Assembly (NCBI GenBank): GCA_047602505.1 | Contig: JASGHD010000001.1 | Span: forward strand, 2,911,929-2,975,928 | Source: Opitutaceae bacterium | Lineage (GTDB): Bacteria > Verrucomicrobiota > Verrucomicrobiia > Opitutales > Opitutaceae | Length of the DNA stretch: 64,000 bases | Reading direction: 5' to 3' | Shown: positions 1 to 64,000 of the stretch, piece after piece | How the letters are laid out: each line of letters begins with the position of its first letter | Position numbering within the stretch: position 1 is the stretch's first letter | Notes under the pieces: model-generated | Told to the model about the DNA's origin: nothing | Database searches by the model: none | Seen by the model: only the letters and a program-made list of their open reading frames with translations | Translations under genes and position numbers: made by a program

Positions 1-1
1 C

Positions 2-3000
2 GGTCTCGCCTCCACCCAAGTCGCCGCGCTCGCCACGACCCAGCTCGCCGCCCTCGCGCCCGATGCGCTCGCCGGGTTCGCGGCCGAGGATCTGGCCGCT
101 CTCTCCACTGCGCAGCTCACCGCGTTCACCGCCGCGCAATTCGGCGCGCTCACCGAAACGCAGGTCGCCGTCCTTGCACCCGCGCAGATCGCCGCTCTCA
201 CCGCCACCCAGCTCGCCGGCATGGACAGCACGCAGGTCGCCGCCCTCTCCGCCGCCCAGCTCGCCCAGCTTTCGCCCGAGCAACTCACGCTGCTCTCGCT
301 CGCCGGCCTCGACGGCTTCACCCCCGCCAAGATCGCCGCGCTCTCCAGCGCCCAGCTCGGGGCGCTCGGCGCCACGCATCTCGCCAGCCTCGCCGCCACG
401 CAGGTTGCCGCGCTCGCCGCCGCCCAGCTCGCCGCCCTCTCCACCACCCAGCTTAACCAACTTTCTGAGACGGGCATCGCCGCCTTCACCGCCACCCAGA
501 TTGCCGCGCTCACCACCACCCAGCTCGCAGGCTTCTCCACCACGCAGCTCGCCGGCCTCACCGCGGAAGAAGTCGCGGCGCTCGGCGCCACGCAACTCGC
601 CACGCTCTCCACGCGCCAGCTCGCCGCCCTCTCCACCACCGCGGTCGCGGGCCTCACCGCCACGAGTTTCGCCGCCCTCTCGGCCACGCAGCTCGCCGCC
701 TTCAGCTCGACCCAGTTCGGCGCCCTCACCACCGCACAGCTCGCCTCCCTCGCTCCCACCCAGCTCGCCACCCTCGCCGCCACCGAGCTGCGCGGCCTCA
801 CCGAGACGCAGACCGCCGCCCTCTCCACCACCCAGCTCGCCGCCCTCTCGGCCACACAGTTCGCCGCGCTCTCCACGATCGCCATCGCCGGCCTCACCGC
901 CACCCAGCTCGCCGCCCTCTCCACCACCCAGCTCAAAGGCCTCGCCGTCACCGGCCTGGCCGCTCTCACCACGCGCCAGCTCGCCGCCCTCGCCGGCCCG
1001 CAGCTCGCCAGCCTCTCCACGACTCAGCTCCGCGGCCTCACCGCCACCCAGGTCGGTGCGCTCGGTGCCACGCAACTCGCCGCTTTGGGCACGACTCAGG
1101 TCGCCGCCCTCACCGCCACCCAGTTGCAAGGCCTTTCGAGCAACGGCGTCGCCGCGCTGGCGCCCACGCAACTTGCCGCCCTGGCCACGACGCAGCTCGC
1201 CGCTCTCACCACGACCGGCCTCGCCGGGCTCGGCACCGCCGAGCTCGCCGCGCTCTCCACGCGCCAGCTCGCGGCGTTCACCGCCACGCAGTTCGGCGCG
1301 CTCTCGGCCGAGCAACTCGCGGCCCTGAACATCACCCAGATCCGCGTGCTCACCGCCACCGAGATCGCCGGCCTCACCTCGACTCAGCTCGGCAGCCTCG
1401 CGGCCACGCAACTCGCCGCGTTCACCACCACGCAGCTCGCCGCCCTTTCCGCCACCGGCATCAAAGGCCTCACCGCCACCCAGCTCGCCGCCTTCGCGGG
1501 CACCCAGCTGGGCGCGCTCACCGCCGCCGAGTTCGCCGCCCTCTCCACCACCCAGGTCAGCCAGTTGACGGCCACGCAACTCGCCGCCCTCTCCACTACT
1601 CAACTACGCGGTCTGACCACCACCGGGCTCAGCGCCCTCACCGCCACACAATTCGCCGCGCTCTCCACCACCCAGCTCGCGAATCTCTCGCTCGCCCAAT
1701 TCCGCGGTCTCACCAGTGCCGCCGTGGCCGCGCTTTCGACCGCCCAGCTCGCCGCCCTCTCCACCACCCAGCTCGCCAGCCTCTCGACCGCCGCCGTCAC
1801 CGGCCTCTCCGCGACCGATTTTGCGGCGCTCACCGCCCGCCAGCTCGGCGCGTTCACGGCCACGCAGCTCGCCGCCCTCTCCACCGCACAGGTCTCCACG
1901 CTCGACGGCGAACTGCTCGCCGCGTTCACCACCACACAGGTGCGCGGCCTCGTCGACACCCAAGTCGGCGCGCTCAGCACGACACAGCTCGCCGCGCTCA
2001 CGACCAGCCAGCTCGCTTCGCTCTCCACCGGCGGCGCCTCCGGCCTCACCGCCACCCAGCTCACCTCGCTGAGCACCACGCAACTCGGCGCCCTCGCCGC
2101 CACCGAGATCGAGTCCCTTGCCACCGGCGCGCTTGCCGGCCTCTCGACCACCACGCTCGCGGCGTTCACCCGCACCCAGTTCGCCAGCCTCGCGGCCACC
2201 GGGCTCGCGGCGCTCTCCACCACGCAGATCGCCGGCCTCGGCACCGCGCAACTCGAGGTCTTGTCCGCCACCGGCCTAGCCGGCCTCACCTCCCGGCAGG
2301 TTGCCGCCCTCGGGTCGACCCAGCTCGCCACCCTCACCGCCGCGCAACTCGCCGCCCTCTCCACCACCGGATTGCGCGGCCTCACGGCCGCCCAGATCGC
2401 CACGCTCACGACCACGCAACTCGTCGCCCTCGGCGCCGAAGGCGCGGCCGCCCTCTCCGCCACCGCCGTCTCCGGCCTGTCCGCCACCCAGCTCGCATCC
2501 CTCACCACCGCGCAGTTCGTCAGCCTCTCGGCCGACGGCATCTCCGGTCTCGGCACCGCGGAATTCGCGGGCCTGAGCGCCACCCAGCTCGCGTTGCTCA
2601 ACGCCACCGAGCTCGGCGGCCTCACCGCCGCGCAGCTCGCCGCCCTCGCCACGGCCAAATTCGAGACGTTCTCCCCCGACCAACTTTCGCTCCTCTCGAC
2701 TTCCGCCATCTCCGGCCTCACCGCCGCGCAGCTCGCCGCCCTCAACGAGACGCGCCTGGCCGCCCTCGGCTCGACCCAGCTCGCCGCCCTCACCACCGCG
2801 CAGATCGGCCAGCTCACGGCCACCCAGATCGCCGAGCTGGATACCGCGCAGATCGCCGGCTTGGTGCGCCCGCAACTCCGCGCCCTCGGCGCCGAGCAGT
2901 TCGCGGCACTTTCCACCACGCAGATCGCCGCCCTCTCCGGCGCGCAGTTCGCCAACCTCACCTCGACCGAGCTGCGCGCCCTCAGCTCCGCCCAGCTCGG

Positions 3001-3200
3001 CGCCGTCACCGCGGCGCAGCTCGGTGCGCTCGCCGGCCCGCAATTCGGTGCCTTCACCACCACGCAGCTCGACCAGCTCGCGGCCACGCAGCTCACCGAG
3101 ATCACCACGACCACCGTCCAGGCGCTCGAAACAACCACCGTCGCCGCGCTCACCGTGCATCTGCTCGAGTCGCTCACCGCCACCCAGCTCGGCGCGTTCA
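2..3200. repeat. Tandem 24-bp DNA repeat array (minisatellite-like) that encodes the octapeptide repeats.
   Basis: Units like ctcgccgccctctccaccacccag recur with small variations over about 3.2 kb. Confidence 0.7.
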
Positions 3201-3265
3201 CCGGCGATCAGCTCGCGGTGCTCTCGCCCGCGCAGCTCGCCGCCTACCAGAACGCGCGCGCCTGA
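2..3265 (+). CDS. Octapeptide-repeat protein, 5' partial. About 125 tandem copies of (S/T)(T/A)TQ(L/F)(A/G)AL; probably a secreted or surface low-complexity protein.
   Basis: The frame is open from the window start and is the same frame as the listed ORF 221..3265. Units such as STTQLAAL, SATQFAAL, TATQLAAL, STTQLKGL and TTRQLAAL give an 8-residue periodicity. The C-terminus is non-repetitive (…LTVHLLESLTATQLGAFTGDQLAVLSPAQLAAYQNARA). The opposite-strand and off-frame ORFs here are repeat artefacts. Confidence 0.6.
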   Translation, partial: GLASTQVAALATTQLAALAPDALAGFAAEDLAALSTAQLTAFTAAQFGALTETQVAVLAPAQIAALTATQLAGMDSTQVAALSAAQLAQLSPEQLTLLSLAGLDGFTPAKIAALSSAQLGALGATHLASLAATQVAALAAAQLAALSTTQLNQLSETGIAAFTATQIAALTTTQLAGFSTTQLAGLTAEEVAALGATQLATLSTRQLAALSTTAVAGLTATSFAALSATQLAAFSSTQFGALTTAQLASLAPTQLATLAATELRGLTETQTAALSTTQLAALSATQFAALSTIAIAGLTATQLAALSTTQLKGLAVTGLAALTTRQLAALAGPQLASLSTTQLRGLTATQVGALGATQLAALGTTQVAALTATQLQGLSSNGVAALAPTQLAALATTQLAALTTTGLAGLGTAELAALSTRQLAAFTATQFGALSAEQLAALNITQIRVLTATEIAGLTSTQLGSLAATQLAAFTTTQLAALSATGIKGLTATQLAAFAGTQLGALTAAEFAALSTTQVSQLTATQLAALSTTQLRGLTTTGLSALTATQFAALSTTQLANLSLAQFRGLTSAAVAALSTAQLAALSTTQLASLSTAAVTGLSATDFAALTARQLGAFTATQLAALSTAQVSTLDGELLAAFTTTQVRGLVDTQVGALSTTQLAALTTSQLASLSTGGASGLTATQLTSLSTTQLGALAATEIESLATGALAGLSTTTLAAFTRTQFASLAATGLAALSTTQIAGLGTAQLEVLSATGLAGLTSRQVAALGSTQLATLTAAQLAALSTTGLRGLTAAQIATLTTTQLVALGAEGAAALSATAVSGLSATQLASLTTAQFVSLSADGISGLGTAEFAGLSATQLALLNATELGGLTAAQLAALATAKFETFSPDQLSLLSTSAISGLTAAQLAALNETRLAALGSTQLAALTTAQIGQLTATQIAELDTAQIAGLVRPQLRALGAEQFAALSTTQIAALSGAQFANLTSTELRALSSAQLGAVTAAQLGALAGPQFGAFTTTQLDQLAATQLTEITTTTVQALETTTVAALTVHLLESLTATQLGAFTGDQLAVLSPAQLAAYQNARA

Positions 3266-3314
3266 ACCCGCCACCCGCTGAGCCAGCCCGGCCGCCGCGC
3301 GCCCACTTTCCGTC

Positions 3315-5318
3315 ATGTCCCCCGTTTCACCGCCCTCCGCGCTCCTCCAGACGATGGCCCCCGGCTTCGGCGTCACCGAGCTCATCCGAACCGCGGATAC
3401 ACTCAGGCAGACCGGCCGGGCCGCCGCCATCGAGCCGCTCTACGCCACCTGGATCGCGCGCAACTCCACCCACCCGCTCCTCTACGCCATCCTCTTCAAC
3501 TACTCGGTCACCCTCTCCGACGCCGGCAAACTCGACGCCGCCCGCACCGCCCTCGAGCACGCCCTCGCGCTCAACGCCGACTTCCTGCCCGCCCACATCA
3601 ACCTCGGGCGGCTCTATGAACGCCTCGGCATGGTCGGCCTCGCGCTCGTCCAGTGGTCCGCCGTGAGCACCAAGCTCGCCGCCGTCAACGGCCCCGCCAT
3701 CGCGCACAAGACGATGGCGCTCAACCAGAGCGCCCGCGCGCTCGAGGCCGCCGCCCAGGATGAGCCCGCCGAGGATCTCCTCCGCCAGAGCCTCGAGATC
3801 GACCCGCGCCAGCACGAGGTCGCGCAACACTTCCTCGCCCTGCGCCAACGGCAGTGCAAATGGCCCGTCGTGGTTCCGTGGGAACGCGTCGACCGCGAGA
3901 CCCTCCTGCGCGGCATGTCCCCCCTCTCGTTCGCCGCCTACACCGACGACCCGCTGCTCCAGCTCGCCGCCGCCGCGCACTACAACCGCACCGAGATCGG
4001 CGCGCCCGCCTCGCCACCGCCGGCGCTCGATCGCGCCCGCGCGAGCGGCCCGCGTCTGCGCCTCGGCTACGTCTGCTCGGATTTCCGTGAACACGCGCTC
4101 GGCTACCTCCTCACCGAGGTGCTCGGCCTCCACGACCGCGCCCGGGTCGAGGTTTTTGCCTACTACTGCGGCCCCGAGGCCGCCGACCCGCTCCACGCGC
4201 AGTTCCAGACCACCGCCGATCACTGGGTGCCGATCACCGCGCTCGACGATGCCACCGCCGCCGCGCGCATCGCGGCCGACGGCATCCAGATTCTCGTCGA
4301 TCTCAACGGCTACACCCGCGAAGCCCGCGTGAAACTCTTCGCGCTCCGCCCCGCGCCGGTGCTCGTCAACTGGCTCGGCTACCCCGGCACGATGGCGAGC
4401 CCGTATCACCACTACGTCATCGCCGACGACTGGATCGTCCCGCCCGAGCACGAGCTCTACTTCTCCGAGCGCGTGCTCCGCCTGCCGTGCTACCAGCCCA
4501 GCGCGCGCACCCGCACGGTCGCGCCCGAGCCGCCCACGCGCGCCACCGCCGGCCTGCCGGACGACGCGATCGTCTACTGCTGCTTCAACGGCGCGCACAA
4601 GATCACCCGTTTCACGCTCGACCGCTGGCTCTCCATCCTCGAACGCGTGCCGCGCAGCGTGCTCTGGCTGCTCGGCAGTTCCGACGCCGCACAGGAACGC
4701 CTCCGCTCCCACGCCGCGCGCCGCGGGCTCGATCCGCAACGCCTCGTCTTCGCCCCGAAGCTCGCCAACCCGCACCACCTCGCGCGCTACCCGCTCGCCG
4801 ACCTCTTCCTCGACACCACGCCCTACGGCGCGCACACCACCGCCTCCGACGCACTCTGGATGGGCGTGCCCGTGCTCACGCTCAGCGGTCGCTCCTTCGC
4901 CTCGCGCGTCTGCGGCAGCCTCGTGCGCGCCGCGGGCCTGCCCGAACTCGCCTGCACCCACGCGCTCACGTTCCTCGCCACCGCCGTCGATCTCGGCCTG
5001 CACCCGGAAAAACTCCGCGCGCTCCGCGCCCGGCTCGCCGCCAACCGCGACACCTGCACGCTCTTCGACATGCCGCAGCTCGTCGCCCGCCTCGAGGATC
5101 TCTACGCCGAGATGTGGGCCGCTTGTGAAGCCGGACGCCTCCCGCAGCCCGATCTCGCCAACCTCGACGTCTACCTCGAAGTCGGCGCTCAGCTCGACCA
5201 CGAGGAGATCGATGTGCAGGCGATCGACGACTACCACCAGTTCTGGCGCGAACGGCTCCTCCGCCGCCACGCCTTCCGCCCGCTCTCTCCCGACCGCCGT
5301 CTGGTCGACTTCGCCTGA
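3315..5318 (+). CDS. TPR-repeat glycosyltransferase of the O-GlcNAc transferase (GT41/SPINDLY-like) family.
   Basis: The N-terminal half is TPR-like. The C-terminal half carries the OGT catalytic-domain hallmarks: LRLGYVCSDFREHALGYLL, ILVDLNGYT, VLVNWLGYPGT, YCCFNGAHKITRFTLDRW, LFLDTTPYGAHTTASDALWMGVPVLTLSG. Confidence 0.8.
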   Translation: MSPVSPPSALLQTMAPGFGVTELIRTADTLRQTGRAAAIEPLYATWIARNSTHPLLYAILFNYSVTLSDAGKLDAARTALEHALALNADFLPAHINLGRLYERLGMVGLALVQWSAVSTKLAAVNGPAIAHKTMALNQSARALEAAAQDEPAEDLLRQSLEIDPRQHEVAQHFLALRQRQCKWPVVVPWERVDRETLLRGMSPLSFAAYTDDPLLQLAAAAHYNRTEIGAPASPPPALDRARASGPRLRLGYVCSDFREHALGYLLTEVLGLHDRARVEVFAYYCGPEAADPLHAQFQTTADHWVPITALDDATAAARIAADGIQILVDLNGYTREARVKLFALRPAPVLVNWLGYPGTMASPYHHYVIADDWIVPPEHELYFSERVLRLPCYQPSARTRTVAPEPPTRATAGLPDDAIVYCCFNGAHKITRFTLDRWLSILERVPRSVLWLLGSSDAAQERLRSHAARRGLDPQRLVFAPKLANPHHLARYPLADLFLDTTPYGAHTTASDALWMGVPVLTLSGRSFASRVCGSLVRAAGLPELACTHALTFLATAVDLGLHPEKLRALRARLAANRDTCTLFDMPQLVARLEDLYAEMWAACEAGRLPQPDLANLDVYLEVGAQLDHEEIDVQAIDDYHQFWRERLLRRHAFRPLSPDRRLVDFA

Positions 5319-5360
5319 CCGTCCGCTGGGTGGGGCGGGACCGCCGGGTCTGCCGTTCAC

Positions 5361-5383
5361 CATGTCAACTATTGGTTGACCTG
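5361..5383. repeat. Palindromic element copy 1 (CATGTCAACTATTGGTTGACcTG; right arm slightly degenerate).
   Basis: A 9-bp inverted repeat around a 5-nt loop. It lies between the convergent 3' ends of the OGT-like gene and cysJ. Confidence 0.6.
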
Positions 5384-5471
5384 CTGCCGTTTCGCTCCCC
5401 GCCAACGCGGTTGTCTCAGCCGCGCCCGCGAGCCGCATGGCCGCTCGCGCAAGCGGCGCTCCCCCTCCGCT

Positions 5472-7187
5472 TCAATACACGTCGCGCTGGTAGCGCCGGC
5501 TGGCGACGAGCGCATCGACATACTCCGCGGCCGCCTCCGGCGAGCGCCCGCCGGCAGTCGCGACAATCTTCAGCAACGCGGCGTGCACGTCCTTCGCCAT
5601 GCGGCTTGCGTCGCCGCACACATACACGTGCGCGCCAGCCTCGAGCCACGCCCACAGCTCCGCGGCCTGCGCGAGCATCCGGTGCTGCACGTAGACCTTC
5701 TCGTTCTGGTCGCGCGACCACGCGAGATCGAGCCGAGTGAGCAACCCGTCCGCGCGCCACGCGAGCAACTCGTCGCGATAGAGGAAATCGGCCGCCTCGC
5801 GCTGGTCGCCGAAGAAGAGCCAGTTGCGCCCCGCCGCCCCGGTCGCGCGGCGCTCGCCGAGAAACGCGCGGAACGGCGCGATGCCCGTGCCCGGCCCGAT
5901 CATGATCACCGGGGTGGCCCCATCGGCGGGGAGACGGAAGCCGCGGTTCGTGTGCACGTACACGCCGGCCGAGCCGATGTTGAGCGCGCGGTCGGCCAGG
6001 AACGTCGAGGCCACGCCGTGCCGCCGCCGGCCGTGCAGCTCGTAGCGCACGGCGCCGACGGTCAGGTGCACCTGGCCCGGAAACGCCTTGGGCGAGGAGG
6101 AGATTGAATACAACCGCGGTTGCAGCGGCCGCAGGAGCCGCACGAACTCGCCGGGCGCCAGCCGCTTCGCTCCCGGCGCACTGACAGCGTCGATCACATG
6201 GTGCAGCACCGCTGCCGGCGCCAGACCACACGCGGCGAGCAGCTCCGGCGTCGGTTTCCCCAGATCGAAATTGCGCACCAGCGCCGTGCGCAGTGGCAAC
6301 TCGCCGGCGGGCGTGGGCACCGGCTCCTCGCCATCGCACCCCAGCGCCGCCGCGACGGTGTCGGCCAACGCGGGATCGTTGAGCGGCACCAGTCCGAGTG
6401 CGTCGCCCGCTTCGTAGGTGATCCCTGAATCCGCGAGCGAAAACTCGACATGGTTCACCTCCTTTTCCGAGCCGGACCCGCTCAACCGGCGCACCGCGAG
6501 CAGCGGAGCAGGGAAGGGACGCGCGCGGCTGTAGGCGGGCTCGCTCCCCGGCTCCGCGGGCGCGGCCGCCGGGGTTGTCGATGGATTGGCCGGCGTGTCC
6601 CCGGCGAGCACGCCTAGGGCGGCGCCGAGCCACGCCTCGAATTTTGCGCTGTCACCCGCCTCGCACTCGGCGACCGGCAACAGCCGCTTCGCCCCGAGCG
6701 CGCCGAGCCGCTCGTCGAACTCCTTCCCGCACTGGCAGAACTTCGCGTAGTTGCGGTCGCCGAGCGCGCACACGGCGAAGGTGAGCTGCTCGAACCGCGG
6801 GGCCCCGGCGCGGGCGAGCGCGGCGTGCAGGACCTTCGCGTTGTCGGGCGGCTCGCCGTCGCCATACGTGCTCGTGATCACGAGCACGGTCGTCTCCTGC
6901 GCGAGTGCGGCGAGCGCGACTTCGCCCATGTCGCGCACGGTCGGCGCGAACCCGCGTTTCTTCGCTTCCTTGGCAAACTTCTTCGCGAGCCCTTCACACG
7001 TGCCGGTCTGCGATCCGTAGACGACGAGCAGCGTCTTCGCCGGCGCGGGCGGGGCGGCGGGCGCGGGCGGCGCCCCGGTCGCGATTTCCTGGCGACTGTA
7101 GAGGCCGGCGAGGAAGCCGTTGAGCCACGCGCGTTGCTCGGGTGTGAACGGTGCGGTTTCGGGCAGACAGGGGGCGGCGACGGTCAT
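5472..7187 (-). CDS. cysJ: Sulfite reductase [NADPH] flavoprotein alpha subunit, CysJ-like (flavodoxin + FAD/NADPH oxidoreductase).
   Basis: Flavodoxin-like stretch LLVVYGSQTGTCEGLAKKFAKEAKK…VITSTYGDGEPPDN. FAD motif RLYSISSSPK. NADPH motif GPGTGIAPFRAF. C-terminal YVCGDASRMAKDV…YQRDVY. Confidence 0.8.
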   Translation of the reverse strand: MTVAAPCLPETAPFTPEQRAWLNGFLAGLYSRQEIATGAPPAPAAPPAPAKTLLVVYGSQTGTCEGLAKKFAKEAKKRGFAPTVRDMGEVALAALAQETTVLVITSTYGDGEPPDNAKVLHAALARAGAPRFEQLTFAVCALGDRNYAKFCQCGKEFDERLGALGAKRLLPVAECEAGDSAKFEAWLGAALGVLAGDTPANPSTTPAAAPAEPGSEPAYSRARPFPAPLLAVRRLSGSGSEKEVNHVEFSLADSGITYEAGDALGLVPLNDPALADTVAAALGCDGEEPVPTPAGELPLRTALVRNFDLGKPTPELLAACGLAPAAVLHHVIDAVSAPGAKRLAPGEFVRLLRPLQPRLYSISSSPKAFPGQVHLTVGAVRYELHGRRRHGVASTFLADRALNIGSAGVYVHTNRGFRLPADGATPVIMIGPGTGIAPFRAFLGERRATGAAGRNWLFFGDQREAADFLYRDELLAWRADGLLTRLDLAWSRDQNEKVYVQHRMLAQAAELWAWLEAGAHVYVCGDASRMAKDVHAALLKIVATAGGRSPEAAAEYVDALVASRRYQRDVY

Positions 7188-7208
7188 GGCGGAAACAGTT
7201 CGATGGTT

Positions 7209-9020
7209 TCAGGAAAACAGCTCCTGCAGCTCGCCCACGGAGTGGCGGCGCGCCCACAGCACGAAGGTCTCGCCCGGCTCGTGGCGCTGTTGGTAGGTGG
7301 CGAGGATCTTCGCCACCAACGCGGGCAACTCCGCGGCGTCGACCCCGCGGAAAATCTCGCGCGCGATGCCCTGCTCGGGGCCCATGCCGCCGCCGAGCAC
7401 CACGTGGTAGCCCTCGCGGCCGTCGGCGAGCTTCACGCCCACGCCGCCGATGTCGCCACAGTAGTGTTGCGCGCAGGAGTTCGGGCAGCCGGTGAGGTGG
7501 ATGTTCACCGGGAAATCGGTCGTGAGGCCCTGCGCGGCGAGATGTTTGGCGACGGCGGCGGCGTGGCCCTTTGTGTCGGCCGCGGCGTACTTGCAGCCCT
7601 TGCTGCCGGTGCACGCGACGAGGCAGCCGGTCGTGTTGCCCGGATCCGTGAAGAGCCCGGCGGAGCGCAACGCCCGCTCGACCGTGCCGACGTACGCGTC
7701 CGGCACGTGCGGGATGAGCAGATTCTGCCACACGGTGAGCCGCACCTCGCCCTGGCCGTAGTGCTCCGCCACATCCGCGATCCGCCGCAGTTGCCGCGCG
7801 CTCAACCGCCCGACCGGCACGCCGACGCCGATGTAGTTCAGGTGCGACTGGCTCTGCCGGCCGACGCCGAGGTGCGCGTGCTTGACCGGTGGATGCCGCG
7901 CCTCGCACCCCTCGGGCGCGAGGCGGCGCAGCGGGAACGCGAGCTTGCGTTCCGTCTCGGCGAGAAACTTCTCCACGCCCCATTTGCCGAGCAGATATTT
8001 GAGCCTCGCCTTCTTGCGGTCGGTGCGGTCGCCGTTCTCGCGGAACACATGGAGCATCGCCGCCGCGACCGGCACGAGTTCGTCGGCAGAGAGCAGCAGG
8101 CCCGTGTCGCGCGCGAAATCGCCGTGGCCGGTGATCCCGCCGAGCTGCACGCGGAAGTACACGCCCGGCGCGAGCCCGTCGGCCGCGCCGCCGAGCTTAG
8201 CGAGCGAGGCGGGCGTGACGCGCACGGCGAAGAAGCCGATGTCGTTCGTGTCGGCGGCGGACGAGATCGCGCCGCCCGAGTCGAAGGCGATGTTGAACTT
8301 CCGTGGGAGCCCGAAGAGATCGCGGTGGTTGAGGATGTAGTGGTGCAGCGCGCGCGCGTACGGCCGCACATCGATGATCTCGGAGCGGTCGAAGCCGGAG
8401 GTCGGTGTCGCGGTGATGTTGCGCACGTTGTCCGCCCCGGCGCCGCGCGAGGTGAGCCCGAGATCCTGCAGGCGCGTGAGCACGTCGACGATCGTTTGCG
8501 GCTTCAGCTCCCGGAACTGCAGGTTGGCGCGCGTGGTGATGTCGGCGCCGCCGTTGCCCAGTTCCGCCAGGTCGGCGAGCCCGCGCAACTGCGCCGCGCG
8601 TAGCTCTCCGGCGGGTACACGGATGCGCAGCATGAAGCTGTTCTGCGTGGGCGCCACGTAGAACAGCCCGAAGAACTTGAAGCGGAAGGTGTCCGCCTCG
8701 TCGGGAAACTTCCCGGTCGCCGCGTGCGCGACGAGCTTGTCCCAGATGTCGAGGCCGTGCTGCTCGCGTTTCCACTTCTCCGGTTTCGAGAGCTCGGAGA
8801 GCGGCGTGCCGAAGACGGTCTCCTCCGGCGCCTCGGCGGCTGGGTCGGCGAGGTTCCCACCCGCGGCCGACGCCGGTTCGCCGGTGAGCCGACCGGCGGC
8901 ATCGCGACCGACAAACGGCAGCCCGCGTGCGGCGATCTCGCCGGCGAGAAACCCTTCGAGGAATTGTTTCTGCTCGGCGGTGAAGCCGGCGGATGGAGCG
9001 GCGAGAGTCGGTGCGGACAT
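7209..9020 (-). CDS. cysI: Sulfite/nitrite reductase haemoprotein beta subunit (CysI/NirA family; sirohaem-[4Fe-4S]).
   Basis: Nitrite/sulfite reductase ferredoxin-like half-domains and the cysteine cluster motif TGCPNSCAQHYCGDIGGVGVK. It sits directly upstream of the cysJ-like gene on the same strand. The substrate (sulfite or nitrite) cannot be decided from sequence alone. Confidence 0.75.
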   Translation of the reverse strand: MSAPTLAAPSAGFTAEQKQFLEGFLAGEIAARGLPFVGRDAAGRLTGEPASAAGGNLADPAAEAPEETVFGTPLSELSKPEKWKREQHGLDIWDKLVAHAATGKFPDEADTFRFKFFGLFYVAPTQNSFMLRIRVPAGELRAAQLRGLADLAELGNGGADITTRANLQFRELKPQTIVDVLTRLQDLGLTSRGAGADNVRNITATPTSGFDRSEIIDVRPYARALHHYILNHRDLFGLPRKFNIAFDSGGAISSAADTNDIGFFAVRVTPASLAKLGGAADGLAPGVYFRVQLGGITGHGDFARDTGLLLSADELVPVAAAMLHVFRENGDRTDRKKARLKYLLGKWGVEKFLAETERKLAFPLRRLAPEGCEARHPPVKHAHLGVGRQSQSHLNYIGVGVPVGRLSARQLRRIADVAEHYGQGEVRLTVWQNLLIPHVPDAYVGTVERALRSAGLFTDPGNTTGCLVACTGSKGCKYAAADTKGHAAAVAKHLAAQGLTTDFPVNIHLTGCPNSCAQHYCGDIGGVGVKLADGREGYHVVLGGGMGPEQGIAREIFRGVDAAELPALVAKILATYQQRHEPGETFVLWARRHSVGELQELFS

Positions 9021-9044
9021 GGCGGGAAGAGAAGGTTGCGCCGC

Positions 9045-9929
9045 TCAGCTCCGGACCGGCTCGGCGGCCGCCTCGACGGGAGGCAGCGCCGCACCACCGC
9101 CGATCGCGGCGACATTCGTGGCCGCGGCGGCCGCGGGAGCGACGGTCGCTGCCGGCCGGTAGGTCCAGTAGAGGAAGAGGCCGGTGAAGAGGAAGCCGCC
9201 CACGAAATTGCCCAGCGTCACGGGAATCTGGTTCCAGATCCACCAGTCGGCGATCGAGACCTTCGCGCCGAGCAGCATGCCGGCGGGGATCACGAACATG
9301 TTCACGACCGAGTGTTCGAACCCTTGGCCGAAAAAGGTCAGGATCGGCAGCCACATCGCGACGATTTTGCCCACGGTCGAGGAGCTCGTCATCGCCATCA
9401 CGACACCGAGACAGACCATCCAGTTGCATAGCACCGCCTTCACGAAGGCCGTGGTCCAACCCGCGCCGCCATGCGCCGCGAAGGCCGTGGTCTTCGCCTC
9501 CGCGATCGCGACCAGGCGCGGCCCGATCCCGCCGGCGACTTCGCTGCCGCAGCTCGTGAGCACGAGCCAGAGCAGCGCCGCATACGCGAGGCTGCCGATC
9601 AGATTGCCCAAGAACACCCAGGCGAGATTGCGCGCCACCGTGCCGAGCGGTCGGCGCCCGGCGACGCCGGCAAGCGACACGATCGCGAAACTGCCGGTGA
9701 CCAGCTCGAGGCCGAGCAGCACGATCATCACAAAGCCGACGGGGAAAACGAGCGCGCCCACGATCGGTGTGGTCTGGGCGGTGGTCGTGATGGCGAGGCT
9801 GGTGGCGAAGCCCAGCAAGGCGCCGGAGAGAAAGCCGCGGATGAGCAGGTCGCGGATCGGCAGGCCGGCCTTGGCCTCGCCGGCGGCGACCATCGCCCGC
9901 GCGATATCGGAGGGTTTGACGTAGTCCAT
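9045..9929 (-). CDS. Formate/nitrite transporter (FNT) family channel; a possible nitrite or hydrosulfide channel.
   Basis: Start MDYVKPSDIARAMVAAGEAKAGL. It has six TM helices with FNT signatures (LLIRGFLSGALLGF…, FEHSVVNMFVIPAGM). It is the first gene of an operon with the haemoprotein and flavoprotein genes. Confidence 0.8.
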   Translation of the reverse strand: MDYVKPSDIARAMVAAGEAKAGLPIRDLLIRGFLSGALLGFATSLAITTTAQTTPIVGALVFPVGFVMIVLLGLELVTGSFAIVSLAGVAGRRPLGTVARNLAWVFLGNLIGSLAYAALLWLVLTSCGSEVAGGIGPRLVAIAEAKTTAFAAHGGAGWTTAFVKAVLCNWMVCLGVVMAMTSSSTVGKIVAMWLPILTFFGQGFEHSVVNMFVIPAGMLLGAKVSIADWWIWNQIPVTLGNFVGGFLFTGLFLYWTYRPAATVAPAAAAATNVAAIGGGAALPPVEAAAEPVRS

Positions 9930-10181
9930 GTGACGCTGAGTTGGTGGTTTTGCGCAGCGGGCGGAGTGGGCTCCCGAAGCCCCGGACCGAGCAATGCCGA
10001 TGCCATGGGCAGCCGCACCTGCGTGGTAGTGAGTGCCTTCCTCCGCGCGCGCGCCGCCATAAGTTGCGCGCATACCTACGAGTGCCGCTCGCGTCTCCGG
10101 CCTGCCGACTTCTCCCGGATACACGCGGGTGGTGGCGGTTGCGCGCTGGCGGCGGCGAGGGAAACCGTTCAACTGCGTCGC

Positions 10182-11954
10182 ATGCCGCGTTCGCCCTGGT
10201 CCGCGTATCTCGACGGCCGCTTCGATGCCGCGCACCCGCGCCGCACGCTCTGGCGCCTGCTACTCGCCCAGCGCCGCGACCTCGGCGCCGCCACGCTCTA
10301 CTACATCGTGAAACAGGCGCCGGGCTGGGCGCTCCCGCTCGCCACCGGCACGATCATCGACGCGCTCACACCGCCGCGCGCGCCCACCGCGGGCCGCACC
10401 GTCGCGCTCACGCTCGGCATCTTCGTTGCCGTGCTCGTGCAGAACATCGTCTTCCACGGCTTCTTCGTGAAACACATGAGCCGCGCGCTCCGGCAGCTCA
10501 CGTTTCTCCTGCGCAGCTCCCTCGTCGAACGCGTCCAGCAGCTGTCCTTCTCCTTCCTCGACGAGACGCAGAGCGGCGTGCTCCAGGCGAAGCTCTTCCG
10601 CGATGTCGACAGCATCGAAGGCCTCTGCCGCCAGCTCTTCCACAGCGGCCTCAACGCCGTGCTCGTCATCGCCGCCGCCGTCGCGATCTCCCTCTCCGTG
10701 CAGCCGTGGATGACGCTCTACTTCGCCGTCACCGTGCCCGTGGGCATCGGGCTGTTGCAACTTTTCCACCACCAGTTCCAGAAACACTTCGCCGCCTACC
10801 GCGAACAGACCGAGCAGATGAACGCCCGCATGGGCGAGATGCTCGGCATGCTCGCGCTCACGCGTGCCCACGGCGTCGAGCACGAGGAGACGCGCCAGGT
10901 GCGCTCGCATCTCCACCGCCTGCGCAAGACCGGCCTGCGGCTCGACATCGTCACCGAGCTCTTCGCCGCCAGCTCATATGTGTGTTTCAACCTCCTCATG
11001 CTGCTCTGCCTCGGCTTCGCCGCGTGGTTGGTTCTCAGCGACCGTCTCAGCGTCGGGCAGGCGGTGATGTTTCACACGTACTTCGGCATGCTCGTCGGCG
11101 CCGTGGGGCAGATCATGGGTGTGTTCCCCGCGCTGGCGCAGGGCGTCGACTCCGTGCGCTCGCTGGGCGAACTCATGGCCACGCCCGAGGTCGAGGTCTT
11201 CGACGGCAAGCCGGCCGCGCCGCCGCTGCGCGGCGAGTTCGTCCTCAGCGGCGTCGCCTTCGCGTACCCGAAGACCGGATCCGCGGCGGTCGCCGCGCTC
11301 AACCTTCATGTGCGCGCCGGCGAGACGATCGCCATCGTCGGCGAATCCGGCTCCGGCAAATCCACGCTGCTCTCGCTCCTCCTCGGCTTCCGCCACCCGA
11401 GCGCCGGCCGCATCTCCGTCGACGGCCTCGACCTCGAGTCGCTCGACCTGCGCGCGTACCGCCGGCAGGTCGGCGTCGTGCCGCAGACGACCGTGCTCTT
11501 CTCCGGCTCGATCCGCGATAACCTCACCTACGGCCTCGAGGACTGGAGCGACGCCCAGCTCTGGGACATCCTCGCCCGCACCACGCTGGCCGACTTCGTG
11601 CGCTCGCTCCCGCAGGGGCTCGACACGCTCGTGGGCGAGCGCGGCGCGAAACTCAGCGGCGGCCAGCGCCAACGCCTCGCCATCGCCCGCGCGCTCGTGC
11701 GCGACCCGCGGATCATCTTCCTCGACGAAGCCACCTCCGCACTCGACACCGAGTCCGAGCGCCTCGTCCAGCAGGCGATGGAGCAGCTCACCACCGGCCG
11801 CACGACCTTCGTGATCGCGCACCGTTTCTCCACGATCCGCCACGCCCACCGCATCGTCGTCATGAAGCAGGGCAGGGCCGTCGAGATCGGCACGCACGAC
11901 GAACTCATGGCTCGCAACGGCGCCTACGCCGCCCTCCGCCGGCTGCAGGTGTGA
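10182..11954 (+). CDS. ABC transporter, fused permease/ATP-binding (type-I exporter, MsbA-like).
   Basis: Internal start MPRSPWSAYL. Six-TM exporter domain. Walker A GESGSGKST, signature LSGGQRQRLAIARAL, Walker B IIFLDEATSALD. Confidence 0.85.
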   Translation: MPRSPWSAYLDGRFDAAHPRRTLWRLLLAQRRDLGAATLYYIVKQAPGWALPLATGTIIDALTPPRAPTAGRTVALTLGIFVAVLVQNIVFHGFFVKHMSRALRQLTFLLRSSLVERVQQLSFSFLDETQSGVLQAKLFRDVDSIEGLCRQLFHSGLNAVLVIAAAVAISLSVQPWMTLYFAVTVPVGIGLLQLFHHQFQKHFAAYREQTEQMNARMGEMLGMLALTRAHGVEHEETRQVRSHLHRLRKTGLRLDIVTELFAASSYVCFNLLMLLCLGFAAWLVLSDRLSVGQAVMFHTYFGMLVGAVGQIMGVFPALAQGVDSVRSLGELMATPEVEVFDGKPAAPPLRGEFVLSGVAFAYPKTGSAAVAALNLHVRAGETIAIVGESGSGKSTLLSLLLGFRHPSAGRISVDGLDLESLDLRAYRRQVGVVPQTTVLFSGSIRDNLTYGLEDWSDAQLWDILARTTLADFVRSLPQGLDTLVGERGAKLSGGQRQRLAIARALVRDPRIIFLDEATSALDTESERLVQQAMEQLTTGRTTFVIAHRFSTIRHAHRIVVMKQGRAVEIGTHDELMARNGAYAALRRLQV

Positions 11955-11965
11955 GGGTAGGGACG

Positions 11966-12010
11966 TTTCTCTCGCAGATTCTGCCGAATGGCAGAACGAA
12001 ACGTCCGTCC
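11966..12010 (+). terminator. Nested stem-loop just downstream of the ABC exporter stop; candidate intrinsic terminator without a U-tract.
   Basis: GGACGTTTC…GAAACGTCC encloses TTCTGCC-GAA-TGGCAGAA. Not followed by a T-run. Confidence 0.35.
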
Positions 12011-12394
12011 ACGTTGTCCGAGGTGGGCGGCGTTGCCCCCAACGCCGTCGCGCGCCCGAGCCGCAGAAGACAGGCCTGCGCGCACGGCTGACTTGCCCTT
12101 CCGCCACGGGCCGAGTCCACAACCCGCTTGAGGGCAAGCGGGTCCACCCGCAAGCGAGCAGGCCCGCCTTCCGGATTAGCGTCAATGAGCGTCCATTAGC
12201 GGTTCCTCCCTTCGTCTCGCCCGCCTCCGTCCGACTTTCTGCTGAAATCTTCTAAGAAACCCGCGGCTCGCGTGTCTTCATGGGGTGGAGCCTCCACGGC
12301 TCCGTTTTCCGCCGCCATGGACGCCCCGGCCACCGCCCAAGTTTTCTCGCCACCTCCCGGTATTTCCGGTCTGGTGGCGGCGCAAACCCCGCGC

Positions 12395-12901
12395 ATGGAT
12401 CCGGAGCCACCCACCTTGGCTGCGTTGTTCGAAAAGGAGGAGAGCGGACTCCTGCGCTACGCACTCGGGCTCACGGGTCGCCGCTCTGTCACCGAGGAGT
12501 TGGTACAGGAGGCGTTTCTCCGCCTCCACCAGTCGTGGGCCGAGGTCGAGAACCCTCGCGCTTGGCTCTACCGCACCGTCCGCAACCTCTCCCTCAACCA
12601 CCTCCGCGACCACCCCGCCGAGGCCGAGCTCGATCCCGACACCGCCACCGGCGACGCGCGCTCCGCCGCCGAGCGCCTCGGCCGCGACGAGGCCGTGGGC
12701 ACCGTCCGGCTGCTCCTCGCCGAGCTGCCCGCCGCCGACCGCCGCCTCATCCACCTCAAGTACCACGAGGAGCTCCAGTATCAGGAGATCGGACGCCGCA
12801 CCGGCCTGAGCACCGGCAACGTCGGTTTCCGCCTGCACCACCTCCTCAAATCGCTCGCCGACGCGCTTCGCCGCGCCGGCATCGAAGGAAGCGAGGGCTG
12901 A
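12395..12901 (+). CDS. ECF (sigma-70 family) RNA polymerase sigma factor.
   Basis: Region-2 motif EELVQEAFLRLHQSW…YRTVRNLSLNHLRD and region-4 HTH YQEIGRRTGLSTGNVGFRLHHL. An alternative start exists at 12272. Confidence 0.75.
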   Translation: MDPEPPTLAALFEKEESGLLRYALGLTGRRSVTEELVQEAFLRLHQSWAEVENPRAWLYRTVRNLSLNHLRDHPAEAELDPDTATGDARSAAERLGRDEAVGTVRLLLAELPAADRRLIHLKYHEELQYQEIGRRTGLSTGNVGFRLHHLLKSLADALRRAGIEGSEG

Positions 12902-12903
12902 AC

Positions 12904-15624
12904 ATGAATTCCGCCAACCAACCGCCCGCTCCGCACCGCCCGCCCGACGACCAGCTCGAGGAACGCCTCGTCGCCTGGGTCCTCGGCGAGGCGTCCGACT
13001 TCGAGATCGCCGCGCTCCAGGCCGCCGTCGCCGCCCGCCCCGAGCTCGCCGCCTTCAAACGCCGCATCGAAGCCGTCCACGGTCTCGTCGCCACCGCCGC
13101 GCGCCCCGAGGCCGCGCCGCTCCGCCTTTCCCCCGACCGCCGCGCCAAACTCCTCGCCGTGATCGGCTCCGCCTCCGCTGTAGCCGGTGTCGCCGACCCC
13201 GGCCAATCCTCCGCCGCTCCCAAGCCCGCCGCTTCCACGAAACCCTCCGCCGTGCGTCTGCCGCGCCCAACCGAGCGCCCGTGGTGGCGCAACGACTGGT
13301 TCTACTCCGCCGCCGCCTGCGTGGTGATCAGTATTGGCGGACTCTGGATGCTAAGCACGGTGCCGAAGGAGAGTGAGACTGCGGCCAAGGTTGCGATGTT
13401 CGATTTGGCTGTTCCGATGGAGAGCCAAGAGAACGACGAGGCGATTGGCGCTCTGCCGGAGCCGATGAACACGGTCGGCTATTCGGAGATCACCACGGTG
13501 ATTAAGCCGGCCCCGTTGGTATTCAACGCGCCGCCAGTGGTGCCGAAGTCGACGCGTTCGCTCTCGGTGCAACCCAGCATGACCTTCGGCATGAATGCAC
13601 CGGCTGCCGCTGCGCCTCGTGCGGCTTGGTCGGCTCAACCGCAGCGCCAAGTCGAGATCGCCAGTGCGCGTGGCTATGCTGGAACGACCGATGAGGGGTC
13701 GACCGGGGTGCTGGACAAGTTCGAGGTCTCGGCGGATGCGAACTTCGGATATCAGGCGTCACAGACTATGGCGGGCACGCGCATTCGCACAGAACTCAAG
13801 GATGTCGCTTCCCCGATCTCGGGCGTCTCTAGCCAATTTCTGAAAGACACCGGCGCGACCAACACCGACTCGCTCTTGGGCTACAGCTCAAACACGGGCG
13901 CTGGTGGCCTTGCAGGAAACTATGCGGGGAAATCCGCTGCCTCCCGCGACAGCTTCCTCTCCAAGCGCAAGACCGAGCGCAACGGTGGCAAGGGTGGGGC
14001 TCCAGCTCCGGCCGCGCCGGTGGTCGGTGGCGAAGCAGAGGAAGTCGTGGTGCTCTCGCCATTCGAGGTCTCGCGTTCTCACGACTATGGCTACCTAGGC
14101 GGCAATCGTCCGGCGAAGCGTCCCAAGCACTCTGCATCCTCGGCGACCACGGCCGGCATGGGCCCGGGCGGCCTCGATCAAAACCAAGTGCTCCCGCCCG
14201 CGGCGTCCACCACGTCCACTCCGTCCACCCAGTCCACCGCCGATTCCGACAAACCCCTCCCGCGCCCCGCCCAGAAGCCGCTCCCGCCGCCTGCCGCTGA
14301 TGAAACCAGCGCCGCGCAGGAGCCCGTCTCCACGTTCTCGCTCCACGTACGCGACGCCTCGTTCAAGCTCGCGCTGGCCGCGCTCGCTGCCGGCCGCGTA
14401 CCCGATCCGGCCTCGATCCGCCCCGAGGAGTTCTACAACGCCTTCGACTACGGCGACCCGGCGCCGGGTGCGGGAGAAAAAGTCTCCTGCCGCGTCGAGC
14501 AGTCGGCGCATCCGTTCGCGCAGCAGCGCAACCTCGTGCGCATCGCCGTGCGCGTGCCGGCGACCGGTCGCGGCAGCGGCACGCCGCTCAACCTCACCGT
14601 GCTCCTCGACACCTCCGGCTCGATGGAGCGCCCCGACCGCCGCGCCGCCGTGCGCGCCGCGTTGGCCACGTTGGTCGGACTGCTCGGGCCGAACGACCGG
14701 CTCACGCTCATCGGCTTCGCGCGCCAGCCGCGCCTGCTCGCCGAGTCGTTCGATGGCGCTCACGCCAGCCAGGCGCTCGGTCTGCTCGACTCCACGCCCG
14801 CCGAGGGCGGCACCAACCTGGAAGAGGCGCTCAAGCTCGGCGGTGAGCTCGCCCGACGCCTCTTCGCCGAGGCCGCGCAGAACCGCATCGTGCTCCTTAC
14901 CGACGGCGCCGCCAACCTCGGCAACGCCGAGCCGGAGCGCCTCGCCGCCGCCATCGAGACGCTGCGCAGCCAGCGCATCGCGTTCGACGCCTGCGGCGTG
15001 GGCCTCGAGGGCGTCGAGGACGAGATGCTCGAGGCGCTCACCCGCAAGGGCGACGGCCGCTACTACGTGCTCGATTCGCCCGAGGCGGCCGACGCCGGTT
15101 TCGCGCACCAGCTCGCCGGCGCATTCCGCCCCGCCGCCGAGAACGTGAAGCTTCAGGTGCGTTTCAACCCGGCGCGCGTTGGCCGCTACCGGCTCGTCGG
15201 CTTCGAGAAACACCGCCTGCGCGAGGACGATTTCCGCAACGACGCCGTCGACGCCGCCGAGCTCGCCGCCGAGGAGGCCGCCGTGGCCGTGTACGAAGTC
15301 GAGGCGCTCCCGCAGGGCGAGGGCGAGCTTGGCGAGGTCTTCGTCCGCTTCCGCGACGCCGCGTCGAAGACCATGGTCGAGCGCTCGTGGACGTTGCCCT
15401 ACGAGTCGCGCGCCGCGGCCTTCGACCGCGCCTTGCCCAGTCTCCAGCTTGCCGGCACCGCCGCCGCGCTCGCCGAGAAACTCCGCGGTGGCCCCGCCGG
15501 CGACCGCGTCGACCTCGACGCCCTCGCACCGATCGTGAACGCCCAGCGCGCCCGCCGCCCCGACGACAAGCGCATCCAGGACCTCGCCACGCTGTTCGAG
15601 CAGGTTCGGAAGATGAAGAAATGA
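12904..15624 (+). CDS. Anti-sigma factor fused to a von Willebrand factor type-A (VWA) domain, YfbK-like (906 aa).
   Basis: The start is 2 bp after the sigma-factor stop. N-terminal anti-sigma region, then one TM helix (WFYSAAACVVISIGGLWMLSTV), a long Pro/Ala/Ser-rich linker, and a VWA domain (LNLTVLLDTSGSMERPDRR…GGTNLEEAL…IVLLTDGAANLG) with a YfbK-like C-terminal extension. Confidence 0.75.
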   Translation: MNSANQPPAPHRPPDDQLEERLVAWVLGEASDFEIAALQAAVAARPELAAFKRRIEAVHGLVATAARPEAAPLRLSPDRRAKLLAVIGSASAVAGVADPGQSSAAPKPAASTKPSAVRLPRPTERPWWRNDWFYSAAACVVISIGGLWMLSTVPKESETAAKVAMFDLAVPMESQENDEAIGALPEPMNTVGYSEITTVIKPAPLVFNAPPVVPKSTRSLSVQPSMTFGMNAPAAAAPRAAWSAQPQRQVEIASARGYAGTTDEGSTGVLDKFEVSADANFGYQASQTMAGTRIRTELKDVASPISGVSSQFLKDTGATNTDSLLGYSSNTGAGGLAGNYAGKSAASRDSFLSKRKTERNGGKGGAPAPAAPVVGGEAEEVVVLSPFEVSRSHDYGYLGGNRPAKRPKHSASSATTAGMGPGGLDQNQVLPPAASTTSTPSTQSTADSDKPLPRPAQKPLPPPAADETSAAQEPVSTFSLHVRDASFKLALAALAAGRVPDPASIRPEEFYNAFDYGDPAPGAGEKVSCRVEQSAHPFAQQRNLVRIAVRVPATGRGSGTPLNLTVLLDTSGSMERPDRRAAVRAALATLVGLLGPNDRLTLIGFARQPRLLAESFDGAHASQALGLLDSTPAEGGTNLEEALKLGGELARRLFAEAAQNRIVLLTDGAANLGNAEPERLAAAIETLRSQRIAFDACGVGLEGVEDEMLEALTRKGDGRYYVLDSPEAADAGFAHQLAGAFRPAAENVKLQVRFNPARVGRYRLVGFEKHRLREDDFRNDAVDAAELAAEEAAVAVYEVEALPQGEGELGEVFVRFRDAASKTMVERSWTLPYESRAAAFDRALPSLQLAGTAAALAEKLRGGPAGDRVDLDALAPIVNAQRARRPDDKRIQDLATLFEQVRKMKK

Positions 15625-15641
15625 GAGCCGGTCTTCCAATG

Positions 15642-15717
15642 GTAGGGCGAACCGTCCCCGGTGAGCCGAAGCTCGGCCCGCGACTGAACACGGCTCGGCG
15701 GGGACGCCTCGCCCTAC
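15642..15717. repeat. REP-like inverted-repeat element, long copy (GTAGGGCGAACCGTCCCCGGTGAGCCG…CGGCTCGGCGGGGACGCCTCGCCCTAC).
   Basis: Imperfect palindrome with arms of about 27 nt. This copy carries an extra internal segment. It lies between the anti-sigma/VWA gene and the giant gene. Confidence 0.65.
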
Positions 15718-15874
15718 CATCGGACCATCCGCCCGCTCCGTCGGATCCGTCCGCTGCCTACGCCTGACATTTCCCTGACAAACCCCTGACCCGCCCCTGA
15801 CGACTTCGCGCGCCGCGTGTGCGAGAATCACGCACCCCGCTTCCGCGCCATCGCTTTCAACCCGAAGGAACTCC

Positions 15875-18800
15875 ATGAACGCCATCACCTCGCTCGGCTC
15901 CACGATTCCGCAACTTGCTTGCCGCTTGTTCCGAGGTGGACCGCGTTGCCCTCAACGCGGTCAGACGCGATTGTTCGTTGCCGCCTTGTTCGCCCTCACG
16001 GGCGCGCTCGCCGCGGCGCCGAAACCGGCCGACACCGCGAAAACCTCCGCCACGCTCACACCTGACGGCGGGCGGATCGTCGTCGATGTGCAGGGCGTGC
16101 CGCCGGCAGTGCCGCTGTTCTTCTCGGCCGCCGCCGAGCAGACCGTGCGCCTCAGCGCCGCCGAGATCACCGGCGAGCTGCGCCTGAAACTCCACGTCGT
16201 GCAGGGCAAACCCGAGGTGCTCGCGCTCGGCCTCAGCGGCGAGGGCGAGGTCACCGAAGTGAGCGGCGAAGGCCTTGCCTCGTGGGCGGTGCGCCAAGTG
16301 CCGCTCTCCGGGAAACGTTTCCTCGACCTGCGTCCGGCGCTCGCCGAGGGCGCGCCCTTACCGCGCGATCTCGACCTCGTCGTCCGCACGCGTCTCCGCA
16401 AACCCACCGTGCCTGGCGCCGCCTCCGTGCTCATCGCCGCTCCCGGCGACGCCGTGGGCTTCGCCTCCACGATCACCCTCCAGGCCGACGCCGCGCTTGA
16501 TCTTCGCGTGACGGCCGCGAGCGGTCTCGTCGCGCTGGGCGAACAGCGCAGCCCGCGCGATCCGGTGCGTTTCCAGACCACCGGCGAGGGCGCGCTCACG
16601 GTCCGTCTCACCCCGCGCGGTGCGGCTCCGGCCGAAGCCGAGCTCCTCGGCGCGCAACTCTCCGGCAAGATCAACGAGACCGCGAAGAGCGCGGAGTTCC
16701 GCCTGCGCGCGCAGCTCCGCTCCGCGAAGGCCGGCGCGCGGCTCCCGCTCCTCAAGGGCAGCGCCGCCCCGAGCGACAAGGCCGCCGGCGACGGCTGGCA
16801 CCTCGAACTCGCGCCGGCCGACAGCGCGTTCCAGGACTACGAGCTCGTGACCGAGCGCGAGGGCGCGCTGGCCGTCGATCTGCCGTTCGCCGCCGCGATC
16901 CGCGAAGCGGGGGAGTGGCGCGTGCTCGATTTCTCGATGCCGGCCGGCGCGGTCGTGCCGATCCAGCTCGACGGTCTGCCGGCCGGCGTGAGCTTCGATC
17001 CCGAGCGGCCCGTGCTGCCGGTCGCCACGGCGCAGGGTTGGCAGGGTTTCCTCCCGGCCGACGGTGCCACGGCGCTCGCGTGGAAGCATGCCGCCAAGGT
17101 CGTCGAGGGCGCGCTGTTCTTCACCAGCAGCGAGCAGACCGATTCGCGCCTCGGCGCCGGCCTGTTGCGCCAGGAAGCGACGCTCGCGCTCCAGATTCTC
17201 CAGGGAAAACTCACCGCGCTCCGTATCCGCCTCGACGGGCCGGGCGAGATCGTGGGCGTCGAGGGCGCGAACCTCCTGAGCTGGCGCGTGGTGCCGGCCG
17301 AGGGCGCCCGCGCGCTCGAGGTGCAGTTCAGCCGCCCGATCGAGCAGACCAGCGCGATCACGGTGCGCAGCCAGACGGAGCTCGGCGGCTTCCCGATTCG
17401 CGTGGAACCGCTGCGGCTCTCGCCCGAGGGCGTTGTGCGCCACTCCGGTTTCCTGCGCGTGGCCAACGACGGCGCGGTGCGTCTCGAGGTCGCCGAGGCC
17501 TCCGGCATGATGCAGCTCGCACCCGAGCAGTATCCGACCGGCGAGCTCGACGACGACGCGGTGCGGCAGGTCTTCGTGTACCGGTTCCCGGCGGCGACCT
17601 ACAGCTACCGCCTCCTCGCCTCGCAGATTCAGCCGGAGGTCGGCGTCTCCGCGATCCTCACCTACGAGCTCGGCGAAACCGACCGCACCATCGCGGCGAG
17701 CCTCGAACTGGACATCCGCGAGGCGCCGTTGCGTGACTGGACGCTCCAGATCCCGGCCGACTACACGGTGGTCGGCGTGACCGGCGGCGACGTGAGCGAC
17801 TTCATCGCCGAATCGACCGCGGTCGACGGCCGGCGCGCGTTGAAGGTGCTGTTCGCCGAGCCGGTCGAGGGGCGGCAATTGCTCCAGCTCCGCCTCGAGA
17901 AGAACCAGGCCGCCGCGGCGGGCGAGTGGGCGTTGCCGGCGCTGCGTTTCCCCGGCGCGAAGTCGGTCCGCGGCCATATCGGAGCCGTGGCGACGCCGGG
18001 CTACCGTCTTGTGCCGGCCGGCGTCGACAAGCTCGTCGAGGTGCCGCTGAGCTATTTCCCGCAGCAGACCGCGCGGCTCCAGCAGGCGTGGCGGTTGCGC
18101 GACGCCGAGTGGTCGGCCGCGCTGAAGATCGAGGCGCTCGGGCAGAGCGTGCAGGCCGACGTTTTCCACCTCTATACGGTGAAGGAGGGCGTGGTCTACG
18201 GCAGCGTGCTGCTGAACTATTTCGTCGTCGGCGCGCCGGCGACCGAGTGGCGCCTCGCGGTGCCCGCCGAGGTGGGCAACATCGACGTGGTCGGCCAGAA
18301 CGTCCGCCGCGACTGGCGGCGCGAGGGCGACCAGCTCGTTGTTTCACTCCATCAGCCCGTGCTCGGCGCGGCGACGTTGCTCGTGACCTTCGAACAGCCG
18401 ATGAGCGCGCGCGGCGGCACGATCCAGCCCGGCCAAGTGCGCCCGCTCGGCGTGCAGGCGGAGCGCGGCTACGTGCAGGTCGTGAGCCCCGCGCAGGTGA
18501 AGCACGAGATCCGCAAGGCCGAGGGCGGTCTCCTGAAGCTGGAGCCGCTGGAGCTGCCCACCGAGTTCCGCCTGCTCACCAGCTCGCCCTCGCTCGCGCT
18601 CTACCAGTACACCGCGCGGCCGTTCGCGCTCGAGGTGGGCGTCGAGTGGTACGACGCCGGCGAGACCGTCGACCAGGTCGTCGATTTTGCGAAGCTCTCC
18701 AGCCAGATCTCCCGCGACGGCCAGGTCGTGACCGACGCGCAGTTCTTCGTGAAGACCCGCGGCCGCAAGGCTCTGCGGCTTGAGCTCCCCGCTGGCGCGA

Positions 18801-21800
18801 AGCTCTGGGAGGCGCGCGTCGACAACGAGATCGTCAACGCCCGAGCCGACGGCAACCAGACGCTCGTGCCGCTGCCGGCGAAGCTGAATCCCAACGACCC
18901 GGTGGCCGTCGCGCTGCGTCTCGGCCAGGCGGCGGGCGGCAGCGCGACCATCAAGCTCGTCGCGCCGCGCACCGTGGCGCCGAGCGTCATCAACGAATGG
19001 ACGCTGCACGCCGACTCCGGCCGCCTGCTCGCCCCGCGCGGCGGCAACGCCGAGCTGCTCCGCCCCGCGCTCACCGAGACCGGTTTCGAGTGGATCGCTG
19101 GCCGCGGCGTGTTCACTGCGGGACTGCTGCTGGCGTTCACCGCGCTTGGCGCGTTGTTGGCCCGCGGCTCGTCGCGCCAGCAGATCTTCGCGCTGATCCT
19201 CTTCGCCAACGTCACGATCGCCGCGTTGCTCGTCGCCGCTTCGGCGATGGTCAACCGTCGCTCGAACATCCAGGAGCTCACCTATGCCGCCACGATGGTG
19301 CCCGCCGAGGAGGCCGTGACGATCACGGTGCTGAACGGGACCGCTTGGCAGGCGATGGTCTCGTGGTGGGGCGTGGTCGCGGTGGTGGTCGGCGCTGTGG
19401 TGACCGTGGGCTCGCGTTTCGTGGGTAGGGCGAACCCTCCGGGTGAGCCGCAACCATCGGCTCACCGGGGACGGTTCGCCCTACCTGTGGGTGTCGCGCT
19501 CGTCTCCGCCGGCCTGCTCGCGCAGCACGGCGGGGCGATCATCTTCTACGGCTGGGGTGCGCTCGCCGTGTGGCTGCTGCTCTTCATGCCGACGCTCGGC
19601 CGCTGGAACCACGATCGCCGCGAGCGCCAGTTCGCCGAACAGGCGGAGCCGCCGCCGGTGCCCGGTGGCGAGTCTTCGGGTTCCGGTGCGGCCTCGGTGC
19701 TGCCGCTGGTCGCGCTGCTCGGCGCGCTCGCCTTCGGTTTCGGCGCGCAACCGGCGCAGGCGCAGAATCAGGTCGACCAGATCACGCCGACACCGGTGGA
19801 TCCGGCCTTGGCTGGGCGACCGGCACAATCGGCCGTGCAGACCTGGACGATTCGCGAAGACCGCCTCTACGGCGAGCTGGAGCTCACCGTGCGCGGCGGG
19901 CCCGGCGACAGCTTCCTCCTGCTGCGCCCGCCCGCGGTGCTGACCGAGTTCAAGGCCGACGGCCTGCGTCTCGGAAAATCCGAGCTCAACGGCCAGACTT
20001 CGTACTTCGTCGCGCCCGAGCGCGAAGGCCTGCTCACGGCGCGCGTGCGCTTCGAGCTGCCGGTGCCGAAGGGGACGACGCAGATCGTGCTCCCGACCGG
20101 CGCCGCGGCCACGCAGCGCGTGACTGTTGCCCTCGATCAGGGCGGCTGGGAGTTCGCCTCGCCGGCGGCGGTGCAGGTGGTGCCGACGCCGAATCTCGGC
20201 GACGCCCGCAGCGGCGCGACCCTCGTGCTCGCGCCGCAGGGCGCGGCGGTCGTGCAGTTGCTGCCCAAGCGCCGCGACCTCGCGACCGAGGCGACGCAGT
20301 TCTTCGCCGAGACGACGCAGCTCTTCCTCCCCGGCCCCGGCGTGGTGAACGGCCGCATGGTTGTCTCGATCCGCCCGGTGCAGGGCCGCGTTTCCTCGCT
20401 CGTGCTCGACGTGCCCGCGGGGCTGACCGTGGGCACGGTGGAGGGCGACGGGACGGAGGTCTCCACGTGGCGCTTCGACCCGGAGAAACGCCGGCTGGCG
20501 ATCACGCTCGCCTCGCCGCAGGAGCGGCAGTTCCGCGTCGGCATCGAGACGCAGCTCGGGACGGGCGCGCTGCCGTTCGATCTCACGCTCACGCCGCTGC
20601 GCGTGGTCGGCGCCGCCGGCGATGTCGGCACGCTCGCGCTCGCCTTCGGCGGCGACGCGCAGCCGGAGAGCGTGCGCGCCAGCGGGCTCTCGCCGGTGAA
20701 CACCGAGGATTTCGACCCCGAGCTGATTCCCGAGACCAAGGACGGCGAACCGAGCGCGACGCTCCAGCACGTGTGGCGTTTCGGCCAGGGCGGCGGCAGC
20801 GTGTCGCTCAAGATCGCGCCGGTCGCGCCCGAGGTGCGCGTCGTGGGCCGGCAGGTGCTCTCGCTCGACGATGACCGTCTGGTGATGGCCGTCGATCTCG
20901 CGGCGGAGATCACGCGCGTCGGGTTGTTCAAACTCAGTTTCGTGCTGCCCGTGGGCCTCGAGGTCGAGGCGCTCAGCGGCAAGGCGCTCAGCCATTGGAC
21001 GGAGGCGCAGGAGGGCAACCAACGCGTGGTGACGCTGCACCTCAACGGCCGCACGATCGGCGACGAGAAGTTCACGCTCACGCTCGCCGGCGCCGCGCCC
21101 CGTGCGCAGGAGGCCTGGCCGATCCCGCACCTGCAGGTGCGCGAGGCCACGCGTCAGACTGGCGAGGCGCTCGTCGTGCCCGGCAAGGGCCTGCGGCTGC
21201 GCGCGGTGGAGCGCGAGAAGGTTACGCAGCTCGACCCGCGACAGGTCGGCGGTCTGCAACCCGGCACGCTGGCGTTCCGGCTGTTGCAGGAGGATTGGTC
21301 GGTGAAACTAGGTATCGAGGCGCTGGAGCCGTGGGTGACGGTGCAGGCGCTGCAGGAGACGACCGTGCGCGAGGGCCAGACGCTCGTGCGGCTCGCGCTG
21401 CGCTACCGCGTGGAGAACGCCGCGGTGAAACAATTCCGCGTGAAGCTGCCCGGCCTCGGCGAGGAGCGCGCCCGCACGGTGCGCGCCACCGGCGCCGCGG
21501 TGAGCGACATGGTGCGCGTCGCCGGCAGCGACGACACCTGGGAGATTCGCCTGCAGCGCGGCATCGCCGGCGAGACCGACGTGCAGATCGAGTTCCAGGG
21601 GCCGTCGACCGGCGACCAGAAGCTGGAGACGGTGGCGATGCCGGAGTTCGTCGGCGTGCGGCAGGCGGTGCAGTTCGCCGCGGTGCGCGCGGGCGGCCGG
21701 CTCGAGCTCGAGACCGGCGCGCTTCCACGCGGTTGGTCGCGCACCGACTGGAGCGCGGTGCCCGCGATCCTGCAGAACCGCACCGACCGGAGCGTGCCGG

Positions 21801-22942
21801 CGCTATGTTTCCGCGTGGCCGAGGCCGAGGGGCCGCTGCCGGTGGCGGTGCGGCGGCATGAAGTTGCCGAGGCACTCAAGCTCCGCGTGACGCAGGGCGA
21901 CCTCACGACGTTGTTCTCGCCCGCGGGCGCATGCCTCACGGCGGTGGACCTGCGCGTCGACGTGCTCGAGAAGAGCACGCTGCGCGTGCGGCTGCCGGAG
22001 GGCGCGCGGCTTTTCAACACGCTCGTCAACGGCGAGAGCGTGTCGGTCGTGCGCGAGGGCGACGCGTTCCTCTTCCATGTGACGCCGAACACGGCGGGCG
22101 AGCGCTCGGCGGCGGTGCGGCTCGTGTACTCGGCGCCCGGAGGCAAGGGCGGCGACGTCGGGCTCGTCGGCCCGCGGCTCAACGTTCCGCTGGAGAATGT
22201 GACGTGGCGCGTGGTGATCCCGCCCGGCTACGAGCTGGAGAGCTACGGCGGCGGGCTGCGGTTGCGCGAGGAGCGCTACGGCAGCTCGTTCGGCGGGCTG
22301 GAGCAGTACCAGTCGTCGATCGTCTCGAAGCGTTCGGCCGAGTCGAAGAAGGCCGTGGCGATGATGCAGGAGGCGAGTTCGCTCCTGCAGAAGGGCGACC
22401 AGCAGAAGGCCAGCGAGGTGCTCTCACGCGCCTACAACACGCAGGCGCTCGACGAGGCCGCGAACGAGGACGCCCGCGTGCAGCTCCGGAATCTGAAGAC
22501 GCAGCAGACGGTGCTCGGCCTCAACACGCGCCGCCAGCGCCTCTACCTCGACAACCGCGTCGACGCCGCGCGCAACGAGCAGCTCGAGCAGGCCGCCAGC
22601 CTGAATCCGTTCATGCAGGGCAACGTGAACTTCAACCCGCAGCAGGTCGACCAGCTGCTCATGGGCAACTCGGCCGACGAGAACACCGCGCTGCGCGGCA
22701 TCGCCGACCGGCTTGTCGACCAGCAGCTCGCCGCCGAGCCGGCGCCGCGCGCGATCGACGTGACGCTCACCGAGCGCGGCCGGGTGTTCACGTTCACCCG
22801 CAGCCTGCAGGTCGAAGGCGACAAGCCGCTCCAGCTCACGCTCGATCTCGCGCGCACGGCGCGTCCGCCGTACGCCACCGCAATCGTGCTGCTCCTGGCG
22901 ATCGCCGGCATCGCCATCATCCCGCTCGTGCGGCGGAAGTGA
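15875..22942 (+). CDS. Giant (2355 aa) secreted, membrane-anchored protein of unknown function.
   Basis: N-terminal signal peptide (FVAALFALTGALAAAPKPA). Mostly non-repetitive, beta-rich-looking sequence. A cluster of hydrophobic helices near residues 1080-1230. C-terminal TM anchor (IVLLLAIAGIAIIPLVRRK). No catalytic motif was recognised. Confidence 0.65.
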   Translation: MNAITSLGSTIPQLACRLFRGGPRCPQRGQTRLFVAALFALTGALAAAPKPADTAKTSATLTPDGGRIVVDVQGVPPAVPLFFSAAAEQTVRLSAAEITGELRLKLHVVQGKPEVLALGLSGEGEVTEVSGEGLASWAVRQVPLSGKRFLDLRPALAEGAPLPRDLDLVVRTRLRKPTVPGAASVLIAAPGDAVGFASTITLQADAALDLRVTAASGLVALGEQRSPRDPVRFQTTGEGALTVRLTPRGAAPAEAELLGAQLSGKINETAKSAEFRLRAQLRSAKAGARLPLLKGSAAPSDKAAGDGWHLELAPADSAFQDYELVTEREGALAVDLPFAAAIREAGEWRVLDFSMPAGAVVPIQLDGLPAGVSFDPERPVLPVATAQGWQGFLPADGATALAWKHAAKVVEGALFFTSSEQTDSRLGAGLLRQEATLALQILQGKLTALRIRLDGPGEIVGVEGANLLSWRVVPAEGARALEVQFSRPIEQTSAITVRSQTELGGFPIRVEPLRLSPEGVVRHSGFLRVANDGAVRLEVAEASGMMQLAPEQYPTGELDDDAVRQVFVYRFPAATYSYRLLASQIQPEVGVSAILTYELGETDRTIAASLELDIREAPLRDWTLQIPADYTVVGVTGGDVSDFIAESTAVDGRRALKVLFAEPVEGRQLLQLRLEKNQAAAAGEWALPALRFPGAKSVRGHIGAVATPGYRLVPAGVDKLVEVPLSYFPQQTARLQQAWRLRDAEWSAALKIEALGQSVQADVFHLYTVKEGVVYGSVLLNYFVVGAPATEWRLAVPAEVGNIDVVGQNVRRDWRREGDQLVVSLHQPVLGAATLLVTFEQPMSARGGTIQPGQVRPLGVQAERGYVQVVSPAQVKHEIRKAEGGLLKLEPLELPTEFRLLTSSPSLALYQYTARPFALEVGVEWYDAGETVDQVVDFAKLSSQISRDGQVVTDAQFFVKTRGRKALRLELPAGAKLWEARVDNEIVNARADGNQTLVPLPAKLNPNDPVAVALRLGQAAGGSATIKLVAPRTVAPSVINEWTLHADSGRLLAPRGGNAELLRPALTETGFEWIAGRGVFTAGLLLAFTALGALLARGSSRQQIFALILFANVTIAALLVAASAMVNRRSNIQELTYAATMVPAEEAVTITVLNGTAWQAMVSWWGVVAVVVGAVVTVGSRFVGRANPPGEPQPSAHRGRFALPVGVALVSAGLLAQHGGAIIFYGWGALAVWLLLFMPTLGRWNHDRRERQFAEQAEPPPVPGGESSGSGAASVLPLVALLGALAFGFGAQPAQAQNQVDQITPTPVDPALAGRPAQSAVQTWTIREDRLYGELELTVRGGPGDSFLLLRPPAVLTEFKADGLRLGKSELNGQTSYFVAPEREGLLTARVRFELPVPKGTTQIVLPTGAAATQRVTVALDQGGWEFASPAAVQVVPTPNLGDARSGATLVLAPQGAAVVQLLPKRRDLATEATQFFAETTQLFLPGPGVVNGRMVVSIRPVQGRVSSLVLDVPAGLTVGTVEGDGTEVSTWRFDPEKRRLAITLASPQERQFRVGIETQLGTGALPFDLTLTPLRVVGAAGDVGTLALAFGGDAQPESVRASGLSPVNTEDFDPELIPETKDGEPSATLQHVWRFGQGGGSVSLKIAPVAPEVRVVGRQVLSLDDDRLVMAVDLAAEITRVGLFKLSFVLPVGLEVEALSGKALSHWTEAQEGNQRVVTLHLNGRTIGDEKFTLTLAGAAPRAQEAWPIPHLQVREATRQTGEALVVPGKGLRLRAVEREKVTQLDPRQVGGLQPGTLAFRLLQEDWSVKLGIEALEPWVTVQALQETTVREGQTLVRLALRYRVENAAVKQFRVKLPGLGEERARTVRATGAAVSDMVRVAGSDDTWEIRLQRGIAGETDVQIEFQGPSTGDQKLETVAMPEFVGVRQAVQFAAVRAGGRLELETGALPRGWSRTDWSAVPAILQNRTDRSVPALCFRVAEAEGPLPVAVRRHEVAEALKLRVTQGDLTTLFSPAGACLTAVDLRVDVLEKSTLRVRLPEGARLFNTLVNGESVSVVREGDAFLFHVTPNTAGERSAAVRLVYSAPGGKGGDVGLVGPRLNVPLENVTWRVVIPPGYELESYGGGLRLREERYGSSFGGLEQYQSSIVSKRSAESKKAVAMMQEASSLLQKGDQQKASEVLSRAYNTQALDEAANEDARVQLRNLKTQQTVLGLNTRRQRLYLDNRVDAARNEQLEQAASLNPFMQGNVNFNPQQVDQLLMGNSADENTALRGIADRLVDQQLAAEPAPRAIDVTLTERGRVFTFTRSLQVEGDKPLQLTLDLARTARPPYATAIVLLLAIAGIAIIPLVRRK
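19425..19484. repeat. REP-like element copy lying in-frame inside the giant ORF.
   Basis: GTAGGGCGAACCCTCCGGGTGAGCCGCAACCATCGGCTCACCGGGGACGGTTCGCCCTAC is 60 bp and translates as VGRANPPGEPQPSAHRGRFALP without breaking the frame. Confidence 0.6.
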
Positions 22943-23194
22943 GCGGCGGGGCGCGGCACTGTGAACTGACGATCGAGGATAGGGCAGGCCCGCTGGGCCC
23001 GCCGGGCGCAGTACCGCGGCGTAGTGAAAGCCGCCAAGGCTTTCGTCCGGGACGAACGGTCGAAGTTCTGGCGAACTTCGCTACCGCAAGCGTCCGCCGA
23101 TTGCGCAGGGATCGCTCAAAGGCGAAGGGAGAGCAGGGCCGCCGGCTCCGCTGGGCAAAAGCGCGCTCGGCGCGACCAAGCGGAGACGAACCCA

Positions 23195-23217
23195 AATGTC
23201 AACTAATGGTTGACATG
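23195..23217. repeat. Palindromic element copy 2 (aATGTCAACTAATGGTTGACATG).
   Basis: Same 9-bp arms with loop TAATG. It lies 250 bp downstream of the giant gene and 335 bp upstream of uxuA. Confidence 0.6.
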
Positions 23218-23551
23218 ACAACCTGGTACCGCGGAGAACACCGGGTACCGATCCCGTATCGGACGGATGGGGCGGTTACCGACGAAGCGCGGCGGGAAGC
23301 AGCGCTTGATCGGGACGCGCTCCGGAGGCGGCGGGCTCCGGCCGTGGCGCGCTCCGGTCGTGGCGAAAGCCGCCACGGCTTTCGCGAGCCCGCTGCGCGG
23401 TGCCGCCAGCCTCCTTGCGCCGAAGCTGCAGCGAGCTTCAGCACATCTGCGCGGACTTTGCCGCACCCGCGGTTGGTGTACGGCTACCGGCAAGCGCATC
23501 GCGGCGGGCGCGGCGTTTCGCAACCTGCGCCGTTTCCGACGACATTCCCCC

Positions 23552-24625
23552 ATGAAAATGACGTTCCGCTGGTTCGGTGAACACGACGACTGCATCGCGC
23601 TCTGGCAGGTGCGGCAGATCCCGGGCGCGCCCGGCATCGTCGGCGCGCTTTTTGACGTGCCCGTTGGCGAGGTCTGGCCGACCGAGAAGATCGCACACCT
23701 CAAGGGCACAGTCGAAGCCGCAGGGCTCAAGCTCGAGGTGATCGAGAGCGTGAACGTGCACGACGACATCAAGTTGGGCGCGCCCACACGCGACCGCTAC
23801 ATCGAGAACTACCGCGAGACGCTGCGCCGCCTGGCTCGCGTCGGCATCAAGGTCGTCTGCTACAACTTCATGCCGGTGTTCGACTGGCTGCGCACGGATC
23901 TCGCGCACCCGCTGCCCGACGGCTCCAATGCGCTCTTCTACGAGGCCGCGAAGGTGAAGGATCTCACGCCGGAGACTGTGCTCGATCTGTTCTCGCGCAG
24001 CGCGAACGGCTTCAAGCTCCCGGGTTGGGAACCCGAGCGCCTCGCGCAACTCAAGGAGCTCTTCGCGAAATATGCGGTCGTGGACACCGACAAGCTCTTC
24101 GCGAACCTGAAGTACTTCATCGATGCGCTCATGCCGGTGTGCGAGGAGTGCGACATCCGCATGGCGATCCACCCCGACGATCCGCCGTGGCCGATGTTCG
24201 GCCTGCCGCGGATCGTGACCGACGAGGCGAAGATCGCGCGCGTGCTCGCGCTCAACCCGAGCACGTACCACGGGCTGACGTTCTGCACGGGCTCGCTCGG
24301 CGCCAACCCCGCCAACAATCTGCCCGCGATGATCCGCCGTTTCGGCGCGCAGGGGCGGATCCACTTCGCGCATTGCCGCAACATCCTGCGTTTCCCCAAC
24401 GGCGATTTCACCGAAGCCTCGCACCTCTCGCGCGACGGCTCGGTCGACATGTACGAGGTCATGAAGGCGTATCGGGACATCGGTTTCAGCGGCTACATGC
24501 GCCCGGACCACGGCCGCATGATCTGGGGCGAGACCGGCCGGCCCGGCTACGGTCTCTACGACCGCGCGCTCGGCATCGCTTACCTCAACGGCCTTTGGGA
24601 GGCGCTCACCAAGGGCGCCGCCTGA
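23552..24625 (+). CDS. uxuA: Mannonate dehydratase.
   Basis: MKMTFRWFGEHDD…VCYNFMPVFDWLRTDL…LPDGS closely matches the UxuA N-terminal signature, and the length (357 aa) is typical. Confidence 0.9.
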   Translation: MKMTFRWFGEHDDCIALWQVRQIPGAPGIVGALFDVPVGEVWPTEKIAHLKGTVEAAGLKLEVIESVNVHDDIKLGAPTRDRYIENYRETLRRLARVGIKVVCYNFMPVFDWLRTDLAHPLPDGSNALFYEAAKVKDLTPETVLDLFSRSANGFKLPGWEPERLAQLKELFAKYAVVDTDKLFANLKYFIDALMPVCEECDIRMAIHPDDPPWPMFGLPRIVTDEAKIARVLALNPSTYHGLTFCTGSLGANPANNLPAMIRRFGAQGRIHFAHCRNILRFPNGDFTEASHLSRDGSVDMYEVMKAYRDIGFSGYMRPDHGRMIWGETGRPGYGLYDRALGIAYLNGLWEALTKGAA

Positions 24626-24673
24626 GGCGCGCCGCGTCCGCTGATCCGTCGCACCACTACGTTCCTCGTCTTC

Positions 24674-25528
24674 ATGAAAACCAACACCACTGCTCTCACC
24701 AACAAGATCGCCGTCATCACTGGCGGCGGCGGCATCCTCTGCGGCGCGATGGCGCGCGCGCTCGGCGCCGATGGCGTCAAGGTCGCCATCCTCAATCGCA
24801 CCGCCTCGAAGGGTGAGACGGTCGCCCAAGAGATACGCGAGGCGGGCGGCGAGGCGATCGCGCTCGCGGCCAACGTGCTCGACCGCGCCTCGCTCGAGGC
24901 GGCGCGCGCGCAGGTGCAGACGCTCTGGGGCGGCTGCGACATCCTCCTGAATGGCGCCGGCGGCAACCACCCGCGCGGCACCACCGCCACTGAGACCTGG
25001 ACCGGCGCGGCAAAGAGCGCCGTCACCACCGGCCCCGGCAGTTTTCTCGATCTCGATGAGGCCGGCTTCCGCGCGGTCTTCGATCTCAACTTCATGGGTA
25101 CGCTGCTGCCAACCCAGGTTTTCCTGCCGCTGCTGCTCGGCCGCCCCGGCGCGACCGTGATCAACGTCTCCTCGATGGGCGCGTACCGCCCGATGACGAA
25201 GGTGCCGGCCTATTGCGCCGCCAAGGCCGCGCTGAACAATCTCACGAACTGGATGGCGGTGCATTTCGCCGAGGCCGGCCTGCGCGTGAACGCCATCGCA
25301 CCCGGTTTCTTCTCCACCGAGCAGAACAAGGCGCTGCTCTGGAATGCCGATGGCACGCCCACCGCGCGCGCGAAGAAGATCGTCGATCACACACCGATGC
25401 GGCGGTTCGGTCGGCCCGAGGAACTCGTGGGCGCGCTGCGCTGGCTGTGCGACGACAAGGCCAGCGGCTTCGTGACCGGCGCCGTTATCCCGGTCGACGG
25501 TGGCTTCTCCGCCTACGCGGGCGTGTGA
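24674..25528 (+). CDS. SDR-family oxidoreductase, probably the SDR-type D-mannonate/fructuronate oxidoreductase (UxuB-like).
   Basis: Rossmann motif IAVITGGGGILCGAMA and catalytic YCAAKAAL. Located immediately downstream of uxuA. Confidence 0.8.
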   Translation: MKTNTTALTNKIAVITGGGGILCGAMARALGADGVKVAILNRTASKGETVAQEIREAGGEAIALAANVLDRASLEAARAQVQTLWGGCDILLNGAGGNHPRGTTATETWTGAAKSAVTTGPGSFLDLDEAGFRAVFDLNFMGTLLPTQVFLPLLLGRPGATVINVSSMGAYRPMTKVPAYCAAKAALNNLTNWMAVHFAEAGLRVNAIAPGFFSTEQNKALLWNADGTPTARAKKIVDHTPMRRFGRPEELVGALRWLCDDKASGFVTGAVIPVDGGFSAYAGV

Positions 25529-25598
25529 GCCGCGCGGGGCATCGCGCAGGAGACTCTCGCAAGCTCGACCGGCATCGCGGCCGCTGGCTCGTCCGACC

Positions 25599-26015
25599 TC
25601 AGGCGAGCGGTCGCGGCGCGGGCTCGACGGCCCTCGCGGCGGCGTTGCGGCGTTTGAGCACGGCGTTGATCTCGCCCAAGAGGCGCTCGATCGTGACCGG
25701 CTTCGACAGCACCACATCCGGCGCCGGATCGTCGGCGGTGCCGGTCCAGTGGTCGATGTAGCCGCTGAAAAGGACGAAGGGCACCGCAGCGAGGGCGGGC
25801 AAACTCGTGCGCAGCTCCCGCAAAAGCGCCGCACCGTTCATCCCGGGCATGTTGTAGTCGCTCAGCACGATGTCGGGCACGAGGGTGCGTGCCGTGATGA
25901 GCGCCTCGGGGCCGTCCTCTGCCTCGACGACGCGAAAACCGAAGCGCTGCAACAGGGACGCCAAGGTCCGTCGCGCGCCAACATCGTCGTCAACCAGTAG
26001 AATCGTAGTGCCCAT
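25599..26015 (-). CDS. Single-domain response regulator (CheY-like receiver).
   Basis: ILLVDDDVGARRTL…DIVLSDYNMPGMNG…SKP shows the receiver-domain acidic pocket and the conserved Lys. There is no output domain. Confidence 0.8.
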   Translation of the reverse strand: MGTTILLVDDDVGARRTLASLLQRFGFRVVEAEDGPEALITARTLVPDIVLSDYNMPGMNGAALLRELRTSLPALAAVPFVLFSGYIDHWTGTADDPAPDVVLSKPVTIERLLGEINAVLKRRNAAARAVEPAPRPLA

Positions 26016-26167
26016 GCGTCACCTCAAGTGGGCGCATCTTCCCCCGGTGCGGAGGTCTGGCAAGCGCGGTTCTGTCTGTGGCGATGTTGGACCTCCATTT
26101 TACGGCTTTCCCCGGTACGGGGTTACGCAACACCCGGAAGGATCCACTAGGGAGCCAGCCCTAAAGT

Positions 26168-27043
26168 CTAGTAGGAAACGGTCCGGCCCAGATAGTTCAG
26201 CATCCAGATCTCCTTCCACACGCGGTAGCGACCTTCCTTGGAGATCTTGCCAAACTCCTCGCGATCTTGGTGCGAGTGGAGGAAACCGAGCTCGGTGTTC
26301 ACTTTCTCGAGCTGCCCCTGCTGGCGGTTGAGATCCTCGAGCGGCTCAGTGGCCCAGGGAAGCAATGCCGAATCCGTGGTCCGGATACGACGGCGATGCC
26401 GGGCCACCAGGCGCGGAAGGCTGCGGATCCACGGGCGCCGCTCCACCATCCAGTTCTCCGGATAGAACCCGCCGAAAGGCAGGTGGAGATTGTCGGTCAC
26501 GTAGCGCACGTCGTTCTCCGTGCGCGAGGAGAGGGTGTAGTAGAGCGCGATCGCGCCGGTGGGCTGGGGAATGAAGGCGACCTGCAAGCGGAGCTGGTCC
26601 GAAGCGTCCTGGTAAACGGAAAGCCGGAGGAACATCCCCGGGGCGATCTCCGCCTTGAGCGATTGCGCGAGCTGGAATTTCTCGCGGCGCAGCCACTCGC
26701 GGATGGCGAAGAGCCGGCGCTGGGTGGGCCATTCCTCCCCGCTGCTGTTCACGACGAAGCGGGGAAACAGCGGCAATGGGCTGAGACTTAGCGCGCGGAT
26801 CGCCAGCCAGTGGTAGACCGACTCCACGAGAAACCAGCCGAGGAACGCCAGCACGGCCGTCGCCCAGAACGGCCGCTCCGTCCAGCCGAACGCCTCCGCG
26901 AGGTAGGCGACGCCGAGCGAGAACAGGATCCAGCGCACCCAGCGGTTCGCGATCGTGACGATCGGCAGCAACACCCGCGAGTTCAGCAGGTGGAGCAGGA
27001 GCGAGATCGCGGAGAAGCCGACGATGATCTGGCCAATTTCCAT
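26168..27043 (-). CDS. Hypothetical integral membrane protein.
   Basis: Start MEIGQIIVGF. Several predicted TM helices. No recognisable family. Confidence 0.5.
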   Translation of the reverse strand: MEIGQIIVGFSAISLLLHLLNSRVLLPIVTIANRWVRWILFSLGVAYLAEAFGWTERPFWATAVLAFLGWFLVESVYHWLAIRALSLSPLPLFPRFVVNSSGEEWPTQRRLFAIREWLRREKFQLAQSLKAEIAPGMFLRLSVYQDASDQLRLQVAFIPQPTGAIALYYTLSSRTENDVRYVTDNLHLPFGGFYPENWMVERRPWIRSLPRLVARHRRRIRTTDSALLPWATEPLEDLNRQQGQLEKVNTELGFLHSHQDREEFGKISKEGRYRVWKEIWMLNYLGRTVSY

Positions 27044-27145
27044 CGCGGGGAGCGGAACAAACACGCCTGCGGAGCGAAAGCGGGAAATCGCCCCGACAAA
27101 AAAGCCGCCGGCGCAAAAACCGGCGGCTGGAAAGGGCGGGAGCGA

Positions 27146-28270
27146 TCAGCTCAGGCGGACCGGCATGATCACGCAGAGGAAGCTCTCGAGCGTCTTGAAC
27201 ACGCCGGGGCTCACCTCGTCCTTCAGCTCGAAGAAGACCTGATCCTTGTTCAGGGCCTTGAGGGGATCCATCACGAACTGCGGATTGAACGCGACCTGCA
27301 ACTCCGGGCCGGCGTACTCGATCGCCATCGATTCGTGCGCATCGCCGAAGTCCGGGCTCGAAGCGGTGATCTCGAGGAGGTTGTTGCTGAGCTTCAGCTT
27401 CACCGAGTTCGACTTCTCGCTCGTGACGAGCGCGGCGCGGTGCACGCACTGGAGGAAGAGCTCGCGCTCGAGCTTGATGCGCTGGTGCGTCTCCTTCGGC
27501 ACAACCTGGTTGTAGTTCGGGTAGTTGCCGTCGACGACCTTCGAGAAGAGGTAGATGTTGTCGATGAGACCGTTGTCACCGACCTTGTCGGTGCCGATCT
27601 CGAAGGCCGAGCGTTTCTCGGTGACGGCGAGGCGGACCTTCGTGCCCTTGTCGAGCATGCGGACGAGCTCGGACACGGTTTTGGCAGGCAGGATGATGTT
27701 GCCGGCGCCTTCGGGCGAGGTGAGGTCCTTGCTGGTGAGCGCGAGGCGGCGGCCGTCGGTGGCGACCAGCGTGAGCTTGCTGTCGCGGAAGCTGAAATAG
27801 ACGCCGTTGAGGATGTAACGCGTCTCATCGGAGGACTGCGCGTAGGAGACGCTCTTGAGCATCGTCGCGAGCTCCTCCTGCTCGAGCGTGACGGCTTTCT
27901 CGTCGGCGAACTCGGGCATCGGCGGGAACTCCTCCTTGCCCATGCCCATGATCTTGAACGCGGAACCGCCGGAGGTGATCTTCGCCTGGTGGCTCGGCGT
28001 GGTATCGACTGCGACGTCGATGTTGGGCAGCTCGCGCACGATCGTGGCGAGGCGTTTCACCGGGAGAGTGATCGCGCCGGCTTCCTTCACCTCCGCCTTG
28101 ATCTTGCAGCGGATGCCGAGGTCGAGATTCGTCGTCGCCAGCGAGATATGGTCCTTGTCCGCCTCGATCAGCACATTGCTGAGGATGGGCATCGTGGCCT
28201 TCGAGCCGACGACATTGAGCACTTGGGCGAGGCCGTTGCTGAAGTGGTCGCGGTTGATTCGGAATTTCAT
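27146..28270 (-). CDS. dnaN: DNA polymerase III beta subunit (sliding clamp).
   Basis: [53 protein letters not shown] is a canonical DnaN N-terminus; 374 aa. Confidence 0.9.
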
Positions 28271-28482
28271 GCGGGACAGGACAAGTGTTAAGGGGTGGTT
28301 GCTGACAGGAGAGTGGATTGGGAGAAGAAAGAACTACAGATTATTCTTCCTATTATGGGGTGTGAACAACGCGGATTTGGCGCGCGCGCCGACGTTTTTC
28401 AGAGGGGAGCGGAAGCGCCGGGCCGGTGTGAGCAACTTCCGCGGAGTTGTCGGCAAACTCCGGGTTCGGCACCGCCGGCCGG

Positions 28483-29391
28483 TTATGGGGATTTTGTTGG
28501 ATGGTTACTCACACCCGCGTTGTGGGGAACTCCGTGGCGGCGGGTATGCCAGTGGCGGCGGAGGTGGCGGACGATGCCGAACGCGATGTAGCTCAGGAAC
28601 AGCACCAGGAACGAGATCTCCTGCAGCTTCCACATCAACGCGCCGACGATCAGCAGCACGATGAAGGTCCACAGCCGCGTTTTCGTCTGCCAGTCGACCT
28701 TCTTGAAGCTCGGGTAGCGGATCGTGCTGACCATCAGAAACGAGATGAGCAGCAACAGCAGCGGCAGCGCGAAGGTGGTTTTCTGTAGCGAGCGCTCGTT
28801 GTCGGCAAGGTGGAGCAGGAACAACACGAGCGAGGCCACGGCGCCGGCGGCGGCGGGCACGGGCAGGCCGAGGAAATCCTTGTTCGATTCGTGTTCGGCG
28901 CGCTGGAGCAGGGGGTTCGTGATGACGTTGAATCGTGCGAGCCGGACCGCCGCGCAAAGCAGGTAGATGAACGCCACGAACCAGCCGAGCTCACGGAACC
29001 ACTGGTAGCCTTCCTGCGGCGCAAGGATGAGGAAGAATACCATCAACGCCGGCGCGATGCCGAACGACACGACATCGGCGAGCGAGTCGAACTCTGCGCC
29101 GAAGAGCGAGGTGCGCCCGCCCATGCGCGCAAGCCGGCCGTCGAGCGAATCGAAAAGCACCGCCGCGAGGATGAACCACACCGCCTGGATGTAGTACTCG
29201 CGCGGCAGGTGGTTCATGTGCGCGGCGGCAAACTGGCCGCCGTCGGCGATCAGGCGGGCCTGGATGCACTTGATCACCGCCACGAAGCCGCAGAACAGGT
29301 TTCCCGCCGTCATCAGGTTCGGCAAGAAATAGATCCGGCTCGCCTGGGTTACGTTGTAGGGATTCTCGCGTGAATGGAGGTCCGACGGCAT
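28483..29391 (-). CDS. pssA: CDP-alcohol phosphatidyltransferase, most like CDP-diacylglycerol--serine O-phosphatidyltransferase.
   Basis: Motif DSLDGRLARMGGRTSLFGAEFDSLADVVSFG (D-G-x2-A-R…G-x3-D-x3-D) on a multi-TM protein. Confidence 0.75.
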   Translation of the reverse strand: MPSDLHSRENPYNVTQASRIYFLPNLMTAGNLFCGFVAVIKCIQARLIADGGQFAAAHMNHLPREYYIQAVWFILAAVLFDSLDGRLARMGGRTSLFGAEFDSLADVVSFGIAPALMVFFLILAPQEGYQWFRELGWFVAFIYLLCAAVRLARFNVITNPLLQRAEHESNKDFLGLPVPAAAGAVASLVLFLLHLADNERSLQKTTFALPLLLLLISFLMVSTIRYPSFKKVDWQTKTRLWTFIVLLIVGALMWKLQEISFLVLFLSYIAFGIVRHLRRHWHTRRHGVPHNAGVSNHPTKSP

Positions 29392-29418
29392 GGCTGCGGG
29401 CGCTCGCGGGCTGGCGCG

Positions 29419-29769
29419 CTATTTGGTGAGGCTCTCGAGATATTTCCAGAACTTCGAATGCTGCTCGACCAGCTGCTGATCGCTCACCGGCAACTTGGTG
29501 CGGAAAAGGAAATCCTCGAGCGAGTTCCGGTGCAGGATCCACTGGACGTGCAAGGTGTCGCCGTTGCGTTCGAAATAGAAACGGAAATCCCCCGAGCGCA
29601 GCCGGTAGAATGTGTGACCCTCGCGGCTAAATTGCCCGAGCGGCTCGCGCGGCTGCGCCAACTGGGCGGCCGTGAGGCTCCCGAGCGGCTCGATCACCTC
29701 GAGCTGGGCCAGCTTGTCGAGCTTGTTGAGCTCCTTGACGCTCTGATCGGAAAACGTGACCTGAAACAT
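29419..29769 (-). CDS. RelE/ParE-like type II toxin homologue (orphan; no adjacent antitoxin ORF).
   Basis: MFQVTFSDQSVKELNKLDK…HTFYRLRSGDFRFYFERNGDTLHVQWILHRNS resembles the RelE/ParE fold pattern (…yRlRvGdyRiiYe…HRk). It sits in a locally lower-GC patch. Confidence 0.4.
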   Translation of the reverse strand: MFQVTFSDQSVKELNKLDKLAQLEVIEPLGSLTAAQLAQPREPLGQFSREGHTFYRLRSGDFRFYFERNGDTLHVQWILHRNSLEDFLFRTKLPVSDQQLVEQHSKFWKYLESLTK

Positions 29770-29970
29770 GGTTGGAGGCCCGCCACCATGGGCAGGGTTT
29801 GCGGTCGCGCGAATTTCGGCCCGCGTCTTCCTGCCCGCAATCCCAAATCGGATCGCTTCGCACCGCCGTCCACACGAGAGAAGCACGCCCTGACCGCGCC
29901 GTTCGACAGCGACGATTCTCCCGCTAGCCTCCGCCGTCCCTCCGCTTTCCCGCCACTCACCATCGATCCA

Positions 29971-30450
29971 ATGAAGAAAGTGAATCTCCGCGACATCCCC
30001 GTTGAAAACTGGAGCTCCCCGAAAGGAAATTTCTCTTCCACCGACCAGGAGATTTCGGTGGCACTGGGCCGCGAGCCGCTCTCGACCGATCTCACGCGTC
30101 GCCATCCCTTCGACGTGGATCTCTGCCGGATCCCGCCTGGCAGGGCCGCGTGCCCATATCACTCGCACAGTGCGCAATGGGAGTACTATCAGGTGCTCGC
30201 CGGCCGCGGCACCGTGCGCCACGCCGGCGGCGATACCGCGATCGCCCCGGGCGATTGTTTTCTCTTCGCGCCGGGCGAGCCGCACCAGCTTCGGGCCGCG
30301 GTGGACGAGGAACTCCAGGTCCTCATCGTCGCCGACAACCCGCTCGGCGAATCCTGCCATTATCCCGACAGCGACAAGTGGCTTGTGCGCTCCCCCGAAC
30401 GCCGCCTGATCCGCTCCACGCCGCTCGACTACCTCGACGGCGAGGAGTGA
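29971..30450 (+). CDS. Cupin-domain protein.
   Basis: Two-His-containing cupin motifs HSHSAQWEYYQVLAGRGTV and PGDCFLFAPGEPHQL. Confidence 0.7.
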   Translation: MKKVNLRDIPVENWSSPKGNFSSTDQEISVALGREPLSTDLTRRHPFDVDLCRIPPGRAACPYHSHSAQWEYYQVLAGRGTVRHAGGDTAIAPGDCFLFAPGEPHQLRAAVDEELQVLIVADNPLGESCHYPDSDKWLVRSPERRLIRSTPLDYLDGEE

Positions 30451-30621
30451 GTGCGCGCACTCGTGTGCGCGCGGCGGTGGGCGTCACGGCCCGGTGGGGT
30501 TGCGCGGTTCGCGGAGTCACCGGCATGGTTCGGCCACCACGCATCGCCGCTCGAAACCGGTGAACAGCATTGTAATACCCACGACGCGCGGTATCTGCGA
30601 TGCTGTCCCCGGCGAATCCCC

Positions 30622-31233
30622 ATGATCACCCTCGCCCTCATCGAACGCGTCAACGATTGGTGGAACGAGCTCACGCTCGCCAAGCAGTTCTTCTACGGCA
30701 TCGGCCTCGTCGCCGGTCTCGTCTCCCTCGTGCTCATGGTCCTCTCCATGATCGGCATGGACCACGACGACGCTGTCGACGCGATCGGCTCGCCCGATGC
30801 CGCCGGTGCGCACGACGGCGACGGCGGTGGCGGGATCTTTTCCGTGAAGCCGCTCACGGGCTTTTTCCTCGGCTTCGGCTGGGCCGGCGGACTGGCGCTC
30901 GACGCCGGGCTCCCGTTCTTCGCCGCCATCGCCTGTGCGCTCGGCGCAGGCGGGCTGATCATGGCCGTCATCGTGCTCATGTTCCGCGCGATCCTCGCGA
31001 TGCGCAGCGATGGCACCGCGCGCATCGAAGATGCCGTCGGCGCGGTCGGCACCGTCTATCTCACCCTCCCGCCCGCGAAGGCCGCGGGCGGCCAAGTCGT
31101 CGTCAATTTCAGAGGACGCCAGGAAACGTACGCCGCGCTCAGCGCCGCGCCCGCTCCGATCGCCAGCGGCGAGAAGATCAAGGTCCTCGCCGTCGTCGAC
31201 AGCCGCACCGTCCTCGTCGAGCCGCTCGCCTGA
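30622..31233 (+). CDS. NfeD-like membrane protein (YqiJ-like), partner of flotillin.
   Basis: N-terminal TM helices and a C-terminal OB-like segment VGTVYLTLPPAKAAGGQVVVNFRGRQETYAALS…KIKVLAVVDSRTVLVEP. Immediately upstream of the flotillin gene. Confidence 0.7.
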   Translation: MITLALIERVNDWWNELTLAKQFFYGIGLVAGLVSLVLMVLSMIGMDHDDAVDAIGSPDAAGAHDGDGGGGIFSVKPLTGFFLGFGWAGGLALDAGLPFFAAIACALGAGGLIMAVIVLMFRAILAMRSDGTARIEDAVGAVGTVYLTLPPAKAAGGQVVVNFRGRQETYAALSAAPAPIASGEKIKVLAVVDSRTVLVEPLA

Positions 31234-31285
31234 CGGTGTCGCGCCGTCGTCGCAGCGTTTCGCTCCCTCGTCTTTCACCCCAATC

Positions 31286-32716
31286 ATGGAAATCATCCAC
31301 ATCATCCTGATCGCATTCGCGGTCGTGTTCGTCCTCATCGTCGCGATGACGCTCATCTCGCGTTATCGCATGTGTCCGCCGGACCGGATCCTGGTGGTCT
31401 ACGGCAAGCTGGCGAACGGCCTGTCTTCGAAATGTTACCACGGCGGCTCGACGTTCGTGATCCCGTTCTTCCAGAGCTACGCGTACCTCGACCTCACTCC
31501 GATCAACATCGAGATCGAGCTCAAGGGCGCCCTCTCCAGCCAGAACATCCGCATCGACGCGCCCGCCTCGTTCACCATCGGCATCTCCACCGAGACCGAG
31601 GTGATGCAGAACGCCGCCACCCGCCTCCTCGGCCGCACGCTCGACGAGGTGCAGCAGCTCGCCTCCGAGATCATCATGGGCCAGATGCGCGTCGTGTTCG
31701 CCTCGATGACCATCGAGGAGATCAACAACGACCGCGAAAAGCTCATCGGGCTCATCACCAAGGGAGTCGAGGTCGAGCTCCACAAGGTCGGTCTGCGCAT
31801 GATCAACGGCAACATCCGCGACATCCGCGATCTCTCCGGCTACATCGACGCGCTCGGCAAGGAAGCCGCCGCGAAGGCGATCAACGACGCGCAGATCAAG
31901 GTTGCCCAGGAGAATCAGCGCGGTGCCATCGGCCGCGCCGAGGCCGAGCGTGAGCAGGCGATCCGCGTCGCCAACGCCCAGGCCGAGGCGCGCAAGGGCC
32001 AGAACACCGCGCAGGTCGTCATCGCGAAATCCGACGCCGATCTCGCCTCCGAACAGGCCGAGGCGAAGCGCCGCATCGAGGCCGCGCAGAAGGTCGCCGA
32101 AGCCCGCGCTCTGCAGGAAGGCTACAAGGCGCAGCAGGAGGCCGAGCTCGCCCGCGCCGCCCGCGAGAAGGCGCAGCAGCAGGCGGATCTCATCGTGAAG
32201 GCGGAGATCGAGAAGGAGCGGATGCGTATCGACGCTGAGGCGACCGCCCAGCAGGCGCGGCTCATCCAGGAGGGCGAATCCGCCGCCTACGTCATCCAGA
32301 AACAGGCCGAGGCCGAGGGCGTGAAGCGGGTCGCCGAGGGCGAGGCGGCCGGCATCCGCGCCAAGCTCGTCGCCGAGGCCGAGGGCACGCAGGCGCTGCT
32401 CGATGCGAAGGCCGCCGGTTTCGACAAGCTCCTCAAGGTCTCGCACGACGCGCAGGGCGCCACGCAGCTCCTCATCGCGGAGAACATCGTCCGCATCGCC
32501 GAGATCCAGGCGGGCGCGATCAAGGGCCTCGAGTTCGAGAAGGTCGTCGTCATGGGCGGCGGAGCCAACGGCTCCGGCCCCGGCCAATTCGTGCAGGACC
32601 TCTACAAGGGCGTGCTGCCGATCAACGAGCTCGCGAAGAACGTCGGCCTCAATCTCCCGAGCTTCCTCGGCACGCCGTCCGCCGAGCCCAAGCTCGACGA
32701 CCGCGCCAAGAACTGA
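31286..32716 (+). CDS. Flotillin-family SPFH-domain protein (YqiK-like).
   Basis: N-terminal TM helix, SPFH domain, and a long Ala/Glu/Gln-rich coiled-coil (AEAEREQAIRVANAQAEARKGQ…). Confidence 0.85.
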   Translation: MEIIHIILIAFAVVFVLIVAMTLISRYRMCPPDRILVVYGKLANGLSSKCYHGGSTFVIPFFQSYAYLDLTPINIEIELKGALSSQNIRIDAPASFTIGISTETEVMQNAATRLLGRTLDEVQQLASEIIMGQMRVVFASMTIEEINNDREKLIGLITKGVEVELHKVGLRMINGNIRDIRDLSGYIDALGKEAAAKAINDAQIKVAQENQRGAIGRAEAEREQAIRVANAQAEARKGQNTAQVVIAKSDADLASEQAEAKRRIEAAQKVAEARALQEGYKAQQEAELARAAREKAQQQADLIVKAEIEKERMRIDAEATAQQARLIQEGESAAYVIQKQAEAEGVKRVAEGEAAGIRAKLVAEAEGTQALLDAKAAGFDKLLKVSHDAQGATQLLIAENIVRIAEIQAGAIKGLEFEKVVVMGGGANGSGPGQFVQDLYKGVLPINELAKNVGLNLPSFLGTPSAEPKLDDRAKN

Positions 32717-32741
32717 ACCCGGCCGTTCGCCTTCGATGAAT

Positions 32742-32778
32742 CCGGGCGCCCGAGAGGGCGCCCGTTTTTTGTTTGGCC
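32742..32778 (+). terminator. Rho-independent terminator after the flotillin gene.
   Basis: GGGCGCCCGAGAGGGCGCCC hairpin followed by GTTTTTTGTTTGG. Confidence 0.6.
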
Positions 32779-33090
32779 GGCGGACGGCGCGCCCGGAGAC
32801 GATAACGGGCGCCGAGGAAGGCGGCGCCCGTTAGTTCGTTCTGCCAATCAACCCCACACTACAAACTAGCGCACGCCCACCGTAACCAGAATTTCCGGCC
32901 ACGAAAGAGGCGAGTGGCGGCGAGATGGTGTTTCACAGATCGGTGACCGGCCGTTCGCGCAAAGTTTACGCTGCACCAGCGGCGACGCAGTGTCGCCCGC
33001 GCGCGGCGATCCCCTCGCAGGAACCTGCGGACGCTCTGCGGTTGCGCCGGCGAGGGCTCTCGACGACGCTGCGCTCTCCCCAGGAACCGC

Positions 33091-34416
33091 ATGAAAACTC
33101 CCCTCTGCCTGCTACCCCTCGCCTTGAGCCTGCTCGCCGTCGCGGCGGTCCCGCGGGTCGGCGCCGCGGTCGACGTTTCCGCCATCGAAAACCTGCGGCC
33201 GGCGCTACCGGTCATCCCCGATCGTGTATTCAATCTCTTCGATTTCGGCGGCGTGGGCGACGGCCGGACCGACAACACCGCCGCCTTCGCGCGCGCGATC
33301 GCCGCGGTGGAGGCGGCCGGTGGCGGCCGCCTGCTCGTGCCCGCCGGCGTTTTCGTAACCGGGCCGTTTGCCCTCTGCTCGCAGCTCGAGCTCCACCTCG
33401 CGGAAGGAGCCACTATCCAGGCGCCGGATTCCTTCGCCGCGCAGCAGCTGCCGGATCCGGCGAGCTTCCGCACGCAAGCCGAGCTCAAGGCGGCCTTCCC
33501 GGAGGCGCCCCCGCCGCTGATCCACGGGCGCAAGCTGCACGATGTGGCGATCACCGGTTCCGGCACGATCGATGGCCGCGGCGAGCATTGGTGGGTCTGG
33601 TCCGAGCGTGCCGCGCGCAAAGTCGCGACCACCGAGCCCGGCCGACTTGTCGTCCCGCGACCGCACCTTGTGGTTATCGAACGCTGCGAACGACTTCGCA
33701 TCGCCGATATCACTCTGCGCCACTCGCCGAAATTCCACCTCGTCCCGCGTTTCATCACCGATCTCACCATCGAGCGCGTGAAGGTGCGCGCGCCCTTCGA
33801 CGCCCCGAACACCGACGCCATCGATCCCGGCCCGGGCACGAACTTCCTCATCCGCGGCTGCGATATCGACACCGGCGACGACGATATCGTGCTCAAACGC
33901 GGCGCCACCAATGTCCTCATCGAGGACTGCACGATCCGCCACGGCCACGGCATCTCGATTGGGTCGGAAACCTCCGACGGCGTTGCCAACGTCCTCGTCC
34001 GCCGCTGCACGCTGACCGGCACCGACAACGGCCTCCGGATCAAATCCATGCGCGGCGCCGGCGGACTCGTGCGCAACATCCGTTACACCGACATCCGCAT
34101 GTCCGGCGTGCCGAACGCGATCGTGCTCGACCTGACCTACGTCGACAACAACCGCCCGGATTTCCGCGGTGATCCCGCACTCGTTCCCATGATACGCGAT
34201 GTCCTGCTCGACCACGTCACGATCGAAGGATCCGAAAGAGCCGGACGCATCCTCGGTCTCCCCGACAGCCGCATCATCGGCATCACGCTGCGCGACACGA
34301 CCATCACCGCCGAGAAGGACCTCGTTGTGCGTGACGCCGACGAGCCCGTCTTCGAAAACGTCACCCGCAACATCGCCAAAGGCGTTGCCCCGAAACGGCA
34401 GGAGTACGTCGAGTAG
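33091..34416 (+). CDS. Glycoside hydrolase family 28 (polygalacturonase / rhamnogalacturonase-like), secreted.
   Basis: Signal peptide present. All four GH28 motifs are present: NTDAIDPG, DTGDDDIVLK, RHGHGISIGSE, GLRIKSMRG. Confidence 0.85.
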   Translation: MKTPLCLLPLALSLLAVAAVPRVGAAVDVSAIENLRPALPVIPDRVFNLFDFGGVGDGRTDNTAAFARAIAAVEAAGGGRLLVPAGVFVTGPFALCSQLELHLAEGATIQAPDSFAAQQLPDPASFRTQAELKAAFPEAPPPLIHGRKLHDVAITGSGTIDGRGEHWWVWSERAARKVATTEPGRLVVPRPHLVVIERCERLRIADITLRHSPKFHLVPRFITDLTIERVKVRAPFDAPNTDAIDPGPGTNFLIRGCDIDTGDDDIVLKRGATNVLIEDCTIRHGHGISIGSETSDGVANVLVRRCTLTGTDNGLRIKSMRGAGGLVRNIRYTDIRMSGVPNAIVLDLTYVDNNRPDFRGDPALVPMIRDVLLDHVTIEGSERAGRILGLPDSRIIGITLRDTTITAEKDLVVRDADEPVFENVTRNIAKGVAPKRQEYVE

Positions 34417-34508
34417 CCGCGGAAGATTCGAAGAGCCGGACTGATGGCGGGAGCGGCGCGCTCTTGCTCCGCCCTGCCACAGAGGCGTGGGCCTGCCACG
34501 CGAAGCGC

Positions 34509-34964
34509 CTAGTCTTTCTGCGGCGCCGGCGCGGCGGCCCCATTCTCGACAGGCTCGATTGTGGATTCCATTCCCAGGCGCTGAAGGCGACGGCTCGCGA
34601 GACGGCGCAGCTCGGCGCGTTTTTCCGGCGGGAGTTCGGCGCCGATGCGCAGCAGCGTGGCGGCGATCGTGCGACGCGTGCGCTGGACCGTCTCCACGCG
34701 GAGCGAACGGAGCTCTGTCGCGGTGCGGGCGAACTCGCGATGCACGGCGGCGGCCTGCGTTTCGTCGAGCGCGAGTTCGTCCACGAGGCGTTTCTCGATC
34801 CGCCCCGCCGCGCGCTCGAACCGGCCTGGCGCGGCCGCCGGCTCGCGCAGGAGCGCGCGGGTGTGGCGCACGCCGTAACCGATCGTGCCGAGCACGCCCA
34901 CGGCGATGCCGGTCATGAAGATGAAGAACGCGGCGAGCAGCGCCTTCCAGTGCAGCGTGATCAT
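34509..34964 (-). CDS. Small membrane-anchored periplasmic protein, possibly Spy/CpxP-like (LTxxQ-type); third gene of an ECF sigma operon.
   Basis: Start MITLHWKALLAAFFIFMTGIAVGVLG (TM helix) followed by a helical region with LDETQAAAVHREF. Its start overlaps the upstream stop codon (ATGA). Confidence 0.5.
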   Translation of the reverse strand: MITLHWKALLAAFFIFMTGIAVGVLGTIGYGVRHTRALLREPAAAPGRFERAAGRIEKRLVDELALDETQAAAVHREFARTATELRSLRVETVQRTRRTIAATLLRIGAELPPEKRAELRRLASRRLQRLGMESTIEPVENGAAAPAPQKD

Positions 34965-35275
34965 AACGAGTCCTCCAACGCCGAGCCGACGAGATCGGCC
35001 CACGGCTCCAGTTGGCTCCAGGTGTCGTTCGCCAGCCAGACGGCGACGACGAGCGCGAGCGCGGCGAAGCTGCCGCAGCCGGCAAGGCGGCGGGGCGTGG
35101 CGAAGAGGGCGGCGAAATCGTCGAGCCACGTGCGCGCGGGCGGCGGCGGGGCGGCGGCCGCGGTGCGCGCGGCGTGCAGCGCGGCGGACGGATCGAGCTG
35201 CGGTGGCACGTCGGCCCGGGCGCGGGCGGCGAGGCGCGCCCACTTGGCGTCGGAAGATTCGGGTGACGGATTCAT
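34961..35275 (-). CDS. Putative anti-sigma factor (single TM helix).
   Basis: Its ATGA overlap with the ECF sigma stop implies translational coupling. TM helix FAALALVVAVWLAN. Confidence 0.5.
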   Translation of the reverse strand: MNPSPESSDAKWARLAARARADVPPQLDPSAALHAARTAAAAPPPPARTWLDDFAALFATPRRLAGCGSFAALALVVAVWLANDTWSQLEPWADLVGSALEDSL

Positions 35276-35883
35276 GGGAGATCGTGTTTCTTCAGAAGGG
35301 ATTGCAGCCGGCGACGCGCGCGGAAGGCGCGCAGCTTCGTCGCGGGGCCGGACCAGCCGAGCAGCTCGCCGATGCGGGCGAATTCCCAGCCCTCGAGGTA
35401 GTGGAGCGTGAGCAGCGTGCGGTCGTCGGGCGGCAGATGCGCGAGCAGCGCCTTCGCCTCATCGGCGGCGAGGCGCGCGGCGGGATCGGTGTCCGGGGCG
35501 ATCGCCTCGGGAGGAGGGGCGTCGGGATCGGGCGAGGGCGGGGCGGCCCAACGGCTGCGCACGGCCTCGCGGCGGCAGTGGTCGCGGCCGGCGTTCACGG
35601 CCACGCGTCGCAACCAGTGGAGAAACGGCTGCTCGGCGCGCCAGCTCGGCAGCGCGCGGACGAGGCGCACGAACACGTCCTGCACCAGATCCTCGAGATC
35701 GGCGCGGCGGCGGGCGAAGCGCCACATCAGCCGTGTCACCTCGGCGTGGTGACGCCGCACCAGCGCGTCGAGCGCGGCGCGGTCGCCGGCCTGGGCGGCG
35801 GCGACGAGCGCGGCGTCGTCGGGACCGGAGGGCCCCGCGGATTCGGCGGGCGGTGTTGGCGGCGCGACGGGCAACGGGTTCAA
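35272..35883 (-). CDS. ECF RNA polymerase sigma factor.
   Basis: Region 2 DLVQDVFVRLVRALPSWRAEQPFLHWLRRVAVNAGRDHCR and region 4 TLHYLEGWEFARIGELLGWSGPATKLRAFRARRRL. Confidence 0.8.
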   Translation of the reverse strand: MNPLPVAPPTPPAESAGPSGPDDAALVAAAQAGDRAALDALVRRHHAEVTRLMWRFARRRADLEDLVQDVFVRLVRALPSWRAEQPFLHWLRRVAVNAGRDHCRREAVRSRWAAPPSPDPDAPPPEAIAPDTDPAARLAADEAKALLAHLPPDDRTLLTLHYLEGWEFARIGELLGWSGPATKLRAFRARRRLQSLLKKHDLP

Positions 35884-36007
35884 CGGAAAGTCGGGTCGGG
35901 CCGCGGTTTCAAGGAACGAAAGGTGGCGGAGCGGTTGTTCGCCGGAGGCGGGTCATTCCGCGGGAGGGCTGCTCTCGCGAGCCGCTCCACCGATGAAGTG
36001 GCGAGGC

Positions 36008-36580
36008 TCAGTTGTCGCCGTTGTCGTGCGAGCGGGTCACGGTGCGAGTCTTGCCGTCGGGCGTTTTCGATACGTCGACTTCCTTCGTGGTCGAGCGGCC
36101 GTCGGGACCGGTGCGGGTGATGACGCGGGTATGGCCGTCGTCGGTGCGCGTCGTGGTGGCGTCGACGGTGGCCGTTTTGCCCTCGGCGTTGGTGAACGCG
36201 GCGTGCGAGGAGCGGCCGGTTTCGGTCTTCTGCGAGGAGGCGGTGTACGTGCCGGTCTCGCCGTTGAAACGTTGGTAGGTGCCCTGTGCGGAGGTGGAGC
36301 CGTCGGCGTTTTTCTGGAAGGTGCCGGAGCGGCCGGCGGTGCGGCCGTCGGGACGCGTGGTCTTCGTGGCGATGGTGCCGGTCTTGGTGGAGCTGTCCCA
36401 GGTGCGATCGACGCTGTGGGTCGTCGTCTGCCCGCGGTTGTTGGTGGTGCTGGTCTCGCGATGCGAGGTGCCGCGCTCGCGTTCGGCGGTGCGCGTGCGG
36501 GTGCGCGCCTCGGCGGGCGCGGTGGCGAGCAGGGTGCAGGCGGCGAGGGCGAGAAGAAGCTTGGCGGAAGTGTGGCTCAT
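36008..36580 (-). CDS. Secreted Thr/Gly/Arg-rich low-complexity protein.
   Basis: Signal peptide MSHTSAKLLLALAACTLLATAPAEA, then a T-rich composition. Located directly upstream of the ECF sigma gene on the same strand. Confidence 0.45.
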   Translation of the reverse strand: MSHTSAKLLLALAACTLLATAPAEARTRTRTAERERGTSHRETSTTNNRGQTTTHSVDRTWDSSTKTGTIATKTTRPDGRTAGRSGTFQKNADGSTSAQGTYQRFNGETGTYTASSQKTETGRSSHAAFTNAEGKTATVDATTTRTDDGHTRVITRTGPDGRSTTKEVDVSKTPDGKTRTVTRSHDNGDN

Positions 36581-36722
36581 GTTGGTGATGGGTTACGCCG
36601 CACCAAACGCGCGAGCGGGCGGTGGGTTTCAGAGAAATTCCGGTCGCGCGGACCGAGCCCGACCTTCCGGAGCGGGGCTGATGGCCCCGCGCGAAACGTT
36701 TTTGCGCCGTTCTCCGTCCCGC

Positions 36723-37997
36723 ATGAAGCTGACCGATTCCATGCCGACTCTTCCGCCCGATCGCCGACGTGAACGCTGGGTGCTGCTGCTGCTCACCGCG
36801 GTGCAGTTCGCCCACGCGCTCGACTTCATGATCATGATGCCGCTCGGGCCGCAGCTCATGCGCGCGTTTGCGATCACGCCGGGGAAGTTCGGCGGGCTGG
36901 TGTCGGCGTACACGTTCAGCGCGGGCATCGCGGGCCTGCTCGCGACGTTCGTGCTCGACCGCTTCGACCGGCGGCGGGCGCTGGTGTGGATCTTCGGCGG
37001 CTTCGCCGGGGCGACGCTCTGCTGCGGCCTCGCGCCGTCGTACGCGGCGCTGTTTGGCGCGCGGGTGCTCGCGGGGGCGTTTGGCGGGGTGACGGCTTCG
37101 CTCGTGCTCGCGATGATCGGCGATGTGGTGCCGCTGGAGCGGCGCGGGGCGGCGATCGGGCTGGTGATGTCGGGCTTCTCGGTGGCGTCGATCGCGGGCG
37201 TGCCGGTGGGCCTATGGCTGGCCGGGCACGCGGACTGGCACCGGCCGTTCGTCACGTTGGCCGCGATCTCGGCGGTCATCCTCGGCGCGATGGTGCGGCT
37301 GCTGCCCTCGGTGCCGCCGCACCCGGAGCCGGGCGGGCTCGCCGCCGCGCTCGGCCGTGCCCGCGAGATCGCGGTGCATCCGAACCACCTGCGGGCCTTT
37401 GCGCTGAGCATCGTGATGGCGTTGGCGGCGTACATCGTTTTCCCCTACCTGAGTCCCTCGCTTGTGGCGAACTGCGGTTTCCCGGAGCGGTTGCTGCCGC
37501 TCGTGTACGTGTGCGGCGGGCTGGCTTCGGTCGTGGGCATGAACGCCGCGGGGCGGCTCGCCGACCGCCACGGGCGCCTGCCGGTGTTCCGCATCGCGGC
37601 GACGGTCTCGATGGCGACGGTGCTGCTCGTCACGCATCTGCCGGCGTGGCCGCTGGCGGCGTTGATCGCGGGCACGGCGGCGTTCATGACGCTGAACTCG
37701 ATGCGCTACGTGCCGGCGATGGCGATGATTACGGCGAGCGTCGTGCCGCGGCAGCGCGCCGGATTCCTCAGCCTCAACTCCGCGCTGCAACAACTCGCCG
37801 GCGGGCTCTCGGTTTCCCTCGCGGCGTGGATCGTCGATGTCGATTCGACGGGCCGGATTCTCCACTACGGCATGCTCGGCTGGGTGTCGGTCGTGCTGGT
37901 GCTCGCGACGCTCGCGCTGGCCGCGCGCCTGCGCGTGGCCGAAGGGCCGCCGGAGCCGGAACGAGTTTTCCCCGGCTCGGAGTCGGTGGTGGATTAG
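36723..37997 (+). CDS. MFS transporter.
   Basis: Twelve predicted TM helices. MFS signature-like GPQLMRAF and DRFDRRRAL loops. Confidence 0.85.
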   Translation: MKLTDSMPTLPPDRRRERWVLLLLTAVQFAHALDFMIMMPLGPQLMRAFAITPGKFGGLVSAYTFSAGIAGLLATFVLDRFDRRRALVWIFGGFAGATLCCGLAPSYAALFGARVLAGAFGGVTASLVLAMIGDVVPLERRGAAIGLVMSGFSVASIAGVPVGLWLAGHADWHRPFVTLAAISAVILGAMVRLLPSVPPHPEPGGLAAALGRAREIAVHPNHLRAFALSIVMALAAYIVFPYLSPSLVANCGFPERLLPLVYVCGGLASVVGMNAAGRLADRHGRLPVFRIAATVSMATVLLVTHLPAWPLAALIAGTAAFMTLNSMRYVPAMAMITASVVPRQRAGFLSLNSALQQLAGGLSVSLAAWIVDVDSTGRILHYGMLGWVSVVLVLATLALAARLRVAEGPPEPERVFPGSESVVD

Positions 37998-38149
37998 GGA
38001 GGCGAGAGACGAGGAGCCAGAGGACGGCGGCGAGAACGGTGGCGGGCTCGCCGCGGTCCGCGGGCCGCTCGACGGGCGGGGCGTCCATTCGAGGTAAAAC
38101 AGGCCCGCCGGTGTTTTCGCTCTGGAGGCGCAGCGGGGTCGACGCCTGA

Positions 38150-40438
38150 GTGGCGCGGATGAAATCCTGCTCCCGACTCCTCGCGCTGGGTGCGTTCCTG
38201 CCGGCGCTGCTGCTGGCGAAACCCGACTCGGGCGCGAGCGCCCATTACCAGACCGTGCGCGAGCGTGTCGGCGACGGCGGACAAGTGTTCGTGTACGTCG
38301 ATGTCGACGGCTACTTCACGCAACTCGGCCGCGATCTCACGACGGACATCGCCGCCGTGGCCGGCGACGAACCGGCGCTCGCCCGCTGGAAACAGGACTA
38401 CGCGGCGATCGCCGCCGAGCTCGGGCTCGCACAAGTACGGGCCGTCGGCCTGAGCTCGCGCCAGCTCGGCCCGGACCGTTTTGCCAACAAGATCTACCTG
38501 CATGTGCCCGAGGGCCGGCGCGGGCTGCTGCGACTGCTAGGCGGCACGGCGCACCCGTTCGCCACCGCGAAGCTCGCCCCGGCCGACGCCGACCTCTTCG
38601 TCGAGACGGAGTTCGACCTCGCCGCGCTCTACACGACTGCGCACCAACTGCTGCAGCGCTTCGATCCGGAGCTCGCGAAGGAGTTTCCCGGCGCCGAGCT
38701 GATGGATCCCGCGCATCCCGCGGGCGCGGCGCTGGGGGCCTTCCTGAAGGCGCAGGGACGCTTCACCGCGATCGTGCGCCTGCAGGGCGAGACCGCGCTG
38801 TCACCGGAGTTTCAATTCAAACACGACATCCTGCTCGCGCTCGACATGTGCGGGCCGCAGCTGCTCGCGCTGCTCCGTGAGCAGCACCCGGAGCTGAAGG
38901 AGTCGAAGACGGAGAGCGGGCGCACGTTCTACACGCTCGGCGAGGCCGGCGCGGATCTGCCGCTGCAGCCGGTCGTCGCCGTCGACGGCAACGCCTTCTA
39001 CTTCGCCACGAGCGCGGGCTTCCTTCGCGAGTGCCTCGACCGCAAGAGCGGCCTGCCGCAGGCGCCGATCTTCAAGGAGGCGCTCGCCGCCACCGCGGCC
39101 GAGGGCAACGCGATCGCGTACGCGTCGCCACGGCTGTTCGCCTCGCTCGGAGGCCTGCTCGAATCCATCCCGCAACTTCCGGGCGCCGACAAGTCGTTCG
39201 AGGTCGCGCTCCAAGGCTTGTTGAAACGTTTCGCCAAGGTCGCCGCCCCGGCGGTGTCGGTCACGAGCAACCTGCCCGAGGGCGTGCTCGTGCGGTCCGT
39301 GGGCCCGAGCTCGCTGCGCGAATCGCTGCCCGCGCTGGGTCTCGCCACTCCGGACCTCGCGGGGAACATCCTGCGTGTCGTGCTGCCCGCGCATGTCGCC
39401 AGCCTCCAGGCGAGCGCGCTCGCCACGCGCCAGGAATCCGCCATCCGCGAGAACCTCGCGAAGGTGTCGGCCGCCGCGGAGACGTTTTTCGCGGCCAACG
39501 CCGAGGCCGACGAGGTGGGCTTCACGCAGCTCCTGGAGAGCGCGCCGACGTTGGCGCAGCTCGCACCCGTCGCCGGCGAGGACTACGCGAGCGTGACGGT
39601 GCGGCGCGACCGCGACACCGTCGAGCTCGTGGCGCCGAACGGCGTATCCGCCACCTACGGCCGGGCGTTGACCGACGCCGAGCGCGCGAAGATCGCGAGC
39701 AACCTGGCGCTCTACGACGAGGCGGCGGTGCTCTATTTCGCCGCACATCAGGACGAGGCGACGATGTCCGCGTACGCCGCGACCGAGGCGGGTGGCGCGC
39801 TCACGAGCACGCCCGACTCGGTCGTCGGCGAGGAGTACGAGATCGAGGTCGCGCGCGACGCGACGGCGATCGAGCTGCGCACGCCCGGCGGCTCCACGGT
39901 GCGCCATGAACGGCAGCCCGGTCTGCGATGGACGCTGCTCAAGCGGCGCGCGCAGCAGACCGCCGCGATTCGGGAGAACCTCGCGACGTTCTTCACCGTG
40001 GCGAGCGAGTACCTCAGTGCGCATCCGGACGAAGGTTACGTCAGCGGTTACGAGCTCTTCGGCGGCGACCACGACCGGCCGGAGCTGCCCGCCGTGGCGG
40101 GCGAGAGCTACAGCAACGTGCGGCTGAACCGCCACAGCGCGACGGTGTCGTTCGACGTGGCCGGTGTCGGCACGGTGGTCTACGAGGCGGAACTCCCCGT
40201 GGCGCAGGCCGAGGCCATCCGGGGAAATCTTCGCGCGATTGCGAAAGCCGGCGCGGATTTCTTCACGAAGAACCCCGCCGAGAACCTGGTCGTGGCGGGC
40301 GAGCTGTTCGCCACGGGCGTGCCGCGGCCGGAGTCGTTGACAGGCGAGGACTACGAGGCGCTCGTGCTCGAGCGTGGTGCCACCGCGCTCACGCTCACAT
40401 TGCGCGACGGCCGGAAGATCACCGCCGAGCTGCGCTGA
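38150..40438 (+). CDS. Hypothetical secreted protein (762 aa).
   Basis: Signal peptide MKSCSRLLALGAFLPALLLA. No recognisable domain. Confidence 0.55.
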   Translation: MARMKSCSRLLALGAFLPALLLAKPDSGASAHYQTVRERVGDGGQVFVYVDVDGYFTQLGRDLTTDIAAVAGDEPALARWKQDYAAIAAELGLAQVRAVGLSSRQLGPDRFANKIYLHVPEGRRGLLRLLGGTAHPFATAKLAPADADLFVETEFDLAALYTTAHQLLQRFDPELAKEFPGAELMDPAHPAGAALGAFLKAQGRFTAIVRLQGETALSPEFQFKHDILLALDMCGPQLLALLREQHPELKESKTESGRTFYTLGEAGADLPLQPVVAVDGNAFYFATSAGFLRECLDRKSGLPQAPIFKEALAATAAEGNAIAYASPRLFASLGGLLESIPQLPGADKSFEVALQGLLKRFAKVAAPAVSVTSNLPEGVLVRSVGPSSLRESLPALGLATPDLAGNILRVVLPAHVASLQASALATRQESAIRENLAKVSAAAETFFAANAEADEVGFTQLLESAPTLAQLAPVAGEDYASVTVRRDRDTVELVAPNGVSATYGRALTDAERAKIASNLALYDEAAVLYFAAHQDEATMSAYAATEAGGALTSTPDSVVGEEYEIEVARDATAIELRTPGGSTVRHERQPGLRWTLLKRRAQQTAAIRENLATFFTVASEYLSAHPDEGYVSGYELFGGDHDRPELPAVAGESYSNVRLNRHSATVSFDVAGVGTVVYEAELPVAQAEAIRGNLRAIAKAGADFFTKNPAENLVVAGELFATGVPRPESLTGEDYEALVLERGATALTLTLRDGRKITAELR

Positions 40439-40444
40439 GCGCGG

Positions 40445-40594
40445 TCAGGGTTTGCGCGGCGTGGCCGCGGCTTTCGGGGCAACCGGCTTGGGCGACTCGG
40501 CCGGTTGTTCCTTTTGCACGCGACGGCGCTGCTGCTCCTTGAAGCGGAGGGCGTTCTTCTGGTCGCGGATCGTCGGCAGGTATTTCTGTCCCAT
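40445..40594 (-). CDS. Possible small basic protein (about 49 aa).
   Basis: MGQKYLPTIRDQKNALRFKEQQRRRVQKEQ…; Lys/Arg-rich. Weak call in a GC-rich background. Confidence 0.2.
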   Translation of the reverse strand: MGQKYLPTIRDQKNALRFKEQQRRRVQKEQPAESPKPVAPKAAATPRKP

Positions 40595-40686
40595 GCGCCG
40601 CAAAGGGCCGCAACGCGCGCCTCGGGGCAACGAGATTCGTGGATCGGGATCGCGCGACCGGGCGGACGCCGCCAGAGTTTGTTGGC

Positions 40687-40854
40687 ATGACCAAGCTCTG
40701 CATCTTCGTCGGCATGTTCGTGGTGAGCACGGCCGTGGGGCTGGCGGCGGATGCGTTGGGGTGCAGTTTCTTCACGTCGTTTCTGCTCAGCGGGGTCGGC
40801 GCGATGATCGGTGTCTGGCTCGGTTGGCTGGTCGCGCGGCGGTGGTTCTGGTAA
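40687..40854 (+). CDS. Small two-TM membrane protein (about 55 aa).
   Basis: MTKLCIFVGMFVVSTAVGLAADALGCSFFTSFLLSGVGAMIGVWLGWLVARRWFW. Confidence 0.35.
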   Translation: MTKLCIFVGMFVVSTAVGLAADALGCSFFTSFLLSGVGAMIGVWLGWLVARRWFW

Positions 40855-40872
40855 GGCGGAGACGCGCGATTC

Positions 40873-41571
40873 TCAGGTCTGCGTGGTGGTTTCGGTGGCG
40901 AGCGGTGCCGCGAGCGCGGCAAGCAGGAGCGGCAGGCCGATGCAGAGGCAGATCGAGGCGGACATCACCGCGCCGGCGAGTCGCGGCGCGATGGGCAGCA
41001 GCGGCACATGGAGCAGAAACACGACGATGCTGGCGAGGAACGTCCACGCGAGCTTCGGGCTGCGACGGCGGTACAGCCACGCGATGGCACCGCCGGCGAC
41101 GTAGGCGATGGAGAAGCCGGCGATGTCGAGGGCGACGAACCGGATCCAGTTCGTCGGCCCGAGCGCGCGGGCGATCTCGGGCGGTGGTGGCGGCACGGGA
41201 TGGAGCTGCAGCGCCAGCGTGGGCAGGTAGGACGTGATTTCGATGACGAGGGCGACGGCCAGCGCGCTGGCGATCACCGCCGTCGCGACCGGGCGGAACC
41301 GGATCTCGGCGAACGCATAGAGCACGACCAGCGGCAGCAGCGCCGAGGCGTAGAGCAGCGCGCCGCCCGTCTGGACCGCGCCCCAGAGCCGCGAGACCTC
41401 GATCCCCGAGAAATCGCCGGAGACGAGCATCTCCGGCGTGACCGCCGGCGGCGCGAGCAACGTGGGCAAGGCGTAGAGGAGCAGTCCCGCCGCGGAGAGC
41501 GCGGCGAGCCAGAGCGCGGGATTGCGGGTGTCGGTCGGAAGCGTGTGCGGGGCGAGCGCTGCGTCGTTCAT
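40873..41571 (-). CDS. Hypothetical integral membrane protein.
   Basis: Several TM helices. No family recognised. Confidence 0.55.
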   Translation of the reverse strand: MNDAALAPHTLPTDTRNPALWLAALSAAGLLLYALPTLLAPPAVTPEMLVSGDFSGIEVSRLWGAVQTGGALLYASALLPLVVLYAFAEIRFRPVATAVIASALAVALVIEITSYLPTLALQLHPVPPPPPEIARALGPTNWIRFVALDIAGFSIAYVAGGAIAWLYRRRSPKLAWTFLASIVVFLLHVPLLPIAPRLAGAVMSASICLCIGLPLLLAALAAPLATETTTQT

Positions 41572-41654
41572 GGGGCAACCTATCCCGCGCGGTGAGATGT
41601 GCCGGCGGATTTGTGACAGGCGGTGCCGGCCGCGGGTCGGACGGCAGGCGGTCG

Positions 41655-41707
41655 GTAGGGCGAACCCTCCGGGTGAGCCGCGGCTCGGCGGGGACGCCTC
41701 GCCCTAC
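41655..41707. repeat. REP-like inverted-repeat element copy.
   Basis: GTAGGGCGAACCCTCCGGGTGAGCCGCGGCTCGGCGGGGACGCCTCGCCCTAC. Confidence 0.65.
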
Positions 41708-42119
41708 CTCGACCAAGGCCGTTTCGGCGATCTGCCGTCGTGGCGTACGCGATGATCAACGACCGCAAGAGCGCTCCCGCCGCCGACTACCTCGACGCGC
41801 TGCGTGCCTACCGGATCAAGGCATTCCTCTGGAGCCAGCGCGAGGCGCTGGCGACCGAGGTCGGGGCGAACCGAGGCGGCTGTGTGGCTCCGACGAGGCC
41901 GGAAGCGGGTCCGCTGATGGACGCTGATCAACGCTGATAGGTGGACGAACGGCGTAGAATAGCGTGTCGCAGAACACCGGCGACGAATGCTGGACTTCCA
42001 GGACGCGCTAAGTCAGAGAGATAGCCGTCTCGGCGCTTTGGCCGGGTTGTGGCAAGAGGCGCGCTATGTATCTCAATCCCCGCCTTTGACGAACCACTGC
42101 TTGCTACATCGAAATTACC

Positions 42120-42611
42120 ATGAAGAAGCCCCAAATCCCCATAGATGAGCTGAAGAAGCTCTACCAAAAGTCGGAAGTCGCTCGCGCATTCCTCGATCAC
42201 GCTGCCCGTCGCAAGAACAACCAGACTGAAACAAAGGTTGATCGCATCTTGACCATTCTGAATCGCGAAGGGCATTCGCTCTCGCGGGGAGATGTGATTG
42301 AACTCTTTAAGAGATTCGAGGCCCTAGAGTTGGGATCATTCGTAAAAGGCACCCACGGCTGGCCTTCGCGTTTTGTATGGCAGGTCGGGATAGTTAGTGT
42401 CGGTAAGGCAGCAGCCGGAGAAAGCGCCGAGATCGAGTCTGTTGCGGATGAGGATACGGATACGGAGGATGCGGATGCCGATCTAGTGGTACACAGTTTC
42501 CGGTTGCGCGATACCCTTGTTGTTAAGCTCTCATTTCCTGATGATCTAACGGACACAGAAGCCGAACGGTTGGCCGGATTTGTGAAGACTCTTCCGATCA
42601 ACGACGATTGA
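42120..42611 (+). CDS. Hypothetical protein encoded in a lower-GC island.
   Basis: MKKPQIPIDELKKLYQKSEVARAFLDHAARRKNNQTE…; acidic C-terminal half. The local GC is clearly below the surroundings. Confidence 0.5.
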   Translation: MKKPQIPIDELKKLYQKSEVARAFLDHAARRKNNQTETKVDRILTILNREGHSLSRGDVIELFKRFEALELGSFVKGTHGWPSRFVWQVGIVSVGKAAAGESAEIESVADEDTDTEDADADLVVHSFRLRDTLVVKLSFPDDLTDTEAERLAGFVKTLPINDD

Positions 42612-42656
42612 TCTGCACCGTCGGAGAGCCGTGCGGTGCTGAACGCCGCACGACTC

Positions 42657-43787
42657 TCACGTCAGCGTCTTCCGGAAGCGGGAGACGGCGATGGCCATGA
42701 CGGCGACGCCGAGGGCGAGGAGGGCGGCGTATTGCGGCCAGAGGATGTCGAAACCGATGCCCTTCAGGAACACTCCGCGGATGATCACGAGGATGTAGCG
42801 CAGCGGGTCGACCAGGCTCAGCCATTGGAAAAACGCCGGCATGTTCGCGATGGGGAAGATGAACCCGGAGAAAAGCATCGCGGGGAAAAAGAAGAAGAAT
42901 GTCGTCATCATCGCCTGCTGCTGCGTGCGGCAGACCGTCGAGATGAACAGCCCGATGCCGAGCGTGCTCAGCAGGAAGAGCGCGACGCCGCCGAGCAGGA
43001 GCGCGAAGCTGCCGCGGAACGGAATCTGGAACCAGAATAGCGCCACGGCGGAAACGAGCGCGACGTCGATGAATCCGATCACCGCGAACGGCGCGCATTT
43101 TCCGAGGATGAACTCCACCGGGCGGATCGGCGTGACCATGACCTGCTCGATCGTGCCGACCTCCTTCTCGCGCACGATCGCCATGCTGGTGAGCATGAGG
43201 CTGATCAGCATGACCATGATCGAGATCACGCCGGGCACGTAGAAGTGGCGGCTCTCGAGATCGGCGTTGAACCACGCGCGCGGCTGGAGATCGACAGCGC
43301 CGACGGGCACGGTGCGGCCGGCGAGGCGGAGAGTCTGGTCGAGCGCGAGGGCGTTGCCGGCGGTGGCGGCGATGACGCCGGCGTAGTTGACCACATAGCG
43401 CGCGGTGTTCGAGTCGGCGCCGTCGACGATGAGTTGCACGGGCGCGGGCTGCCCGGCGTGGAGGCGACGTTCGTAGCCGGCGTCGATGCGCAGGATCGCC
43501 GCGGCGCGAGTGGAGTCGACGAGGGCGCGCGCCTCATCGTCGTCGAAGGTGCGGGCGACGGCGTCGAAGTACGCGGAGCCGGTGAACCGCGCGACGAGCT
43601 CGCGGCTGGCGGGGGTGTTGTCGCGGTCGACGATGGCGAGCGGCACGTGGCGGACATCGAGCGTGACGGCGTAGCCGAAGATCAACGTCTGGATGACCGG
43701 CAGCCCGAAGATGACGATCCGCATGCGCGGGTCGCGGAGGACGGAGCGGAACTCCTTGCGCAGGAGGGTGAGGATGCGTTCCCACAT
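42657..43787 (-). CDS. ABC-2 family transporter permease (YbhR-like).
   Basis: MWERILTLLRKEFRSVLRDPRMRIVIFGLPVIQTLIFGYAVTLD; six-TM ABC-2 topology. Confidence 0.85.
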   Translation of the reverse strand: MWERILTLLRKEFRSVLRDPRMRIVIFGLPVIQTLIFGYAVTLDVRHVPLAIVDRDNTPASRELVARFTGSAYFDAVARTFDDDEARALVDSTRAAAILRIDAGYERRLHAGQPAPVQLIVDGADSNTARYVVNYAGVIAATAGNALALDQTLRLAGRTVPVGAVDLQPRAWFNADLESRHFYVPGVISIMVMLISLMLTSMAIVREKEVGTIEQVMVTPIRPVEFILGKCAPFAVIGFIDVALVSAVALFWFQIPFRGSFALLLGGVALFLLSTLGIGLFISTVCRTQQQAMMTTFFFFFPAMLFSGFIFPIANMPAFFQWLSLVDPLRYILVIIRGVFLKGIGFDILWPQYAALLALGVAVMAIAVSRFRKTLT

Positions 43788-43865
43788 GGTGGGTTCAGGG
43801 GGCGGGCGTTTCCCGTAGGGCCGGACCGGGCGTCCTATGCTGGGCGCTTTGCCTGCCGGTGGAAG

Positions 43866-43919
43866 GTAGGGCGAACCGTCCCCGGTGAGCCGCGGCTCGG
43901 CGGGGACGCCTCGCCCTAC
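43866..43919. repeat. REP-like inverted-repeat element copy lying between the two ABC-2 permease genes.
   Basis: GTAGGGCGAACCGTCCCCGGTGAGCCGCGGCTCGGCGGGGACGCCTCGCCCTAC. Confidence 0.65.
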
Positions 43920-43961
43920 CCGCAGGCGTCGGAGCGGCCGGAATGGATGGATGGCGTGCCT

Positions 43962-45095
43962 TCATCCGAGCCTCCGTTTCGTGCGCGCGATGGCGGCGAC
44001 GAGCATCAGCGCGGCGAAACCAAGCAGGAACAGCGCGTCGCCCCAGAGGATCGTGACGCCGGTGCCGCGGAGGAAGATGCCTTTCACGAGGGCGACGAAG
44101 TAGCGCGCCGGCACGATGTGGGTGATGCCGCGCACGACGACCGGCATGTTGGCGATGGCGAAGGCGAAGCCGGAGAGCAGGAAGGCCGGGAGGAACGTGG
44201 CCACCATCGCGAGCTGGCTGGCGAGCAACTGCTGGCGCGTGATCGTGCTAATCAGGATGCCCTGCGCGAGCGTGGCGACGATGAACACGGTGCCCACGCC
44301 GAAGAGCAGCAGCACGCTGCCGCGCAGCGGCACATCGAAGAGGAAGACGGCCATCGCCACGGCGATGACGAAATCGACGAGGCCGACACCGAGGTACGGC
44401 AGGAGTTTTCCGAGGATCAACTCGGGCGGGCGCACCGGCGTGGAGATGAGCTGCTCCATCGTGCCGGTCTCCCATTCGCGCGCGATGGTCAGCGAGGTGA
44501 GCAGCGCGGAGATCAACCCCATGATGACGGCGAGGATACCGGGCACGATGAAGTTGCGGCTGGCGAGGTCGGGGTTGAACCACACGCGGGTGCGCAGATC
44601 GAGGCCGGTGCCCGGCGCGAGCCCGGTGCGGCGGCGGACCTGGTCCAGCGCGAGCTGCTGGTTGAACGCCAGTGCGATGGCCTGCGTGTAGCCGAGGACG
44701 ATGCCCGCGGTGTTCGAGTCGGCGCCGTCGACGATGGCCTGCACGGGCGCGGAGCGGCCGGCGTCGAGATCGCGCGCGAAGTCGGGACGAATGACGAGGG
44801 CGAGCATCGCCTCCCGCGAGTCGATCGCGTGCTCGAGCTCGGCGTAGGAAGCCACCTCGCCGCGGAACGCGAAATACGGCGTGCCGGTGAAACGTGCGAC
44901 GAGCTCCCGGCTCCGCGGCGTGCCGCTCTGGTCCCACACGACGAACGGCACGCGGTCCACATCGAGCGTGAGCGCGTAGCCGAAGGCGAGCAGCATGAGC
45001 AGCGGGATGCCGACGGCGAGGCCGAGGCTGCGCGGGTCGCGGCGGATGTGGAGCGCTTCCTTGCGGGCGATGGCCCAGAGGCGGCGAAAGTTCAT
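43962..45095 (-). CDS. ABC-2 family transporter permease (YbhS-like).
   Basis: MNFRRLWAIARKEALHIRRDPRSLGLAVGIPLLMLLAFGYALTLD; paralogue of the downstream permease. Confidence 0.85.
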   Translation of the reverse strand: MNFRRLWAIARKEALHIRRDPRSLGLAVGIPLLMLLAFGYALTLDVDRVPFVVWDQSGTPRSRELVARFTGTPYFAFRGEVASYAELEHAIDSREAMLALVIRPDFARDLDAGRSAPVQAIVDGADSNTAGIVLGYTQAIALAFNQQLALDQVRRRTGLAPGTGLDLRTRVWFNPDLASRNFIVPGILAVIMGLISALLTSLTIAREWETGTMEQLISTPVRPPELILGKLLPYLGVGLVDFVIAVAMAVFLFDVPLRGSVLLLFGVGTVFIVATLAQGILISTITRQQLLASQLAMVATFLPAFLLSGFAFAIANMPVVVRGITHIVPARYFVALVKGIFLRGTGVTILWGDALFLLGFAALMLVAAIARTKRRLG

Positions 45096-46090
45096 CGGCG
45101 GAACTCCTGTTGCGCGCCGGCGGCACGGTCGTGGGCCTCGATGAGCGAGACGAACACATCCTCCAATGTGGGCACGATCCGCTCGACGCGGGCGACGGCG
45201 ATGCGTTCGGCGGCGAGGGCGCCGCGGACCGCGGCGACCGCGGAGTCGGCATCGGCGGCGACGACATGGAGGCCTTTGCCGAAGAGAGCCGTTTCCTTCA
45301 CGGCCGGCACACGCGCGAGCACGGTCATCGCGTCGCTCGGGCGCTCGCAGTCGATCTCGAGCACGGCGTCGGTCATGTGGGTGGTCTTCAGGTCGCGCGG
45401 GCGGCCGAGGGCGATCAGTTCGCCGCGGTAGACGATGCCGAGCCGGTCACAATACTCGGACTCCTCCATGTAGTGGGTTGTCACGAACACCGTCACTCCC
45501 TGGCCGGCGAGCGTGTAGATGAGGTCCCAGAACTGACGGCGGCTGATCGGGTCGACGCCGGAGGTCGGCTCGTCGAGGAAGAGGATCGGCGGCTCGTGGA
45601 GCACGGCGCAGCCGAGCGCGAGGCGTTGCTTCCAGCCACCGGAGAGCGTGGACGTGCGCGAGCCGCGGTGCGCGGCGAGGCCGGCCATCTCGAGCACCCA
45701 GGCTTTGCGGGCGGCCTTCTTCGCGGCGGGGATGCGGTAGATGCCGCTGTAGAAATCGATGTTCTCCTCGACGGTGAGCTCGTCGTAGAGGGAGAACTTC
45801 TGGCTCATGTAGCCGATGCGCTCCTTGATGCGCTCGGTCTGCGTGCGGATGTCGAAACCGGCGACCCGGCCGCTGCCGCCGCTCGGTGCGAGGAGGCCGC
45901 AGAGCATCCGGATGGTGGTGGACTTGCCCGCACCGTTGGGGCCGAGGAAGCCGAAGATCTCGCCGCGCGCGACGGAGAACGAGACGCCCGCGACCGCGCG
46001 AAACGCGCCGAAACGTTTCTCGAGATTTCGCACCTCGACGATCGGTTCGGCGGCGGGAGCGACGGCGACGTTGGATGGCGAATCGGTCAT
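45092..46090 (-). CDS. ABC transporter ATP-binding protein.
   Basis: Walker A GPNGAGKSTT, signature LSGGWKQRLAL, Walker B LFLDEPTSGVD. Confidence 0.9.
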   Translation of the reverse strand: MTDSPSNVAVAPAAEPIVEVRNLEKRFGAFRAVAGVSFSVARGEIFGFLGPNGAGKSTTIRMLCGLLAPSGGSGRVAGFDIRTQTERIKERIGYMSQKFSLYDELTVEENIDFYSGIYRIPAAKKAARKAWVLEMAGLAAHRGSRTSTLSGGWKQRLALGCAVLHEPPILFLDEPTSGVDPISRRQFWDLIYTLAGQGVTVFVTTHYMEESEYCDRLGIVYRGELIALGRPRDLKTTHMTDAVLEIDCERPSDAMTVLARVPAVKETALFGKGLHVVAADADSAVAAVRGALAAERIAVARVERIVPTLEDVFVSLIEAHDRAAGAQQEFRR

Positions 46091-46114
46091 GGCGACGCGG
46101 GTATCGGCGGCTTG

Positions 46115-47062
46115 TCAGCCATTGGTTGACGTGCCCGCGGGGCTCGCCGGCTGGCCGACGACGGAGACGAAAACATCCTCAAGCGAGGGCTCGATGGGGT
46201 GAAGCGAGAGCAGCTCGAAACCGGCGGAGGCGACGAGGCGCCGCGTCTCGGCCTCCGCCGCGGCGGGCTCGCGCGTGGCGACATGGACGCGGTCGCCGAA
46301 GAGGCCGACAGTGGCGGATTGGAGGCGTGCGCGCAGGAGCGTGGCGGTGCGGCGCGGCGCGGCGGTGCGGACCTCGAGGAGCGTGCCCGGCATGAGGCGC
46401 TTCACCTCGACCGGTGTGCCCAGACCGAGGAGACGGCCGGCGTGGAGGAGCGCGAGGCGGTTGCAGCGCTCGGCCTCGTCGAGGTAGGCGGTGGAGACGA
46501 AGAGCGTCACGCCCTCGCGCACGAGCTGGTAGAGGATGCGCCAGAAGTCGCGGCGGGAGACGGGATCGACGCCGTTGGTGGGCTCGTCGAGGAACAGCAC
46601 GCGCGGGGTGTGGATGAGCGCGCAGGCGAGGCCGAGTTTCTGTTTCATACCGCCGGAGAGGTTGCCGGCGAGCCGGTGCTTGAACGGGGTGAGGTTGCTG
46701 AAGCCGAGCAGCCGCTCGGTGCGCGCGGCGAGTTCGCGGCGCGGCACGCCGTAGATGTCGGCGTAGAAGGCGATGTTTTCGAGGACGGAGAGATCGGGGT
46801 AGAGGCCGAAACGCTGGCTCATGTAGCCGATGTGGTCCTTGAGTCGCACGGCGTCGCGCCCGACATCGCAGCCGGCGACCTCGGCGGTGCCGGAGGTGGG
46901 CGAAAGGATGCCGGTGAGAAGGCGCATCGTCGTTGTTTTTCCGGCACCGTCGGGCCCGACGAGGCCGAAGATCTCACCTTCGGCCACCTCGAGGTCGAGG
47001 GCGTCGACGGCCACGAGTTCGCCGAAGGTGCGGCGGAGTTGGCGGGCGCGGATCGCGGGCAT
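46115..47062 (-). CDS. ABC transporter ATP-binding protein (second copy).
   Basis: Walker A GPDGAGKTTT, signature LSGGMKQKLGLACAL, Walker B LFLDEPTNGVD. Confidence 0.9.
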   Translation of the reverse strand: MPAIRARQLRRTFGELVAVDALDLEVAEGEIFGLVGPDGAGKTTTMRLLTGILSPTSGTAEVAGCDVGRDAVRLKDHIGYMSQRFGLYPDLSVLENIAFYADIYGVPRRELAARTERLLGFSNLTPFKHRLAGNLSGGMKQKLGLACALIHTPRVLFLDEPTNGVDPVSRRDFWRILYQLVREGVTLFVSTAYLDEAERCNRLALLHAGRLLGLGTPVEVKRLMPGTLLEVRTAAPRRTATLLRARLQSATVGLFGDRVHVATREPAAAEAETRRLVASAGFELLSLHPIEPSLEDVFVSVVGQPASPAGTSTNG

Positions 47063-47114
47063 CGGCGGAAGGGAAGGCGAAGGGAACGAGGCGAGGGGAC
47101 GGACCTGTTGCTGC

Positions 47115-48119
47115 TCAGCGGAGCGTGGCGTCGGCGGGCATGCCGGGCTTGAGCTCGTCGGCGGAATTCTCGAGGTCGATCTTCACCCGGAAGACGAGCT
47201 TCACGCGCTCCTTCTCCGTCTGGACGGTCTTCGGCGTGAACTCGGCCTCCGCGGAGATGAACCCCACGGTGCCGCGGTAGACCTTTTCCGGGAACGTGTC
47301 GGTGCGCACCTCGGCGGGCTGGCCGTGGCGGATGCGACCGAGGTCGGTCTGGTTCACGTAGGCGCGCACCCAGACATGGGCGAGATCGGCGGCGGTGATC
47401 ACGGGCGTGCCGGCGGAGACGAACTCGCCGGGCTCGATGTTGTGCGAAAGCACGATGCCGGCGAAGGGCGCGAGCAGGCGGGTGTTCTCGAGCTGGGTCT
47501 CGGCGAGCGTGAGCGAGGCGCGGGCGATCTCGACGCGGGCGCGCGCGGCGGCGACGGCATCCTTGCGCGGGCCTTCCTCGGCGAGCTTCAGCGCCTCGGC
47601 GGCCTGTTCGGCGCGGGCGGCGGCGACGGCGTGGTTGGCCTCGGCGGATTCCAAGTCGCGCGCGGCGGATACATCGCGGCGGCGAAGCTCCTGCTGGCGG
47701 GTGAGCTCGAGGCGGGCGCGATCGCGGTCCGCCTCGGCGCTGCGCAGCGCGGCGCGCGCGGTGGCGATCTCCTGCGGGCGGGAGCCGGCCACGAGATCGG
47801 CGAGAGTGGCCTCGGCGGCGGCGAGTTCGGCGCCGCGCAACGCGACCTGCTCGCGTTGCTCGGTGTCGTCGAGACGCGCGACGAGCTGGCCGGCGGTGAC
47901 GCGCTCACCCTCGGACACGAGACGCGCGGCGACGCGACCGGGGATCTTGAAGCCGAGCTGGGCATCGACCGCTTCGATGTTGCCGGAGAGGTGAAGGGCG
48001 GTGTCGGTGTTGGGAAGGCGGCGACAGGCCACACCCGATGCCAACGCGAGCGCGGCGAGCAGGCCGAGGGTGGTGGCGGCGAGGGGGCGGACAGGTTTAG
48101 CGGGAGGGACCTTTTTCAT
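47115..48119 (-). CDS. HlyD-family membrane fusion (periplasmic adaptor) protein, YbhG-like.
   Basis: N-terminal TM helix, coiled-coil (ELAAAEATLADL…ARLELTRQQELRRRDV), and a beta-barrel C-terminus. Confidence 0.85.
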   Translation of the reverse strand: MKKVPPAKPVRPLAATTLGLLAALALASGVACRRLPNTDTALHLSGNIEAVDAQLGFKIPGRVAARLVSEGERVTAGQLVARLDDTEQREQVALRGAELAAAEATLADLVAGSRPQEIATARAALRSAEADRDRARLELTRQQELRRRDVSAARDLESAEANHAVAAARAEQAAEALKLAEEGPRKDAVAAARARVEIARASLTLAETQLENTRLLAPFAGIVLSHNIEPGEFVSAGTPVITAADLAHVWVRAYVNQTDLGRIRHGQPAEVRTDTFPEKVYRGTVGFISAEAEFTPKTVQTEKERVKLVFRVKIDLENSADELKPGMPADATLR

Positions 48120-48768
48120 AGGCTTTGCGGCCGGCGGGCGTGAGGATGCCGTTGAAGAGGACGGTGAGCACGCGATCGATGACCTCGTGCGGCGGCAGTT
48201 GCAGCCGTTCGAGCGAGGCGGGGCGCAGCAGGTTCTGGGCGGCGGTGAGCATCAGCTCGGAGACGAAGATCGGATCGAGCTCCGGGCGGAGCAGCCCCTC
48301 GGCGGCGCCATCGGTGAGCAGTTTGCGCCAGACCTGCGGGAGAATCTCGGCGCGCACGCTTTCCATCCGCGCGTAGAGCGCGGGGTGGTGGCGCTCCAGA
48401 TCGCGCAGGAACGCCGGCGACACCTCGCTCATCTGGCGGACGATGAACGCCATCATCCGGTGGGCCCGTTCCATCACCGGCACGCTTTCGTCCTCGACGA
48501 GGCTGCGCATGCCACCTCGGACCTCCGCAATCTTCGCCTCCAGCATGTGGGAGAGCAGCGCCTCCTTGCCGGGGAAGTGGAGATAGAGCGTCTTCTTGCT
48601 CATCCCGAGTTCGCCGGCGAGGTCGTCCATCGTCGTGCGGCTGAAGCCCAGCGAGGTGAAGTGGCGGCGGGCGGCGGCCACGATGCGCGCGACGGCCCCG
48701 GGTGTCGGGACTGGCGCGGTCGATCGGGCCGCAGCGGCGGAAGAGACGGGAGGCGTGCGTTTGACCAT
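48097..48768 (-). CDS. TetR-family transcriptional regulator (CecR/YbiH-like position).
   Basis: HTH GFSRTTMDDLAGELGMSKKTLYLHFPGKEALL. It is the first gene of the export operon. Confidence 0.8.
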   Translation of the reverse strand: MVKRTPPVSSAAAARSTAPVPTPGAVARIVAAARRHFTSLGFSRTTMDDLAGELGMSKKTLYLHFPGKEALLSHMLEAKIAEVRGGMRSLVEDESVPVMERAHRMMAFIVRQMSEVSPAFLRDLERHHPALYARMESVRAEILPQVWRKLLTDGAAEGLLRPELDPIFVSELMLTAAQNLLRPASLERLQLPPHEVIDRVLTVLFNGILTPAGRKAYEKGPSR

Positions 48769-48884
48769 GAAAACCAGGGAAACTTGGAATGGATTTTGAG
48801 TTTCCTGTGCAAGCCGAATCTTGCCCGACGCAGGGCGGCGGGGGCCTTCTCCACCTTGCCACCAGCTTTTCAGGACAACAAAAA

Positions 48885-48925
48885 AGGCCGGGCGTGAAGG
48901 CCCGGCCGGAAAGACGAACTAGGAC
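48885..48925 (-). terminator. Rho-independent terminator after the RRM protein gene.
   Basis: Minus strand reads CCGGGCCTTCACGCCCGG followed by CCTTTTTTGTTGTCC. Confidence 0.55.
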
Positions 48926-48931
48926 TGCGGC

Positions 48932-49333
48932 TCAGTAGCGGCGCTCGCGACGCTCGCCGCGTTCCCCGCCGAACCCACGGTCGCCACGATCACCGCCACG
49001 GCCGCCGCCGAAGCCGCCGCGACCACCGCCACCGCCAAACCCGCGGCCGCCGCCACCGAAGCCACCGCTGCGCGGCGGACGGTCTTCTTTCGGGCGGGCC
49101 TCGTTGACGGTGAGATTGCGGCCCTCGATGGAGAAGCCGTTCAACGCCTGGATCGCTTTCTGCGCCTCCTCGGGTGTCGCCATGGTCAGAAACGCGAACC
49201 CGCGCGAACGACCGGTGAACTTGTCGGAGATGAGTTCAACTCCCGTCACATTACCGTGCTGTGCGAACAGGTTCTGGAGGTCCTGGGAAGTCGTGGAGAA
49301 GGGGACGTTCCCGACGTACAGTTTGGTGCTCAT
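48932..49333 (-). CDS. RRM-type RNA-binding protein with Gly/Arg-rich tail.
   Basis: RNP2 [11 protein letters not shown]1 RGFAFLTM, then [18 protein letters not shown]. Confidence 0.9.
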
Positions 49334-49624
49334 TGATGATCTGGCTCTCTGCGTACTGGCCGGCTGCTTTCCGAACTGTGCCCGAACTGCCGGGTTTCAA
49401 ATCATCATTGAACTCGCGCTCACCTGACGACTGTCCAGCTGCGGAAACTGACAACCTGCGGGCGGCTTCCTCGCATCGGCGGCAGGGGTGAGGCAAGACG
49501 ATTTACCCGGAGCGCGGGCGGGGGAATGATTCCCCATTGTAGCGAGAATTCCGATTCAGCGCGAGACGGGACTGTGCCCGGCGGGCGCTCCCCGCGCGGA
49601 GGCCCCGGCGGACGCTGTGCAAGC

Positions 49625-49665
49625 CCGTTTTCTCCTCTGAAAACCACCGTTTTCTCCTCTGAAAA
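49625..49665. repeat. Direct repeat 2 x CCGTTTTCTCCTCTGAAAA (3-bp spacer) in the SWIB gene leader.
   Basis: Two identical 19-mers about 45 bp upstream of the SWIB start codon. Confidence 0.6.
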
Positions 49666-49708
49666 TCCTGTTGCCTTGCAGGTGGCCGGGAGTATCAACG
49701 GCCCTCGT

Positions 49709-49987
49709 ATGGCAAAAAAGTCACCCAAGTCTCCCCGCAAACCCAACGCAGCTTTCATGAAACCCGTTCAGCCCAATGAGGCGCTCGCCGCCGTCGTGGG
49801 TTCGAACCCGGTGCCCCGCACGGAGCTCACCAAGAAGCTCTGGGCGTACATCAAGAAGAACGGCCTTCAGGACAAGAAGGTGAAGACCAACATCAACGCC
49901 GACGACAAGTTGAAGGTCGTCTTCGGTGGCAAGAAGGTCGTCAGCATGTTCGAGATGACGAAGCTCGTCTCGAACAACCTGAAGTAA
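49709..49987 (+). CDS. SWIB/MDM2-domain protein.
   Basis: FMKPVQPNEALAAVVGSNPVPRTELTKKLWAYIKKNGLQD…KVVSMFEMTKLVSNNLK matches the bacterial SWIB domain pattern. Confidence 0.85.
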   Translation: MAKKSPKSPRKPNAAFMKPVQPNEALAAVVGSNPVPRTELTKKLWAYIKKNGLQDKKVKTNINADDKLKVVFGGKKVVSMFEMTKLVSNNLK

Positions 49988-50008
49988 TCGTCGCAGTTCC
50001 CTCCCGCC

Positions 50009-50043
50009 AAGCGCCGGTCGAGCCTCGCTCCCGGCGCTTTTTT
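50009..50043 (+). terminator. Rho-independent terminator after the SWIB gene.
   Basis: AGCGCCGG…CCGGCGC followed by TTTTTTTGTTGTC. Confidence 0.6.
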
Positions 50044-50283
50044 TGTTGTCGGGTGGAACGTGTGGCCGGTGACAGCGTCGCGCGGGCGAGCCCGCCCGCC
50101 TTGTCCGCACCGCGACGCTGTGCCCGCGCCGCAACAACAACTCGGCCGGCTGCCGTTCCGGGCCGGGATGCAGCCGGAAGGGGCGCACGTCTACTCGGGC
50201 TGTTTTTGGCCCACCGCACGGATTGGCACAGCCCGACGGGTGGTCGGCCGATCGCTCCGCCGGCTCGCCGCCCGCATTACGCC

Positions 50284-50481
50284 TCAGCGGTGCAGAAGGG
50301 CGTGCACGAGCGGCAAACCCAGGCTCGGCAGGGCGCCGAGCCAAGAACGGGAGAGGCTCGCGGTCTCGCACCTCGGCCGGTGCGCAAGCCACAACGCGCC
50401 GGCGACAAACAGGGTCAACGCGACGAGCAGCAGGAGCCGCTCGGGACTGAGCCTCGGTCTGGAATTGCGCGGAGCACGCAT
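50284..50481 (-). CDS. Possible small single-TM protein (65 aa).
   Basis: MRAPRNSRPRLSPERLLLLVALTLFVAGALWLAHRP…; weak call. Confidence 0.2.
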   Translation of the reverse strand: MRAPRNSRPRLSPERLLLLVALTLFVAGALWLAHRPRCETASLSRSWLGALPSLGLPLVHALLHR

Positions 50482-50585
50482 GGGCGGAGGTGGTTCGGCT
50501 CGTCCATGGCAGCAACCGCGCCCGTCGACTAGCGCAAAATCGCGGGCCCCGCTTCGGGCTCGCGCCCCGCCGGCGGCGCTCGGCA

Positions 50586-51572
50586 ATGTGGAGACCTATG
50601 TCGTCCGCCTCTCCCGCACGCCTCCAGGCGATCATCTGGCTCGTCGTCGCGACGCTGGTCTGGGGCTTGAGTTTCCCGCTCATCAAGAGTCTCGGCGAAC
50701 TCCAGCGGCAGCTCGTGCCCGGCAGCGGGAGCTGGTTGGTGACGACGTGCACAGTCGGCCCGCGTTTCCTCGTGGCCGGCGTGGTGCTCGCGCTGGTGGG
50801 TGCGTGGCGTTTCGGCCGGCCGCGCGCGCTCGAGTGGCGGCAGGGCCTCGGATTGGCGCTCTTCGCCGGCCTCGGCCTCCTGCTCCAAGTCGACGGTCTG
50901 CAATACACCGATGCCTCCGTGTCGGCGTTTCTGACACAACTCTACGCCGTGCTGATCCCGCTCTGGGTCGCGCTGCGCACCCGCCGCCCGCCGCCGTGGA
51001 CGGTCGGGATCGCGGGCGCGCTCGTCGTGCTCGGCGTGGGGGTTCTGGGTCGCGTCGATGTGCGGGCGTTCCGGCTCGGTCGCGGTGAGCTCGAGACGGT
51101 GCTCGGCTCGCTGTTCTTCATGGCGCAGATCCTCTGGCTCGAGCGGCGGGAATTTGCGGCCAACCGGGTGCTGCCCGCGACAATCACGATGTTCCTCGCG
51201 CTCGGCGTCGCCTTCGGCGGTGCTGCGCTCGTGCTCGCACCGCAACCGCTGGCCCTCGTCGCGCTGGCGCGGTCGCCGGCTTGGCTGGCGCTCACCGCCG
51301 GGCTGACGGCCGCGTGCACCATTTTCTGTTTCGTGGTGATGAACGCCTGCCAGCCCCGCATCACGGCGACGGAGGCGGGCCTGATCTACACGCTCGAGCC
51401 GGTGTCGGCGTCGGCGCTGGCGTTGTTTCTGCCGGCGCTGATCTCGCGCTGGAGCGGCATCGCCTACGCGGACGAATCGCTCACCTGGCACCTGATCGTC
51501 GGCGGCCTGCTGCTCACCGCGGCCAACGTGCTCGTGCAGCTGCCGGTGCGGCGGGTCGGCGCCCCGAGCTGA
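50586..51572 (+). CDS. EamA/DMT-superfamily transporter.
   Basis: Ten TM helices with two EamA-like halves (IIWLVVATLVWGLSFPLIK…). Confidence 0.75.
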   Translation: MWRPMSSASPARLQAIIWLVVATLVWGLSFPLIKSLGELQRQLVPGSGSWLVTTCTVGPRFLVAGVVLALVGAWRFGRPRALEWRQGLGLALFAGLGLLLQVDGLQYTDASVSAFLTQLYAVLIPLWVALRTRRPPPWTVGIAGALVVLGVGVLGRVDVRAFRLGRGELETVLGSLFFMAQILWLERREFAANRVLPATITMFLALGVAFGGAALVLAPQPLALVALARSPAWLALTAGLTAACTIFCFVVMNACQPRITATEAGLIYTLEPVSASALALFLPALISRWSGIAYADESLTWHLIVGGLLLTAANVLVQLPVRRVGAPS

Positions 51573-51602
51573 GCCCCCGCTGCGGCGCCGCCCTATGGGG
51601 CT

Positions 51603-52292
51603 TCACATTGCTCGCGCGAAGCGGCCGGTGCGGAGGAACGCAAGCGCCTGCTCGGCGGTGCGTCGGCGGAAAAGGATCAACGTGTGGTTCGAGGGCAGCG
51701 TGATGTGGTCGGCCATGCCCTCGAGGCGCGTGCTGCGCTCGGCGACGGTGCCGTCGTGCGGGCGCTCGAGGAACCACCAGCCGATCGGGTTGAGGGCGAA
51801 GCTACCGGCGATCACGCCGAATTCGAAATCAGGGCACGGCGGCAGCGTGCGCCAGTAGGCATCCGGGCCGGTGCCGAGCGCGCCGAGGTTGCGGCCGATG
51901 ATCCGCCAGATGATGGGCAGGCGGCGGAGCTTGTCGGAGACGGCGCTGCCGTTGTGCGGCGGTACGATGTTCACCACGCGGCCAAGATTTGCGGGCCGGT
52001 GCGCGGCAAGGTAGCCGCGCACGATCAGGCCGCCCATCGAATGGGTCACGAAGTGCAGACGCGGCGCGCGATCGACTCCGAGGCCCGCCAGCTTCGCGGC
52101 CAGCCAGCGCGGGCCGAGCTCGGCGAGCGGCACGGTCTTCGAGGGATAATCGAGGTTGTGCACCTCGTAGCCGGCGGCGGTGATGTGACGGGCGAGGCGA
52201 GCGGTCAACCGGCTGCTGATCGCGACCCCGTGGAGGATCACGACGACCTCGCGCGCGGCGGATGCCGGGATGGCGGGGGCGGGCGCGTTCAT
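51603..52292 (-). CDS. Alpha/beta-fold hydrolase (lipase/esterase-like).
   Basis: VVILHGVAISS…; nucleophile elbow HSMGG. Confidence 0.75.
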   Translation of the reverse strand: MNAPAPAIPASAAREVVVILHGVAISSRLTARLARHITAAGYEVHNLDYPSKTVPLAELGPRWLAAKLAGLGVDRAPRLHFVTHSMGGLIVRGYLAAHRPANLGRVVNIVPPHNGSAVSDKLRRLPIIWRIIGRNLGALGTGPDAYWRTLPPCPDFEFGVIAGSFALNPIGWWFLERPHDGTVAERSTRLEGMADHITLPSNHTLILFRRRTAEQALAFLRTGRFARAM

Positions 52293-53152
52293 GCGGCTGC
52301 GTTATCCAGTGATTGGCGACGGGCGAGGATCAGCGCTCGGGTCGTCACCGCGCCGAGCACGATCGCGCCGCCGACAAGCGCCCACCGACCGGGGAACTCG
52401 CCGAGCACGAGCGCGACCCAGATCGGGTTGAGCAACGGCTCGAGCATGAGGATCAGGATCGAGCCGAGGGCGGTCACGTGCTTGATCGCGCGCGCGTAGA
52501 GGAAATACGAGAGGCCGAGCTGGAGCGTACCGAGCGCGACGAGCGCGGCCCAGCCGGTCGGACTCGGCGGCGGACCGGCGGCGAAGAACGGCAGGCCGAC
52601 GACGGCCCCGAGCAGGTTGCCGAACACGATGGAGTCGGCCGGCTCGGCGTCCTTCTGCTTGCGCAGCAGCACGGTCAGGAAGGCGAACGACACGCCGCTC
52701 ACCACGGCGAGGATGCTGCCGAGCAGACCGTCGGCACTGAGCTGGTCGGCGAAGAACAACGCCATGCCGCCGAACACGACGGCGATGGTGATCCAGTCCA
52801 GCCGCGTGACGCGTTCGCCGAGCAGCCAGCGGCCGAGCCACGCGACGTAGATCGGCGCGGTGTACTGGAGCAGGATGGCGTTGGCGGCGGTGGTGAGCTG
52901 GTTCGCCGCAGCGAAGAGCGCGGTGGTGCCCGCGTAGGCGACCGCGGCGCCGACCATCACCGGCGAGAACCGCAGCCGCCAGCGGCGCAGGCAGGCCAGG
53001 AGGAACAACGCCGCGATCAGCCCGCGCCCGCCGGCGACGGCGAGCGGATGGATGTGGACCGACTTGAGCAGCACACCGCCCGAGCTCCAGAGCAGGGCGG
53101 CGGCGAGCAGCCCGAGGACGGCGCGCGAACGCTGTTGTTGGGTTTCCGGCAC
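52289..53152 (-). CDS. EamA/DMT-superfamily transporter (probable GTG start).
   Basis: …VPETQQQRSRAVLGLLAAALLWSSGGVLLK… with ten TM helices. The start codon is uncertain. Confidence 0.7.
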   Translation of the reverse strand: MPETQQQRSRAVLGLLAAALLWSSGGVLLKSVHIHPLAVAGGRGLIAALFLLACLRRWRLRFSPVMVGAAVAYAGTTALFAAANQLTTAANAILLQYTAPIYVAWLGRWLLGERVTRLDWITIAVVFGGMALFFADQLSADGLLGSILAVVSGVSFAFLTVLLRKQKDAEPADSIVFGNLLGAVVGLPFFAAGPPPSPTGWAALVALGTLQLGLSYFLYARAIKHVTALGSILILMLEPLLNPIWVALVLGEFPGRWALVGGAIVLGAVTTRALILARRQSLDNAAA

Positions 53153-53314
53153 GCGGCCAGCCAACGGACCGCGGCGAACGCGGGCGACATTTTTCCAGCC
53201 GGACCTCGGCGTCCTCGACGCGGTGCAATTCGCGGCGGTCTTTCCCGCGACGGGGGCCGCTGCGCGCGGCTCGCGGGGTTGTGTGCGGGTGAAAAAACGC
53301 CACAATGCGCGCGC

Positions 53315-54298
53315 ATGAAACACCGGATCTTCGGCCCCACGGGGCGCCGCGTGAGCGAGGTCGGGCTCGGCTGCTGGCAGCTCGGCGCGAACTGGGGCGC
53401 GGTGTCCGACGCGGACGCGCTCGCGACGCTCTACAGCGCGTACGAGCGCGGCGTGAACTTCTTCGACACGGCCGACGTGTACGGCGACGGCCGCAGCGAG
53501 CGGCTGGTGGGCGAGTTCCTCCGCGAGACGAAGGCGCAGGCGTTTGTGGCGACGAAGCTCGGGCGGCGCGGCGACCCGAGCTGGCCGGCGAACTTCACGC
53601 GCGAGGCGATGCGTCGCCACACCGAGGATTCGCTGCAACGGCTCGGCGTCGGCGCGCTCGATCTCACCCAGCTGCATTGCGTGCCCTTCGAGGAGCTGCG
53701 GCGCGGCGACGTTTTCGAAACTCTCCGCGAGCTGCAGCGCGAGGGGAAGATCAAGGCGTTCGGCGCGAGCGTGGAGACGGTCGCCGAGGCGCGGCACTGC
53801 CTCGAGGTGCCCGGCCTCGTCTCGCTCCAGTTCATCTTCAATCTCTTTCGCCAGAAGGCGGTCACGGAACTCCTCCCGGCAGTGCGGGCGAAGGGCGTGG
53901 CGTTCATCGTGCGGCTGCCGCTCGCGAGCGGATTGCTCGCCGGCAGGTACACGGCGGCGACGCAGTTTCCGGCCGACGACCACCGCAACTTCAACCGCGA
54001 CGGGCAGGCGTTCAACGTGGGCGAGACGTTCGCCGGGCTGCCGTTCGCCAAAGGCGTGGAGCTCGCCGACGAGCTGCGCCGCTACGTGCCGGCGGGCATG
54101 GCGATGGCGGACTTCGCGCTGCGCTGGTGCCTCGACCACGAGGCGGTGACGACGATCATCCCCGGTGCGCGCAGTCCGGAGCAGGCGCGCGGCAACCTGC
54201 GCGCGAGCGAACTCGCGCCGCTGCCGCCGGCGCTGCATGCGCAGCTGCGTCAGTTCTACGACAAGCAGGTCGCCGCCCACATCCGCGGTCCGTATTGA
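53315..54298 (+). CDS. Aldo/keto reductase.
   Basis: MKHRIFGPTGRRVSEVGLGCWQLG…FFDTADVYGDGRSERLVG…; AKR catalytic tetrad context; 327 aa. Confidence 0.9.
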   Translation: MKHRIFGPTGRRVSEVGLGCWQLGANWGAVSDADALATLYSAYERGVNFFDTADVYGDGRSERLVGEFLRETKAQAFVATKLGRRGDPSWPANFTREAMRRHTEDSLQRLGVGALDLTQLHCVPFEELRRGDVFETLRELQREGKIKAFGASVETVAEARHCLEVPGLVSLQFIFNLFRQKAVTELLPAVRAKGVAFIVRLPLASGLLAGRYTAATQFPADDHRNFNRDGQAFNVGETFAGLPFAKGVELADELRRYVPAGMAMADFALRWCLDHEAVTTIIPGARSPEQARGNLRASELAPLPPALHAQLRQFYDKQVAAHIRGPY

Positions 54299-54374
54299 AA
54301 CAGCGGATGGACGGGACGAAGCTTGTCGGACGGCCATGGGCTCTCCGACGTGAACCCCGCCACCGCTCGTACGC

Positions 54375-55208
54375 ATGAAGCAAAGCTCGCCCATCCGGCG
54401 TGAGTTCGCGCTGCCTCCGCCGGAGCTGCGTGAGCTCATCGAGCGCCTCTGGTCATGGGAGAGCGATGCCGCGGTGCCGTTGCCACTGCTGTTGCCCGGC
54501 ACGGGGGCCGAGCTGGTGCTGCACTACCGCACGCCGTTCGTCGCGTTTGGGAGCGACGGCTCGCGGCATTTCCCCGGGGCGGCGCACCTCTCGGGGCTGC
54601 GGAGCTTCTCGTGTCGGCTCGTGGCGCCTGGGCCGGTCGGTTTCGTGGCGGTGCGGTTCCGCTCCGGAGCGGTCCGGCACTTCGGTCGGCTGCGCGCGAC
54701 CGAGGTGATCGACCGGTTTCCGGCGGCGGCGGAGCACTTCGGCCCGGCGGTGGATGAACTCGCGGCGGAGTTGCCGCGGCTGCCGGATTTCGCGCGCCGC
54801 GCGGAGCGGATCGGCGCATTTCTGCTCGAACGGCTCCGGCCGATCGCCGCGGGACGGGAGCGCGCAGACCGGGTGGTGGAGGCGCTCTACTATCGCGAGC
54901 CGGAGGCCTCGGTGGCGGACCTGGCGGAGGATTTCGGGTACAGCAGGCGCCAGCTCGAGCGTCTGGTGGACGAGGCGGCCGGCTCGTCGCCGAAACGTTT
55001 CCGCCGCGTCGCCCGCCTGCACCACACGATGCGGCACCTGCTGCTCGCGCGTGAAACCGACTACCTCGACGCCGCGCTCGCCCGGGGTTTCTACGACCAG
55101 GCGCATTTCATCCACGAGCTGGGTGCGCTCACCGGGCACACCCCGCGCGAGGTGCTGACGCCGGAGGCGTTCGTGTCGCATTTCTACAATCCGCGGCTGC
55201 CGCGTTGA
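54375..55208 (+). CDS. AraC-family transcriptional regulator.
   Basis: C-terminal double HTH (ADLAEDFGYSRRQLERLV…FYDQAHFIHELGALTGHTPRE). Confidence 0.8.
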   Translation: MKQSSPIRREFALPPPELRELIERLWSWESDAAVPLPLLLPGTGAELVLHYRTPFVAFGSDGSRHFPGAAHLSGLRSFSCRLVAPGPVGFVAVRFRSGAVRHFGRLRATEVIDRFPAAAEHFGPAVDELAAELPRLPDFARRAERIGAFLLERLRPIAAGRERADRVVEALYYREPEASVADLAEDFGYSRRQLERLVDEAAGSSPKRFRRVARLHHTMRHLLLARETDYLDAALARGFYDQAHFIHELGALTGHTPREVLTPEAFVSHFYNPRLPR

Positions 55209-55234
55209 GGTACGATGCGGGCGGATTCTCCCGC

Positions 55235-55822
55235 ATGAAAAACATCATCGCCACTCTCCGCGCCAAGCCCGGCCAAGGCGCGGCCCTCGAAACGCTCCTG
55301 CGCGACCAGGTGCGCCTCACCGCCGCCGAACCCGGCGCGATGGTCTACGAACTCCTGCGCGACGAGGCGCAGCCCGACACGCTGGTCGTGTACGAACGTT
55401 ATCGCGACGCCGCCGCGAAGGCCGTGCACCTCGCGACGCCGTATCTCGCCGCCACGCTGGAGCGCGCGGCGCCGTTGCTCGCGGAGCCGCCGGTGCTGCG
55501 ACACCTCGAGACGCTCGCCGCGATCCGCCACGAACAGACCGTTGTCGACGGGCGCATGGTCGAGCTCGTCGCTTTGCCGCTGGGTCCGGTGAAGCTCGTC
55601 TATGCGCGGACGGAGCGCGGGCTGCTGGCCTGCGGCGCGATCGACCCGGCCGCGTTGGAGAAGTTCGGGATCGCCGCCGCGCGCGTGCGGCCGACGACCG
55701 GCAGCTCGGTCGGCAGTCTCGACGACCTGCTCGCCGGCGAGGTGCGCGAGGCGAACACCGCCGCGCAGGCGCTCGGCATCGCGCCCGGCATGAGCGGTCG
55801 CGCGACGCTGGCGCGGCTGTGA
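55235..55822 (+). CDS. Fusion of an antibiotic-biosynthesis-monooxygenase (ABM) domain and a DUF1805 (YunC-like) domain.
   Basis: N-terminal MKNIIATLRAKPGQGAALETLLRDQV…VVYERYRD (ABM). C-terminal GRMVELVALPLGPVKLVYARTERGLLACGAIDPAALEKFGIAAARV (YunC-like). Confidence 0.65.
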   Translation: MKNIIATLRAKPGQGAALETLLRDQVRLTAAEPGAMVYELLRDEAQPDTLVVYERYRDAAAKAVHLATPYLAATLERAAPLLAEPPVLRHLETLAAIRHEQTVVDGRMVELVALPLGPVKLVYARTERGLLACGAIDPAALEKFGIAAARVRPTTGSSVGSLDDLLAGEVREANTAAQALGIAPGMSGRATLARL

Positions 55823-55927
55823 ACGCGGAGGGCGGCAAGAGCCTGCGCCTTGCGATCCGCGACCACGCGTCGCCCGACGGAAGCGGAACGATACTCTTCG
55901 CGGTGACCAGCAGTTGCGGCCTCCAGT

Positions 55928-55950
55928 CATGTCAACCAATAGTTGACATG
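55928..55950. repeat. Palindromic element copy 3 (CATGTCAACCAATAGTTGACATG).
   Basis: Perfect 9-bp arms. It lies between the convergent 3' ends of the ABM-DUF1805 gene and the TIR gene. Confidence 0.65.
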
Positions 55951-56343
55951 GCGGTGACACGAGCGCCGGCCTTTGGTGCGGGAGCGAACGGTGAGCGCGA
56001 CGTGGATTCGCTCCGATCCGTAGGGGATGAGGTTGGGGGCTGCTTGCGCGGACACTGGGGGCCAACGGCACTGCCGGGCGCCCGACGTGATCACTGCGCG
56101 ACGCGCGTGCGTCGCCACGGTGCTCCACTCCTGCAATCGCGACGGTTGGCGCGCGCGCCGGAGAGCGTTTTCACTGGGCCAAGCTTGCAGCGGCCATGCA
56201 ACACGCCATCGGCGGAGGTGCGCGCAACCGCGCGCGGCGTTTGGCGAACGAAGATCCGGGCGAACCCGCGGACGGAGTCCACGACCCGCTTGAGGGCAGC
56301 GGGTCAACCGCGAGTCGCGGACCGTCGCGCGGCTGGCGCGGCG

Positions 56344-57261
56344 TCACGCGGCCGGAGTCTGCTTGTGCCACGTGACTTGTTCGCCGGCGGCGCTCACCCC
56401 GACGATCTGCTGCGCGTCGAAGAACGTGACCTGCACGAGCGCGTAGTAGGGCATCACCTGGAAGCCGGCGGCCTGGCGGCCCTGGAGCTGGATCTGGTTG
56501 GCGGCGGCATCCGCCTTCCACTGGCCATCGACGATGCTCCGGCCCATCGGGGTGAGGAGCTCGCCGCGGAACGAGCCTTCGGCGGTGAGAACCAACTGGA
56601 GGTTGGCCATAGCGAAAGGATTTTGGATACGTACTTGCCACGCGCCGGGCAGCAGCTCCGGCAAGGCGAGCGGGAGATCGAGGCCGAGCTCGCGGAGCAC
56701 CTGCCGCGGGTTGCGATTCCGCAGGGGCTCGGCGGCGGGCATGGCCGCCGCCGCGGGTTTCGCCGCTCGTTTGCGGCGGGGGCGCTCCGGCTTCGGTGCG
56801 GGGGGAAGCGGCGGGGGCACGGCGGCCGCGCCGGGCTTCCGGCCGGTGATGCCCCAAAGAAGACGGCTGAGCGCCTTCTCATCGTCATCGCCTGCGCCGA
56901 GGTCGACCCAGGTGCGGCTGCGGAGGAAGAGCGGCAACGCGGGTTTGTGCGCGCCGCGCAGGAGGACGGGGATCACGGGGCGCAGCGTCTCCTTGTCGTC
57001 GACGGCGAGCTGCAGCGCGGCGCGCATCTCCTCGGTTTCCCACGGTCCGGCGCCCGACTCGCCGACGACGACGGCGACGCTGCGCGACTGGAGGATGCCG
57101 TCCTCGAGGAGTTGCTGCCAAGGGATGCCGGGGCGGAGCTCGTCCTCGTCGAACCAGACGGTGAGCTGGTGCGCGAGCAGGCGGTCGCGGAGGGTGCGCA
57201 CGGCGGGCTTGTCCTTGTTGCTGTGCGAGAGGAAGACGTCGAAGGCGGGCGGCTGGCTCAT
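56344..57261 (-). CDS. TIR-domain protein with a Pro-rich linker and a C-terminal domain of unknown function.
   Basis: N-terminal FDVFLSHSNKDKPAVRTLRDRLLAHQLTVWFDEDELRPG…SRSVAVVVGESGAGPWETEEM follows the TIR pattern (FxSY/H…D; W-F-D; VVV…S.W…E). Then PPPLPPAPKPERP, then about 120 aa of unknown, beta-rich-looking sequence. Confidence 0.7.
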   Translation of the reverse strand: MSQPPAFDVFLSHSNKDKPAVRTLRDRLLAHQLTVWFDEDELRPGIPWQQLLEDGILQSRSVAVVVGESGAGPWETEEMRAALQLAVDDKETLRPVIPVLLRGAHKPALPLFLRSRTWVDLGAGDDDEKALSRLLWGITGRKPGAAAVPPPLPPAPKPERPRRKRAAKPAAAAMPAAEPLRNRNPRQVLRELGLDLPLALPELLPGAWQVRIQNPFAMANLQLVLTAEGSFRGELLTPMGRSIVDGQWKADAAANQIQLQGRQAAGFQVMPYYALVQVTFFDAQQIVGVSAAGEQVTWHKQTPAA

Positions 57262-57393
57262 GGCGGGGCAGTTGTTCGGGGTGGCGAAAAACGCCCCGGG
57301 GCGCGCCTGGTGGGGGCAACCGCGTTCCGGGAACGGCGTTGAGGATACGCGTCGGCGCCCGAGAATCGAGCGGCAACAAGCCGTTTCGCTCGA

Positions 57394-58584
57394 TCAACGC
57401 GACGGCGGCAGCGGCACGAGCGGGATGCCGCGCGGACAACTGCCGCCAGCGCGGACGAACTGGCTGCGACAGCGCGGGCAGTAGCTCCGGGCGTTCGCGC
57501 CGTCCGTGCGCGGCGGGGCGAGCAGCGCGGCGGGGTCGATGCCGCCTGTGCCGAGCCACTCACCGAAGCGATGTTCGCCATCGTCCGCGTGCCACGCGCG
57601 GATCGCGCGCGCGGCGGCGAGCAACTCTGGCGGGGCGGACAACTCCGGGTTTTCGCCGGCGGAAACCTCCTCGGGCAACGGCAGCGGCCAACGCGCATCG
57701 GCAAGCGCGGCGAACGCCGTTTCCTCGCGCAGCCGGCGGCCGGGCGCGGCGAGCGCGACGAGCAGCGGATGCGGCGCGGGCGCGGCGGCATCGGTCAACA
57801 GCCGGCGCCAGCGCAGACCCTGCGGCGGGAACAGGGCGGCGGAGAAAATGGCCTTTGTCGTGCCGGGTTGGAGCCAGCGCCGGAGCCGGCGCGCGGCGAG
57901 GACGGCGGTGACGATCCCGCCGAGATAGGCGAGCAGCGCGAAGAGCAGCAGCGGCGAGAGCAGGCGCAGGATGCGCGGCGCCTCCTCGTATTCCTCGGTC
58001 GACGGCGCGAGGCAGACGATCGCGGTGACGGCGGCCATCGCGAGGAGTGCGGCGGTGTTGAGCCAGGCGCAATCGCCCGTGCGGCGGCGGATCACCGCGA
58101 GGCGGCGGCGCCAGTGTGCGGGCCGCAGCCGCAGATCGAGCCAGCGGCGCAGGTGCGCTTCGCGCTCGGCGGGCGCGAGCGGCGCGAGAACGCGGGCGAG
58201 GGCCAGCAACTCGGCGGCAGGCCAGGCGGCGGCGGCGGGCGCGAAGAGCCGGCCGTTGATGACGAGCCAGCCTTGTTTCTCGACGACGCTTTCGAGCTGT
58301 TCCCAGCGCCAGACCGCGGTGAAGGGCGCACGCGCGGCGGGGCGACCGGCTGTCGCCACGTACTGGTTACAGAGGCCTTCGGGCGAAAGGGCGAACGGCG
58401 GGTCGTCGGCACGGAACCGCCAGGTCCACGGCGCGGGCGGGAGGAGGTGAAGCCGTTCATGGCGCAGCGCCGCGGGCCACGGTGCGCCGCGGCGGATGGT
58501 GGTGTGCGGCAGCCGGCGGCGCCGCAGGCCGTCGACGAGGTAGGCGATCCAGAAGATCGCGAGCACGGACCACCATTCGGACAT
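57394..58584 (-). CDS. Membrane protein with a C-terminal CxxC…C zinc-ribbon-like motif; unknown function.
   Basis: Start MSEWWSVLAIFWIAYLV (TM helix). More TM helices in the middle. C-terminal YCPRCRSQFVRAGGSCPRG. Confidence 0.5.
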   Translation of the reverse strand: MSEWWSVLAIFWIAYLVDGLRRRRLPHTTIRRGAPWPAALRHERLHLLPPAPWTWRFRADDPPFALSPEGLCNQYVATAGRPAARAPFTAVWRWEQLESVVEKQGWLVINGRLFAPAAAAWPAAELLALARVLAPLAPAEREAHLRRWLDLRLRPAHWRRRLAVIRRRTGDCAWLNTAALLAMAAVTAIVCLAPSTEEYEEAPRILRLLSPLLLFALLAYLGGIVTAVLAARRLRRWLQPGTTKAIFSAALFPPQGLRWRRLLTDAAAPAPHPLLVALAAPGRRLREETAFAALADARWPLPLPEEVSAGENPELSAPPELLAAARAIRAWHADDGEHRFGEWLGTGGIDPAALLAPPRTDGANARSYCPRCRSQFVRAGGSCPRGIPLVPLPPSR

Positions 58585-58683
58585 GGGGGAGGAGAGTTCC
58601 GGAAGGCGACCGAAGGCAACGCGGAGAGCGAACGCGGCGCTCGGCACGCCTGTCGCGGGCCAGGGAAGGCGAGACGGCGCCGC

Positions 58684-59637
58684 TCAGGCGGACTTATCGG
58701 AATCGGTCGGGTGCGAACCGGTGAGCTTCTTGAAGAGCTTGGCGATGCCGGCGCCGATCGCGGCGATCACGACGATGATGCCCTTGCCGAGCTTCGCGAG
58801 GAGCGCGCCAAACTTGGAGAGCAGTCCCATCTTGGCGGCGGCCGCGGCGCCGCCGCCGAGCACGAGGGCGGAGAGGCCGACGGCAGCGATCTTGTCGCCC
58901 TTCTTCCACTCGGCGTAGCGGTGCCCGGAGGTGTAGCCGAAGTTGCCGGCGAGCAGGGTGGCGGTGGCCTGCGAGGCGGCGGCGTACTCCTCGGGATCGG
59001 CGACAAGGGTGACGTTCATGTAGCCGCCGCGGCCGAGGAGGCGGATGTTCTCGTTGATCCAGTAGGACTGGTGGTTGTCGCGCGATGACGAGAGCTTGAG
59101 CGCCCAGGTGAGATTGTGCGTCTTCTCGTCGTAACGCGGGGTGGCGGCCCAGCCTTGGAGCTGCATCTCGTCCCAGCCCTCCTTCTTGCGCGCCTCGTTG
59201 GCGGCGGCCTGGTTCTCGCGCATCGAGGCGAGGAGCTTGTCGGCGTTGAGCTGGTCCTTCTCGTCGTCCTTCACGTAGCCGACCTCGGCGAAGTCGAAGA
59301 AGAGCATCCAGCCGGCGGGATCGATCACGACGCCGACCTCGTCGCCGGCGCGCATGTTGTGGGTGAGCTTGTAGAAGAGATCGAGGGAGTCGGTGCCGAC
59401 GAACGACTGGCCGGGTTGGAGTTGATATTCGGCGACGGAGCCGAGCGCGACTTGGGCGGGGCCCTCGGTGGTCTTCACGCCCTTGCGGTGGAGCGCCTCG
59501 ACGAACGTCTTCGGCGGTTCCTCCTCGACCGGCGTGGCCGCGGCGGCGGGCGGGGCCGCGGGCGCAGGATCGGCGCGGAGGGCGAGCGGGGTGGCGAAGA
59601 GCAGGGCGGCGAGAAACGAACGGGAAACGAGGTGCAT
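58684..59637 (-). CDS. DUF2167-like membrane-anchored secreted protein.
   Basis: Signal peptide MHLVSRSFLAALLFATPLALRA, a globular middle region, and a C-terminal hydrophobic anchor GIIVVIAAIGAGIAKLFKKL. The family assignment is from memory and moderate. Confidence 0.55.
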   Translation of the reverse strand: MHLVSRSFLAALLFATPLALRADPAPAAPPAAAATPVEEEPPKTFVEALHRKGVKTTEGPAQVALGSVAEYQLQPGQSFVGTDSLDLFYKLTHNMRAGDEVGVVIDPAGWMLFFDFAEVGYVKDDEKDQLNADKLLASMRENQAAANEARKKEGWDEMQLQGWAATPRYDEKTHNLTWALKLSSSRDNHQSYWINENIRLLGRGGYMNVTLVADPEEYAAASQATATLLAGNFGYTSGHRYAEWKKGDKIAAVGLSALVLGGGAAAAAKMGLLSKFGALLAKLGKGIIVVIAAIGAGIAKLFKKLTGSHPTDSDKSA

Positions 59638-59811
59638 GGGCCGGAGGGATTGGGATAAAGGGCGCGGCGACGGGGAGGAAGTCACGAGCAAGAAAGCGCG
59701 GCGCGGCGCGCGCAACTCTCGGCTGCCGGCCGGGTGTACCGTTTTGGTAAACCTGCGGACCGCCGAGCGCTCAGCGGCGGCGCGGCGTGGCGACAGGGCG
59801 CGCGCGGGGGG

Positions 59812-60054
59812 TCACTGGCGGGCTTTGAGCATCTCGGCGAGGGCAGCCTCGTCGACGGTGCCTTTGACGGTATTGAGAAAGCCGAGCACCTTGAGCCGCT
59901 CGTCCGGGCTGCAGGAGGAGATCTCGACCATCCAATCCTCGGCTTTCGGGGCGGAGACGATGATCTCGTCCGACCAGGCGATCACTTCGGCGGCTTCGAT
60001 GAAACCGCCGGTGATGCCACGAATGAAGAATTCCGCCTTGGTGCGATAGTCCAT
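59812..60054 (-). CDS. Small hypothetical protein (about 80 aa).
   Basis: MDYRTKAEFFIRGITGGFIEAAEVIAWSDEIIVSAPKAEDWMVEISS…; the first gene of the minus-strand cassette. Confidence 0.4.
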   Translation of the reverse strand: MDYRTKAEFFIRGITGGFIEAAEVIAWSDEIIVSAPKAEDWMVEISSCSPDERLKVLGFLNTVKGTVDEAALAEMLKARQ

Positions 60055-60284
60055 CGGGCAGAGGAAGCAGAACGCGACGCCGCTGCCAAGCGCCGCGCGC
60101 AAGGGCGCGAGCGGGAAGTCGAGAGTCGAGCGGTCGAGAGACGAGCGCAGCAGCGGCGTCGCTTGGTCGTGCGTGCGGCTGATTCCAGCGCACCAGACTG
60201 TCTGGCACTTGGCTCCCGACGCTCGGCGCTCGACCGAATCTTTATGTCGCAGGCCGGAGACGAGACGGACGTTGGCGCTTTCAT

Positions 60285-60307
60285 CATGTCAACCAATAGT
60301 TGACATG
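60285..60307. repeat. Palindromic element copy 4 (CATGTCAACCAATAGTTGACATG).
   Basis: Identical to copy 3. It lies between the NamZ-like gene's 3' end and the small-protein gene. Confidence 0.65.
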
Positions 60308-60488
60308 ATCAGGTTATCGGAATCGCCAATGCCGCACGAGATTCGCCGGGAAGTGGTGCGCGCCGAGGGATCATTCGCGTTGCGGTGGTGCGCGCGATGG
60401 GCGCAGGCGGCGCGAGGTGTGGCGCTCTGCCGACACGAAGGGTTTCGCAGCGGCACGCCGGCGGGACGGACGGTCACCGTGCTCGAGC

Positions 60489-61841
60489 CTACGGCTGATA
60501 AAGCCAGAAGCGGCGGGTCTGCTGCTGGTACTGGAGCGCGCGCTGGCGCCATTCCTCGTGGAGGGCGGCGACGTTGGTGCGCGGGCCGTCGCGCACGAGC
60601 GCCTGCCAGAGCGCGCGCGAGCCGGTGTGTTTGCGGAAGAGGTCGGCGTCGGTCTGGGAGGCGTTGGCGAAGGGGTTCTTCGGGTTCCACGTGGCGGCGA
60701 GCTGCATGAGGTGGAAGCTCAGCTCGGTGGGGCGCCAGGCGTTCCAGTCGGTGATCTCCGTGTAGACGCCGCGCATCGGGGCGCCCTTGCTGTCGGTGGT
60801 CCCGATCACGGCGAACGACACGCCGGGGAGGTGGAGCGCATCGAGCGCGCGTTTCAGCTCCTCGGGGCTCTTCTGGGGAAACGTGAGGGTGCGAAACGGA
60901 TACCCGGTGCCCACGCCATGGCGGAATCCGCCGATCTCGCAGCCGAGGCCGGTCATGGCGTAGCCGGCGGCGGCGCCGAAGCTGCGCACGTAGGGCGAGG
61001 TGGGGACGAACTTCAGGCCGGTCTCGGGCCAGCGCATCGAGCGGCGCCAGCCCTTCATCGCGATCACGGTGAGCTTGCCCTTGGTGCGCACCGCCTCGGG
61101 AACGGAGAGCACGCCGGGGGTGTTTTTCGCCACGAGCGCGAGCTCGCCCATCGTGAGGCCGTGCACGTACGGCACGCGAAACGCGCCCACATAGCTCATG
61201 AGATCGCTGTCGAGCGGCGGACCGTCGACCTTCAGGCCGCCGAGCGGATTCGGGCGGTCGAGGACGATGACTTCTTTGCCGTTCTCGAAACACGCCTCCA
61301 TGCAGACCTTCATCGCGCTGATGAACGTGTAGCTGCGCGTGCCGATGTCCTGCAGGTCGATGACGAGGGCGTCGATCGACTTGAGCTGGGCGGGCGTGGG
61401 CTTGCGGGACTTGCCGTTGTAGAGGGAGAAGATCGGCAGGCCGGTCGCGGGATGGACGGAGTCCTGGTAGTTCTTGCTCGCGGGGATCGTGCCGTCGATC
61501 CCGTGTTCGACGCCGTAGAGCGCGACGAGGTTCACGCCCGGCGCGCGGCGGAGGACTTCGACGGTGCTGATGCCGCGGCGGTTCACGCCGGCCGGATGCG
61601 TGAGCAACCCGAGGCGCTTGCCGCGCACCGTGGCGAAACCGTCGGCCTCGAGCACATCCACGCCGAGCATCACCGGATAAATGCGGTCGGCGGGGCGCGC
61701 GACGACCGACGCGATCGGCGCGGCGGCACGTGTCGGCGGGACCTTGGCGGGCTGCGCCTCGGTGCAGCCGAAACCGCAGAGCGCCACGCCGAGCGTGACG
61801 AGACAACGGAGACGGAGCAGAGGCGCGACCGTGGGGGGCAT
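60489..61841 (-). CDS. DUF1343-family protein (NamZ-like exo-beta-N-acetylmuramidase), secreted.
   Basis: Signal peptide. Conserved stretches RLGLLTHPAGV, LVALYGVEHG, VIVLDRPNPLGG characteristic of DUF1343. Confidence 0.8.
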   Translation of the reverse strand: MPPTVAPLLRLRCLVTLGVALCGFGCTEAQPAKVPPTRAAAPIASVVARPADRIYPVMLGVDVLEADGFATVRGKRLGLLTHPAGVNRRGISTVEVLRRAPGVNLVALYGVEHGIDGTIPASKNYQDSVHPATGLPIFSLYNGKSRKPTPAQLKSIDALVIDLQDIGTRSYTFISAMKVCMEACFENGKEVIVLDRPNPLGGLKVDGPPLDSDLMSYVGAFRVPYVHGLTMGELALVAKNTPGVLSVPEAVRTKGKLTVIAMKGWRRSMRWPETGLKFVPTSPYVRSFGAAAGYAMTGLGCEIGGFRHGVGTGYPFRTLTFPQKSPEELKRALDALHLPGVSFAVIGTTDSKGAPMRGVYTEITDWNAWRPTELSFHLMQLAATWNPKNPFANASQTDADLFRKHTGSRALWQALVRDGPRTNVAALHEEWRQRALQYQQQTRRFWLYQP

Positions 61842-61933
61842 GGGCGGCTACTCTTGAAGGGCGCGCGGAGCCGTCGAGTCGAAACGCGGCGGGTGGGCGA
61901 CGATGATCCGCAAGAAGGAATGCCCTTGAGCGA

Positions 61934-61985
61934 GGCAGGGCGAGTCGTCCCCGACGAGCCGCGGCTCCCTGTTTCCCCGCGGAAG
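61934..61985. repeat. Degenerate REP-like element remnant.
   Basis: …GGCGAGTCGTCCCCGACGAGCCGCGGCTCCCTG… shares the GAGCCGCGGCTC core and the GTCCCCG arm with the other copies. Confidence 0.3.
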
Positions 61986-62308
61986 AGTCTGCGAGAGGTT
62001 TCGCCCCGCCCACGGAAAGCTTCACCTCTGGGTGACACCGCCGACGCAGCGTCGCGGACGACGTCCGACGGCCCGGCGCCGCCATCTCAGTTCTCAAGCC
62101 ACATGAACCAGAAACCACAGATCCCGCAGATAAACACGGATCATCCAGCGGCCATCCATGGCCATTCGTGTAATCCGTGGTCACTCTCCGACCCGCTCGC
62201 TCGGCAATGTTGCTTACCCGCAAGGCCACGCCCCGGCGGCGCCTACGCTGAGTTCGTCGGTTACCCGAAGATCGACCGCAGGGGAAACGCGCCGTTTGTG
62301 GTTTCGGG

Positions 62309-62331
62309 CATGTCAACTATTGGTTGACATG
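62309..62331. repeat. Palindromic element copy 5 (CATGTCAACTATTGGTTGACATG).
   Basis: It overlaps the stop codon of the glycerate kinase gene. Confidence 0.65.
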
Positions 62332-63521
62332 CCGTCTTTTGACGCAGGGCCGAGTGAGGCGCCGAGGTGTTGGCGAAGCGCGGTCGCGAGCAGCTCGGGT
62401 GCGCGCGCGAGGGCCGCGGCGAGCGGAAGCCCCGGCGGTGTGATCGCGTGCGCTTGCGCGAGGAGCGGCAGGGCGGTGGGCGGGAGATCGCCGAGCGAGC
62501 CGGCGAGGATGAACACGCGTTTGCCGGCGGCGGCGGCCACGAGCGCGCCGGGGCCTTTGCCGGAAAGCGACGAGGTGTCGAATCGACCCTCGCCCGTGAG
62601 GATGAGATCGGCGGCGTCGATTCGACGCCCGAGATCGAGCCAGTCGTGCACGAGCGACCAACCCGGCACGAGTTGCGCGCGGGCGGCGATCATCAGGCCG
62701 AATGCGACGCCTCCCGCGGCGCCGGCCCCGGGGAGATGGGCGAGCGAGAGCGGTTGGCCGCAGTGCGTGGAGAGCAACATCGCCATCCGCACGGTGGCTT
62801 TTTCGAGCGCCGGAAGATCGGCGGGGGCGAGGCCTTTCTGTGGCGCGTAGGTCGCGGCAGCCCCGGTCGGGCCGAGCAGCGGATTTGTGACGTCGCAGGC
62901 GACGCGCAGCGGCGGAAAGACCGCGGGCACATGGCCGGCGAAGCGGGCGATGTGCTCCCAAGCGGAGGTGGTCGGCGGAAAAATCGCGGCGCTGCGCTCG
63001 TCGAGAAACCGCAGTCCGAGCGCGCCGAGAGCGCCGAGCCCGAGGTCGTGTGTGGCGCTGCCGCCCACGCCGAGGAGGATGGCGCGGGCGCCCCGTTTCG
63101 CGGCGGCGGCGAGGAGCTGGCCGGTGCCGTAACTGGACGTGCGCCACGGGTTGCGCTCGGCGGGCGGAACGAGGGCGAGCCCGCTCGCGGCGGCCATCTC
63201 GACAAGGGCGACCGTATCGGTTTCGCGGAGCGCGGGCAGGGCGAGACGAGCGCGGGCGGCAGCGGGGATGCGGCCGAAGGGAACAATCCCGTAGCTGGCA
63301 GTGCGCGGTTCGCCGAGCGGGCCGACGATGCGGACCGGGACCATCTCGCCGCCGACGGCGGCGGTGAGAATGGAAGCGAAGCCGTCGCCGCCATCCGCGA
63401 GCGGGGCAAGGTCGAGCTGCCAGTCGGCATGCGCGGCGCGGAGTATCTCTGCAGCGATCGCGCAGGCGGCGGGTGCAGTGAGCGAGTCCTTGAACTTGTC
63501 GAAGGCGAGGAGGACGCGCAT
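62313..63521 (-). CDS. Glycerate kinase.
   Basis: MRVLLAFDKFKDSLTA… (GarK/GlxK N-terminus), …ILLGVGGSATHDLGLGA…, and C-terminal LILTGEGRFDTSSLSGKGPGALVAAAAGKRVF. Confidence 0.85.
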   Translation of the reverse strand: MRVLLAFDKFKDSLTAPAACAIAAEILRAAHADWQLDLAPLADGGDGFASILTAAVGGEMVPVRIVGPLGEPRTASYGIVPFGRIPAAARARLALPALRETDTVALVEMAAASGLALVPPAERNPWRTSSYGTGQLLAAAAKRGARAILLGVGGSATHDLGLGALGALGLRFLDERSAAIFPPTTSAWEHIARFAGHVPAVFPPLRVACDVTNPLLGPTGAAATYAPQKGLAPADLPALEKATVRMAMLLSTHCGQPLSLAHLPGAGAAGGVAFGLMIAARAQLVPGWSLVHDWLDLGRRIDAADLILTGEGRFDTSSLSGKGPGALVAAAAGKRVFILAGSLGDLPPTALPLLAQAHAITPPGLPLAAALARAPELLATALRQHLGASLGPASKDGMSTNS

Positions 63522-63586
63522 GGGGGTGAGCCGGCGATGGATGGGTCGGATGGGCCCGAAAGGACCTATGGAGAAATGAAAGGAGC

Positions 63587-64000
63587 TCACGCGACGGGCG
63601 GCGGGGTGCTGGCCAGTTGCTGCGCAAGCCAGGCGCGGGCGCCGGGTTCGTCGGTGAAGGCGCCGTCGAGCTGGGCTTCGTAGGCGGCGGCGAGGATTTC
63701 GCGAAAACGCGGGCCGGGCGGCAGGCCGGCGGCGACGAGGTGACGGCCGAGCAGGAGCCGCTTGGGGGCGGCATCGGCGAGGGCGAGCGAGCGCGCGGCG
63801 GCGGCGAGTTGCTCGATGCGGTGTTCGCTCGCGGGATCGCGACGCGGCGGGCGGCCAAGGTGATCGGCCCAGAGGACGAGCACGAGTTGCTCGATCGTGG
63901 CGGGGGCGAGGCGGTGTGCGAGGCGCCGCACGAAACGCGGAGCGGGTGCGCCACCGGCGGGCCAGCCGAGGTGCGCGAAGTGGTTCTCGACGAGCACGCG
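63587..64000 (-). CDS. 3' portion of an HD-domain nucleotidyltransferase (CCA-adding enzyme / poly(A) polymerase family C-terminus). 5' partial; runs off the window.
   Basis: LLLGRHLVAAGLPPGPRFREILAAAYEAQLDGAFTDEPGARAWL resembles the C-terminal helical region of CCA tRNA nucleotidyltransferases. Confidence 0.45.
   Translation of the reverse strand, partial: RVLVENHFAHLGWPAGGAPAPRFVRRLAHRLAPATIEQLVLVLWADHLGRPPRRDPASEHRIEQLAAAARSLALADAAPKRLLLGRHLVAAGLPPGPRFREILAAAYEAQLDGAFTDEPGARAWLAQQLASTPPPVA

Follow-up and report, generated by a model that had tools for sequence, protein, structure and literature searches.

A giant ALTTAQ octad-repeat gene and its partner, an O-GlcNAc-transferase-like glycosyltransferase gene, in an Opitutaceae bacterium

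Introduction

A system which resembles the one described here is found in Haemophilus influenzae. The GT41 enzyme HMW1C, encoded next to the large HMW1 adhesin, glycosylates this protein in the cytoplasm before secretion. HMW1C lacks TPRs and is an N-glycosyltransferase with N-x-S/T as its target, and HMW1 is secreted by the two-partner pathway. In our locus a GT41 gene also lies beside the gene of a very large, repeat-rich and putatively exported protein, for which we too propose cytoplasmic modification before export; but the enzyme is of the TPR-containing, OGT-like type, the repeat protein offers no more than 5 sequons, and export would most likely run through a type I secretion system (T1SS).

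XcOGT (XCC0866, PDB 2JLB) from Xanthomonas campestris has TPRs fused to a GT41 catalytic domain, as in the enzyme of our locus. Its authors saw no activity on bacterial lysates and found no bacterial substrate (PMC2556091). FlmG of Caulobacter crescentus has a substrate-binding N-terminal TPR domain and a C-terminal GT-B domain, and O-glycosylates flagellins with pseudaminic acid in the cytoplasm before their export (PMC7591256). We set FlmG beside our system by description only: both would combine a soluble TPR-plus-GT enzyme with a secreted, Sec-independent substrate, and several of the gene cassettes discussed below lie beside flagellar genes. FlmG acts on flagellins with pseudaminic acid, unlike the octad-repeat substrate proposed here.

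The third comparison concerns the fold. HeliScrew4 is a designed 8-mer helical screw whose crystal structure was solved at 2.2 Å (PDB 9ZEM; bioRxiv 10.64898/2025.12.04.691947). The design rules of the same study are an apolar core, S/T/D/N as N-cap and Pro at N1, and it reports the 8-mer screw fold to be nearly absent from nature, with 7QLR as the one example in the PDB. Folds of this type have helices that wind clockwise about a single axis, at 2.5-4 units per turn.

The repeat gene and its family

The window, by which we mean the whole stretch of 64,000 nucleotides that was analysed, opens inside a gene whose start lies upstream, as had been assumed in an earlier, sequence-only reading. Translated in rows of eight, its 1087 residues fall into 135 complete octads and a 7-residue tail, in a single register with zero insertions or deletions (Table 1). 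This bears out the very long, regular period-8 protein of more than 1000 residues described in that reading; the estimate of about 125 tandem repeats was right in kind and somewhat low. The octad consensus is A-L-(S/T)-(T/A)-T-Q-L-A, in the register A1-L2-S3-T4-T5-Q6-L7-A8. Residues taken to be invariant turn out to be strongly preferred: Q6 is kept in 69% of the octads and L7 in 59%, 98% being hydrophobic at the latter position. The substitutions listed earlier (F, G, K/R/E) are present in the octad columns.

Table 1. Position of the features in the window, and residue counts in the octad columns
Feature	Position	Strand	Details
Giant ALTTAQ octad-repeat gene, 3' part	2..3265	+	1087 codons, stop-free (2-3262), + TGA (3263-3265); 135 octads + short predicted C-terminal cap helix
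Spacer, repeat gene to glycosyltransferase gene	3266..3314	+	49 nt
TPR + GT41 (O-GlcNAc-transferase-like) glycosyltransferase, 667 aa	3315..5318	+	Pfam Glyco_transf_41 E 6.5e-84 + TPR matches
ABC gene	9471-11954		
HlyD-like gene	47115-48251		
Octad position 1 (135 octads)			A71/G30
Octad position 2 (135 octads)			L117/F15; 98% L/F
Octad position 3 (135 octads)			S47/T47/A21; 74% S/T/D/N
Octad position 4 (135 octads)			A49/T48/P8
Octad position 5 (135 octads)			T79/A30
Octad position 6 (135 octads)			Q93/G13/E9
Octad position 7 (135 octads)			L80/V19/I17/F16; hydrophobic = L/V/I/F
Octad position 8 (135 octads)			A84/G16/R9

At lag 8, residue identity reaches 0.384, far more than the 0.147 +/- 0.010 of shuffled sequences; it is highest at lag 32 (0.453), which gives a 32-residue super-period, and the Gly at position 1 mostly recurs every 4 octads. 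At the DNA level TRF reports a period of 24 bp and multiples of it. The repeat protein consists of Ser and Thr to 25%, has 5 N-x-S/T sequons, a pI of 4.5 and 0 Cys.

An ortholog from an Opitutaceae MAG (L001:1116-9944) is 2942 aa long; its octads begin at residue ~17 and stop ~5 residues short of the end. Its residues 1856-2941 align without gaps to the window protein (84% identity over 1086 residues), and the window holds the C-terminal third of a protein of ~2900 aa composed solely of ALTTAQ octads. In the + frame the two genes differ by 239 synonymous-only and 176 non-synonymous codons, whereas the other five frames give 22-162 synonymous differences; by codon position the differences number 150/53/296, and Q6 is altered at just 2 aligned positions. 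Since the synonymous excess is confined to the + frame, this is the coding frame, and it is under purifying selection. The dominance of synonymous changes in this frame alone and the near-constant Q6 argue that the gene is expressed.

The window protein matches the Pfam family PF20080 (ALTTAQ_rpt) in 36 stretches with 449 bits (E 4.8e-138), the curated gathering threshold being 26.4 bits, and the N-terminal 800 aa of the L001 ortholog score 304.6 bits. PF20080 is a bacterial tandem repeat, and the motif A-L-T-T-A/T-Q is common to the family and to our protein. Many of the members found are proteins or fragments of 250-525 aa with other domains (a D/G-rich C-terminal 'SPM' segment, DUF1217, TPR); the window protein differs from these by its ~2900 aa, by consisting of octads alone and by belonging to a GT41-linked subset. 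The repeat, earlier held to be of an unfamiliar class, has thus been catalogued. This is, in the letter, the outcome of a profile search which the earlier reading had named as its own refutation, but the family is obscure and our literature searches found no publication on ALTTAQ or PF20080. Seen by itself, the window shows an unremarkable representative of a known Pfam family, cut off at the window edge.

Beyond ALTTAQ_rpt, Pfam gave only a few matches on the repeat region, which were below threshold or compositional without an aligned stretch, and an NCBIfam search of the repeat protein gave no family. Weak matches to leucine-rich repeats (LRRs) were seen in the PDB and Pfam (IGFALS, E 1.2e-8; VLRs; LRR_EndoS). 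Three octads make up 24 residues, the length of an LRR unit, and the likeness lies in the regularly spaced Leu; the LxxLxLxxN/C motif is absent, with no conserved N/C column in the 135 octads, and the predicted structure has no strand. We regard the LRR matches as a compositional coincidence. An identity with ice-nucleation proteins was likewise rejected, since Pfam gives no such match and the prediction is all-helical.

A search with a 200-aa block of the repeat gives 2,522 cluster representatives (E<=1e-3), of which many reach 2000-7466 aa. Cultured bacteria that carry such a protein include Asticcacaulis sp. YBE204, Siculibacillus lacustris and Insolitispirillum peregrinum. About 35 complete homologs begin with M-(S/T)-I-S-S-L-S-A-A-Q-I-A-A-L, so that the octads start immediately after Met. 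None of these has a signal peptide, nor has the L001 ortholog (the window itself is without the N-terminus), contrary to the suggestion that one might lie upstream, and no transmembrane segment was found in the homologs. At the other end the motif ...F-T-x-T-Q-V-x-S-(M/L)-x-x-x-Q-I-x-A-Y-L is conserved; some other ALTTAQ proteins carry a D/G-rich segment at the C-terminus.

Predicted fold

The AlphaFold2 (AF2) model of residues 161-360 (pLDDT 93.9, pTM 0.83) consists of 25 helices of 4-6 residues with a period of 8, and DSSP assigns 3 coil and 5 helix residues to each octad. MAFFT had placed the overlapping blocks of the input by their true offset, out of register; the model was confident nonetheless. 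The window protein is thus predicted to fold as an alpha-helical solenoid, a long screw of tiny alpha-helices. Of the two forms envisaged in the sequence-only reading, a beta-solenoid or a helical fibre, the elongated solenoid or fibre is kept in this prediction and the beta structure is not. Single-sequence AF2 of the last 239 residues reached a pLDDT of 85 in one model of five (44-56 in the others), and in this one confident model the C-terminal tail is predicted to be helical and without disorder. The best Foldseek matches in the PDB are mesothelin-like alpha-solenoids with TM <= 0.43.

By sequence the PDB offers a single significant match, HeliScrew4 (E 4e-16 with phmmer, 5.3e-24 with a profile). 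It is 44% identical to the window protein over 118 aa without gaps, and it matches ALTTAQ_rpt itself with 135.7 bits. 7QLR is not a sequence relative of the window protein in the same kind of search. The make-up of the octad columns agrees with the HeliScrew rules: L2 and L7 are apolar, position 3 holds S/T/D/N, and position 4 has Pro in 8 octads. What is shared is the period of 8, the logic of core, N-cap and N1 and, in the AF2 prediction, the unit of helix plus linker. HeliScrew4, however, is a designed, charged (E/K/D/R-rich) monomer of 120 residues, and the natural octad protein is ~25 times longer, nearly uncharged and coated with Thr, Ser and Gln.

In the rod that we propose, each octad would form one helix of a turn and a half (T4-A8) and a 3-residue linker (A1-S3). 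L2 and L7 would make up a continuous hydrophobic core, the S/T at position 3 would cap the helix, with Pro sometimes following at position 4, and T4, T5 and Q6 would cover the surface. The product would be one alpha-helical screw, uncharged and rich in hydroxyls, with a length that follows from the number of octads and a superhelical turn that probably takes about 4 octads (32 residues).

By its sequence the designed HeliScrew4 is an ALTTAQ repeat, which links an uncharacterised Pfam family to a fold solved by experiment. Together with the 2,522 matching cluster representatives, many of them thousands of residues in length, this calls for a revision of the view that nature hardly uses 8-mer screws.

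Length conservation

The 24-bp periodicity had earlier been read as a hotspot for slippage, which would make this the gene of a phase- or length-variable surface protein in which the copy number of a 24-bp minisatellite changes by slipped-strand mispairing. Besides the tandem periodicity of the DNA, the size range of the complete homologs (420 to 3248 aa across distant taxa) and the indels between distant pairs, which are mostly whole octads (8, 16, 24, 32 and 56 residues), are consistent with such a history. However, the 24-nt units have a mean identity of only 60% (59% for adjacent units), the longest exact direct repeat is 34 nt with its two copies 1.3 kb apart, and the alignment to the L001 ortholog is free of indels. 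A comparison of repeat number, which the sequence-only reading had recommended for strains, goes the same way among relatives: seven species-level genomes of the Hyphomonadaceae type all encode exactly 2104 aa (263 octads) at 57-75% identity and with no indel, and the pair L066/L068, both of 1449 aa, shows none either. The near-identical units and copy-number shifts between close relatives which mark a contingency locus are not seen here, and we consider slippage variation most improbable. Conservation of the exact repeat number at 57-75% identity is unusual among tandem-repeat proteins, and it suggests that the length of the rod is itself under selection.

The partner glycosyltransferase

What is new at this locus is the pairing of an ALTTAQ repeat gene with a dedicated TPR-GT41 gene in a two-gene module. 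The spacer between them holds no promoter-like or terminator-like site, and the two genes are probably co-transcribed. The closest solved relatives of the enzyme are XcOGT (E 5.7e-86, 38% identity) and human OGT (E 2.5e-79); the stretches ...SDF.EH..., CFN..K and HTTASDALW are kept in the alignment with XcOGT, and the NGT model scores only 23 bits. Compared with XcOGT the enzyme has ~70 extra N-terminal residues, which are common to other GT41s linked to ALTTAQ genes. Its exact sequence has no database record.

Of 77 homologous loci, 61 have an octad-repeat ORF immediately upstream of the TPR-GT41 gene and in the same orientation. In related loci a median of 168 nt separates the repeat ORF from the beginning of the GT41 match. 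Some loci have the order repeat-GT41-repeat or GT41-ABC-MFP-repeat-GT41-repeat, and a distant betaproteobacterial ALTTAQ gene is followed by a TPR-GT41 gene whose product shows 41% identity across the entire length. Among 107 immediate neighbours that were counted, no third conserved partner gene emerged; the commonest were epimerase/UXS (9), autotransporter (5) and HlyD (4).

It is probable from these arrangements that the dedicated OGT-like enzyme glycosylates the repeat protein, which gives the bacterial OGT-like enzymes a concrete candidate substrate. The repeat protein might instead be a partner, adaptor or decoy of an enzyme which modifies something else, e.g., flagellin or pilin. Gene adjacency is never proof of an enzyme-substrate relation, XcOGT is encoded behind hemA-prfA with no ALTTAQ gene next to it, and a GT41 homolog of Synechococcus is reported to be needed for pilin glycosylation (bioRxiv 10.1101/2021.07.06.449578). 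Still, the pairing persists while all other neighbours vary, several loci have two GT41 genes together with two or three repeat genes, and the repeat protein offers hundreds of Ser and Thr residues; we find a non-substrate role improbable.

Export and possible function

The reading that we favour, at a probability of about one half, takes the protein for a rod of conserved length which receives O-linked sugars in the cytoplasm and leaves the cell independently of Sec, probably by the type I pathway; the glycosylation, the sugar, the export route and the function as a fibre are what we infer. The GT41 enzyme would O-glycosylate exposed Ser and Thr of the still unfolded chain in the cytoplasm. 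The product, being free of a Sec signal, would then most likely be exported by a type I system which lies beside the module in some lineages and would here, if it exists, be encoded elsewhere in the genome. Outside it would form a glycosylated surface or extracellular fibre.

The link to type I secretion comes from related loci. HlyB and HlyD genes lie directly upstream on the same strand in seven of them (L016, L019, L042, L043, L058, L066 and L068) and nearby in ~6 more. T1SS genes are adjacent in only ~13 of 80 loci. The HlyB-type ABC transporter matches TIGR01846 over its full length (584 bits), and the HlyD adaptor matches TIGR01843 above cut-off (300.9 bits). The 64-kb window has no HlyB/HlyD pair. 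Two of its genes were considered and rejected as T1SS components: the ABC gene has an MsbA-like best match below cut-off, is 30% identical to the locus-linked HlyB-type transporters and is without their N-terminal HlyB domain, and the HlyD-like gene belongs to an unrelated TetR/ABC/ABC-2 efflux operon (Table 1). The Pfam search gave no RTX or HemolysinCabind match, and the octads run to the end of the sequence with no GGxGxD repeats; RTX repeats are common in T1SS substrates, but not obligatory. Other traits of such substrates are present: no signal peptide in the homologs, an acidic pI and no Cys. Literature searches on GT41 together with type I secretion returned nothing relevant.

A cytoplasmic scaffold or spacer of defined length, glycosylated or not and never exported, would also account for the missing signal peptide and transmembrane segment, for the soluble, cytoplasmic-type partner enzyme, for the strictly kept 2104 aa and for the lack of secretion genes in the window. 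Low-charge, Cys-free and acidic composition is, on the other hand, typical of secreted repeat proteins, T1SS genes share the operon in several lineages, and the C-terminal segments of other ALTTAQ proteins look calcium-binding and extracellular. We therefore judge a purely cytoplasmic role unlikely.

A link to the flagellum, as export route or in function, has to be taken seriously as an alternative to type I secretion, if again an unlikely one, marginally ahead of the cytoplasmic scaffold. The protein could take the flagellar type III export path, likewise independent of a Sec signal, or act in assembly or length control, with the GT41 gene in a flagellar glycosylation island. Flagellar genes are adjacent in at least 7 of 80 loci (L012, L025, L028, L030, L047, L049 and L070), where flagellin, FlaF/FlbT, FlgE or FlgK genes directly flank the cassette. 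Two other ALTTAQ architectures are located inside late flagellar clusters: Accumulibacter has the order fliC-flaG-fliD-fliS-fliT-fliK-[ALTTAQ]-x-[ALTTAQ]-[TPR-GT41], and a DUF1217+ALTTAQ fusion follows flgE-flgK-flgL-flbT-fliC-flaF. FlmG provides a precedent for the enzyme, and an exact length of 263 octads would suit a ruler. Yet this adjacency concerns less than 10% of the loci, the window ORFs that were scanned include no flagellar gene, T1SS genes are neighbours in more loci and within the same operon, and the protein has no similarity to the termini of flagellins or hook proteins. Its 2000-3200 aa also exceed by far the size of all flagellar substrates known to us.

A broader and more tentative proposal, to which we give somewhat less than even odds, is that the ALTTAQ giants are the long-sought native substrates of one clade among the bacterial OGT-like GT41 enzymes, and together with these would make glycosylated screw rods of defined length which serve as a secreted fibre or molecular ruler. 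If so, a fold published as near-absent 'dark matter' would be used by bacteria on a scale of 2000-7000 residues.

A possible supply of sugar is suggested by a gene for UDP-glucuronate decarboxylase (UDP-xylose synthase, UXS; E 1.9e-121 to human UXS1). It is absent from the 64-kb window, but accompanies the cassette in 18 of 80 loci and in several of these adjoins the GT41 gene.

Repeat gene and coding status

The stop-free frame of the + strand runs from 2 to 3262 and codes for 1087 residues. Laid out eight residues per row, it forms 135 complete octads and a 7-residue tail in a single register with zero insertions or deletions, and the octad consensus is A-L-(S/T)-(T/A)-T-Q-L-A. Residue identity at lag 8 is 0.384, compared with 0.147 ± 0.010 for shuffled sequences. 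The very long period-8 reading frame described in the sequence-only reading is thus confirmed with small corrections: the array is there, but it holds 135 octads and not about 125, and the Q and L positions taken to be invariant are preferences, since Q occupies position 6 in only 69% of octads. Position 2 is L/F in 98%, position 7 is L/V/I/F in 98% and position 3 is S/T/D/N in 74%, while Pro in octads is confined to position 4. The top lag is 32 (identity 0.453), and Gly at position 1 occurs mostly once per four octads. The composition is extreme (A 25%, L 19%, T 17%, Q 9%, S 7.5%, G 7%), with 5.6% charged residues, no Cys and a pI of 4.5.

Species-representative genomes were scanned with the product of the gene downstream of the repeat gene. 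A locus in an Opitutaceae MAG (L001) codes for a homolog of this product with 93% identity, and upstream of it lies a reading frame of 2942 aa (L001:1116-9944) in which 354 of 366 octads score in one register. The window protein aligns without gaps only to residues 1856-2941 of this ortholog (84% identity), and the 5' end of the gene does lie outside the window as had been supposed. In the + frame 239 codons differ by synonymous changes only and 176 by non-synonymous ones, third codon positions carry 296 of the 499 differences, the synonymous excess is confined to the annotated frame, and Q6 is almost never replaced. This pattern indicates a real gene under selection, most of which is upstream of the window. 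Two antisense reading frames inside the repeat gene (see the table) have a GC3 above 0.9; the substitution pattern does not support them as coding, and they are shadows of the repeat.

The N-terminus of the ortholog is MSIPSISTYSRQAIANLTTTELQGL..., which places the start of the octads at about residue 17. In about 35 other complete homologs the N-terminus is M-(S/T)-I-S-S-L-S-A-A-Q-I-A-A-L. None of these proteins, the ortholog included, has a signal peptide, and in all of them the octads continue up to about 5 residues before the stop.

Features of the window
Feature	Position	Strand	Remarks
Octad-repeat gene, 3' part	2-3265	+	TGA at 3263-3265
Antisense reading frame	1-1023	-	>340 aa
Antisense reading frame	1600-3201	-	533 aa
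TPR + GT41 protein	3315-5318	+	667 aa; downstream of repeat gene; Glyco_transf_41, E 6.5e-84
Convergent operon adjoining GT41 gene	5472-10235	-	CysJ-like flavoprotein, NIR_SIR sulfite/nitrite reductase, formate/nitrite transporter
Formate/nitrite transporter gene	9045-10235	-	
MsbA-like ABC exporter	9471-11954	+	~250-aa N-terminal extension without homology
vWA/YfbK_C protein	12280-15624	+	1114 aa
Non-repetitive ORF	15875-22942	+	2355 aa; no Pfam or NCBIfam match
ORF	26168-27145	-	coding-like GC3, no Pfam match
dnaN	27146-28333	-	
ORF	38150-40438	+	coding-like GC3, no Pfam match
ORF	40873-41703	-	coding-like GC3, no Pfam match
HlyD-like gene	47115-48251		member of TetR/ABC-2 efflux operon
TIR-domain gene and adjoining ORF (pair)	56344-57393, 57394-58683	-	TIR_2, E 2.8e-25; ORF of 429 aa

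Family membership

The repeat class had been regarded as an unfamiliar one. This does not hold, as Pfam PF20080 ("ALTTAQ repeat") matches the window protein in 36 stretches with 449 bits (E 4.8e-138); there is no NCBIfam match. Our literature search found no paper mentioning ALTTAQ, nor one on PF20080 as a Pfam family. What the window holds is a genuine member, cut off at the window edge, of a repeat family that is catalogued but unstudied. An exhaustive phmmer search with a 200-aa repeat block against 1.84 billion cluster representatives matched 2,522 proteins at E<=1e-3, 151 of which reach E<=1e-30; lengths of 2000-7466 aa are common among the matches. Shorter relatives carry extra modules, which are TPRs, DUF1217 or a C-terminal D/G-rich segment annotated in the source as "heme utilization protein". 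In one metagenomic protein (P0003, 472 aa, JGI) an N-terminal TPR region which resembles the N-terminus of ALTTAQ-linked GT41 proteins (motif ...QKACRWPVY...) is fused straight to the repeats; the fusion is either natural or an assembly/frameshift artefact.

Predicted fold

Residues 161-360 were modelled with AlphaFold2 on an alignment built from further blocks of this protein (pLDDT 93.9, pTM 0.83). The result is 25 helices, each 4-6 residues long and exactly 8 apart; in every octad three coil residues (A1-L2-S3) precede five helical ones (T4-A8). The last 239 residues look the same except for an irregular helix of 12 residues and a terminal one of 11, in a single-sequence prediction where one of five models was confident. 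A long solenoid or fibre, as had been suggested, is therefore predicted in alpha-helical form, and the beta-solenoid version is unsupported by these short helices. Weak matches to LRR are a coincidence of 3x8 = 24; the LRR motif is absent.

The sole significant sequence relative in the PDB is 9ZEM, "HeliScrew4" (E 4e-16; 5.3e-24 with a profile), which aligns gaplessly with residues 215-332 at 44% identity and is itself matched by the ALTTAQ_rpt model with 135.7 bits. The structure, at 2.2 A resolution, is that of a designed 8-mer "alpha-helical screw". The rules given for this fold call for apolar side chains in the screw core, S/T/D/N at the helix N-cap and Pro in the N1 position (bioRxiv 10.64898/2025.12.04.691947). 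These rules match the octad columns of the window protein exactly. Sequence comparison thus equates the repeat with a helical-screw design whose structure has been solved by experiment, a result that goes beyond the catalogue entry. A superhelix with about four units per turn would be consistent with the 32-residue super-period. Only one natural example of the fold, termed "dark matter", is found in the PDB (7QLR; bioRxiv 10.64898/2025.12.04.691947); the ALTTAQ family, if it folds as predicted, shows its use by bacteria on a very large scale.

The GT41 partner

The repeat gene is followed after 49 nt, with no terminator in the spacer, by the GT41 gene. Among solved structures, its product is closest to XcOGT (E 5.7e-86), followed by human OGT (E 2.5e-79), and alignment to XcOGT shows that the stretches SDF.EH, CFN..K and HTTASDALW are kept. 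Upstream sequence was usable in 77 homologous loci. In 61 of them an octad-repeat ORF immediately precedes the GT41 gene in the same orientation, at a median distance of 168 nt, and several of the remaining 16 have one elsewhere in the locus. Some loci have the order repeat-GT41-repeat(-repeat) or GT41-ABC-MFP-repeat-GT41-repeat. Even a distant "Ca. Accumulibacter" ALTTAQ protein has a TPR-GT41 next downstream, with 41% identity over the full length. The gene for XcOGT itself follows hemA-prfA and has no ALTTAQ neighbour, which makes the link a clade-specific one. A near-obligate pairing of the ALTTAQ repeat with an OGT-like GT41, as judged from gene order, is likewise new with respect to the catalogue.

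In the study that solved XcOGT, no activity of the enzyme on bacterial lysates was detected (PMC2556091). Considering this together with the pairing, a Ser/Thr content of 25% and only five N-x-S/T sequons, we infer that the repeat protein may be O-glycosylated by the neighbouring GT41. OGT-type enzymes bind extended peptides (PMC2556091), and the modification would therefore have to come before folding.

Repeat number

The repeat had been proposed as a hotspot for slipped-strand mispairing, which is contradicted by its make-up: the 24-nt units have a mean identity of 60% (adjacent units 59%), and exact direct repeats reach at most 34 nt, in two copies separated by 1.3 kb. Orthologs are also gapless. 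The ALTTAQ giants of seven species-level genomes of Terricaulis and Hyphomonadaceae (loci L049, L051, L054, L059, L060, L061 and L063) are all exactly 2104 aa, or 263 octads, and the six comparisons to L051 are gapless at 57-75% identity. Those of L066 and L068 are 1449 aa each. Indels in more distant pairs are mostly whole octads (8, 16, 24, 32 or 56 residues), and over deep lineages the length varies from 420 to 3248 aa. These alignments indicate that octad number is remarkably stable within lineages, the opposite of a contingency locus, and they suggest strong selection on it. That the number is conserved exactly is not part of the catalogue entry either.

Neighbouring genes and export

A census of 107 immediate neighbours found no third universal partner gene. 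Genes for a UDP-glucuronate decarboxylase (UXS; E 1.9e-121 to human UXS1) occur in 18 loci, a hint that a pentose serves as donor or that the glycan undergoes further steps; other recurrent neighbours are autotransporters and methyltransferases. Genes for an HlyB-type ABC protein and an HlyD adaptor are found in about 13 loci, directly upstream in the same orientation in seven. This operon linkage in several lineages, the missing Sec signal and a composition that is acidic and free of Cys lead us to favour type I secretion as the probable export route. A flagellar role or export route is a live alternative: flagellar genes (flagellin, FlaF/FlbT, FlgE, FlgK) lie near the cassette in at least seven loci, and two other ALTTAQ architectures sit within late flagellar clusters. 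So is a cytoplasmic ruler or scaffold. No T1SS or UXS genes were found in the 64-kb window, and no flagellar genes among those of its ORFs that were scanned; its MsbA-like ABC gene and HlyD-like gene were rejected as T1SS parts.

In the Ca. Accumulibacter locus (L083, JDSS02000037.1, 6491-11668), a fliC-flaG-fliD-fliS-fliT-fliK cluster ends with genes for two ALTTAQ proteins, of 314 aa and 517 aa, and for a TPR-GT41; next come a methyltransferase gene and two ORFs that have no Pfam match. The locus also has a NIR_SIR gene near the cassette, a likeness to the window which is probably a coincidence.

Other genes of the window

The presence of dnaN shows that the window is chromosomal. The extension of the ABC exporter ORF overlaps the opposite-strand transporter gene, and the true start is therefore probably further downstream. 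The vWA/YfbK_C gene directly precedes the 2355-aa ORF. The product of this ORF has an N-terminus like a signal peptide, is hydrophobic in segments near residue 1100 and ends in a hydrophobic anchor. The TIR-domain protein has weak PADLOC matches to PDC-S66, bSEFIR and ThsB; with the adjoining ORF, which matches nothing in any library, it may form a defence gene pair.

Follow-up and report, generated by a model that had tools for sequence, protein, structure and literature searches.

What is a short, AT-rich palindrome doing at the ends of unrelated genes in the GC-rich genome of an Opitutaceae bacterium: does it act in RNA as a hairpin, in DNA as the binding site of a protein, or is it simply a repeat that has spread where it could? 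The question is raised by the window, a 64,000-nucleotide stretch of contig JASGHD010000001.1 (assembly GCA_047602505.1). An original prediction, made from its letters alone, described a family of five perfect 23-bp palindromes with a 5-nt loop, mostly at gene 3' ends, and interpreted them as REP/BIME-like bidirectional terminators or RNA-stability hairpins rather than operators. Among the features of bacterial genomes that lack an explanation, REP-type repeats are some of the most common, and the RAYT transposase is, to our knowledge, the only partner protein known for them.

Palindrome copies in the window

A mismatch-tolerant scan of the window for CATGTCAAC-N5-GTTGACATG, with the expectation derived from shuffles, recovered six copies where 0.00 were expected (Table 1). 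The motif is present at all five of the positions described originally, and the central pentamers had been read correctly (TATTG twice, CAATA twice and TAATG once in these five copies). Three of the five (copies 4, 5 and 6) are indeed perfect palindromes, whereas copies 1 and 2 each carry one mismatch, and the count of five had overlooked the degenerate copy 3. The predicted preference for gene 3' ends is borne out in the window, where copies lie in convergent gaps or past stop codons, overlap a stop codon or supply one. Genes were called with a third-position GC (GC3) heuristic because high GC content yields spurious ORFs; start codons are approximate under this procedure, and key genes were checked with Pfam.

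Table 1. Positions, sequences and gene contexts of the palindrome copies in the window, and the syntenic position of the HTH cassette of related genomes
Feature	Position	Sequence	Gene context
Copy 1	5361-5383	CATGTCAACTATTGGTTGACCTG; one mismatch in right arm; 3' end reads GTTGACCTG (GACCTG)	Between the converging TPR/GT41 glycosyltransferase (3315-5318, +) and flavodoxin/FAD reductase (5472-7187, -) genes; 43 and 89 bp from the two stops
Copy 2	23195-23217	AATGTCAACTAATGGTTGACATG; begins AATG, outer pair broken; rare TAATG centre	Co-directional gap, 253 bp beyond the stop of a 2355-aa ORF (15875-22942, +); ~300 bp 5' of the real uxuA start (UxuA domain from residue 96 of ORF 23267-24625)
Copy 3	46111-46133	CTTGTCAGCCATTGGTTGACGTG; degenerate, 3 mismatches; centre CATTG, within family range	Overlaps the stop codon of an ABC ATPase gene (46115-47062, -); 21 bp 5' of the start of an ABC ATPase gene (45092-46090, -)
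Copy 4	55928-55950	CATGTCAACCAATAGTTGACATG; perfect	Convergent gap between an ABM/DUF1805 gene (55205-55822, +) and a TIR-domain gene (56344-57261, -); 106 bp past stop
Copy 5	60285-60307	Perfect	Co-directional gap with the NamZ stop (60489, -) on one side and a conserved 97-aa ORF (59812-60102, -) on the other; 182 bp past stop
Copy 6	62309-62331	CATGTCAACTATTGGTTGACATG; perfect	Codes for the C-terminal MSTNS* (five codons and stop) of a glycerate kinase (62313-63590, -); Pfam domain ends 18 residues earlier
Empty syntenic spot	51573-51602		30-bp gap from EamA stop (51572) to abhydrolase stop (51603); neither HTH gene nor bracketing copies; relatives hold the cassette there

The 23-mer core has a GC content of 39%, against 62-73% across the window and 69% in the genome. 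All nine occurrences of GTTGACAT in the window lie inside palindromes, so that half-sites never stand alone, and a search for decayed copies (4-6 mismatches) found none there, indicating that window copies are either intact or absent. Neither conserved flanks nor a larger element was found around these copies, Rfam gave no match at gathering score anywhere in the 64-kb window, and a search of viral contigs returned no match.

Other features of the window were recorded alongside the palindromes. Two GGTACC hexamers 13 nt apart (GGTACCGCGGAGAACACCGGGTACC, 23225-23249), which start seven bases after copy 2 in the long gap 5' of uxuA, may be the real operator of the hexuronate genes. The GC skew across the window (1-64000) runs from about -0.3 at the left end to +0.1 to +0.17 on the right, with a cumulative minimum near 16-24 kb, a trend that could reflect gene-strand bias or nearness to a replication landmark. 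The long minus-strand ORF at 52289-54502 is probably no gene; synteny with a related locus (L019) indicates that the real gene is at 53305-54378 (+, 357 aa, no Pfam match), which heads an operon with an AraC-type regulator gene (54375-55208) and the ABM/DUF1805 gene.

Family consensus and lineage range

A scan of 185,579 species genomes (one genome per species) with ATGTCAAC-N5-GTTGACAT returned at least 115 loci. Of the 115 listed, 80 come from Opitutaceae, Opitutia, Lacunisphaera or Verrucomicrobiota MAGs with 62-71% GC and have a TAWTA/TAWTG-type centre; the remaining listed matches are spread over unrelated phyla, have unrelated centres and resemble chance hits. Lineage specificity, which the original prediction had named as a point to check, is thereby answered: among the matches listed, the family-type centre occurs only in Opitutaceae and related MAGs. 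No paper describing the palindrome motif was found in the literature.

The related loci were picked by exact arm match, and arm conservation within this set arises partly by construction. The centre is TAWTA or TAWTG/CAWTA in ~95% of about 90 copies from related genomes. The pentamer letters had been given correctly in the original prediction, but they are not free sequence: because the centre is conserved, the unit is a palindrome through its centre rather than a stem closed by an arbitrary loop. This unit, ATGTCAAC-TAWT(A/G)-GTTGACAT, measures 21 bp and is fully palindromic, and genome-specific symmetric extensions lengthen it to 23-33 bp. In this symmetric form, both strands read alike except for the middle base and the variable fifth base of the central pentamer. 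According to the position profile, conservation ends ~6 bp outside the unit on either side. The G-variant centre is nearly always TATTG and rarely TAATG, although independent mutation would give both equally, suggesting common descent by copying.

Flanks follow dialects that are genome-specific and symmetric, such as ctg..cag, aac..gtt, gca..tgc and tc..ga. A comparison with within-genome shuffles gave 263 paired flank positions against 235 +/- 9 (1 of 1000 shuffles), a modest copy-specific excess; according to this control, flank symmetry is mostly dialect consensus, and an across-genome shuffle had overstated the copy-specific covariation. Some copies are long perfect palindromes of 40-51 bp.

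Two loci, L032 (4931-5008) and L087 (3253-3330), contain pairs of AT-rich palindromes 55 bp apart within long ORFs; they have a TATTA/TAATA centre and other arms (AATGTTCG..CGAACATT and TTGTAACG..CGTTACAA), and could represent insertions of a related repeat family inside genes. A palindrome with a TAWTA centre in L109, considered as a sister family, proved to be an ordinary conserved coding stretch and was discarded.

Placement relative to genes

Across the 80 related loci (628 kb), copies in convergent, tandem and divergent gaps number 43, 35 and 4, compared with 16.7, 41.7 and 23.6 expected from gap length (chi-square p = 2e-13). Only 7 of 89 copies lie within called genes, which make up 80% of this DNA, and the median distance to the nearest stop is 70 bp. 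Within tandem gaps there is no stop preference, with 21 copies nearer the stop and 18 nearer the start. The rule is that copies can lie in any gap holding a gene 3' end and avoid promoter-only gaps. The REP/BIME-like concentration at gene 3' ends put forward in the original prediction thus holds beyond the window, and neither of the distributions that it named as contrary outcomes, random or promoter-concentrated placement, is observed. With a 21-23-bp core, six copies in 64 kb and 82 of 89 copies outside genes, the palindrome has the properties of a REP unit, that is, a short palindrome in many extragenic copies.

About 5-7% of copies give the upstream gene its stop codon, reading in the register also used at copy 6. 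The density is approximately one copy per 10-30 kb, at unrelated gene ends, and only a minority of convergent gaps contain a copy. Several gaps hold 2-3 copies, which in L082 and L083 arose via tandem duplication of ~130-200-bp blocks.

An asymmetric dialect and inverted doublets

A metagenome scan with AGTATAC-TAWTA-GTTGACAT returned at least 120 loci, in which an asymmetric dialect, carried by sister genomes, is represented by 196 units in 710 kb. Its consensus, GGCYTAAGTATAC-TATTA-GTTGACATCAG with a fixed central T, is a polar imperfect palindrome that pairs 5 of 8 arm positions. Placement follows the same rule as for the canonical form, with 67, 33 and 4 units in convergent, tandem and divergent gaps against 32, 49 and 23 expected, and 1 of 159 in coding DNA. 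The two dialects are mutually exclusive in the sampled DNA, canonical and asymmetric copies numbering 98 and 0 in the 628 kb of the first set and 0 and 181 in the 710 kb of the second.

The majority of asymmetric units (120 of 196, 61%) form inverted doublets, whose start-to-start spacings fall into the classes 37 (28 cases), 47-49, 54-58, 67-70 and 83-87 bp. In the 37-bp class, the 16-nt spacers have no sequence in common, nor are they self-complementary. A fold-back origin of the doublets was considered and rejected, as the spacers show no self-complementarity beyond the consensus. Set spacings combined with unconserved spacers fit a protein-binding geometry better than a composite element being copied. 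Units paired in inverted orientation at 300-400 bp were found on 13 contigs (one duplicating the contig of L120 and one with the upstream unit only), and all represent a cassette with a helix-turn-helix (HTH) gene.

An HTH gene bracketed by the repeat

In the orthologous loci L038 and L060, a 118-aa ORF lies between two inverted copies, one of them 27 bp 5' of the ATG. The corresponding family comprises 141 proteins, of which the 120 listed all range from 85 to 125 aa and share 58% identity or more with the query; the few with named hosts belong to Opitutae and Lacunisphaera. This lineage-restricted HTH gene, encoding 111-119 aa in the loci inspected, has inverted copies on both sides in 21 of 22 cases (L038, L060, L116, L118, L120, L122, L123, L124, L245 and L248, and 11 of 12 further metagenome contigs). 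It always occurs in the same EamA-(abhydrolase)-HTH / EamA-SWIB synteny, including in eight further members with contigs, all of them bracketed. In 8 of 10 cases inspected, 27-29 bp separate the end of the upstream copy from the ATG. In four of the eight further members the upstream site reads AAGTATAC-TATTA-GTTGACAT and the downstream site, at or just after the stop codon, is its reverse complement, so that the canonical arm points towards the gene on both sides. Each HTH gene is bracketed by its own genome's dialect, and no other genes were found between inverted units 0.5-3 kb apart. The original prediction that the palindrome is not an operator is therefore right in that no promoter-region operator set exists, but too sweeping in that relatives usually carry a copy ~28 bp 5' of the start of a Cro-like HTH gene, an operator-like position.

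Pfam gave weak HTH_3/YdaS matches to the HTH protein, and a PDB sequence-profile search matched it weakly to the XRE regulator 3op9. Its AlphaFold model has a mean pLDDT of 72, with values of 79-87 in the C-terminal half and low confidence in the N-terminal half. The top PDB matches of this model in Foldseek were P22 c2, 434 Cro, C.AhdI, HigA and HipB, a consistent list despite weak E-values (0.2-1), and all of these proteins are dimeric binders of palindromic operators. The C-terminal half of the HTH protein is thus predicted to have a Cro/P22-c2-like fold.

The HTH gene is absent from the 64-kb window despite the six copies there, and the window's syntenic spot is empty (Table 1). In L116, L120 and L123 the abhydrolase ORF beside the cassette is 8-12 poorly conserved codons longer than that of the window, and takes its stop (TAA/TAG) from the outer arm of the unit. 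Recombination of the attL/attR type at hybrid sites was considered and rejected: the sites are inverted, and recombination between them would invert the segment, not excise it.

Conservation and turnover

In many syntenic pairs of loci from different MAGs, both members have a copy in the corresponding gap, with 68-94% identity of their coding DNA. Copy 5 is common to the window, L019 and L053, with 24 of 25 positions of TCATGTCAACTATTGGTTGACATG.TG (minus strand) identical in the three, and the rest of this gap is unalignable between the window and the two relatives. Copy 4 is absent at the same place in both, the gap in L053 being ~5 bp long and L019 being without the flanking genes, and further presence/absence cases occur among orthologous gaps. 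Insertion boundaries or target duplications were unreadable in the comparisons of occupied with empty gaps (L005/L087 and window/L053), which contain large unalignable blocks.

The 97-aa ORF next to copy 5 has no Pfam match, shows 96-99% protein identity among the window, L019 and L053, and always adjoins copy 5 and NamZ. The block between copies 4 and 5 (56344-59715) is variable relative to L019:4651-5987 and L053:6106-7327. Two extra genes in the window encode a 417-aa protein without a Pfam match (57394-58647) and a DUF2167 protein (58684-59715), and the window's TIR protein shares only ~45% identity with its positional counterpart in L019, also a TIR protein, compared with 80-99% for flanking genes. 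The block looks like a hypervariable, possibly defence-related islet.

Discussion

The closest known systems are the REP/BIME elements of Enterobacteria and Pseudomonas and the REPIN-RAYT systems (Bertels & Rainey, PMC3116915; Di Nocera et al., PMC3733652). Like these, the Opitutaceae repeat consists of ~20-35-bp palindromic units in many extragenic copies massed at gene 3' ends, forms inverted doublets, has lineage-specific variants, and persists vertically with local gain and loss; in addition, a single-copy syntenic gene lies between inverted copies of its own repeat, the 'REPtron' layout. By definition, REPs are imperfect palindromes marked on one side by a conserved GTAG (or CGTC) tag (PMC3733652), whereas the Opitutaceae repeat has neither tag in its consensus or flanks, is AT-rich in a 69% GC genome and, in the form found in the window, is palindromic through the centre. 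The bracketed gene encodes a Cro/XRE-like HTH protein and not an HUH tyrosine transposase, and the doublet spacers are fixed in length and unrelated in sequence, whereas those of REPINs are conserved; the doublets of the asymmetric dialect are, by this measure, not REPINs. One core also extends across the whole family Opitutaceae, whereas closely related species usually already have different REP sequences. In other phyla, hairpins of conserved sequence where genes converge are known as the paired DNA uptake sequences of Neisseria and Haemophilus and the 'TRIT' motif of Mycobacterium tuberculosis, which likewise are lineage-specific inverted repeats of fixed sequence 3' of genes, often between convergent pairs. 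However, uptake sequences also occur singly and within genes, whereas the palindrome has no solitary half-sites in the window and almost no coding copies, and the present evidence does not link it to DNA uptake or termination.

The role originally predicted, in which the transcribed palindrome would form a hairpin that ends transcription both ways or shields mRNA 3' ends from exonucleases, appears unlikely. Some E. coli REPs act in this way, their hairpins stopping transcription or protecting mRNA 3' ends, and the position of the Opitutaceae copies at gene 3' ends and in convergent gaps would suit such a role. Folding predictions give stable RNA hairpins (61-63-nt segments at -16 to -41 kcal/mol, lowest z-score -7.9), the symmetric flanks lengthen the stems in a partly copy-specific manner, and the orthologous pair L011/L078 shows a compensatory double change; this change and the long palindromes could reflect either hairpin selection or template-switch correction within palindromes. 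However, the position profile of related copies contains no T-run after the stem. The window's GC-rich genome uses canonical terminators, as indicated by one at 48886-48907 (-), which lies directly 3' of an RRM-domain gene (48932-49333) and has an 8-bp all-GC stem followed by a T-tract (GGCCGGGC...GCCCGGCC TTTTTT). The palindrome, with its 39% GC core and no T-run, is no intrinsic terminator by comparison, and a consensus scan scores only one of the six window copies, on the strand opposite to the gene ending there. Selection on a transcribed stem is not apparent either, G·U-type mismatches on the sense strand showing no excess over A·C-type mismatches in 40 co-directional contexts (23 vs 33). 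The absence of a stop-proximal preference in tandem gaps, a centre that is conserved in sequence and symmetric, an asymmetric dialect with the same placement and just 5 of 8 arm positions paired, and the small share of convergent gaps that hold a copy all count against an RNA-level element, which would also leave the bracketing of the HTH gene unexplained.

Explanations at the level of DNA differ in the protein that they invoke. In an ordinary transcription-factor regulon, the copies would be operators of the adjoining genes; the size of the palindrome suits a dimer, TTGACA occurs in each arm, and one copy stands at a fixed distance 5' of the HTH gene. This reading is already contradicted by the placement statistics, with ~six-fold depletion in divergent (promoter-only) gaps and enrichment between converging stops; the neighbours are, moreover, functionally unrelated housekeeping genes, and we regard the reading as most improbable. 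The original suggestion that the arms could create promoters fared no better: no sigma-70-like promoter was found at the window copies (44-64 kb scanned), no -10 element lies at a fixed distance from the TTGACA arms in the profile of related copies, and the orientation of the T..G centre variant shows no bias relative to transcription direction. The operators of Cro/CI repressors, restriction-modification controller (C) proteins and HigA/HipB are similar to the copies at the HTH locus in being ~20-bp palindromes just 5' of a small HTH gene of the same predicted fold, in an autoregulatory layout. They occur, however, once or a few times per genome beside their own genes, whereas the Opitutaceae repeat is dispersed and has a second copy after the stop codon of the HTH gene. 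It is improbable that the repeat is a classical REP/REPIN moved by a RAYT (HUH tyrosine transposase) acting on single-stranded hairpins, with the HTH gene a bystander in a repeat hot spot. The repeat does resemble REPs and REPINs in its size, copy number, location outside genes and inverted doublets, genome-specific dialects imply a copying mechanism, and GTAG-tagged REPs are reported to abound in Opitutus terrae (PMC3733652). Those REPs, however, encode Gly/Pro/Ala-rich peptides (PMC3733652) and thus appear GC-rich, a class different from the AT-rich palindrome, which has no GTAG/CGTC tag, is fully symmetric in the window form and has unconserved doublet spacers. In addition, the only gene found between inverted units is the HTH gene (21 of 22 cases), and Y1_Tnp (RAYT) does not occur in the 25 top families, out of 108, listed for the 91 small proteins adjoining copies, a weak negative. 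Little probability is likewise given to a relic MITE network, in which an extinct DDE transposon would have left the units as its terminal inverted repeats, the 58-bp doublets as its miniature derivatives, and the HTH gene as a domesticated end-binding domain at the original insertion. The HTH cassette and the doublets share the same relative unit orientation, the cassette is missing as a block from the window's syntenic spot, and the core runs TG...CA, as do many transposon ends. Nevertheless, there is no variable target-site duplication: outer flanks belong to the conserved consensus or are inverted-complementary, and are not direct repeats. The interiors of the doublets show no sequence relationship, a relative of a transposase was not found, and the cassette occupies the same synteny in every inspected genome with no sign of recent movement.

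We consider it somewhat probable that the palindrome is a lineage-specific REP-like dispersed repeat, most likely read as double-stranded DNA by a dimeric Cro/XRE-type HTH protein, for which the product of the bracketed gene is the candidate by association. Recognition of double-stranded DNA by a dimeric protein is favoured by the strand symmetry of the unit, its conserved centre, and doublet spacers that are quantised in length but free in sequence. Counting against this reading, the window combines six copies with an empty syntenic spot, although the HTH gene may lie elsewhere in that genome. In the proposed scheme, the HTH protein would bind the repeat with each monomer reading one GTTGACAT half-site, and would regulate its own gene through the upstream copy, the dispersed copies presumably serving as additional binding sites. 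Some process would make or homogenise the copies, which may survive only where promoters are undisturbed. A copying or homogenising process is needed because hundreds of sites, those at the HTH locus included, cannot switch dialect singly; the 116-aa HTH protein, having no catalytic domain, would not account for it. At gene ends, the bound protein might act as a roadblock or insulator between converging transcription units, or the copies might represent a selfish repeat that is tolerated. More tentatively, it is possible that the palindrome and the HTH protein constitute a new repeat-protein partnership, in which REPIN-like palindromes and a single-copy, bracketed Cro/XRE HTH protein acting at hundreds of gene-end sites (phased doublets in some lineages) would form a genome-wide roadblock or insulator, with a dialect co-evolving in each genome.

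The motif provides a clean marker of Opitutaceae DNA and of gene boundaries in GC-rich genomes that are hard to annotate. REP-like placement and a REPtron-like layout occur here in a different phylum, with a small Cro-like DNA-binding protein as the product of the bracketed gene. If this protein binds the sites, it would become testable how a short repeat stays homogeneous throughout a genome without an obvious transposase, and whether bacteria separate converging transcription by sequence-specific proteins at gene ends.

Follow-up and report, generated by a model that had tools for sequence, protein, structure and literature searches.

GTAG-tagged REP doublets in an Opitutaceae genome and the RAYT transposase that probably copies them

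Taken together, our data identify, with a probability of roughly 90%, the dispersed inverted repeats in a 64-kb stretch of Opitutaceae DNA (hereafter the window, that is, the whole 64,000-nt stretch analysed) as a family of GTAG-tagged REPs, mostly arranged as tail-to-tail doublets (REPINs) and presumably copied by a dedicated RAYT transposase. The anatomy of the repeats, the covariation within them, their spread over PVC-labelled contigs, their adjacency to RAYT genes elsewhere and their presence or absence in relatives of the host, which is a soil or water Verrucomicrobium, are directly supported. The way in which the elements move, and any function that they may have for the host, would follow by homology and by analogy with the REP/RAYT literature on E. 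coli and Pseudomonas. The first-pass annotation had called the repeats REP-like, a term that can now be made precise: they are GTAG-tagged REPs in inverted doublets, and a RAYT stands beside identical arms in related genomes.

All five locations proposed for the family proved to be right, with four inverted-repeat elements at 15642-15717, 19425-19484, 41655-41707 and 43866-43919, and a half element at 61934-61985. When the window, which has a G+C content of 69%, was searched for the left-arm 20-mer GTAGGGCGAACCGTCCCCGG with up to three mismatches, six matches were found against 0.01 expected, and the right-arm 18-mer motif gave seven against 0.20; no shuffled sequence attained either count. 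Folded as RNA, the four full elements reach -35.5 to -63.2 kcal/mol (z -2.8 to -8.6), and DNA folding of full elements gave -20.5 and -28.8 kcal/mol. The claim that each copy folds into a long hairpin therefore holds for the four full elements, but not for 61934-61985 (z +0.4 to +0.7). At the gathering threshold, Rfam gave no match over the whole window, and tRNA and tmRNA scans of the window found nothing. A generic search of the window for GTAG followed by a hairpin returned mostly noise, and no second REP family was established by it.

The repeated unit is not the palindrome of 53-76 bp initially described, but each of its arms of 25-26 nt. Every arm follows the scheme GTAG + GGC-GA-NNNN-TCC(C)-NNNN-GA-GCC, with a GTAG head, a GGC/GCC outer stem, a tandem G.A/A.G mismatch, a variable 4-bp inner stem and a TCC(C) loop, so that the stem consists of 3 + 4 bp with the tandem G.A mismatch between them. 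Three arm types occur in the window, with inner stems ACCG/CGGT (A), ACCC/GGGT (A') and GGCG/CGCC (B), and the sole differences between them are compensatory changes in these inner 4 bp. There are nine arms at five sites, four of which are extragenic; eight of the nine arms carry the GTAG head and one carries GCAG. The latter, at 61935-61960 on the plus strand, reads GCAG-GGC-GA-GTCG-TCCC-CGAC-GA-GCC and adds a further compensatory stem, GTCG/CGAC. It is a complete single arm, and the region had thus been mistaken for a degenerate remnant: it holds an intact singlet REP.

The head GTAGGGCGA and the tail GAGCC were the sole criteria for selecting arms, which we took from the window and from 120 loci of other genomes. 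All four inner pairs were present in 137 of the 154 arms, with at least nine Watson-Crick variants. In the set of 35 arms that differ in sequence, 95.6% of cells were paired and changes on both sides were seen at all four inner pairs; the covariation score was attained by none of 500 shuffles, and in a control in which the partner was slid by 1-3 columns, pairing fell to 22-43%. The outer GGC/GCC pairs carry no information here, as they are fixed by the selection, and the scan pattern constrained the left half of many arms. The minimum-energy DNA fold is exactly the arm hairpin in three of the four arm types. A single arm as DNA folds weakly (-5 to -7 kcal/mol, z -0.6 to -1.3), no better than shuffles, and the case for the arm hairpin therefore rests on covariation and not on energy. 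In addition, where an A-type arm faces a B arm (15642, 41655 and 43866), the long hairpin is mismatched exactly where the arms are self-complementary. We conclude that each arm is a GTAG-tagged REP and that the long elements are tail-to-tail REP doublets.

With their GTAG heads pointing outwards, the doublets can also form one long hairpin across spacers of 2-24 nt (2, 2, 9 and 24 nt in the window). Across the window and the loci of other genomes, 43 pairs of neighbouring arms have this tail-to-tail arrangement, at gaps of 2-87 nt; 20 head-to-head neighbours, at 14-39 nt, lie mostly within arrays, and singlet arms are also present among the loci.

Specifically, REPIN 1 (15641-15718, given like the other doublets without strand) comprises an A arm at 15642-15667 (+) and a B arm at 15692-15717 (-), with a spacer of 24 nt. 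A VWA/YfbK_C gene (12280-15624, +) ends 18 nt before it, and 157 nt separate it from the following ATG, that of a gene of 2355 aa. REPIN 2 (19424-19485) joins an A' arm at 19425-19449 (+) to an A arm at 19459-19484 (-) through a spacer of 9 nt. REPIN 3 (41654-41708), with A' at 41655-41679 (+), B at 41682-41707 (-) and a spacer of 2 nt, is located 84 nt upstream of the ATG (41571) of a minus-strand ORF, 40873-41571. REPIN 4 (43865-43920) has an A arm at 43866-43891 (+) and a B arm at 43894-43919 (-), also separated by 2 nt. It maps within a gap between two co-directional minus-strand ABC-2 permease genes, 42 nt beyond the stop of the upstream one; this gap of 174 bp, already pointed out in the first reading, is real and spans 43788-43961. 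The singlet at 61935-61960 lies 94 nt upstream of the start (61841, minus strand) of a NamZ-like gene. As a separate observation, a patch of low G+C at about 42000-42600 (53% vs 69%), without any ORF of the usual high GC3, adjoins REPIN 3 and separates it from the ABC-2 operon.

The copies had all been assigned to intergenic gaps. This is the case for four of the five sites, which are extragenic, whereas the copy at 19425-19484 lies in frame inside a conserved gene, 15875-22942 (+). The ORF has a GC3 of 0.91, and its product, a conserved Opitutaceae membrane protein of about 2,300 aa (2355 aa in the window), has 321 homologues at E <= 1e-10, nearly all of about 2,300 aa and including an Opitutus terrae protein. 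The high GC3 and the similar length of these homologues indicate that 15875-22942 is a real single gene. The corresponding NCBI product is annotated at 2318 aa (QM691_12005, 100% identical, MAG Opitutaceae bacterium), and no Pfam domain was found in the host gene. REPIN 2 contributes about 20 residues in frame, approximately VGRANPPGEPQPSAHRGRFALP, between two hydrophobic segments. The recurring peptide that had been considered artefactual, which as VGRTVPGEPRLGGDASPY is the frame-1 translation of 43866-43919, is indeed confined to shadow frames at the other sites, but one doublet is translated within a real, conserved protein.

The same loop of this protein is occupied in different ways among its orthologues. 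REPIN 2 is absent from the closest ones (P0002-P0008, 82-89% identity), and is present in one further genome (protein P0009, from the independent assembly GCA_035415285.1; locus L122). An orthologue of 66% identity (P0031) has a degenerate doublet at the same loop, and another (P0012) carries there a single REP of another family, GTAGGGCCGGCGCTCGTCGCCGGGCC (L205, 3966-3995), whose peptide VGPALVAG resembles the O. terrae GTAG-18 peptide. We also observed, in a further group of orthologues, an insert of about 20 residues at the same loop (AAAALAGGIAVPVGIDRILP; L206, about 4190-4230).

In a comparison of the window with L122, REPIN 2 is identical at 60 of 62 positions, both differences falling in the spacer, and its arms are identical at 52/52. 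The flanks are identical at 50/64 and 61/75 positions, that is, at about 80%. By our own calculation, if the arms had been conserved only at the rate of the flanks (0.8 per site), all 52 positions would have stayed unchanged about once in 100,000 cases. We conclude that the arms are either under constraint or kept uniform.

Other features of the window may be reported here. Just past the stop of the 2355-aa gene, at 23021-23045 (+) and 23061-23084 (-), small GTAG-headed hairpins, GTAGTGAAAGCCGCCAAGGCTTTCG and GTAGCGAAGTTCGCCAGAACTTCG, face each other; they could be due to chance, a terminator or another REP type. In addition, a second repeat, the palindrome TGTCAAC-N5-GTTGACA, often extended to CATGTCAAC...GTTGACATG, is found six times in the window against 0.03 expected, at 5363-5381, 23197-23215, 46113-46131, 55930-55948, 60287-60305 and 62311-62329. 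As read from the ORF coordinates, these copies are at or near gene boundaries, and the motif could function as an operator, or as a promoter element similar to a -35 box. At the start of the window, a long high-GC3 ORF (2-3265, +), which extends beyond this edge, is composed of about 100 tandem units of 24 nt that encode an 8-residue repeat.

Presence or absence among related strains had been proposed as a check, and its outcome agrees with a family of mobile repeats: in addition to REPIN 2, which is missing from the closest orthologues and kept in L122, the REPIN 1 site is variable. In the closest relative, L121, the orthologous site holds a different GTAG doublet, GTAGGGGCGTCGCTTGCGACGCCC ... 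GGGCGGCGCAAGCACCGCCCCTAC (L121, 2685-2765), and in L123 the site has no window-type arm. The nature of the L121 doublet indicates that one and the same site is occupied by different REP families in related genomes.

A scan of 185,579 species genomes with the 20-nt pattern GGTAGGGCGARSCSTCCSSG retrieved at least 120 loci. Among the matches listed, full arms were found in 80 of the 104 PVC-labelled loci (labels Opitutae, Verrucomicrobiae, unspecified Verrucomicrobiota, Spartobacteria, Lentisphaerae and Kiritimatiellae), in six of six loci without a phylum label, and in none of the ten non-PVC-labelled loci. The matches in Gammaproteobacteria, Myxococcota, Cyanobacteria, Actinomycetota, Streptomyces, Stutzerimonas and similar are due to chance, the rest of the arm being missing. 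Single MAGs contain up to at least seven separate loci, again among the matches listed. Most of the arm-bearing records are MAGs, whose individual labels are fallible, yet several independent MAGs represent each class. Consequently, the family is not lineage-specific, as had been supposed, since full arms occur in contigs labelled Opitutae, Verrucomicrobiae, Spartobacteria, Lentisphaerae and Kiritimatiellae.

No RAYT gene lies within the 64-kb window, and neither of two RAYT profile searches listed that of the source genome among its 120 proteins. A tblastn search with an E. coli YafM sequence led to locus L055, whose ORF scores 85.4 bits against the NCBIfam model NF047646 REP_Tyr_transpos (cut-off 80) and matches the E. 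coli TnpArep structure PDB 4ER8 at E = 6e-11; the Pfam Y1_Tnp match is weak (19.6 bits, cut-off 23). This gene is located between two glycine-cleavage genes, as judged by eye from the ORF translations, and is flanked on both sides by near-identical arrays of arms of about 200 nt, with a period of about 87 nt and with an arm B identical to that of the window. The profile search returned thousands of relatives, many of them named by JGI "REP element-mobilizing transposase RayT". Across 24 RAYT sequences, the HUH histidines H72 and H74 of the MPDH-x-H motif are invariant, and Y125 of Y-x-R-x-N-P is nearly so (at least 90%).

The association with the arms is recurrent. In L204, the best of the cognate loci, the RAYT gene (P0313) lies between gatB and aspS and is flanked by two mutually inverted REPINs, at 2915-2990 and 3447-3515, whose A' and B arms match those of the window, the loop of one B arm being one base shorter. 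Window-type arms also adjoin the RAYT genes of L098, L124, L129 and L136, and the arms beside all these RAYTs (L055, L098, L124, L129, L136 and L204) start with GTAGGG throughout. Among 80 metagenome RAYT loci, most are flanked by GTAGGG-headed hairpins with a stem sequence particular to each RAYT, and more distant RAYTs accompanied by different REPs were found in L042, in the isolate Pontiella desulfatans and in a Nibricoccus MAG. Where the RAYTs are only 35% identical (L042; L207 and L209), the REPs beside them differ as well, which is what cognate pairing would predict.

The RAYT neighbourhoods consist of housekeeping genes or ars operons and are not mobile-element regions. The L042 gene lies, like that of L204, between aspS and gatB, and has GTGG-headed REPs at 6336-6396 and 6917-6977; the L042 and L204 RAYTs are 35-47% identical to that of L055. 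As both occupy the same interval with different REPs, the aspS-gatB interval suggests a conserved chromosomal home of the RAYT gene, with REPs turning over around it. We also noted that the database annotation of several RAYTs (P0254, P0263, P0268, P0279, P0300 and P0323) describes them as fused to ArsR or to a low-molecular-weight phosphatase (arsenate reductase), and that in L124 (2362-4531) the RAYT gene has an LMWPc gene on one side and a gene for an ArsP permease on the other. These fusion annotations may be gene calls reading through stop-free REPs.

The anatomy of the arms also bears on other origins of the repeats. The elements had been described as MITE-like, and as internally deleted insertion sequences, whose terminal inverted repeats of 27 nt would be recognised in double-stranded form by a DDE transposase, they would indeed be expected to have the size (53-76 bp), the inverted ends, the dispersal, the lack of coding capacity and the presence or absence among relatives that we observe. 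However, no direct repeat is common to the flanks of any of the four doublets, hence there is no target-site duplication; every arm forms a covarying hairpin of its own, arms also occur singly and in alternating arrays, and spacers go down to 2 nt. In addition, the sole gene repeatedly flanked by the arms is a RAYT and not a DDE transposase, and an IS element with these ends was not seen in the window or in the loci. We therefore regard a MITE origin as very improbable and the label MITE-like as inappropriate. Still less credible, to the point of being negligible, is the idea that the repeats are what remains of a duplicated gene fragment, or a repeated coding motif whose peptide GRTVPGEP...GGDASPY is the product under selection. 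The same peptide does appear in several ORFs and is truly translated in one protein; yet all copies but one (three doublets and the singlet) are found outside high-GC3 frames, the peptide ORFs there being shadow frames opposite real genes, both orientations occur, the A' variant shifts the frame, conservation tracks base pairing instead of codons, and the closest orthologues of the sole host protein do without the segment.

E. coli REPs occur in the malEFG and hisJQMP operons, and the position of REPIN 4 inside an ABC transporter operon recalls them. Together with the great stability of the whole elements as RNA hairpins, and with the location of REPIN 1 and REPIN 4 at 18 and 42 nt past the stops of co-directional genes, this would fit elements that serve mainly as regulatory hairpins of the host (terminators, attenuators or 3' structures that stabilise mRNA), spread by selection and not by a transposase. 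We consider such an origin very unlikely. No T run follows any copy on either strand, so that the copies are not canonical intrinsic terminators, and none has an Rfam match; their orientation to transcription varies, one copy is intragenic and another precedes a gene, and the GTAG head, the covarying arm hairpin and the RAYT association would be left unexplained. A regulatory role is thus best seen as a possible secondary effect and not as an alternative origin. Readings as CRISPR, coding repeats or terminators were likewise rejected on anatomy.

For the GTAG-tagged REP family, the following model can be proposed from homology with characterised systems. The RAYT, a single-copy HUH Y1 transposase of IS200/IS605 type, would bind the folded arm on single-stranded DNA and cleave beside the GTAG head, so that doublets would be excised or copied at a low rate. 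The elements would then persist where the harm is small, that is, past stop codons, between genes of the same direction and in protein loops that tolerate an insertion. Where transcribed, they may serve as 3' hairpins stabilising the upstream mRNA, like REPs in E. coli operons.

A broader hypothesis, which we put forward only tentatively and hold to be rather doubtful, is that the REP type GTAG-GGC-GA-N4-TCC(C)-N4-GA-GCC and its RAYT clade form one system across at least three PVC phyla, with arms actively kept uniform. It draws on the 52/52 identical arms between coding flanks of 80% identity. The three phyla would be Verrucomicrobiota, Lentisphaerota and Kiritimatiellota, and the system may have been inherited vertically since before their split or transferred between them. 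If this were true, it would be among the oldest and most widespread REPIN-RAYT lineages, and a test case for REPINs as long-lived, vertically inherited replicators.

For annotation, the family explains spurious ORFs and peptides, as well as an odd 20-residue loop in a real protein, which are not to be taken as domains. For REP biology, our data leave the current picture of REP/RAYT systems unchanged and add to it a well-defined family, with a tandem G.A mismatch, compensatory sub-types and identified cognate RAYTs, in a superphylum previously surveyed only for Opitutus terrae and a few planctomycetes; our literature search for REPs in other PVC lineages found no paper. The observations that, depending on the lineage, the same membrane-protein loop received REPs from two or more families, and that the arms are far better conserved than their coding flanks, bear on tolerance sites and on the uniformity of the elements.

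The REPIN-RAYT systems of P. fluorescens and E. coli are reportedly the subject of work by Nunvar in 2010, Ton-Hoang in 2012 and Messing in 2012, the last with PDB 4ER8. As in these systems, the hairpin is built from two inverted REPs on either side of a short spacer, a single RAYT gene, located among housekeeping genes, has the same REPs on both sides, each RAYT has a cognate REP, and homology to the E. coli enzyme is detectable. What differs is the phylum of the host, the sequence of the REPs and the clade of the RAYT (about 30% identical to E. coli TnpArep), for which a similar activity is presumed. The REPIN concept, and that of single-copy, vertically inherited RAYTs, is due to Bertels and Rainey (2011, PMC3116915; PMC5581495). 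E. coli BIMEs offer a further parallel: as with their Y and Z REPs, successive arms of different type point in opposite directions and in some cases build up tandem arrays, although the window, unlike the array-forming cases, has simple doublets only. The intragenic copy is comparable to the Rickettsia palindromic elements (RPEs), in which a palindromic repeat is likewise inserted in frame in a functional gene and encodes a short peptide in a tolerant region. RPEs differ in that they are of about 100-150 bp, unrelated in sequence and without a GTAG head or a known RAYT partner; in addition, only one of the five copies is intragenic here.

The closest precedent is in the same bacterial family. 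A survey of GTAG- and CGTC-tagged REPs by Di Nocera et al. (2013; PMC3733652) already describes, for Opitutus terrae, the general behaviour reported here. Those descriptions comprise sub-families that differ by complementary exchanges of residues in the stem, dimers joined tail to tail across spacers of 1-2 bp, REPs located mostly past coding regions, many in-frame intragenic dimers encoding 15-30 residues, and RAYT genes flanked by the repeats. In all these respects, namely compensatory sub-families, tail-to-tail dimers, post-gene sites, in-frame dimers and REP-flanked RAYTs, the window family is alike, and it shares with the O. terrae GTAG-17 to GTAG-20 families (PMC3733652) the GTAG head followed by a stem-loop of 6-9 bp. 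The stem and loop sequences differ, and the conserved tandem G.A mismatch of the window family is not mentioned for the O. terrae families. As the O. terrae REP peptides given there (VAGVADPGPGSASPA, VGPALAAG and GTGVPPV/HGRDARAT) do not match GTAGGGCGA...GAGCC, the repeat analysed here is probably another family of the same kind and not one of the 24 in that survey.

What the first reader, a model, noticed from the sequence alone, without database searches (positions are those of the whole stretch)
19425..19484. REP-like element lying in-frame (60 bp, 20 codons) inside the 2355-aa ORF
The copy at 19425-19484 is exactly 60 bp. In the reading frame of the giant gene it is translated as VGRANPPGEPQPSAHRGRFALP with no stop. 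It sits within the hydrophobic helix cluster, directly before another hydrophobic segment (VGVALVSAGLLAQ). Either the element inserted into a tolerant loop of the protein and is domesticated, or the 'giant gene' is really two genes joined by an ORF-calling artefact across a non-coding REP spacer.
Basis: seen in the sequence. Interest (0 to 1): 0.6.

Follow-up and report, generated by a model that had tools for sequence, protein, structure and literature searches.

The report
REP repeat translated inside membrane-protein gene
A 62-bp mobile palindromic repeat (a pair of "REP" hairpins) sits in frame inside a conserved 2,300-residue Opitutaceae membrane-protein gene and is read as about 20 extra residues in a loop between two membrane helices; this kind of insertion is already documented in Opitutus genomes.

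Summary
It lies in frame, without a stop, in ORF 15875-22942. Three further complete copies and one half copy lie outside that gene in the same window.

The "two genes joined" reading is rejected. The ORF is one conserved ~2,315-aa protein in more than 120 Opitutaceae. dN/dS is about 0.15-0.21 on both sides of the element, and GC3 is about 0.91-0.93 in the same frame on both sides.

The "native sequence" reading is also rejected. Only the window genome and one other lineage (two assemblies) carry the insert, and the closest orthologues (85-89% identical) lack it. Its codons are the most atypical 21-codon stretch in the gene.

The insert lies in a variable, arginine-rich loop between two transmembrane helices. 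I infer the loop is cytoplasmic. Two other lineages carry different REP types in the same loop.

The repeat family occurs across the PVC bacteria (Planctomycetes-Verrucomicrobia-Chlamydiae group). In relatives it flanks RAYT genes (REP-associated tyrosine transposases).

Intragenic GTAG REPs, most numerous in Opitutus terrae, were described in 2013 (PMC3733652). This is a new instance of a known kind. Domestication is not shown.

The parts
19424..19485 (+). The in-frame REP dimer (REPIN-like element), 62 bp. It encodes GRANPPGEPQPSAHRGRFAL(P), residues 1184-1204 of the ORF.
   Evidence: It is identical in its stems to the copy in L001 and L005. Its codon usage is the most atypical in the gene.
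19424..19450 (+). Left REP unit: G-GTAG-GGCGA-ACCC-TCC-GGGT-GAGCC-G. This is the GTAG tag followed by a hairpin with a covarying inner stem.
   Evidence: It is the same unit as the left unit of copy C at 41654-41680.
19451..19457 (+). 7-nt spacer CAACCAT, the loop of the long hairpin. It holds the only two differences from the L001 copy (CAAGCCT).
19458..19485 (-). Right REP unit, inverted. Its reverse complement is GGTAGGGCGAACCGTCCCCGGTGAGCCG, identical to the left units of copies A and D.
15875..22942 (+). Host gene. The ORF is 2355 codons, and the NCBI product P0001 is 2318 aa from a later start. It is a conserved Opitutaceae protein of unknown function: signal peptide, large domain, a cluster of about six TM helices, a second large domain, and a C-terminal TM anchor.
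19364..19423 (+). Codes for the transmembrane helix immediately before the insert (ORF residues ~1164-1183).
   Evidence: Hydropathy. AlphaFold2 helix at model residues 124-143.
19466..19522 (+). Codes for the next transmembrane helix (ORF residues ~1198-1216). Its first residues (RGRFALP) are encoded by the right REP unit.
   Evidence: AlphaFold2 helix at model residues 158-176. Hydropathy.
15641..15718 (.). Family copy A: a REP dimer with a 22-nt spacer. It starts 17 nt after the stop codon of the upstream VWA/YfbK-like gene, in the spacer before the giant gene.
41654..41708 (.). Family copy C: a REP dimer with no spacer. It lies just beyond the start of ORF 40873..41571 (-); a 111-aa '+' ORF that overlaps it (41592..41927) has no Pfam match.
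43865..43920 (.). Family copy D: a REP dimer with no spacer, upstream of the ABC-2 permease gene at 42657..43787 (-).
61934..61961 (+). Single REP unit of a GCAG-tagged subtype (GGCAGGGCGAGTCGTCCCCGACGAGCCG).

Best explanation
The element is a non-autonomous mobile repeat. It consists of two GTAG-tagged REP hairpins in inverted orientation, which makes it a REP dimer or 'REPIN'. I infer that a RAYT (REP-associated tyrosine transposase) of the IS200/IS605 Y1 type spreads it as single-stranded DNA.

One copy landed in the DNA that encodes the short loop between the third and fourth helices of the central transmembrane cluster of a conserved ~2,300-residue Opitutaceae protein. It landed in one of the element's two open frames, and the net length change (+42 nt) kept the reading frame.

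It is therefore translated as about 20 Gly/Pro/Arg-rich residues. About 14 of them form the connecting coil. The last seven extend the next helix.

I infer that the loop is cytoplasmic, from the order of helices and the positive-inside rule. The loop naturally varies in length and sequence. The insert keeps a net positive charge, so the protein tolerates it and the gene stays functional.

Shown: identity as a REP-family copy; absence from the nearest orthologues; one intact gene under purifying selection; location between predicted helices; association of the family with RAYT genes in relatives.

Inferred: the transposition mechanism; the side of the membrane; that the insert is a tolerated passenger and not a functional part.
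For: Repeat family.
- Four dimers and one half unit lie in the 64-kb window.
- The unit is GTAG-GGCGA-N4-TCC(C)-N4'-GAGCC. Its inner 4-bp stem covaries across 138 units: GGCG/CGCC, ACCG/CGGT, ACCC/GGGT, AGCC/GGCT and others.
- Complete units occur in 64 of the first 120 genome hits, all labelled PVC (Planctomycetes-Verrucomicrobia-Chlamydiae group) or unlabelled.
- In L071, L135, L069 and L053 these units flank a ~150-aa gene. The two tested match NCBIfam NF047646 'REP-associated tyrosine transposase' at 83-86 bits (cut-off 80). One matches PDB 4ER8 TnpArep at E = 1.7e-10.

One gene, not two.
- More than 120 orthologues of ~2,315 aa cover 96-100% of the query.
- dN/dS between the window and L001 is 0.154 upstream and 0.214 downstream, the same as for element-free pairs.
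- GC3 is 0.906 upstream and 0.928 downstream in the same frame.

An insertion, not native sequence.
- The element is present only in the window genome and in L001/L005. It is absent from P0002, P0003, P0004 and P0008 and from the other orthologues examined.
- Element GC3 is 0.57.
- It is the lowest-ranked 21-codon window in the gene for codon usage (rank 0.0004). AGG, CTA, CCT and CCA are almost unused elsewhere in the gene.

A tolerant loop.
- Hydropathy peaks flank the insert.
- AlphaFold2 gives a helix at 124-143, coil at 144-157 and a helix at 158-176. pLDDT falls to 84 and 71 there, between blocks of 94 and 91.
- Orthologue loops differ in length and are rich in Arg and Lys.

Not an assembly artefact. 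Three independent assemblies carry it.

Precedent. Di Nocera et al. 2013 (PMC3733652) list about 70 intragenic GTAG REPs in O. terrae, with dimers encoding 20-30 residues.
Against: - No clean empty site exists. Element-free orthologues have a 13-residue loop (IA[HR]RR[GK]F..AL..). The window has 27 residues there, a net gain of 14 residues (42 nt), not 20-21. The insertion must have come with other changes to the loop, or been followed by them.
- Carriers are not monophyletic. L001 is closest overall to the element-free L002 (91.3% nt identity, against 88.3% to the window). A short recombination patch or a loss therefore has to be assumed.
- No RAYT gene lies in the window. An active transposase in this genome is not shown.
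- There are no transcript or peptide data.
- The stems are 55/55 identical between lineages that differ at dS ~0.33. Local flanks are 79% identical. A purely neutral passenger does not predict this. It needs recent recombination, gene conversion between copies, or selection on the hairpin.
Confidence: 0.85

Rival explanations
1. The 2355-codon ORF is really two adjacent genes. They would be read together only because a non-coding REP spacer without stop codons happens to join them.
For: - The element has no stop in two of its three sense frames.
- The second half of the protein is preceded by a hydrophobic segment that ends in AQPAQAQ and looks like a signal peptide.
- In another genome (L134) a REP dimer of this family does sit between solute-binding-protein and permease coding regions that read as one frame.
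Against: - More than 120 orthologues without any REP encode the same single ~2,315-aa protein across the junction.
- Hydrophobic helices continue on both sides of the insert.
- dN/dS and codon phase are the same on both sides.
Confidence: 0.02
2. The stretch is native coding sequence that only resembles the repeat by chance or convergence.
For: The ancestral loop (I-A-H-R-R-G-F..A-L) faintly resembles the peptide encoded by the right arm (S-A-H-R-G-R-F-A-L). L002 shares the octamer GCTCGGCG with the commoner right-arm form CGGCTCGGCG found in copies A, C and D.
Against: - Both units are base-for-base identical to other copies in the same window.
- The closest orthologues lack the sequence.
- Its codon usage is the most atypical in the gene.
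- The expected number of chance matches is 0.
Confidence: 0.02
3. The element has been co-opted. One version is that the very stable mRNA hairpin plus its cluster of rare codons acts in cis. It could be a translational pause just after a transmembrane helix emerges, or an RNA processing or stability site. The other version is that the encoded Pro/Arg-rich loop has gained a role. Either would explain why the stems are kept perfect.
For: - The stems are 55/55 identical between lineages at dS ~0.33, while the spacer has 2 changes in 7 and the flanks are 79% identical.
- The hairpin folds at -61.9 kcal/mol.
- The element holds rare codons AGG, CTA, CCT, CCA and GGA.
- The same loop carries REPs in two other lineages.
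Against: - 6.8% of 62-nt windows in this gene are equally conserved.
- The gene is a recombination mosaic, with segments 98-99% identical between lineages. A recent patch transfer therefore explains the identity.
- Most orthologues do without any insert.
- REP copies stay close to the master sequence for reasons unrelated to the host gene. Recognition by RAYT is inferred, and the covarying unit stems fit this.
- There is no T-run after the hairpin, so it is not an intrinsic terminator.
Confidence: 0.1

Closest known systems
Intragenic GTAG-tagged REPs of Opitutus terrae and other bacteria (Di Nocera, De Gregorio & Rocco 2013, BMC Genomics 14:522, PMC3733652)
   Same: - The element is a GTAG tag followed by a short GC-rich hairpin.
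- The units form inverted dimers with short spacers.
- It is inserted in frame in genes for recognisable proteins, and dimers encode 20-30 residues.
- O. terrae, from the same family as this genome, has the most such cases.
- In the paper's table, paralogues (ASPIC/UnbV proteins) carry different REP families at equivalent positions. That parallels the three REP types found here in one loop.
   Different: - The unit sequence here (GGCGA-N4-TCC(C)-N4'-GAGCC, peptides GRA..P..EP / A.RGR.ALP) is not one of the O. terrae peptide types listed for GTAG-17, 18 or 19.
- Figure 1 of the paper was not readable, so I could not compare consensus sequences directly.
- The host gene (the giant membrane protein) is not in their list. 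The O. terrae orthologue P0101 showed no REP peptide.
REPIN-RAYT systems (Bertels & Rainey 2011, PMC3116915; Nunvar et al. 2010, PMC2817692)
   Same: - Two inverted REPs form one long hairpin.
- There are many near-identical copies per genome.
- In relatives, units of the family flank a single-copy RAYT gene.
   Different: - REPINs are described as almost wholly extragenic. This copy is translated.
- The RAYT of this particular genome was not seen.
- The spacer length of the dimers varies (0, 7 and 22 nt) within the window.
Rickettsia palindromic elements, RPEs (Ogata et al. 2000, Science; from my own knowledge, and as cited in PMC3733652)
   Same: They are selfish palindromic repeats inserted in frame in protein-coding genes. 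They are read as extra peptide segments in surface loops, and the host gene remains functional.
   Different: RPEs are longer (about 100-150 bp). According to PMC3733652 they belong to the CGTC-tagged group, which has no known dedicated transposase. They occur in reduced alphaproteobacterial genomes.

Membership tests
GTAG-tagged REP superfamily (Di Nocera 2013) | A terminal GTAG tetranucleotide, not part of the unit's own short hairpin, at one end of the unit | tested here: met
   Both units of the element, and all units of copies A, C and D, begin G-GTAG. Some family members carry GCAG (window 61934, L003). The paper allows such degeneracy (GYAG).
GTAG-tagged REP superfamily (Di Nocera 2013) | A short GC-rich stem-loop next to the tag, with stems supported by compensatory changes among copies | tested here: met
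   The unit is GGCGA-N4-TCC(C)-N4'-GAGCC. Of 138 units with this frame, nearly all have four complementary inner pairs, in at least seven different pair sets.
GTAG-tagged REP superfamily (Di Nocera 2013) | Many dispersed copies per genome, mostly between genes | tested here: inconclusive
   The 64-kb window holds four dimers and one half unit, and all but this one lie outside the giant gene. The rest of the 4.5-Mb genome could not be read.
REPIN-RAYT system | Two REPs in inverted orientation able to form one long hairpin | tested here: met
   Arms of 17 and 12 nt are 92-94% complementary. The minimum-free-energy fold is a single long hairpin at -61.9 kcal/mol, z = -5.05.
REPIN-RAYT system | A cognate RAYT gene flanked by REPs of the same family | tested here: inconclusive
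   Met for the family. In L071, L135, L069 and L053 the units flank such a gene. The L071 and L135 proteins score 83 and 86 bits against NCBIfam NF047646 (cut-off 80), and the L071 protein matches PDB 4ER8 at E = 1.7e-10. Pfam Y1_Tnp gives only 17-20 bits, below its cut-off of 23. Not met within this window: tblastn finds no RAYT. The rest of the genome was not available.
REPIN-RAYT system | Transposition by the RAYT acting on single-stranded hairpin DNA | not testable with these tools
   This needs biochemistry or evidence of new insertions. Turnover of repeats at the orthologous site after the VWA gene is only indirect evidence of mobility.
Domesticated (exapted) mobile-element sequence | Evidence that the inserted sequence is kept by selection for a host function | tested here: inconclusive
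   The stems are 55/55 identical against 79% in the flanks. However, 6.8% of gene windows are equally conserved, the gene is a recombination mosaic, and most orthologues lack any insert.

The most novel reading that the evidence does not exclude
The DNA for the loop between the third and fourth transmembrane helices of this giant Opitutaceae protein may be a true hot spot for REP integration, or a site where REP hairpins are selectively retained. It carries three different REP types in three lineages. No recognisable REP peptide was found elsewhere in the mature part of the 120 orthologues. The perfectly conserved hairpin might then have a cis role, such as a translational pause during membrane insertion or an mRNA processing site, and would not be a mere passenger.
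Probability: 0.1. Interest if true: 0.55.

Novelty: new member of a known kind. Interest (0 to 1): 0.3.

Why it matters
It settles how to annotate this gene. It is one intact 2,300-residue gene with a translated repeat inside, not two genes and not a pseudogene.

It adds a well-resolved example of how REP dimers add peptide segments to proteins. The example has carrier and non-carrier orthologues, a predicted structural context and evidence of purifying selection.

Three REP types in the same inter-helix loop show where a large membrane protein can accept insertions. If the site proved to be a real integration hot spot, it would bear on how RAYT-mobilised repeats choose targets.

The repeat family and its RAYT are also shown to extend across the PVC group.

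Tried and rejected
- Pfam on the giant protein gave no family. Its function stays unknown.
- Rfam on the whole window gave nothing at gathering thresholds.
- My first nhmmer model of the REP unit was built from badly registered units and gave only weak hits. I replaced it with fuzzy and structured regular-expression scans.
- I looked for a RAYT between copies C and D and among neighbouring ORFs with Pfam. I found only an ABC-2 permease, an ABC transporter, a VWA/YfbK-like protein and UxuA. tblastn with PVC RAYTs against the window found nothing.
- I tried to define the element's exact ends and any target duplication from the orthologous site of copy A. That site holds unrelated palindromes in L002 and a different GTAG REP dimer in L004, so there is no empty site to compare.
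- A literature search for the literal repeat sequence returned only unrelated primer matches.
- The P0050 loop (SRDRRAGRQ) looked REP-like at the peptide level. Its DNA shows no GTAG-tagged palindrome, so I did not count it.
- Many single 17-mer hits in non-PVC genomes (Pseudomonas, Bradyrhizobium, Propionicimonas and others) lack the full unit and were treated as chance matches.
Full report
**What is there**

Window 19424-19485 reads GGTAGGGCGAACCCTCCGGGTGAGCCG-CAACCAT-CGGCTCACCGGGGACGGTTCGCCCTACC. It is an almost perfect palindrome, with arms of 17 and 12 nt that are 92-94% complementary. As RNA it folds into one long hairpin of -61.9 kcal/mol, z = -5.05 against dinucleotide shuffles.

Every copy of the family also has the extra G and C, so the element is 62 bp. 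It lies in ORF 15875-22942 (2355 codons). There it is read as GRANPPGEPQPSAHRGRFAL(P) without a stop. One of its three sense frames contains TAG and TGA, and the other two are open.

**It is a copy of a repeat family**

- The first 25 nt recur exactly at 41655, with 0 expected by chance.
- The 12-nt arm occurs five times against 0.2 expected.
- The window holds four dimers: A 15641-15718, B 19424-19485, C 41654-41708 and D 43865-43920. A single unit lies at 61934-61961.
- The left unit of B is identical to the left unit of C. The right unit of B is the exact reverse complement of the left units of A and D.
- Copies A, C and D lie outside the giant gene. A starts 17 nt after the stop codon of the upstream VWA/YfbK-like gene. 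D lies upstream of an ABC-2 permease gene.

**Anatomy of the unit**

Each 27-28-nt unit is GTAG + GGCGA-N4-TCC(C)-N4'-GAGCC, a tag followed by a short hairpin. I examined 138 such units from the window and fetched loci. The inner four pairs covary: GGCG/CGCC 30 units, ACCG/CGGT 26, ACCC/GGGT 14, AGCC/GGCT 12, and also GGCC, GCCG and GCTG sets. The unit is therefore a real hairpin repeat.

The full elements are inverted dimers with the GTAG ends outward. Their spacers are 0, 7 or 22 nt.

**Distribution and transposase**

Of these, 64 contain complete units. All 64 are labelled Opitutaceae, other Verrucomicrobiota, Victivallales/Lentisphaerae, Kiritimatiellae or Akkermansia, or carry no taxon label. 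The hits in other phyla lack the full unit and are chance 17-mers.

In four loci (L071, L135, L069, L053) units of this family flank a ~150-aa gene on both sides.
- The two proteins tested (L071, L135) match NCBIfam NF047646 "REP-associated tyrosine transposase" at 83 and 86 bits (cut-off 80).
- The L071 protein matches the solved E. coli TnpArep structure 4ER8 at E = 1.7e-10.
- Pfam Y1_Tnp gives only sub-threshold scores for the three tested.

No such gene lies in the window.

**The giant ORF is one gene**

- The protein search returned more than 120 proteins of about 2,280-2,450 aa, most near 2,315. They cover 96-100% of the query at 59-89% identity and come from Opitutaceae, including Opitutus terrae.
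- The window's own annotated product (P0001, 2318 aa, "MAG: Opitutaceae bacterium", on a 4.5-Mb contig) uses a start 37 codons later.
- Hydrophobic helices continue on both sides of the insert.
- Between the two carrier lineages, dN/dS is 0.154 upstream and 0.214 downstream of the element (dS 0.33-0.35). Element-free pairs give the same values.
- GC3 is 0.906 upstream and 0.928 downstream, in the same frame.

The "two genes joined" alternative is rejected.

**The insert is lineage-specific and foreign in composition**

In an alignment of the 31 closest orthologues, only P0009 shares the insert (VGRANPPGEPQASAHRGRFALP). P0002, P0003, P0004 and P0008 (82-89% identical) have a 13-residue loop, IA[HR]RR[GK]F..AL.., in its place.

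The DNA confirms this.
- L001 (GCA_035415285.1) carries the element at the same site. So does L005, a JGI metagenome contig 99.8% identical to L001.
- L002, L004 and L006 do not carry it.
- Three independent assemblies therefore contain it, which rules out an assembly artefact.

The element's GC3 is 0.57. Its 21 codons are the most atypical window in the gene (rank 0.0004). AGG, CTA, CCT, CCA, GGA and GCT each make up 0-3% of their amino acid's codons elsewhere in the gene.

**Where it sits in the protein**

Hydropathy gives helices centred near residues 1087, 1113, 1169-1175, 1214, 1229 and 1280, plus a C-terminal anchor at 2343.

I ran AlphaFold2 on residues 1041-1340 with a 45-sequence alignment (mean pLDDT 73.6).
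- A helix spans model residues 124-143 (ORF 1164-1183).
- Coil spans 144-157 (GRANPPGEPQPSAH).
- A helix spans 158-176 and begins with the REP-encoded RGRFALP.
- pLDDT falls to 84 and 71 in the blocks that cover the insert, between blocks of 94 and 91.

I infer that this loop faces the cytoplasm. The inference rests on the N-terminal signal peptide, the order of helices and the Arg/Lys-rich loops. The insert has net charge +2, like the loop it replaced.

**What does not fit a simple story**

- The net gain is 14 residues (42 nt), not 20-21. No orthologue shows a clean empty site.
- Carriers are not a clade. L001 is closest overall to the element-free L002 (91.3% nt identity, against 88.3% to the window). 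Directly on both sides of the element, L001 resembles L002.
- L001 shares with the window only an 18-nt upstream flank (17/18 identical) and the element itself.
- The gene is a mosaic. Some 300-nt segments are 98-99% identical between lineages that average 88%. A short recombination patch, either a gain in L001 or a loss in L002, is the simplest account.
- The stems are 55/55 identical, the spacer has 2 changes in 7, and the 294 nt upstream are 79% identical. This could reflect a recent transfer, gene conversion between copies, or selection on the hairpin.
- Gene-wide, 6.8% of 62-nt windows are equally conserved. The signal is therefore suggestive only.

**The same loop is hit repeatedly**

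- L003 (P0031, 66% identical) carries a different dimer at the same place and in the same frame. It is GCAG-tagged, has GTCC/GGAC stems and a 10-nt spacer, and encodes GRASPPDEPLSATARRGRLALLP.
- L138 (P0012) carries a single unit of another family in the same loop, GTAG-GGCCGGCG-CTCGT-CGCCGGGCC. It encodes VGPALVAG, which matches the VGPALAAG peptide of O. terrae GTAG-18.
- A peptide scan of the 120 listed orthologues found REP-type peptides nowhere else in the mature protein. One lies at residue 18 of P0089, probably upstream of the real start.
- This fits a selection filter, in which only this loop tolerates inserts. A target preference is not excluded.

**Comparison with what is known**

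Di Nocera et al. 2013 (PMC3733652) defined the GTAG-tagged REP superfamily. They reported that O. terrae is highly enriched in these repeats and has the largest number of intragenic ones. [quoted passage not shown] Their table shows paralogous ASPIC/UnbV proteins with different REP families at equivalent positions.

The present case is the same phenomenon in a related genome, with a unit type not among the O. terrae peptide types listed. In line with that paper, a UvrA-like ORF in Opitutus sp. PR.011 (L020) carries two in-frame dimers of the present family. The dimer architecture and the RAYT link match the REPIN-RAYT concept (PMC3116915, PMC2817692). Rickettsia palindromic elements are the classic analogue but belong to the CGTC-tagged group.

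**Verdict**

The "insertion in a tolerant loop" reading is right. The "two genes" and "native sequence" readings are rejected. "Domestication" is unproven.

This is a new member of a known kind and of modest interest. The recurrent use of one inter-helix loop and the perfectly preserved stems are the only points that might repay further work.

Noticed in passing
L020 399-480 and 1945-2010 (Opitutus sp. PR.011, PNKG01000026.1): A long UvrA-like ORF (at least 1,260 codons, with two ABC ATPase regions) carries two in-frame dimers of this same REP family. They encode VGRGVPAEPRFTEDGSPCLE and GRARRPAEPRLTGDGLPCSP. This parallels the doubly hit uvrA genes of O. terrae reported in PMC3733652.
   Followed up: partly
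L134 4369-4423 (uncultured Opitutaceae, CALFNJ010000214.1), minus strand: A REP dimer lies between a coding region that looks like an ABC solute-binding protein and one that looks like a permease. The two read as one open frame through the repeat (…MIRRGRERVGRGVPAEPRLTGTVRPTTGSAAAE…). This may be a REP-mediated gene fusion or a lost stop codon.
   Followed up: no
L138 4466-4495 (orthologue P0012, Ga0395716_000012): A single GTAG REP of another family (GTAG-GGCCGGCG-CTCGT-CGCCGGGCC, peptide VGPALVAG, like O. terrae GTAG-18) lies in frame in the same inter-helix loop of the orthologous giant protein.
   Followed up: partly
L003 6574-6639 (orthologue P0031, NM_forest_Scaff3738827): A GCAG-tagged dimer of a different subtype, with a 10-nt spacer, lies in the same loop and the same frame. 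It is probably an independent insertion.
   Followed up: partly
L071 4892-5359 (-), L135 2709-3158 (-), L069 ~7303-7677 (+), L053 520-963 (+); weaker homologue at L115 6483-6890: RAYT genes (REP-associated tyrosine transposases) are flanked on both sides by units of this REP family in Verrucomicrobiota, Victivallales and Lentisphaerales genomes. The L071 and L135 proteins score 83-86 bits against NCBIfam NF047646, and the L071 protein matches PDB 4ER8 at E = 1.7e-10. L135 holds 10 units in 8 kb.
   Followed up: yes
window 15625-15874 compared with L004 ~2670-2790 and L002 ~2760-2860: The spacer just after the VWA/YfbK-like gene holds a different palindromic repeat in each lineage: copy A in the window, another GTAG REP dimer (GTAGGGGCGTCGC…) in L004, and unrelated palindromes in L002. 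This suggests fast repeat turnover at one intergenic site. The ~200 nt upstream of the giant gene's start are highly conserved between the window and L002 and contain several CCTGAC motifs; L004 shares most of this stretch but diverges over roughly the last 80 nt.
   Followed up: partly
window 15875-22942 compared with L001, L002 and L004: The giant gene is a recombination mosaic. 300-nt segments reach 98% (window-L001, alignment columns 600-900) and 97-99% (window-L004, 3' end), although the pairs average 88%.
   Followed up: partly
window 15875-22942 and neighbours 12280-15624: The 2,355-residue protein has no Pfam domain. It consists of two large, probably extracytoplasmic halves separated by a cluster of about six TM helices, and it ends in a TM anchor. 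In several genomes it follows a VWA/YfbK-like gene and an ECF-type sigma factor gene. Sources name orthologues inconsistently ('LysM…', 'glycosyltransferase family 87'). Its function is unknown.
   Followed up: partly
P0089 residues 18-25: A peptide like O. terrae GTAG-19 (HGRDAHAT) lies near the annotated N-terminus of an orthologue. It is probably an extragenic REP included by a start codon called too early.
   Followed up: no
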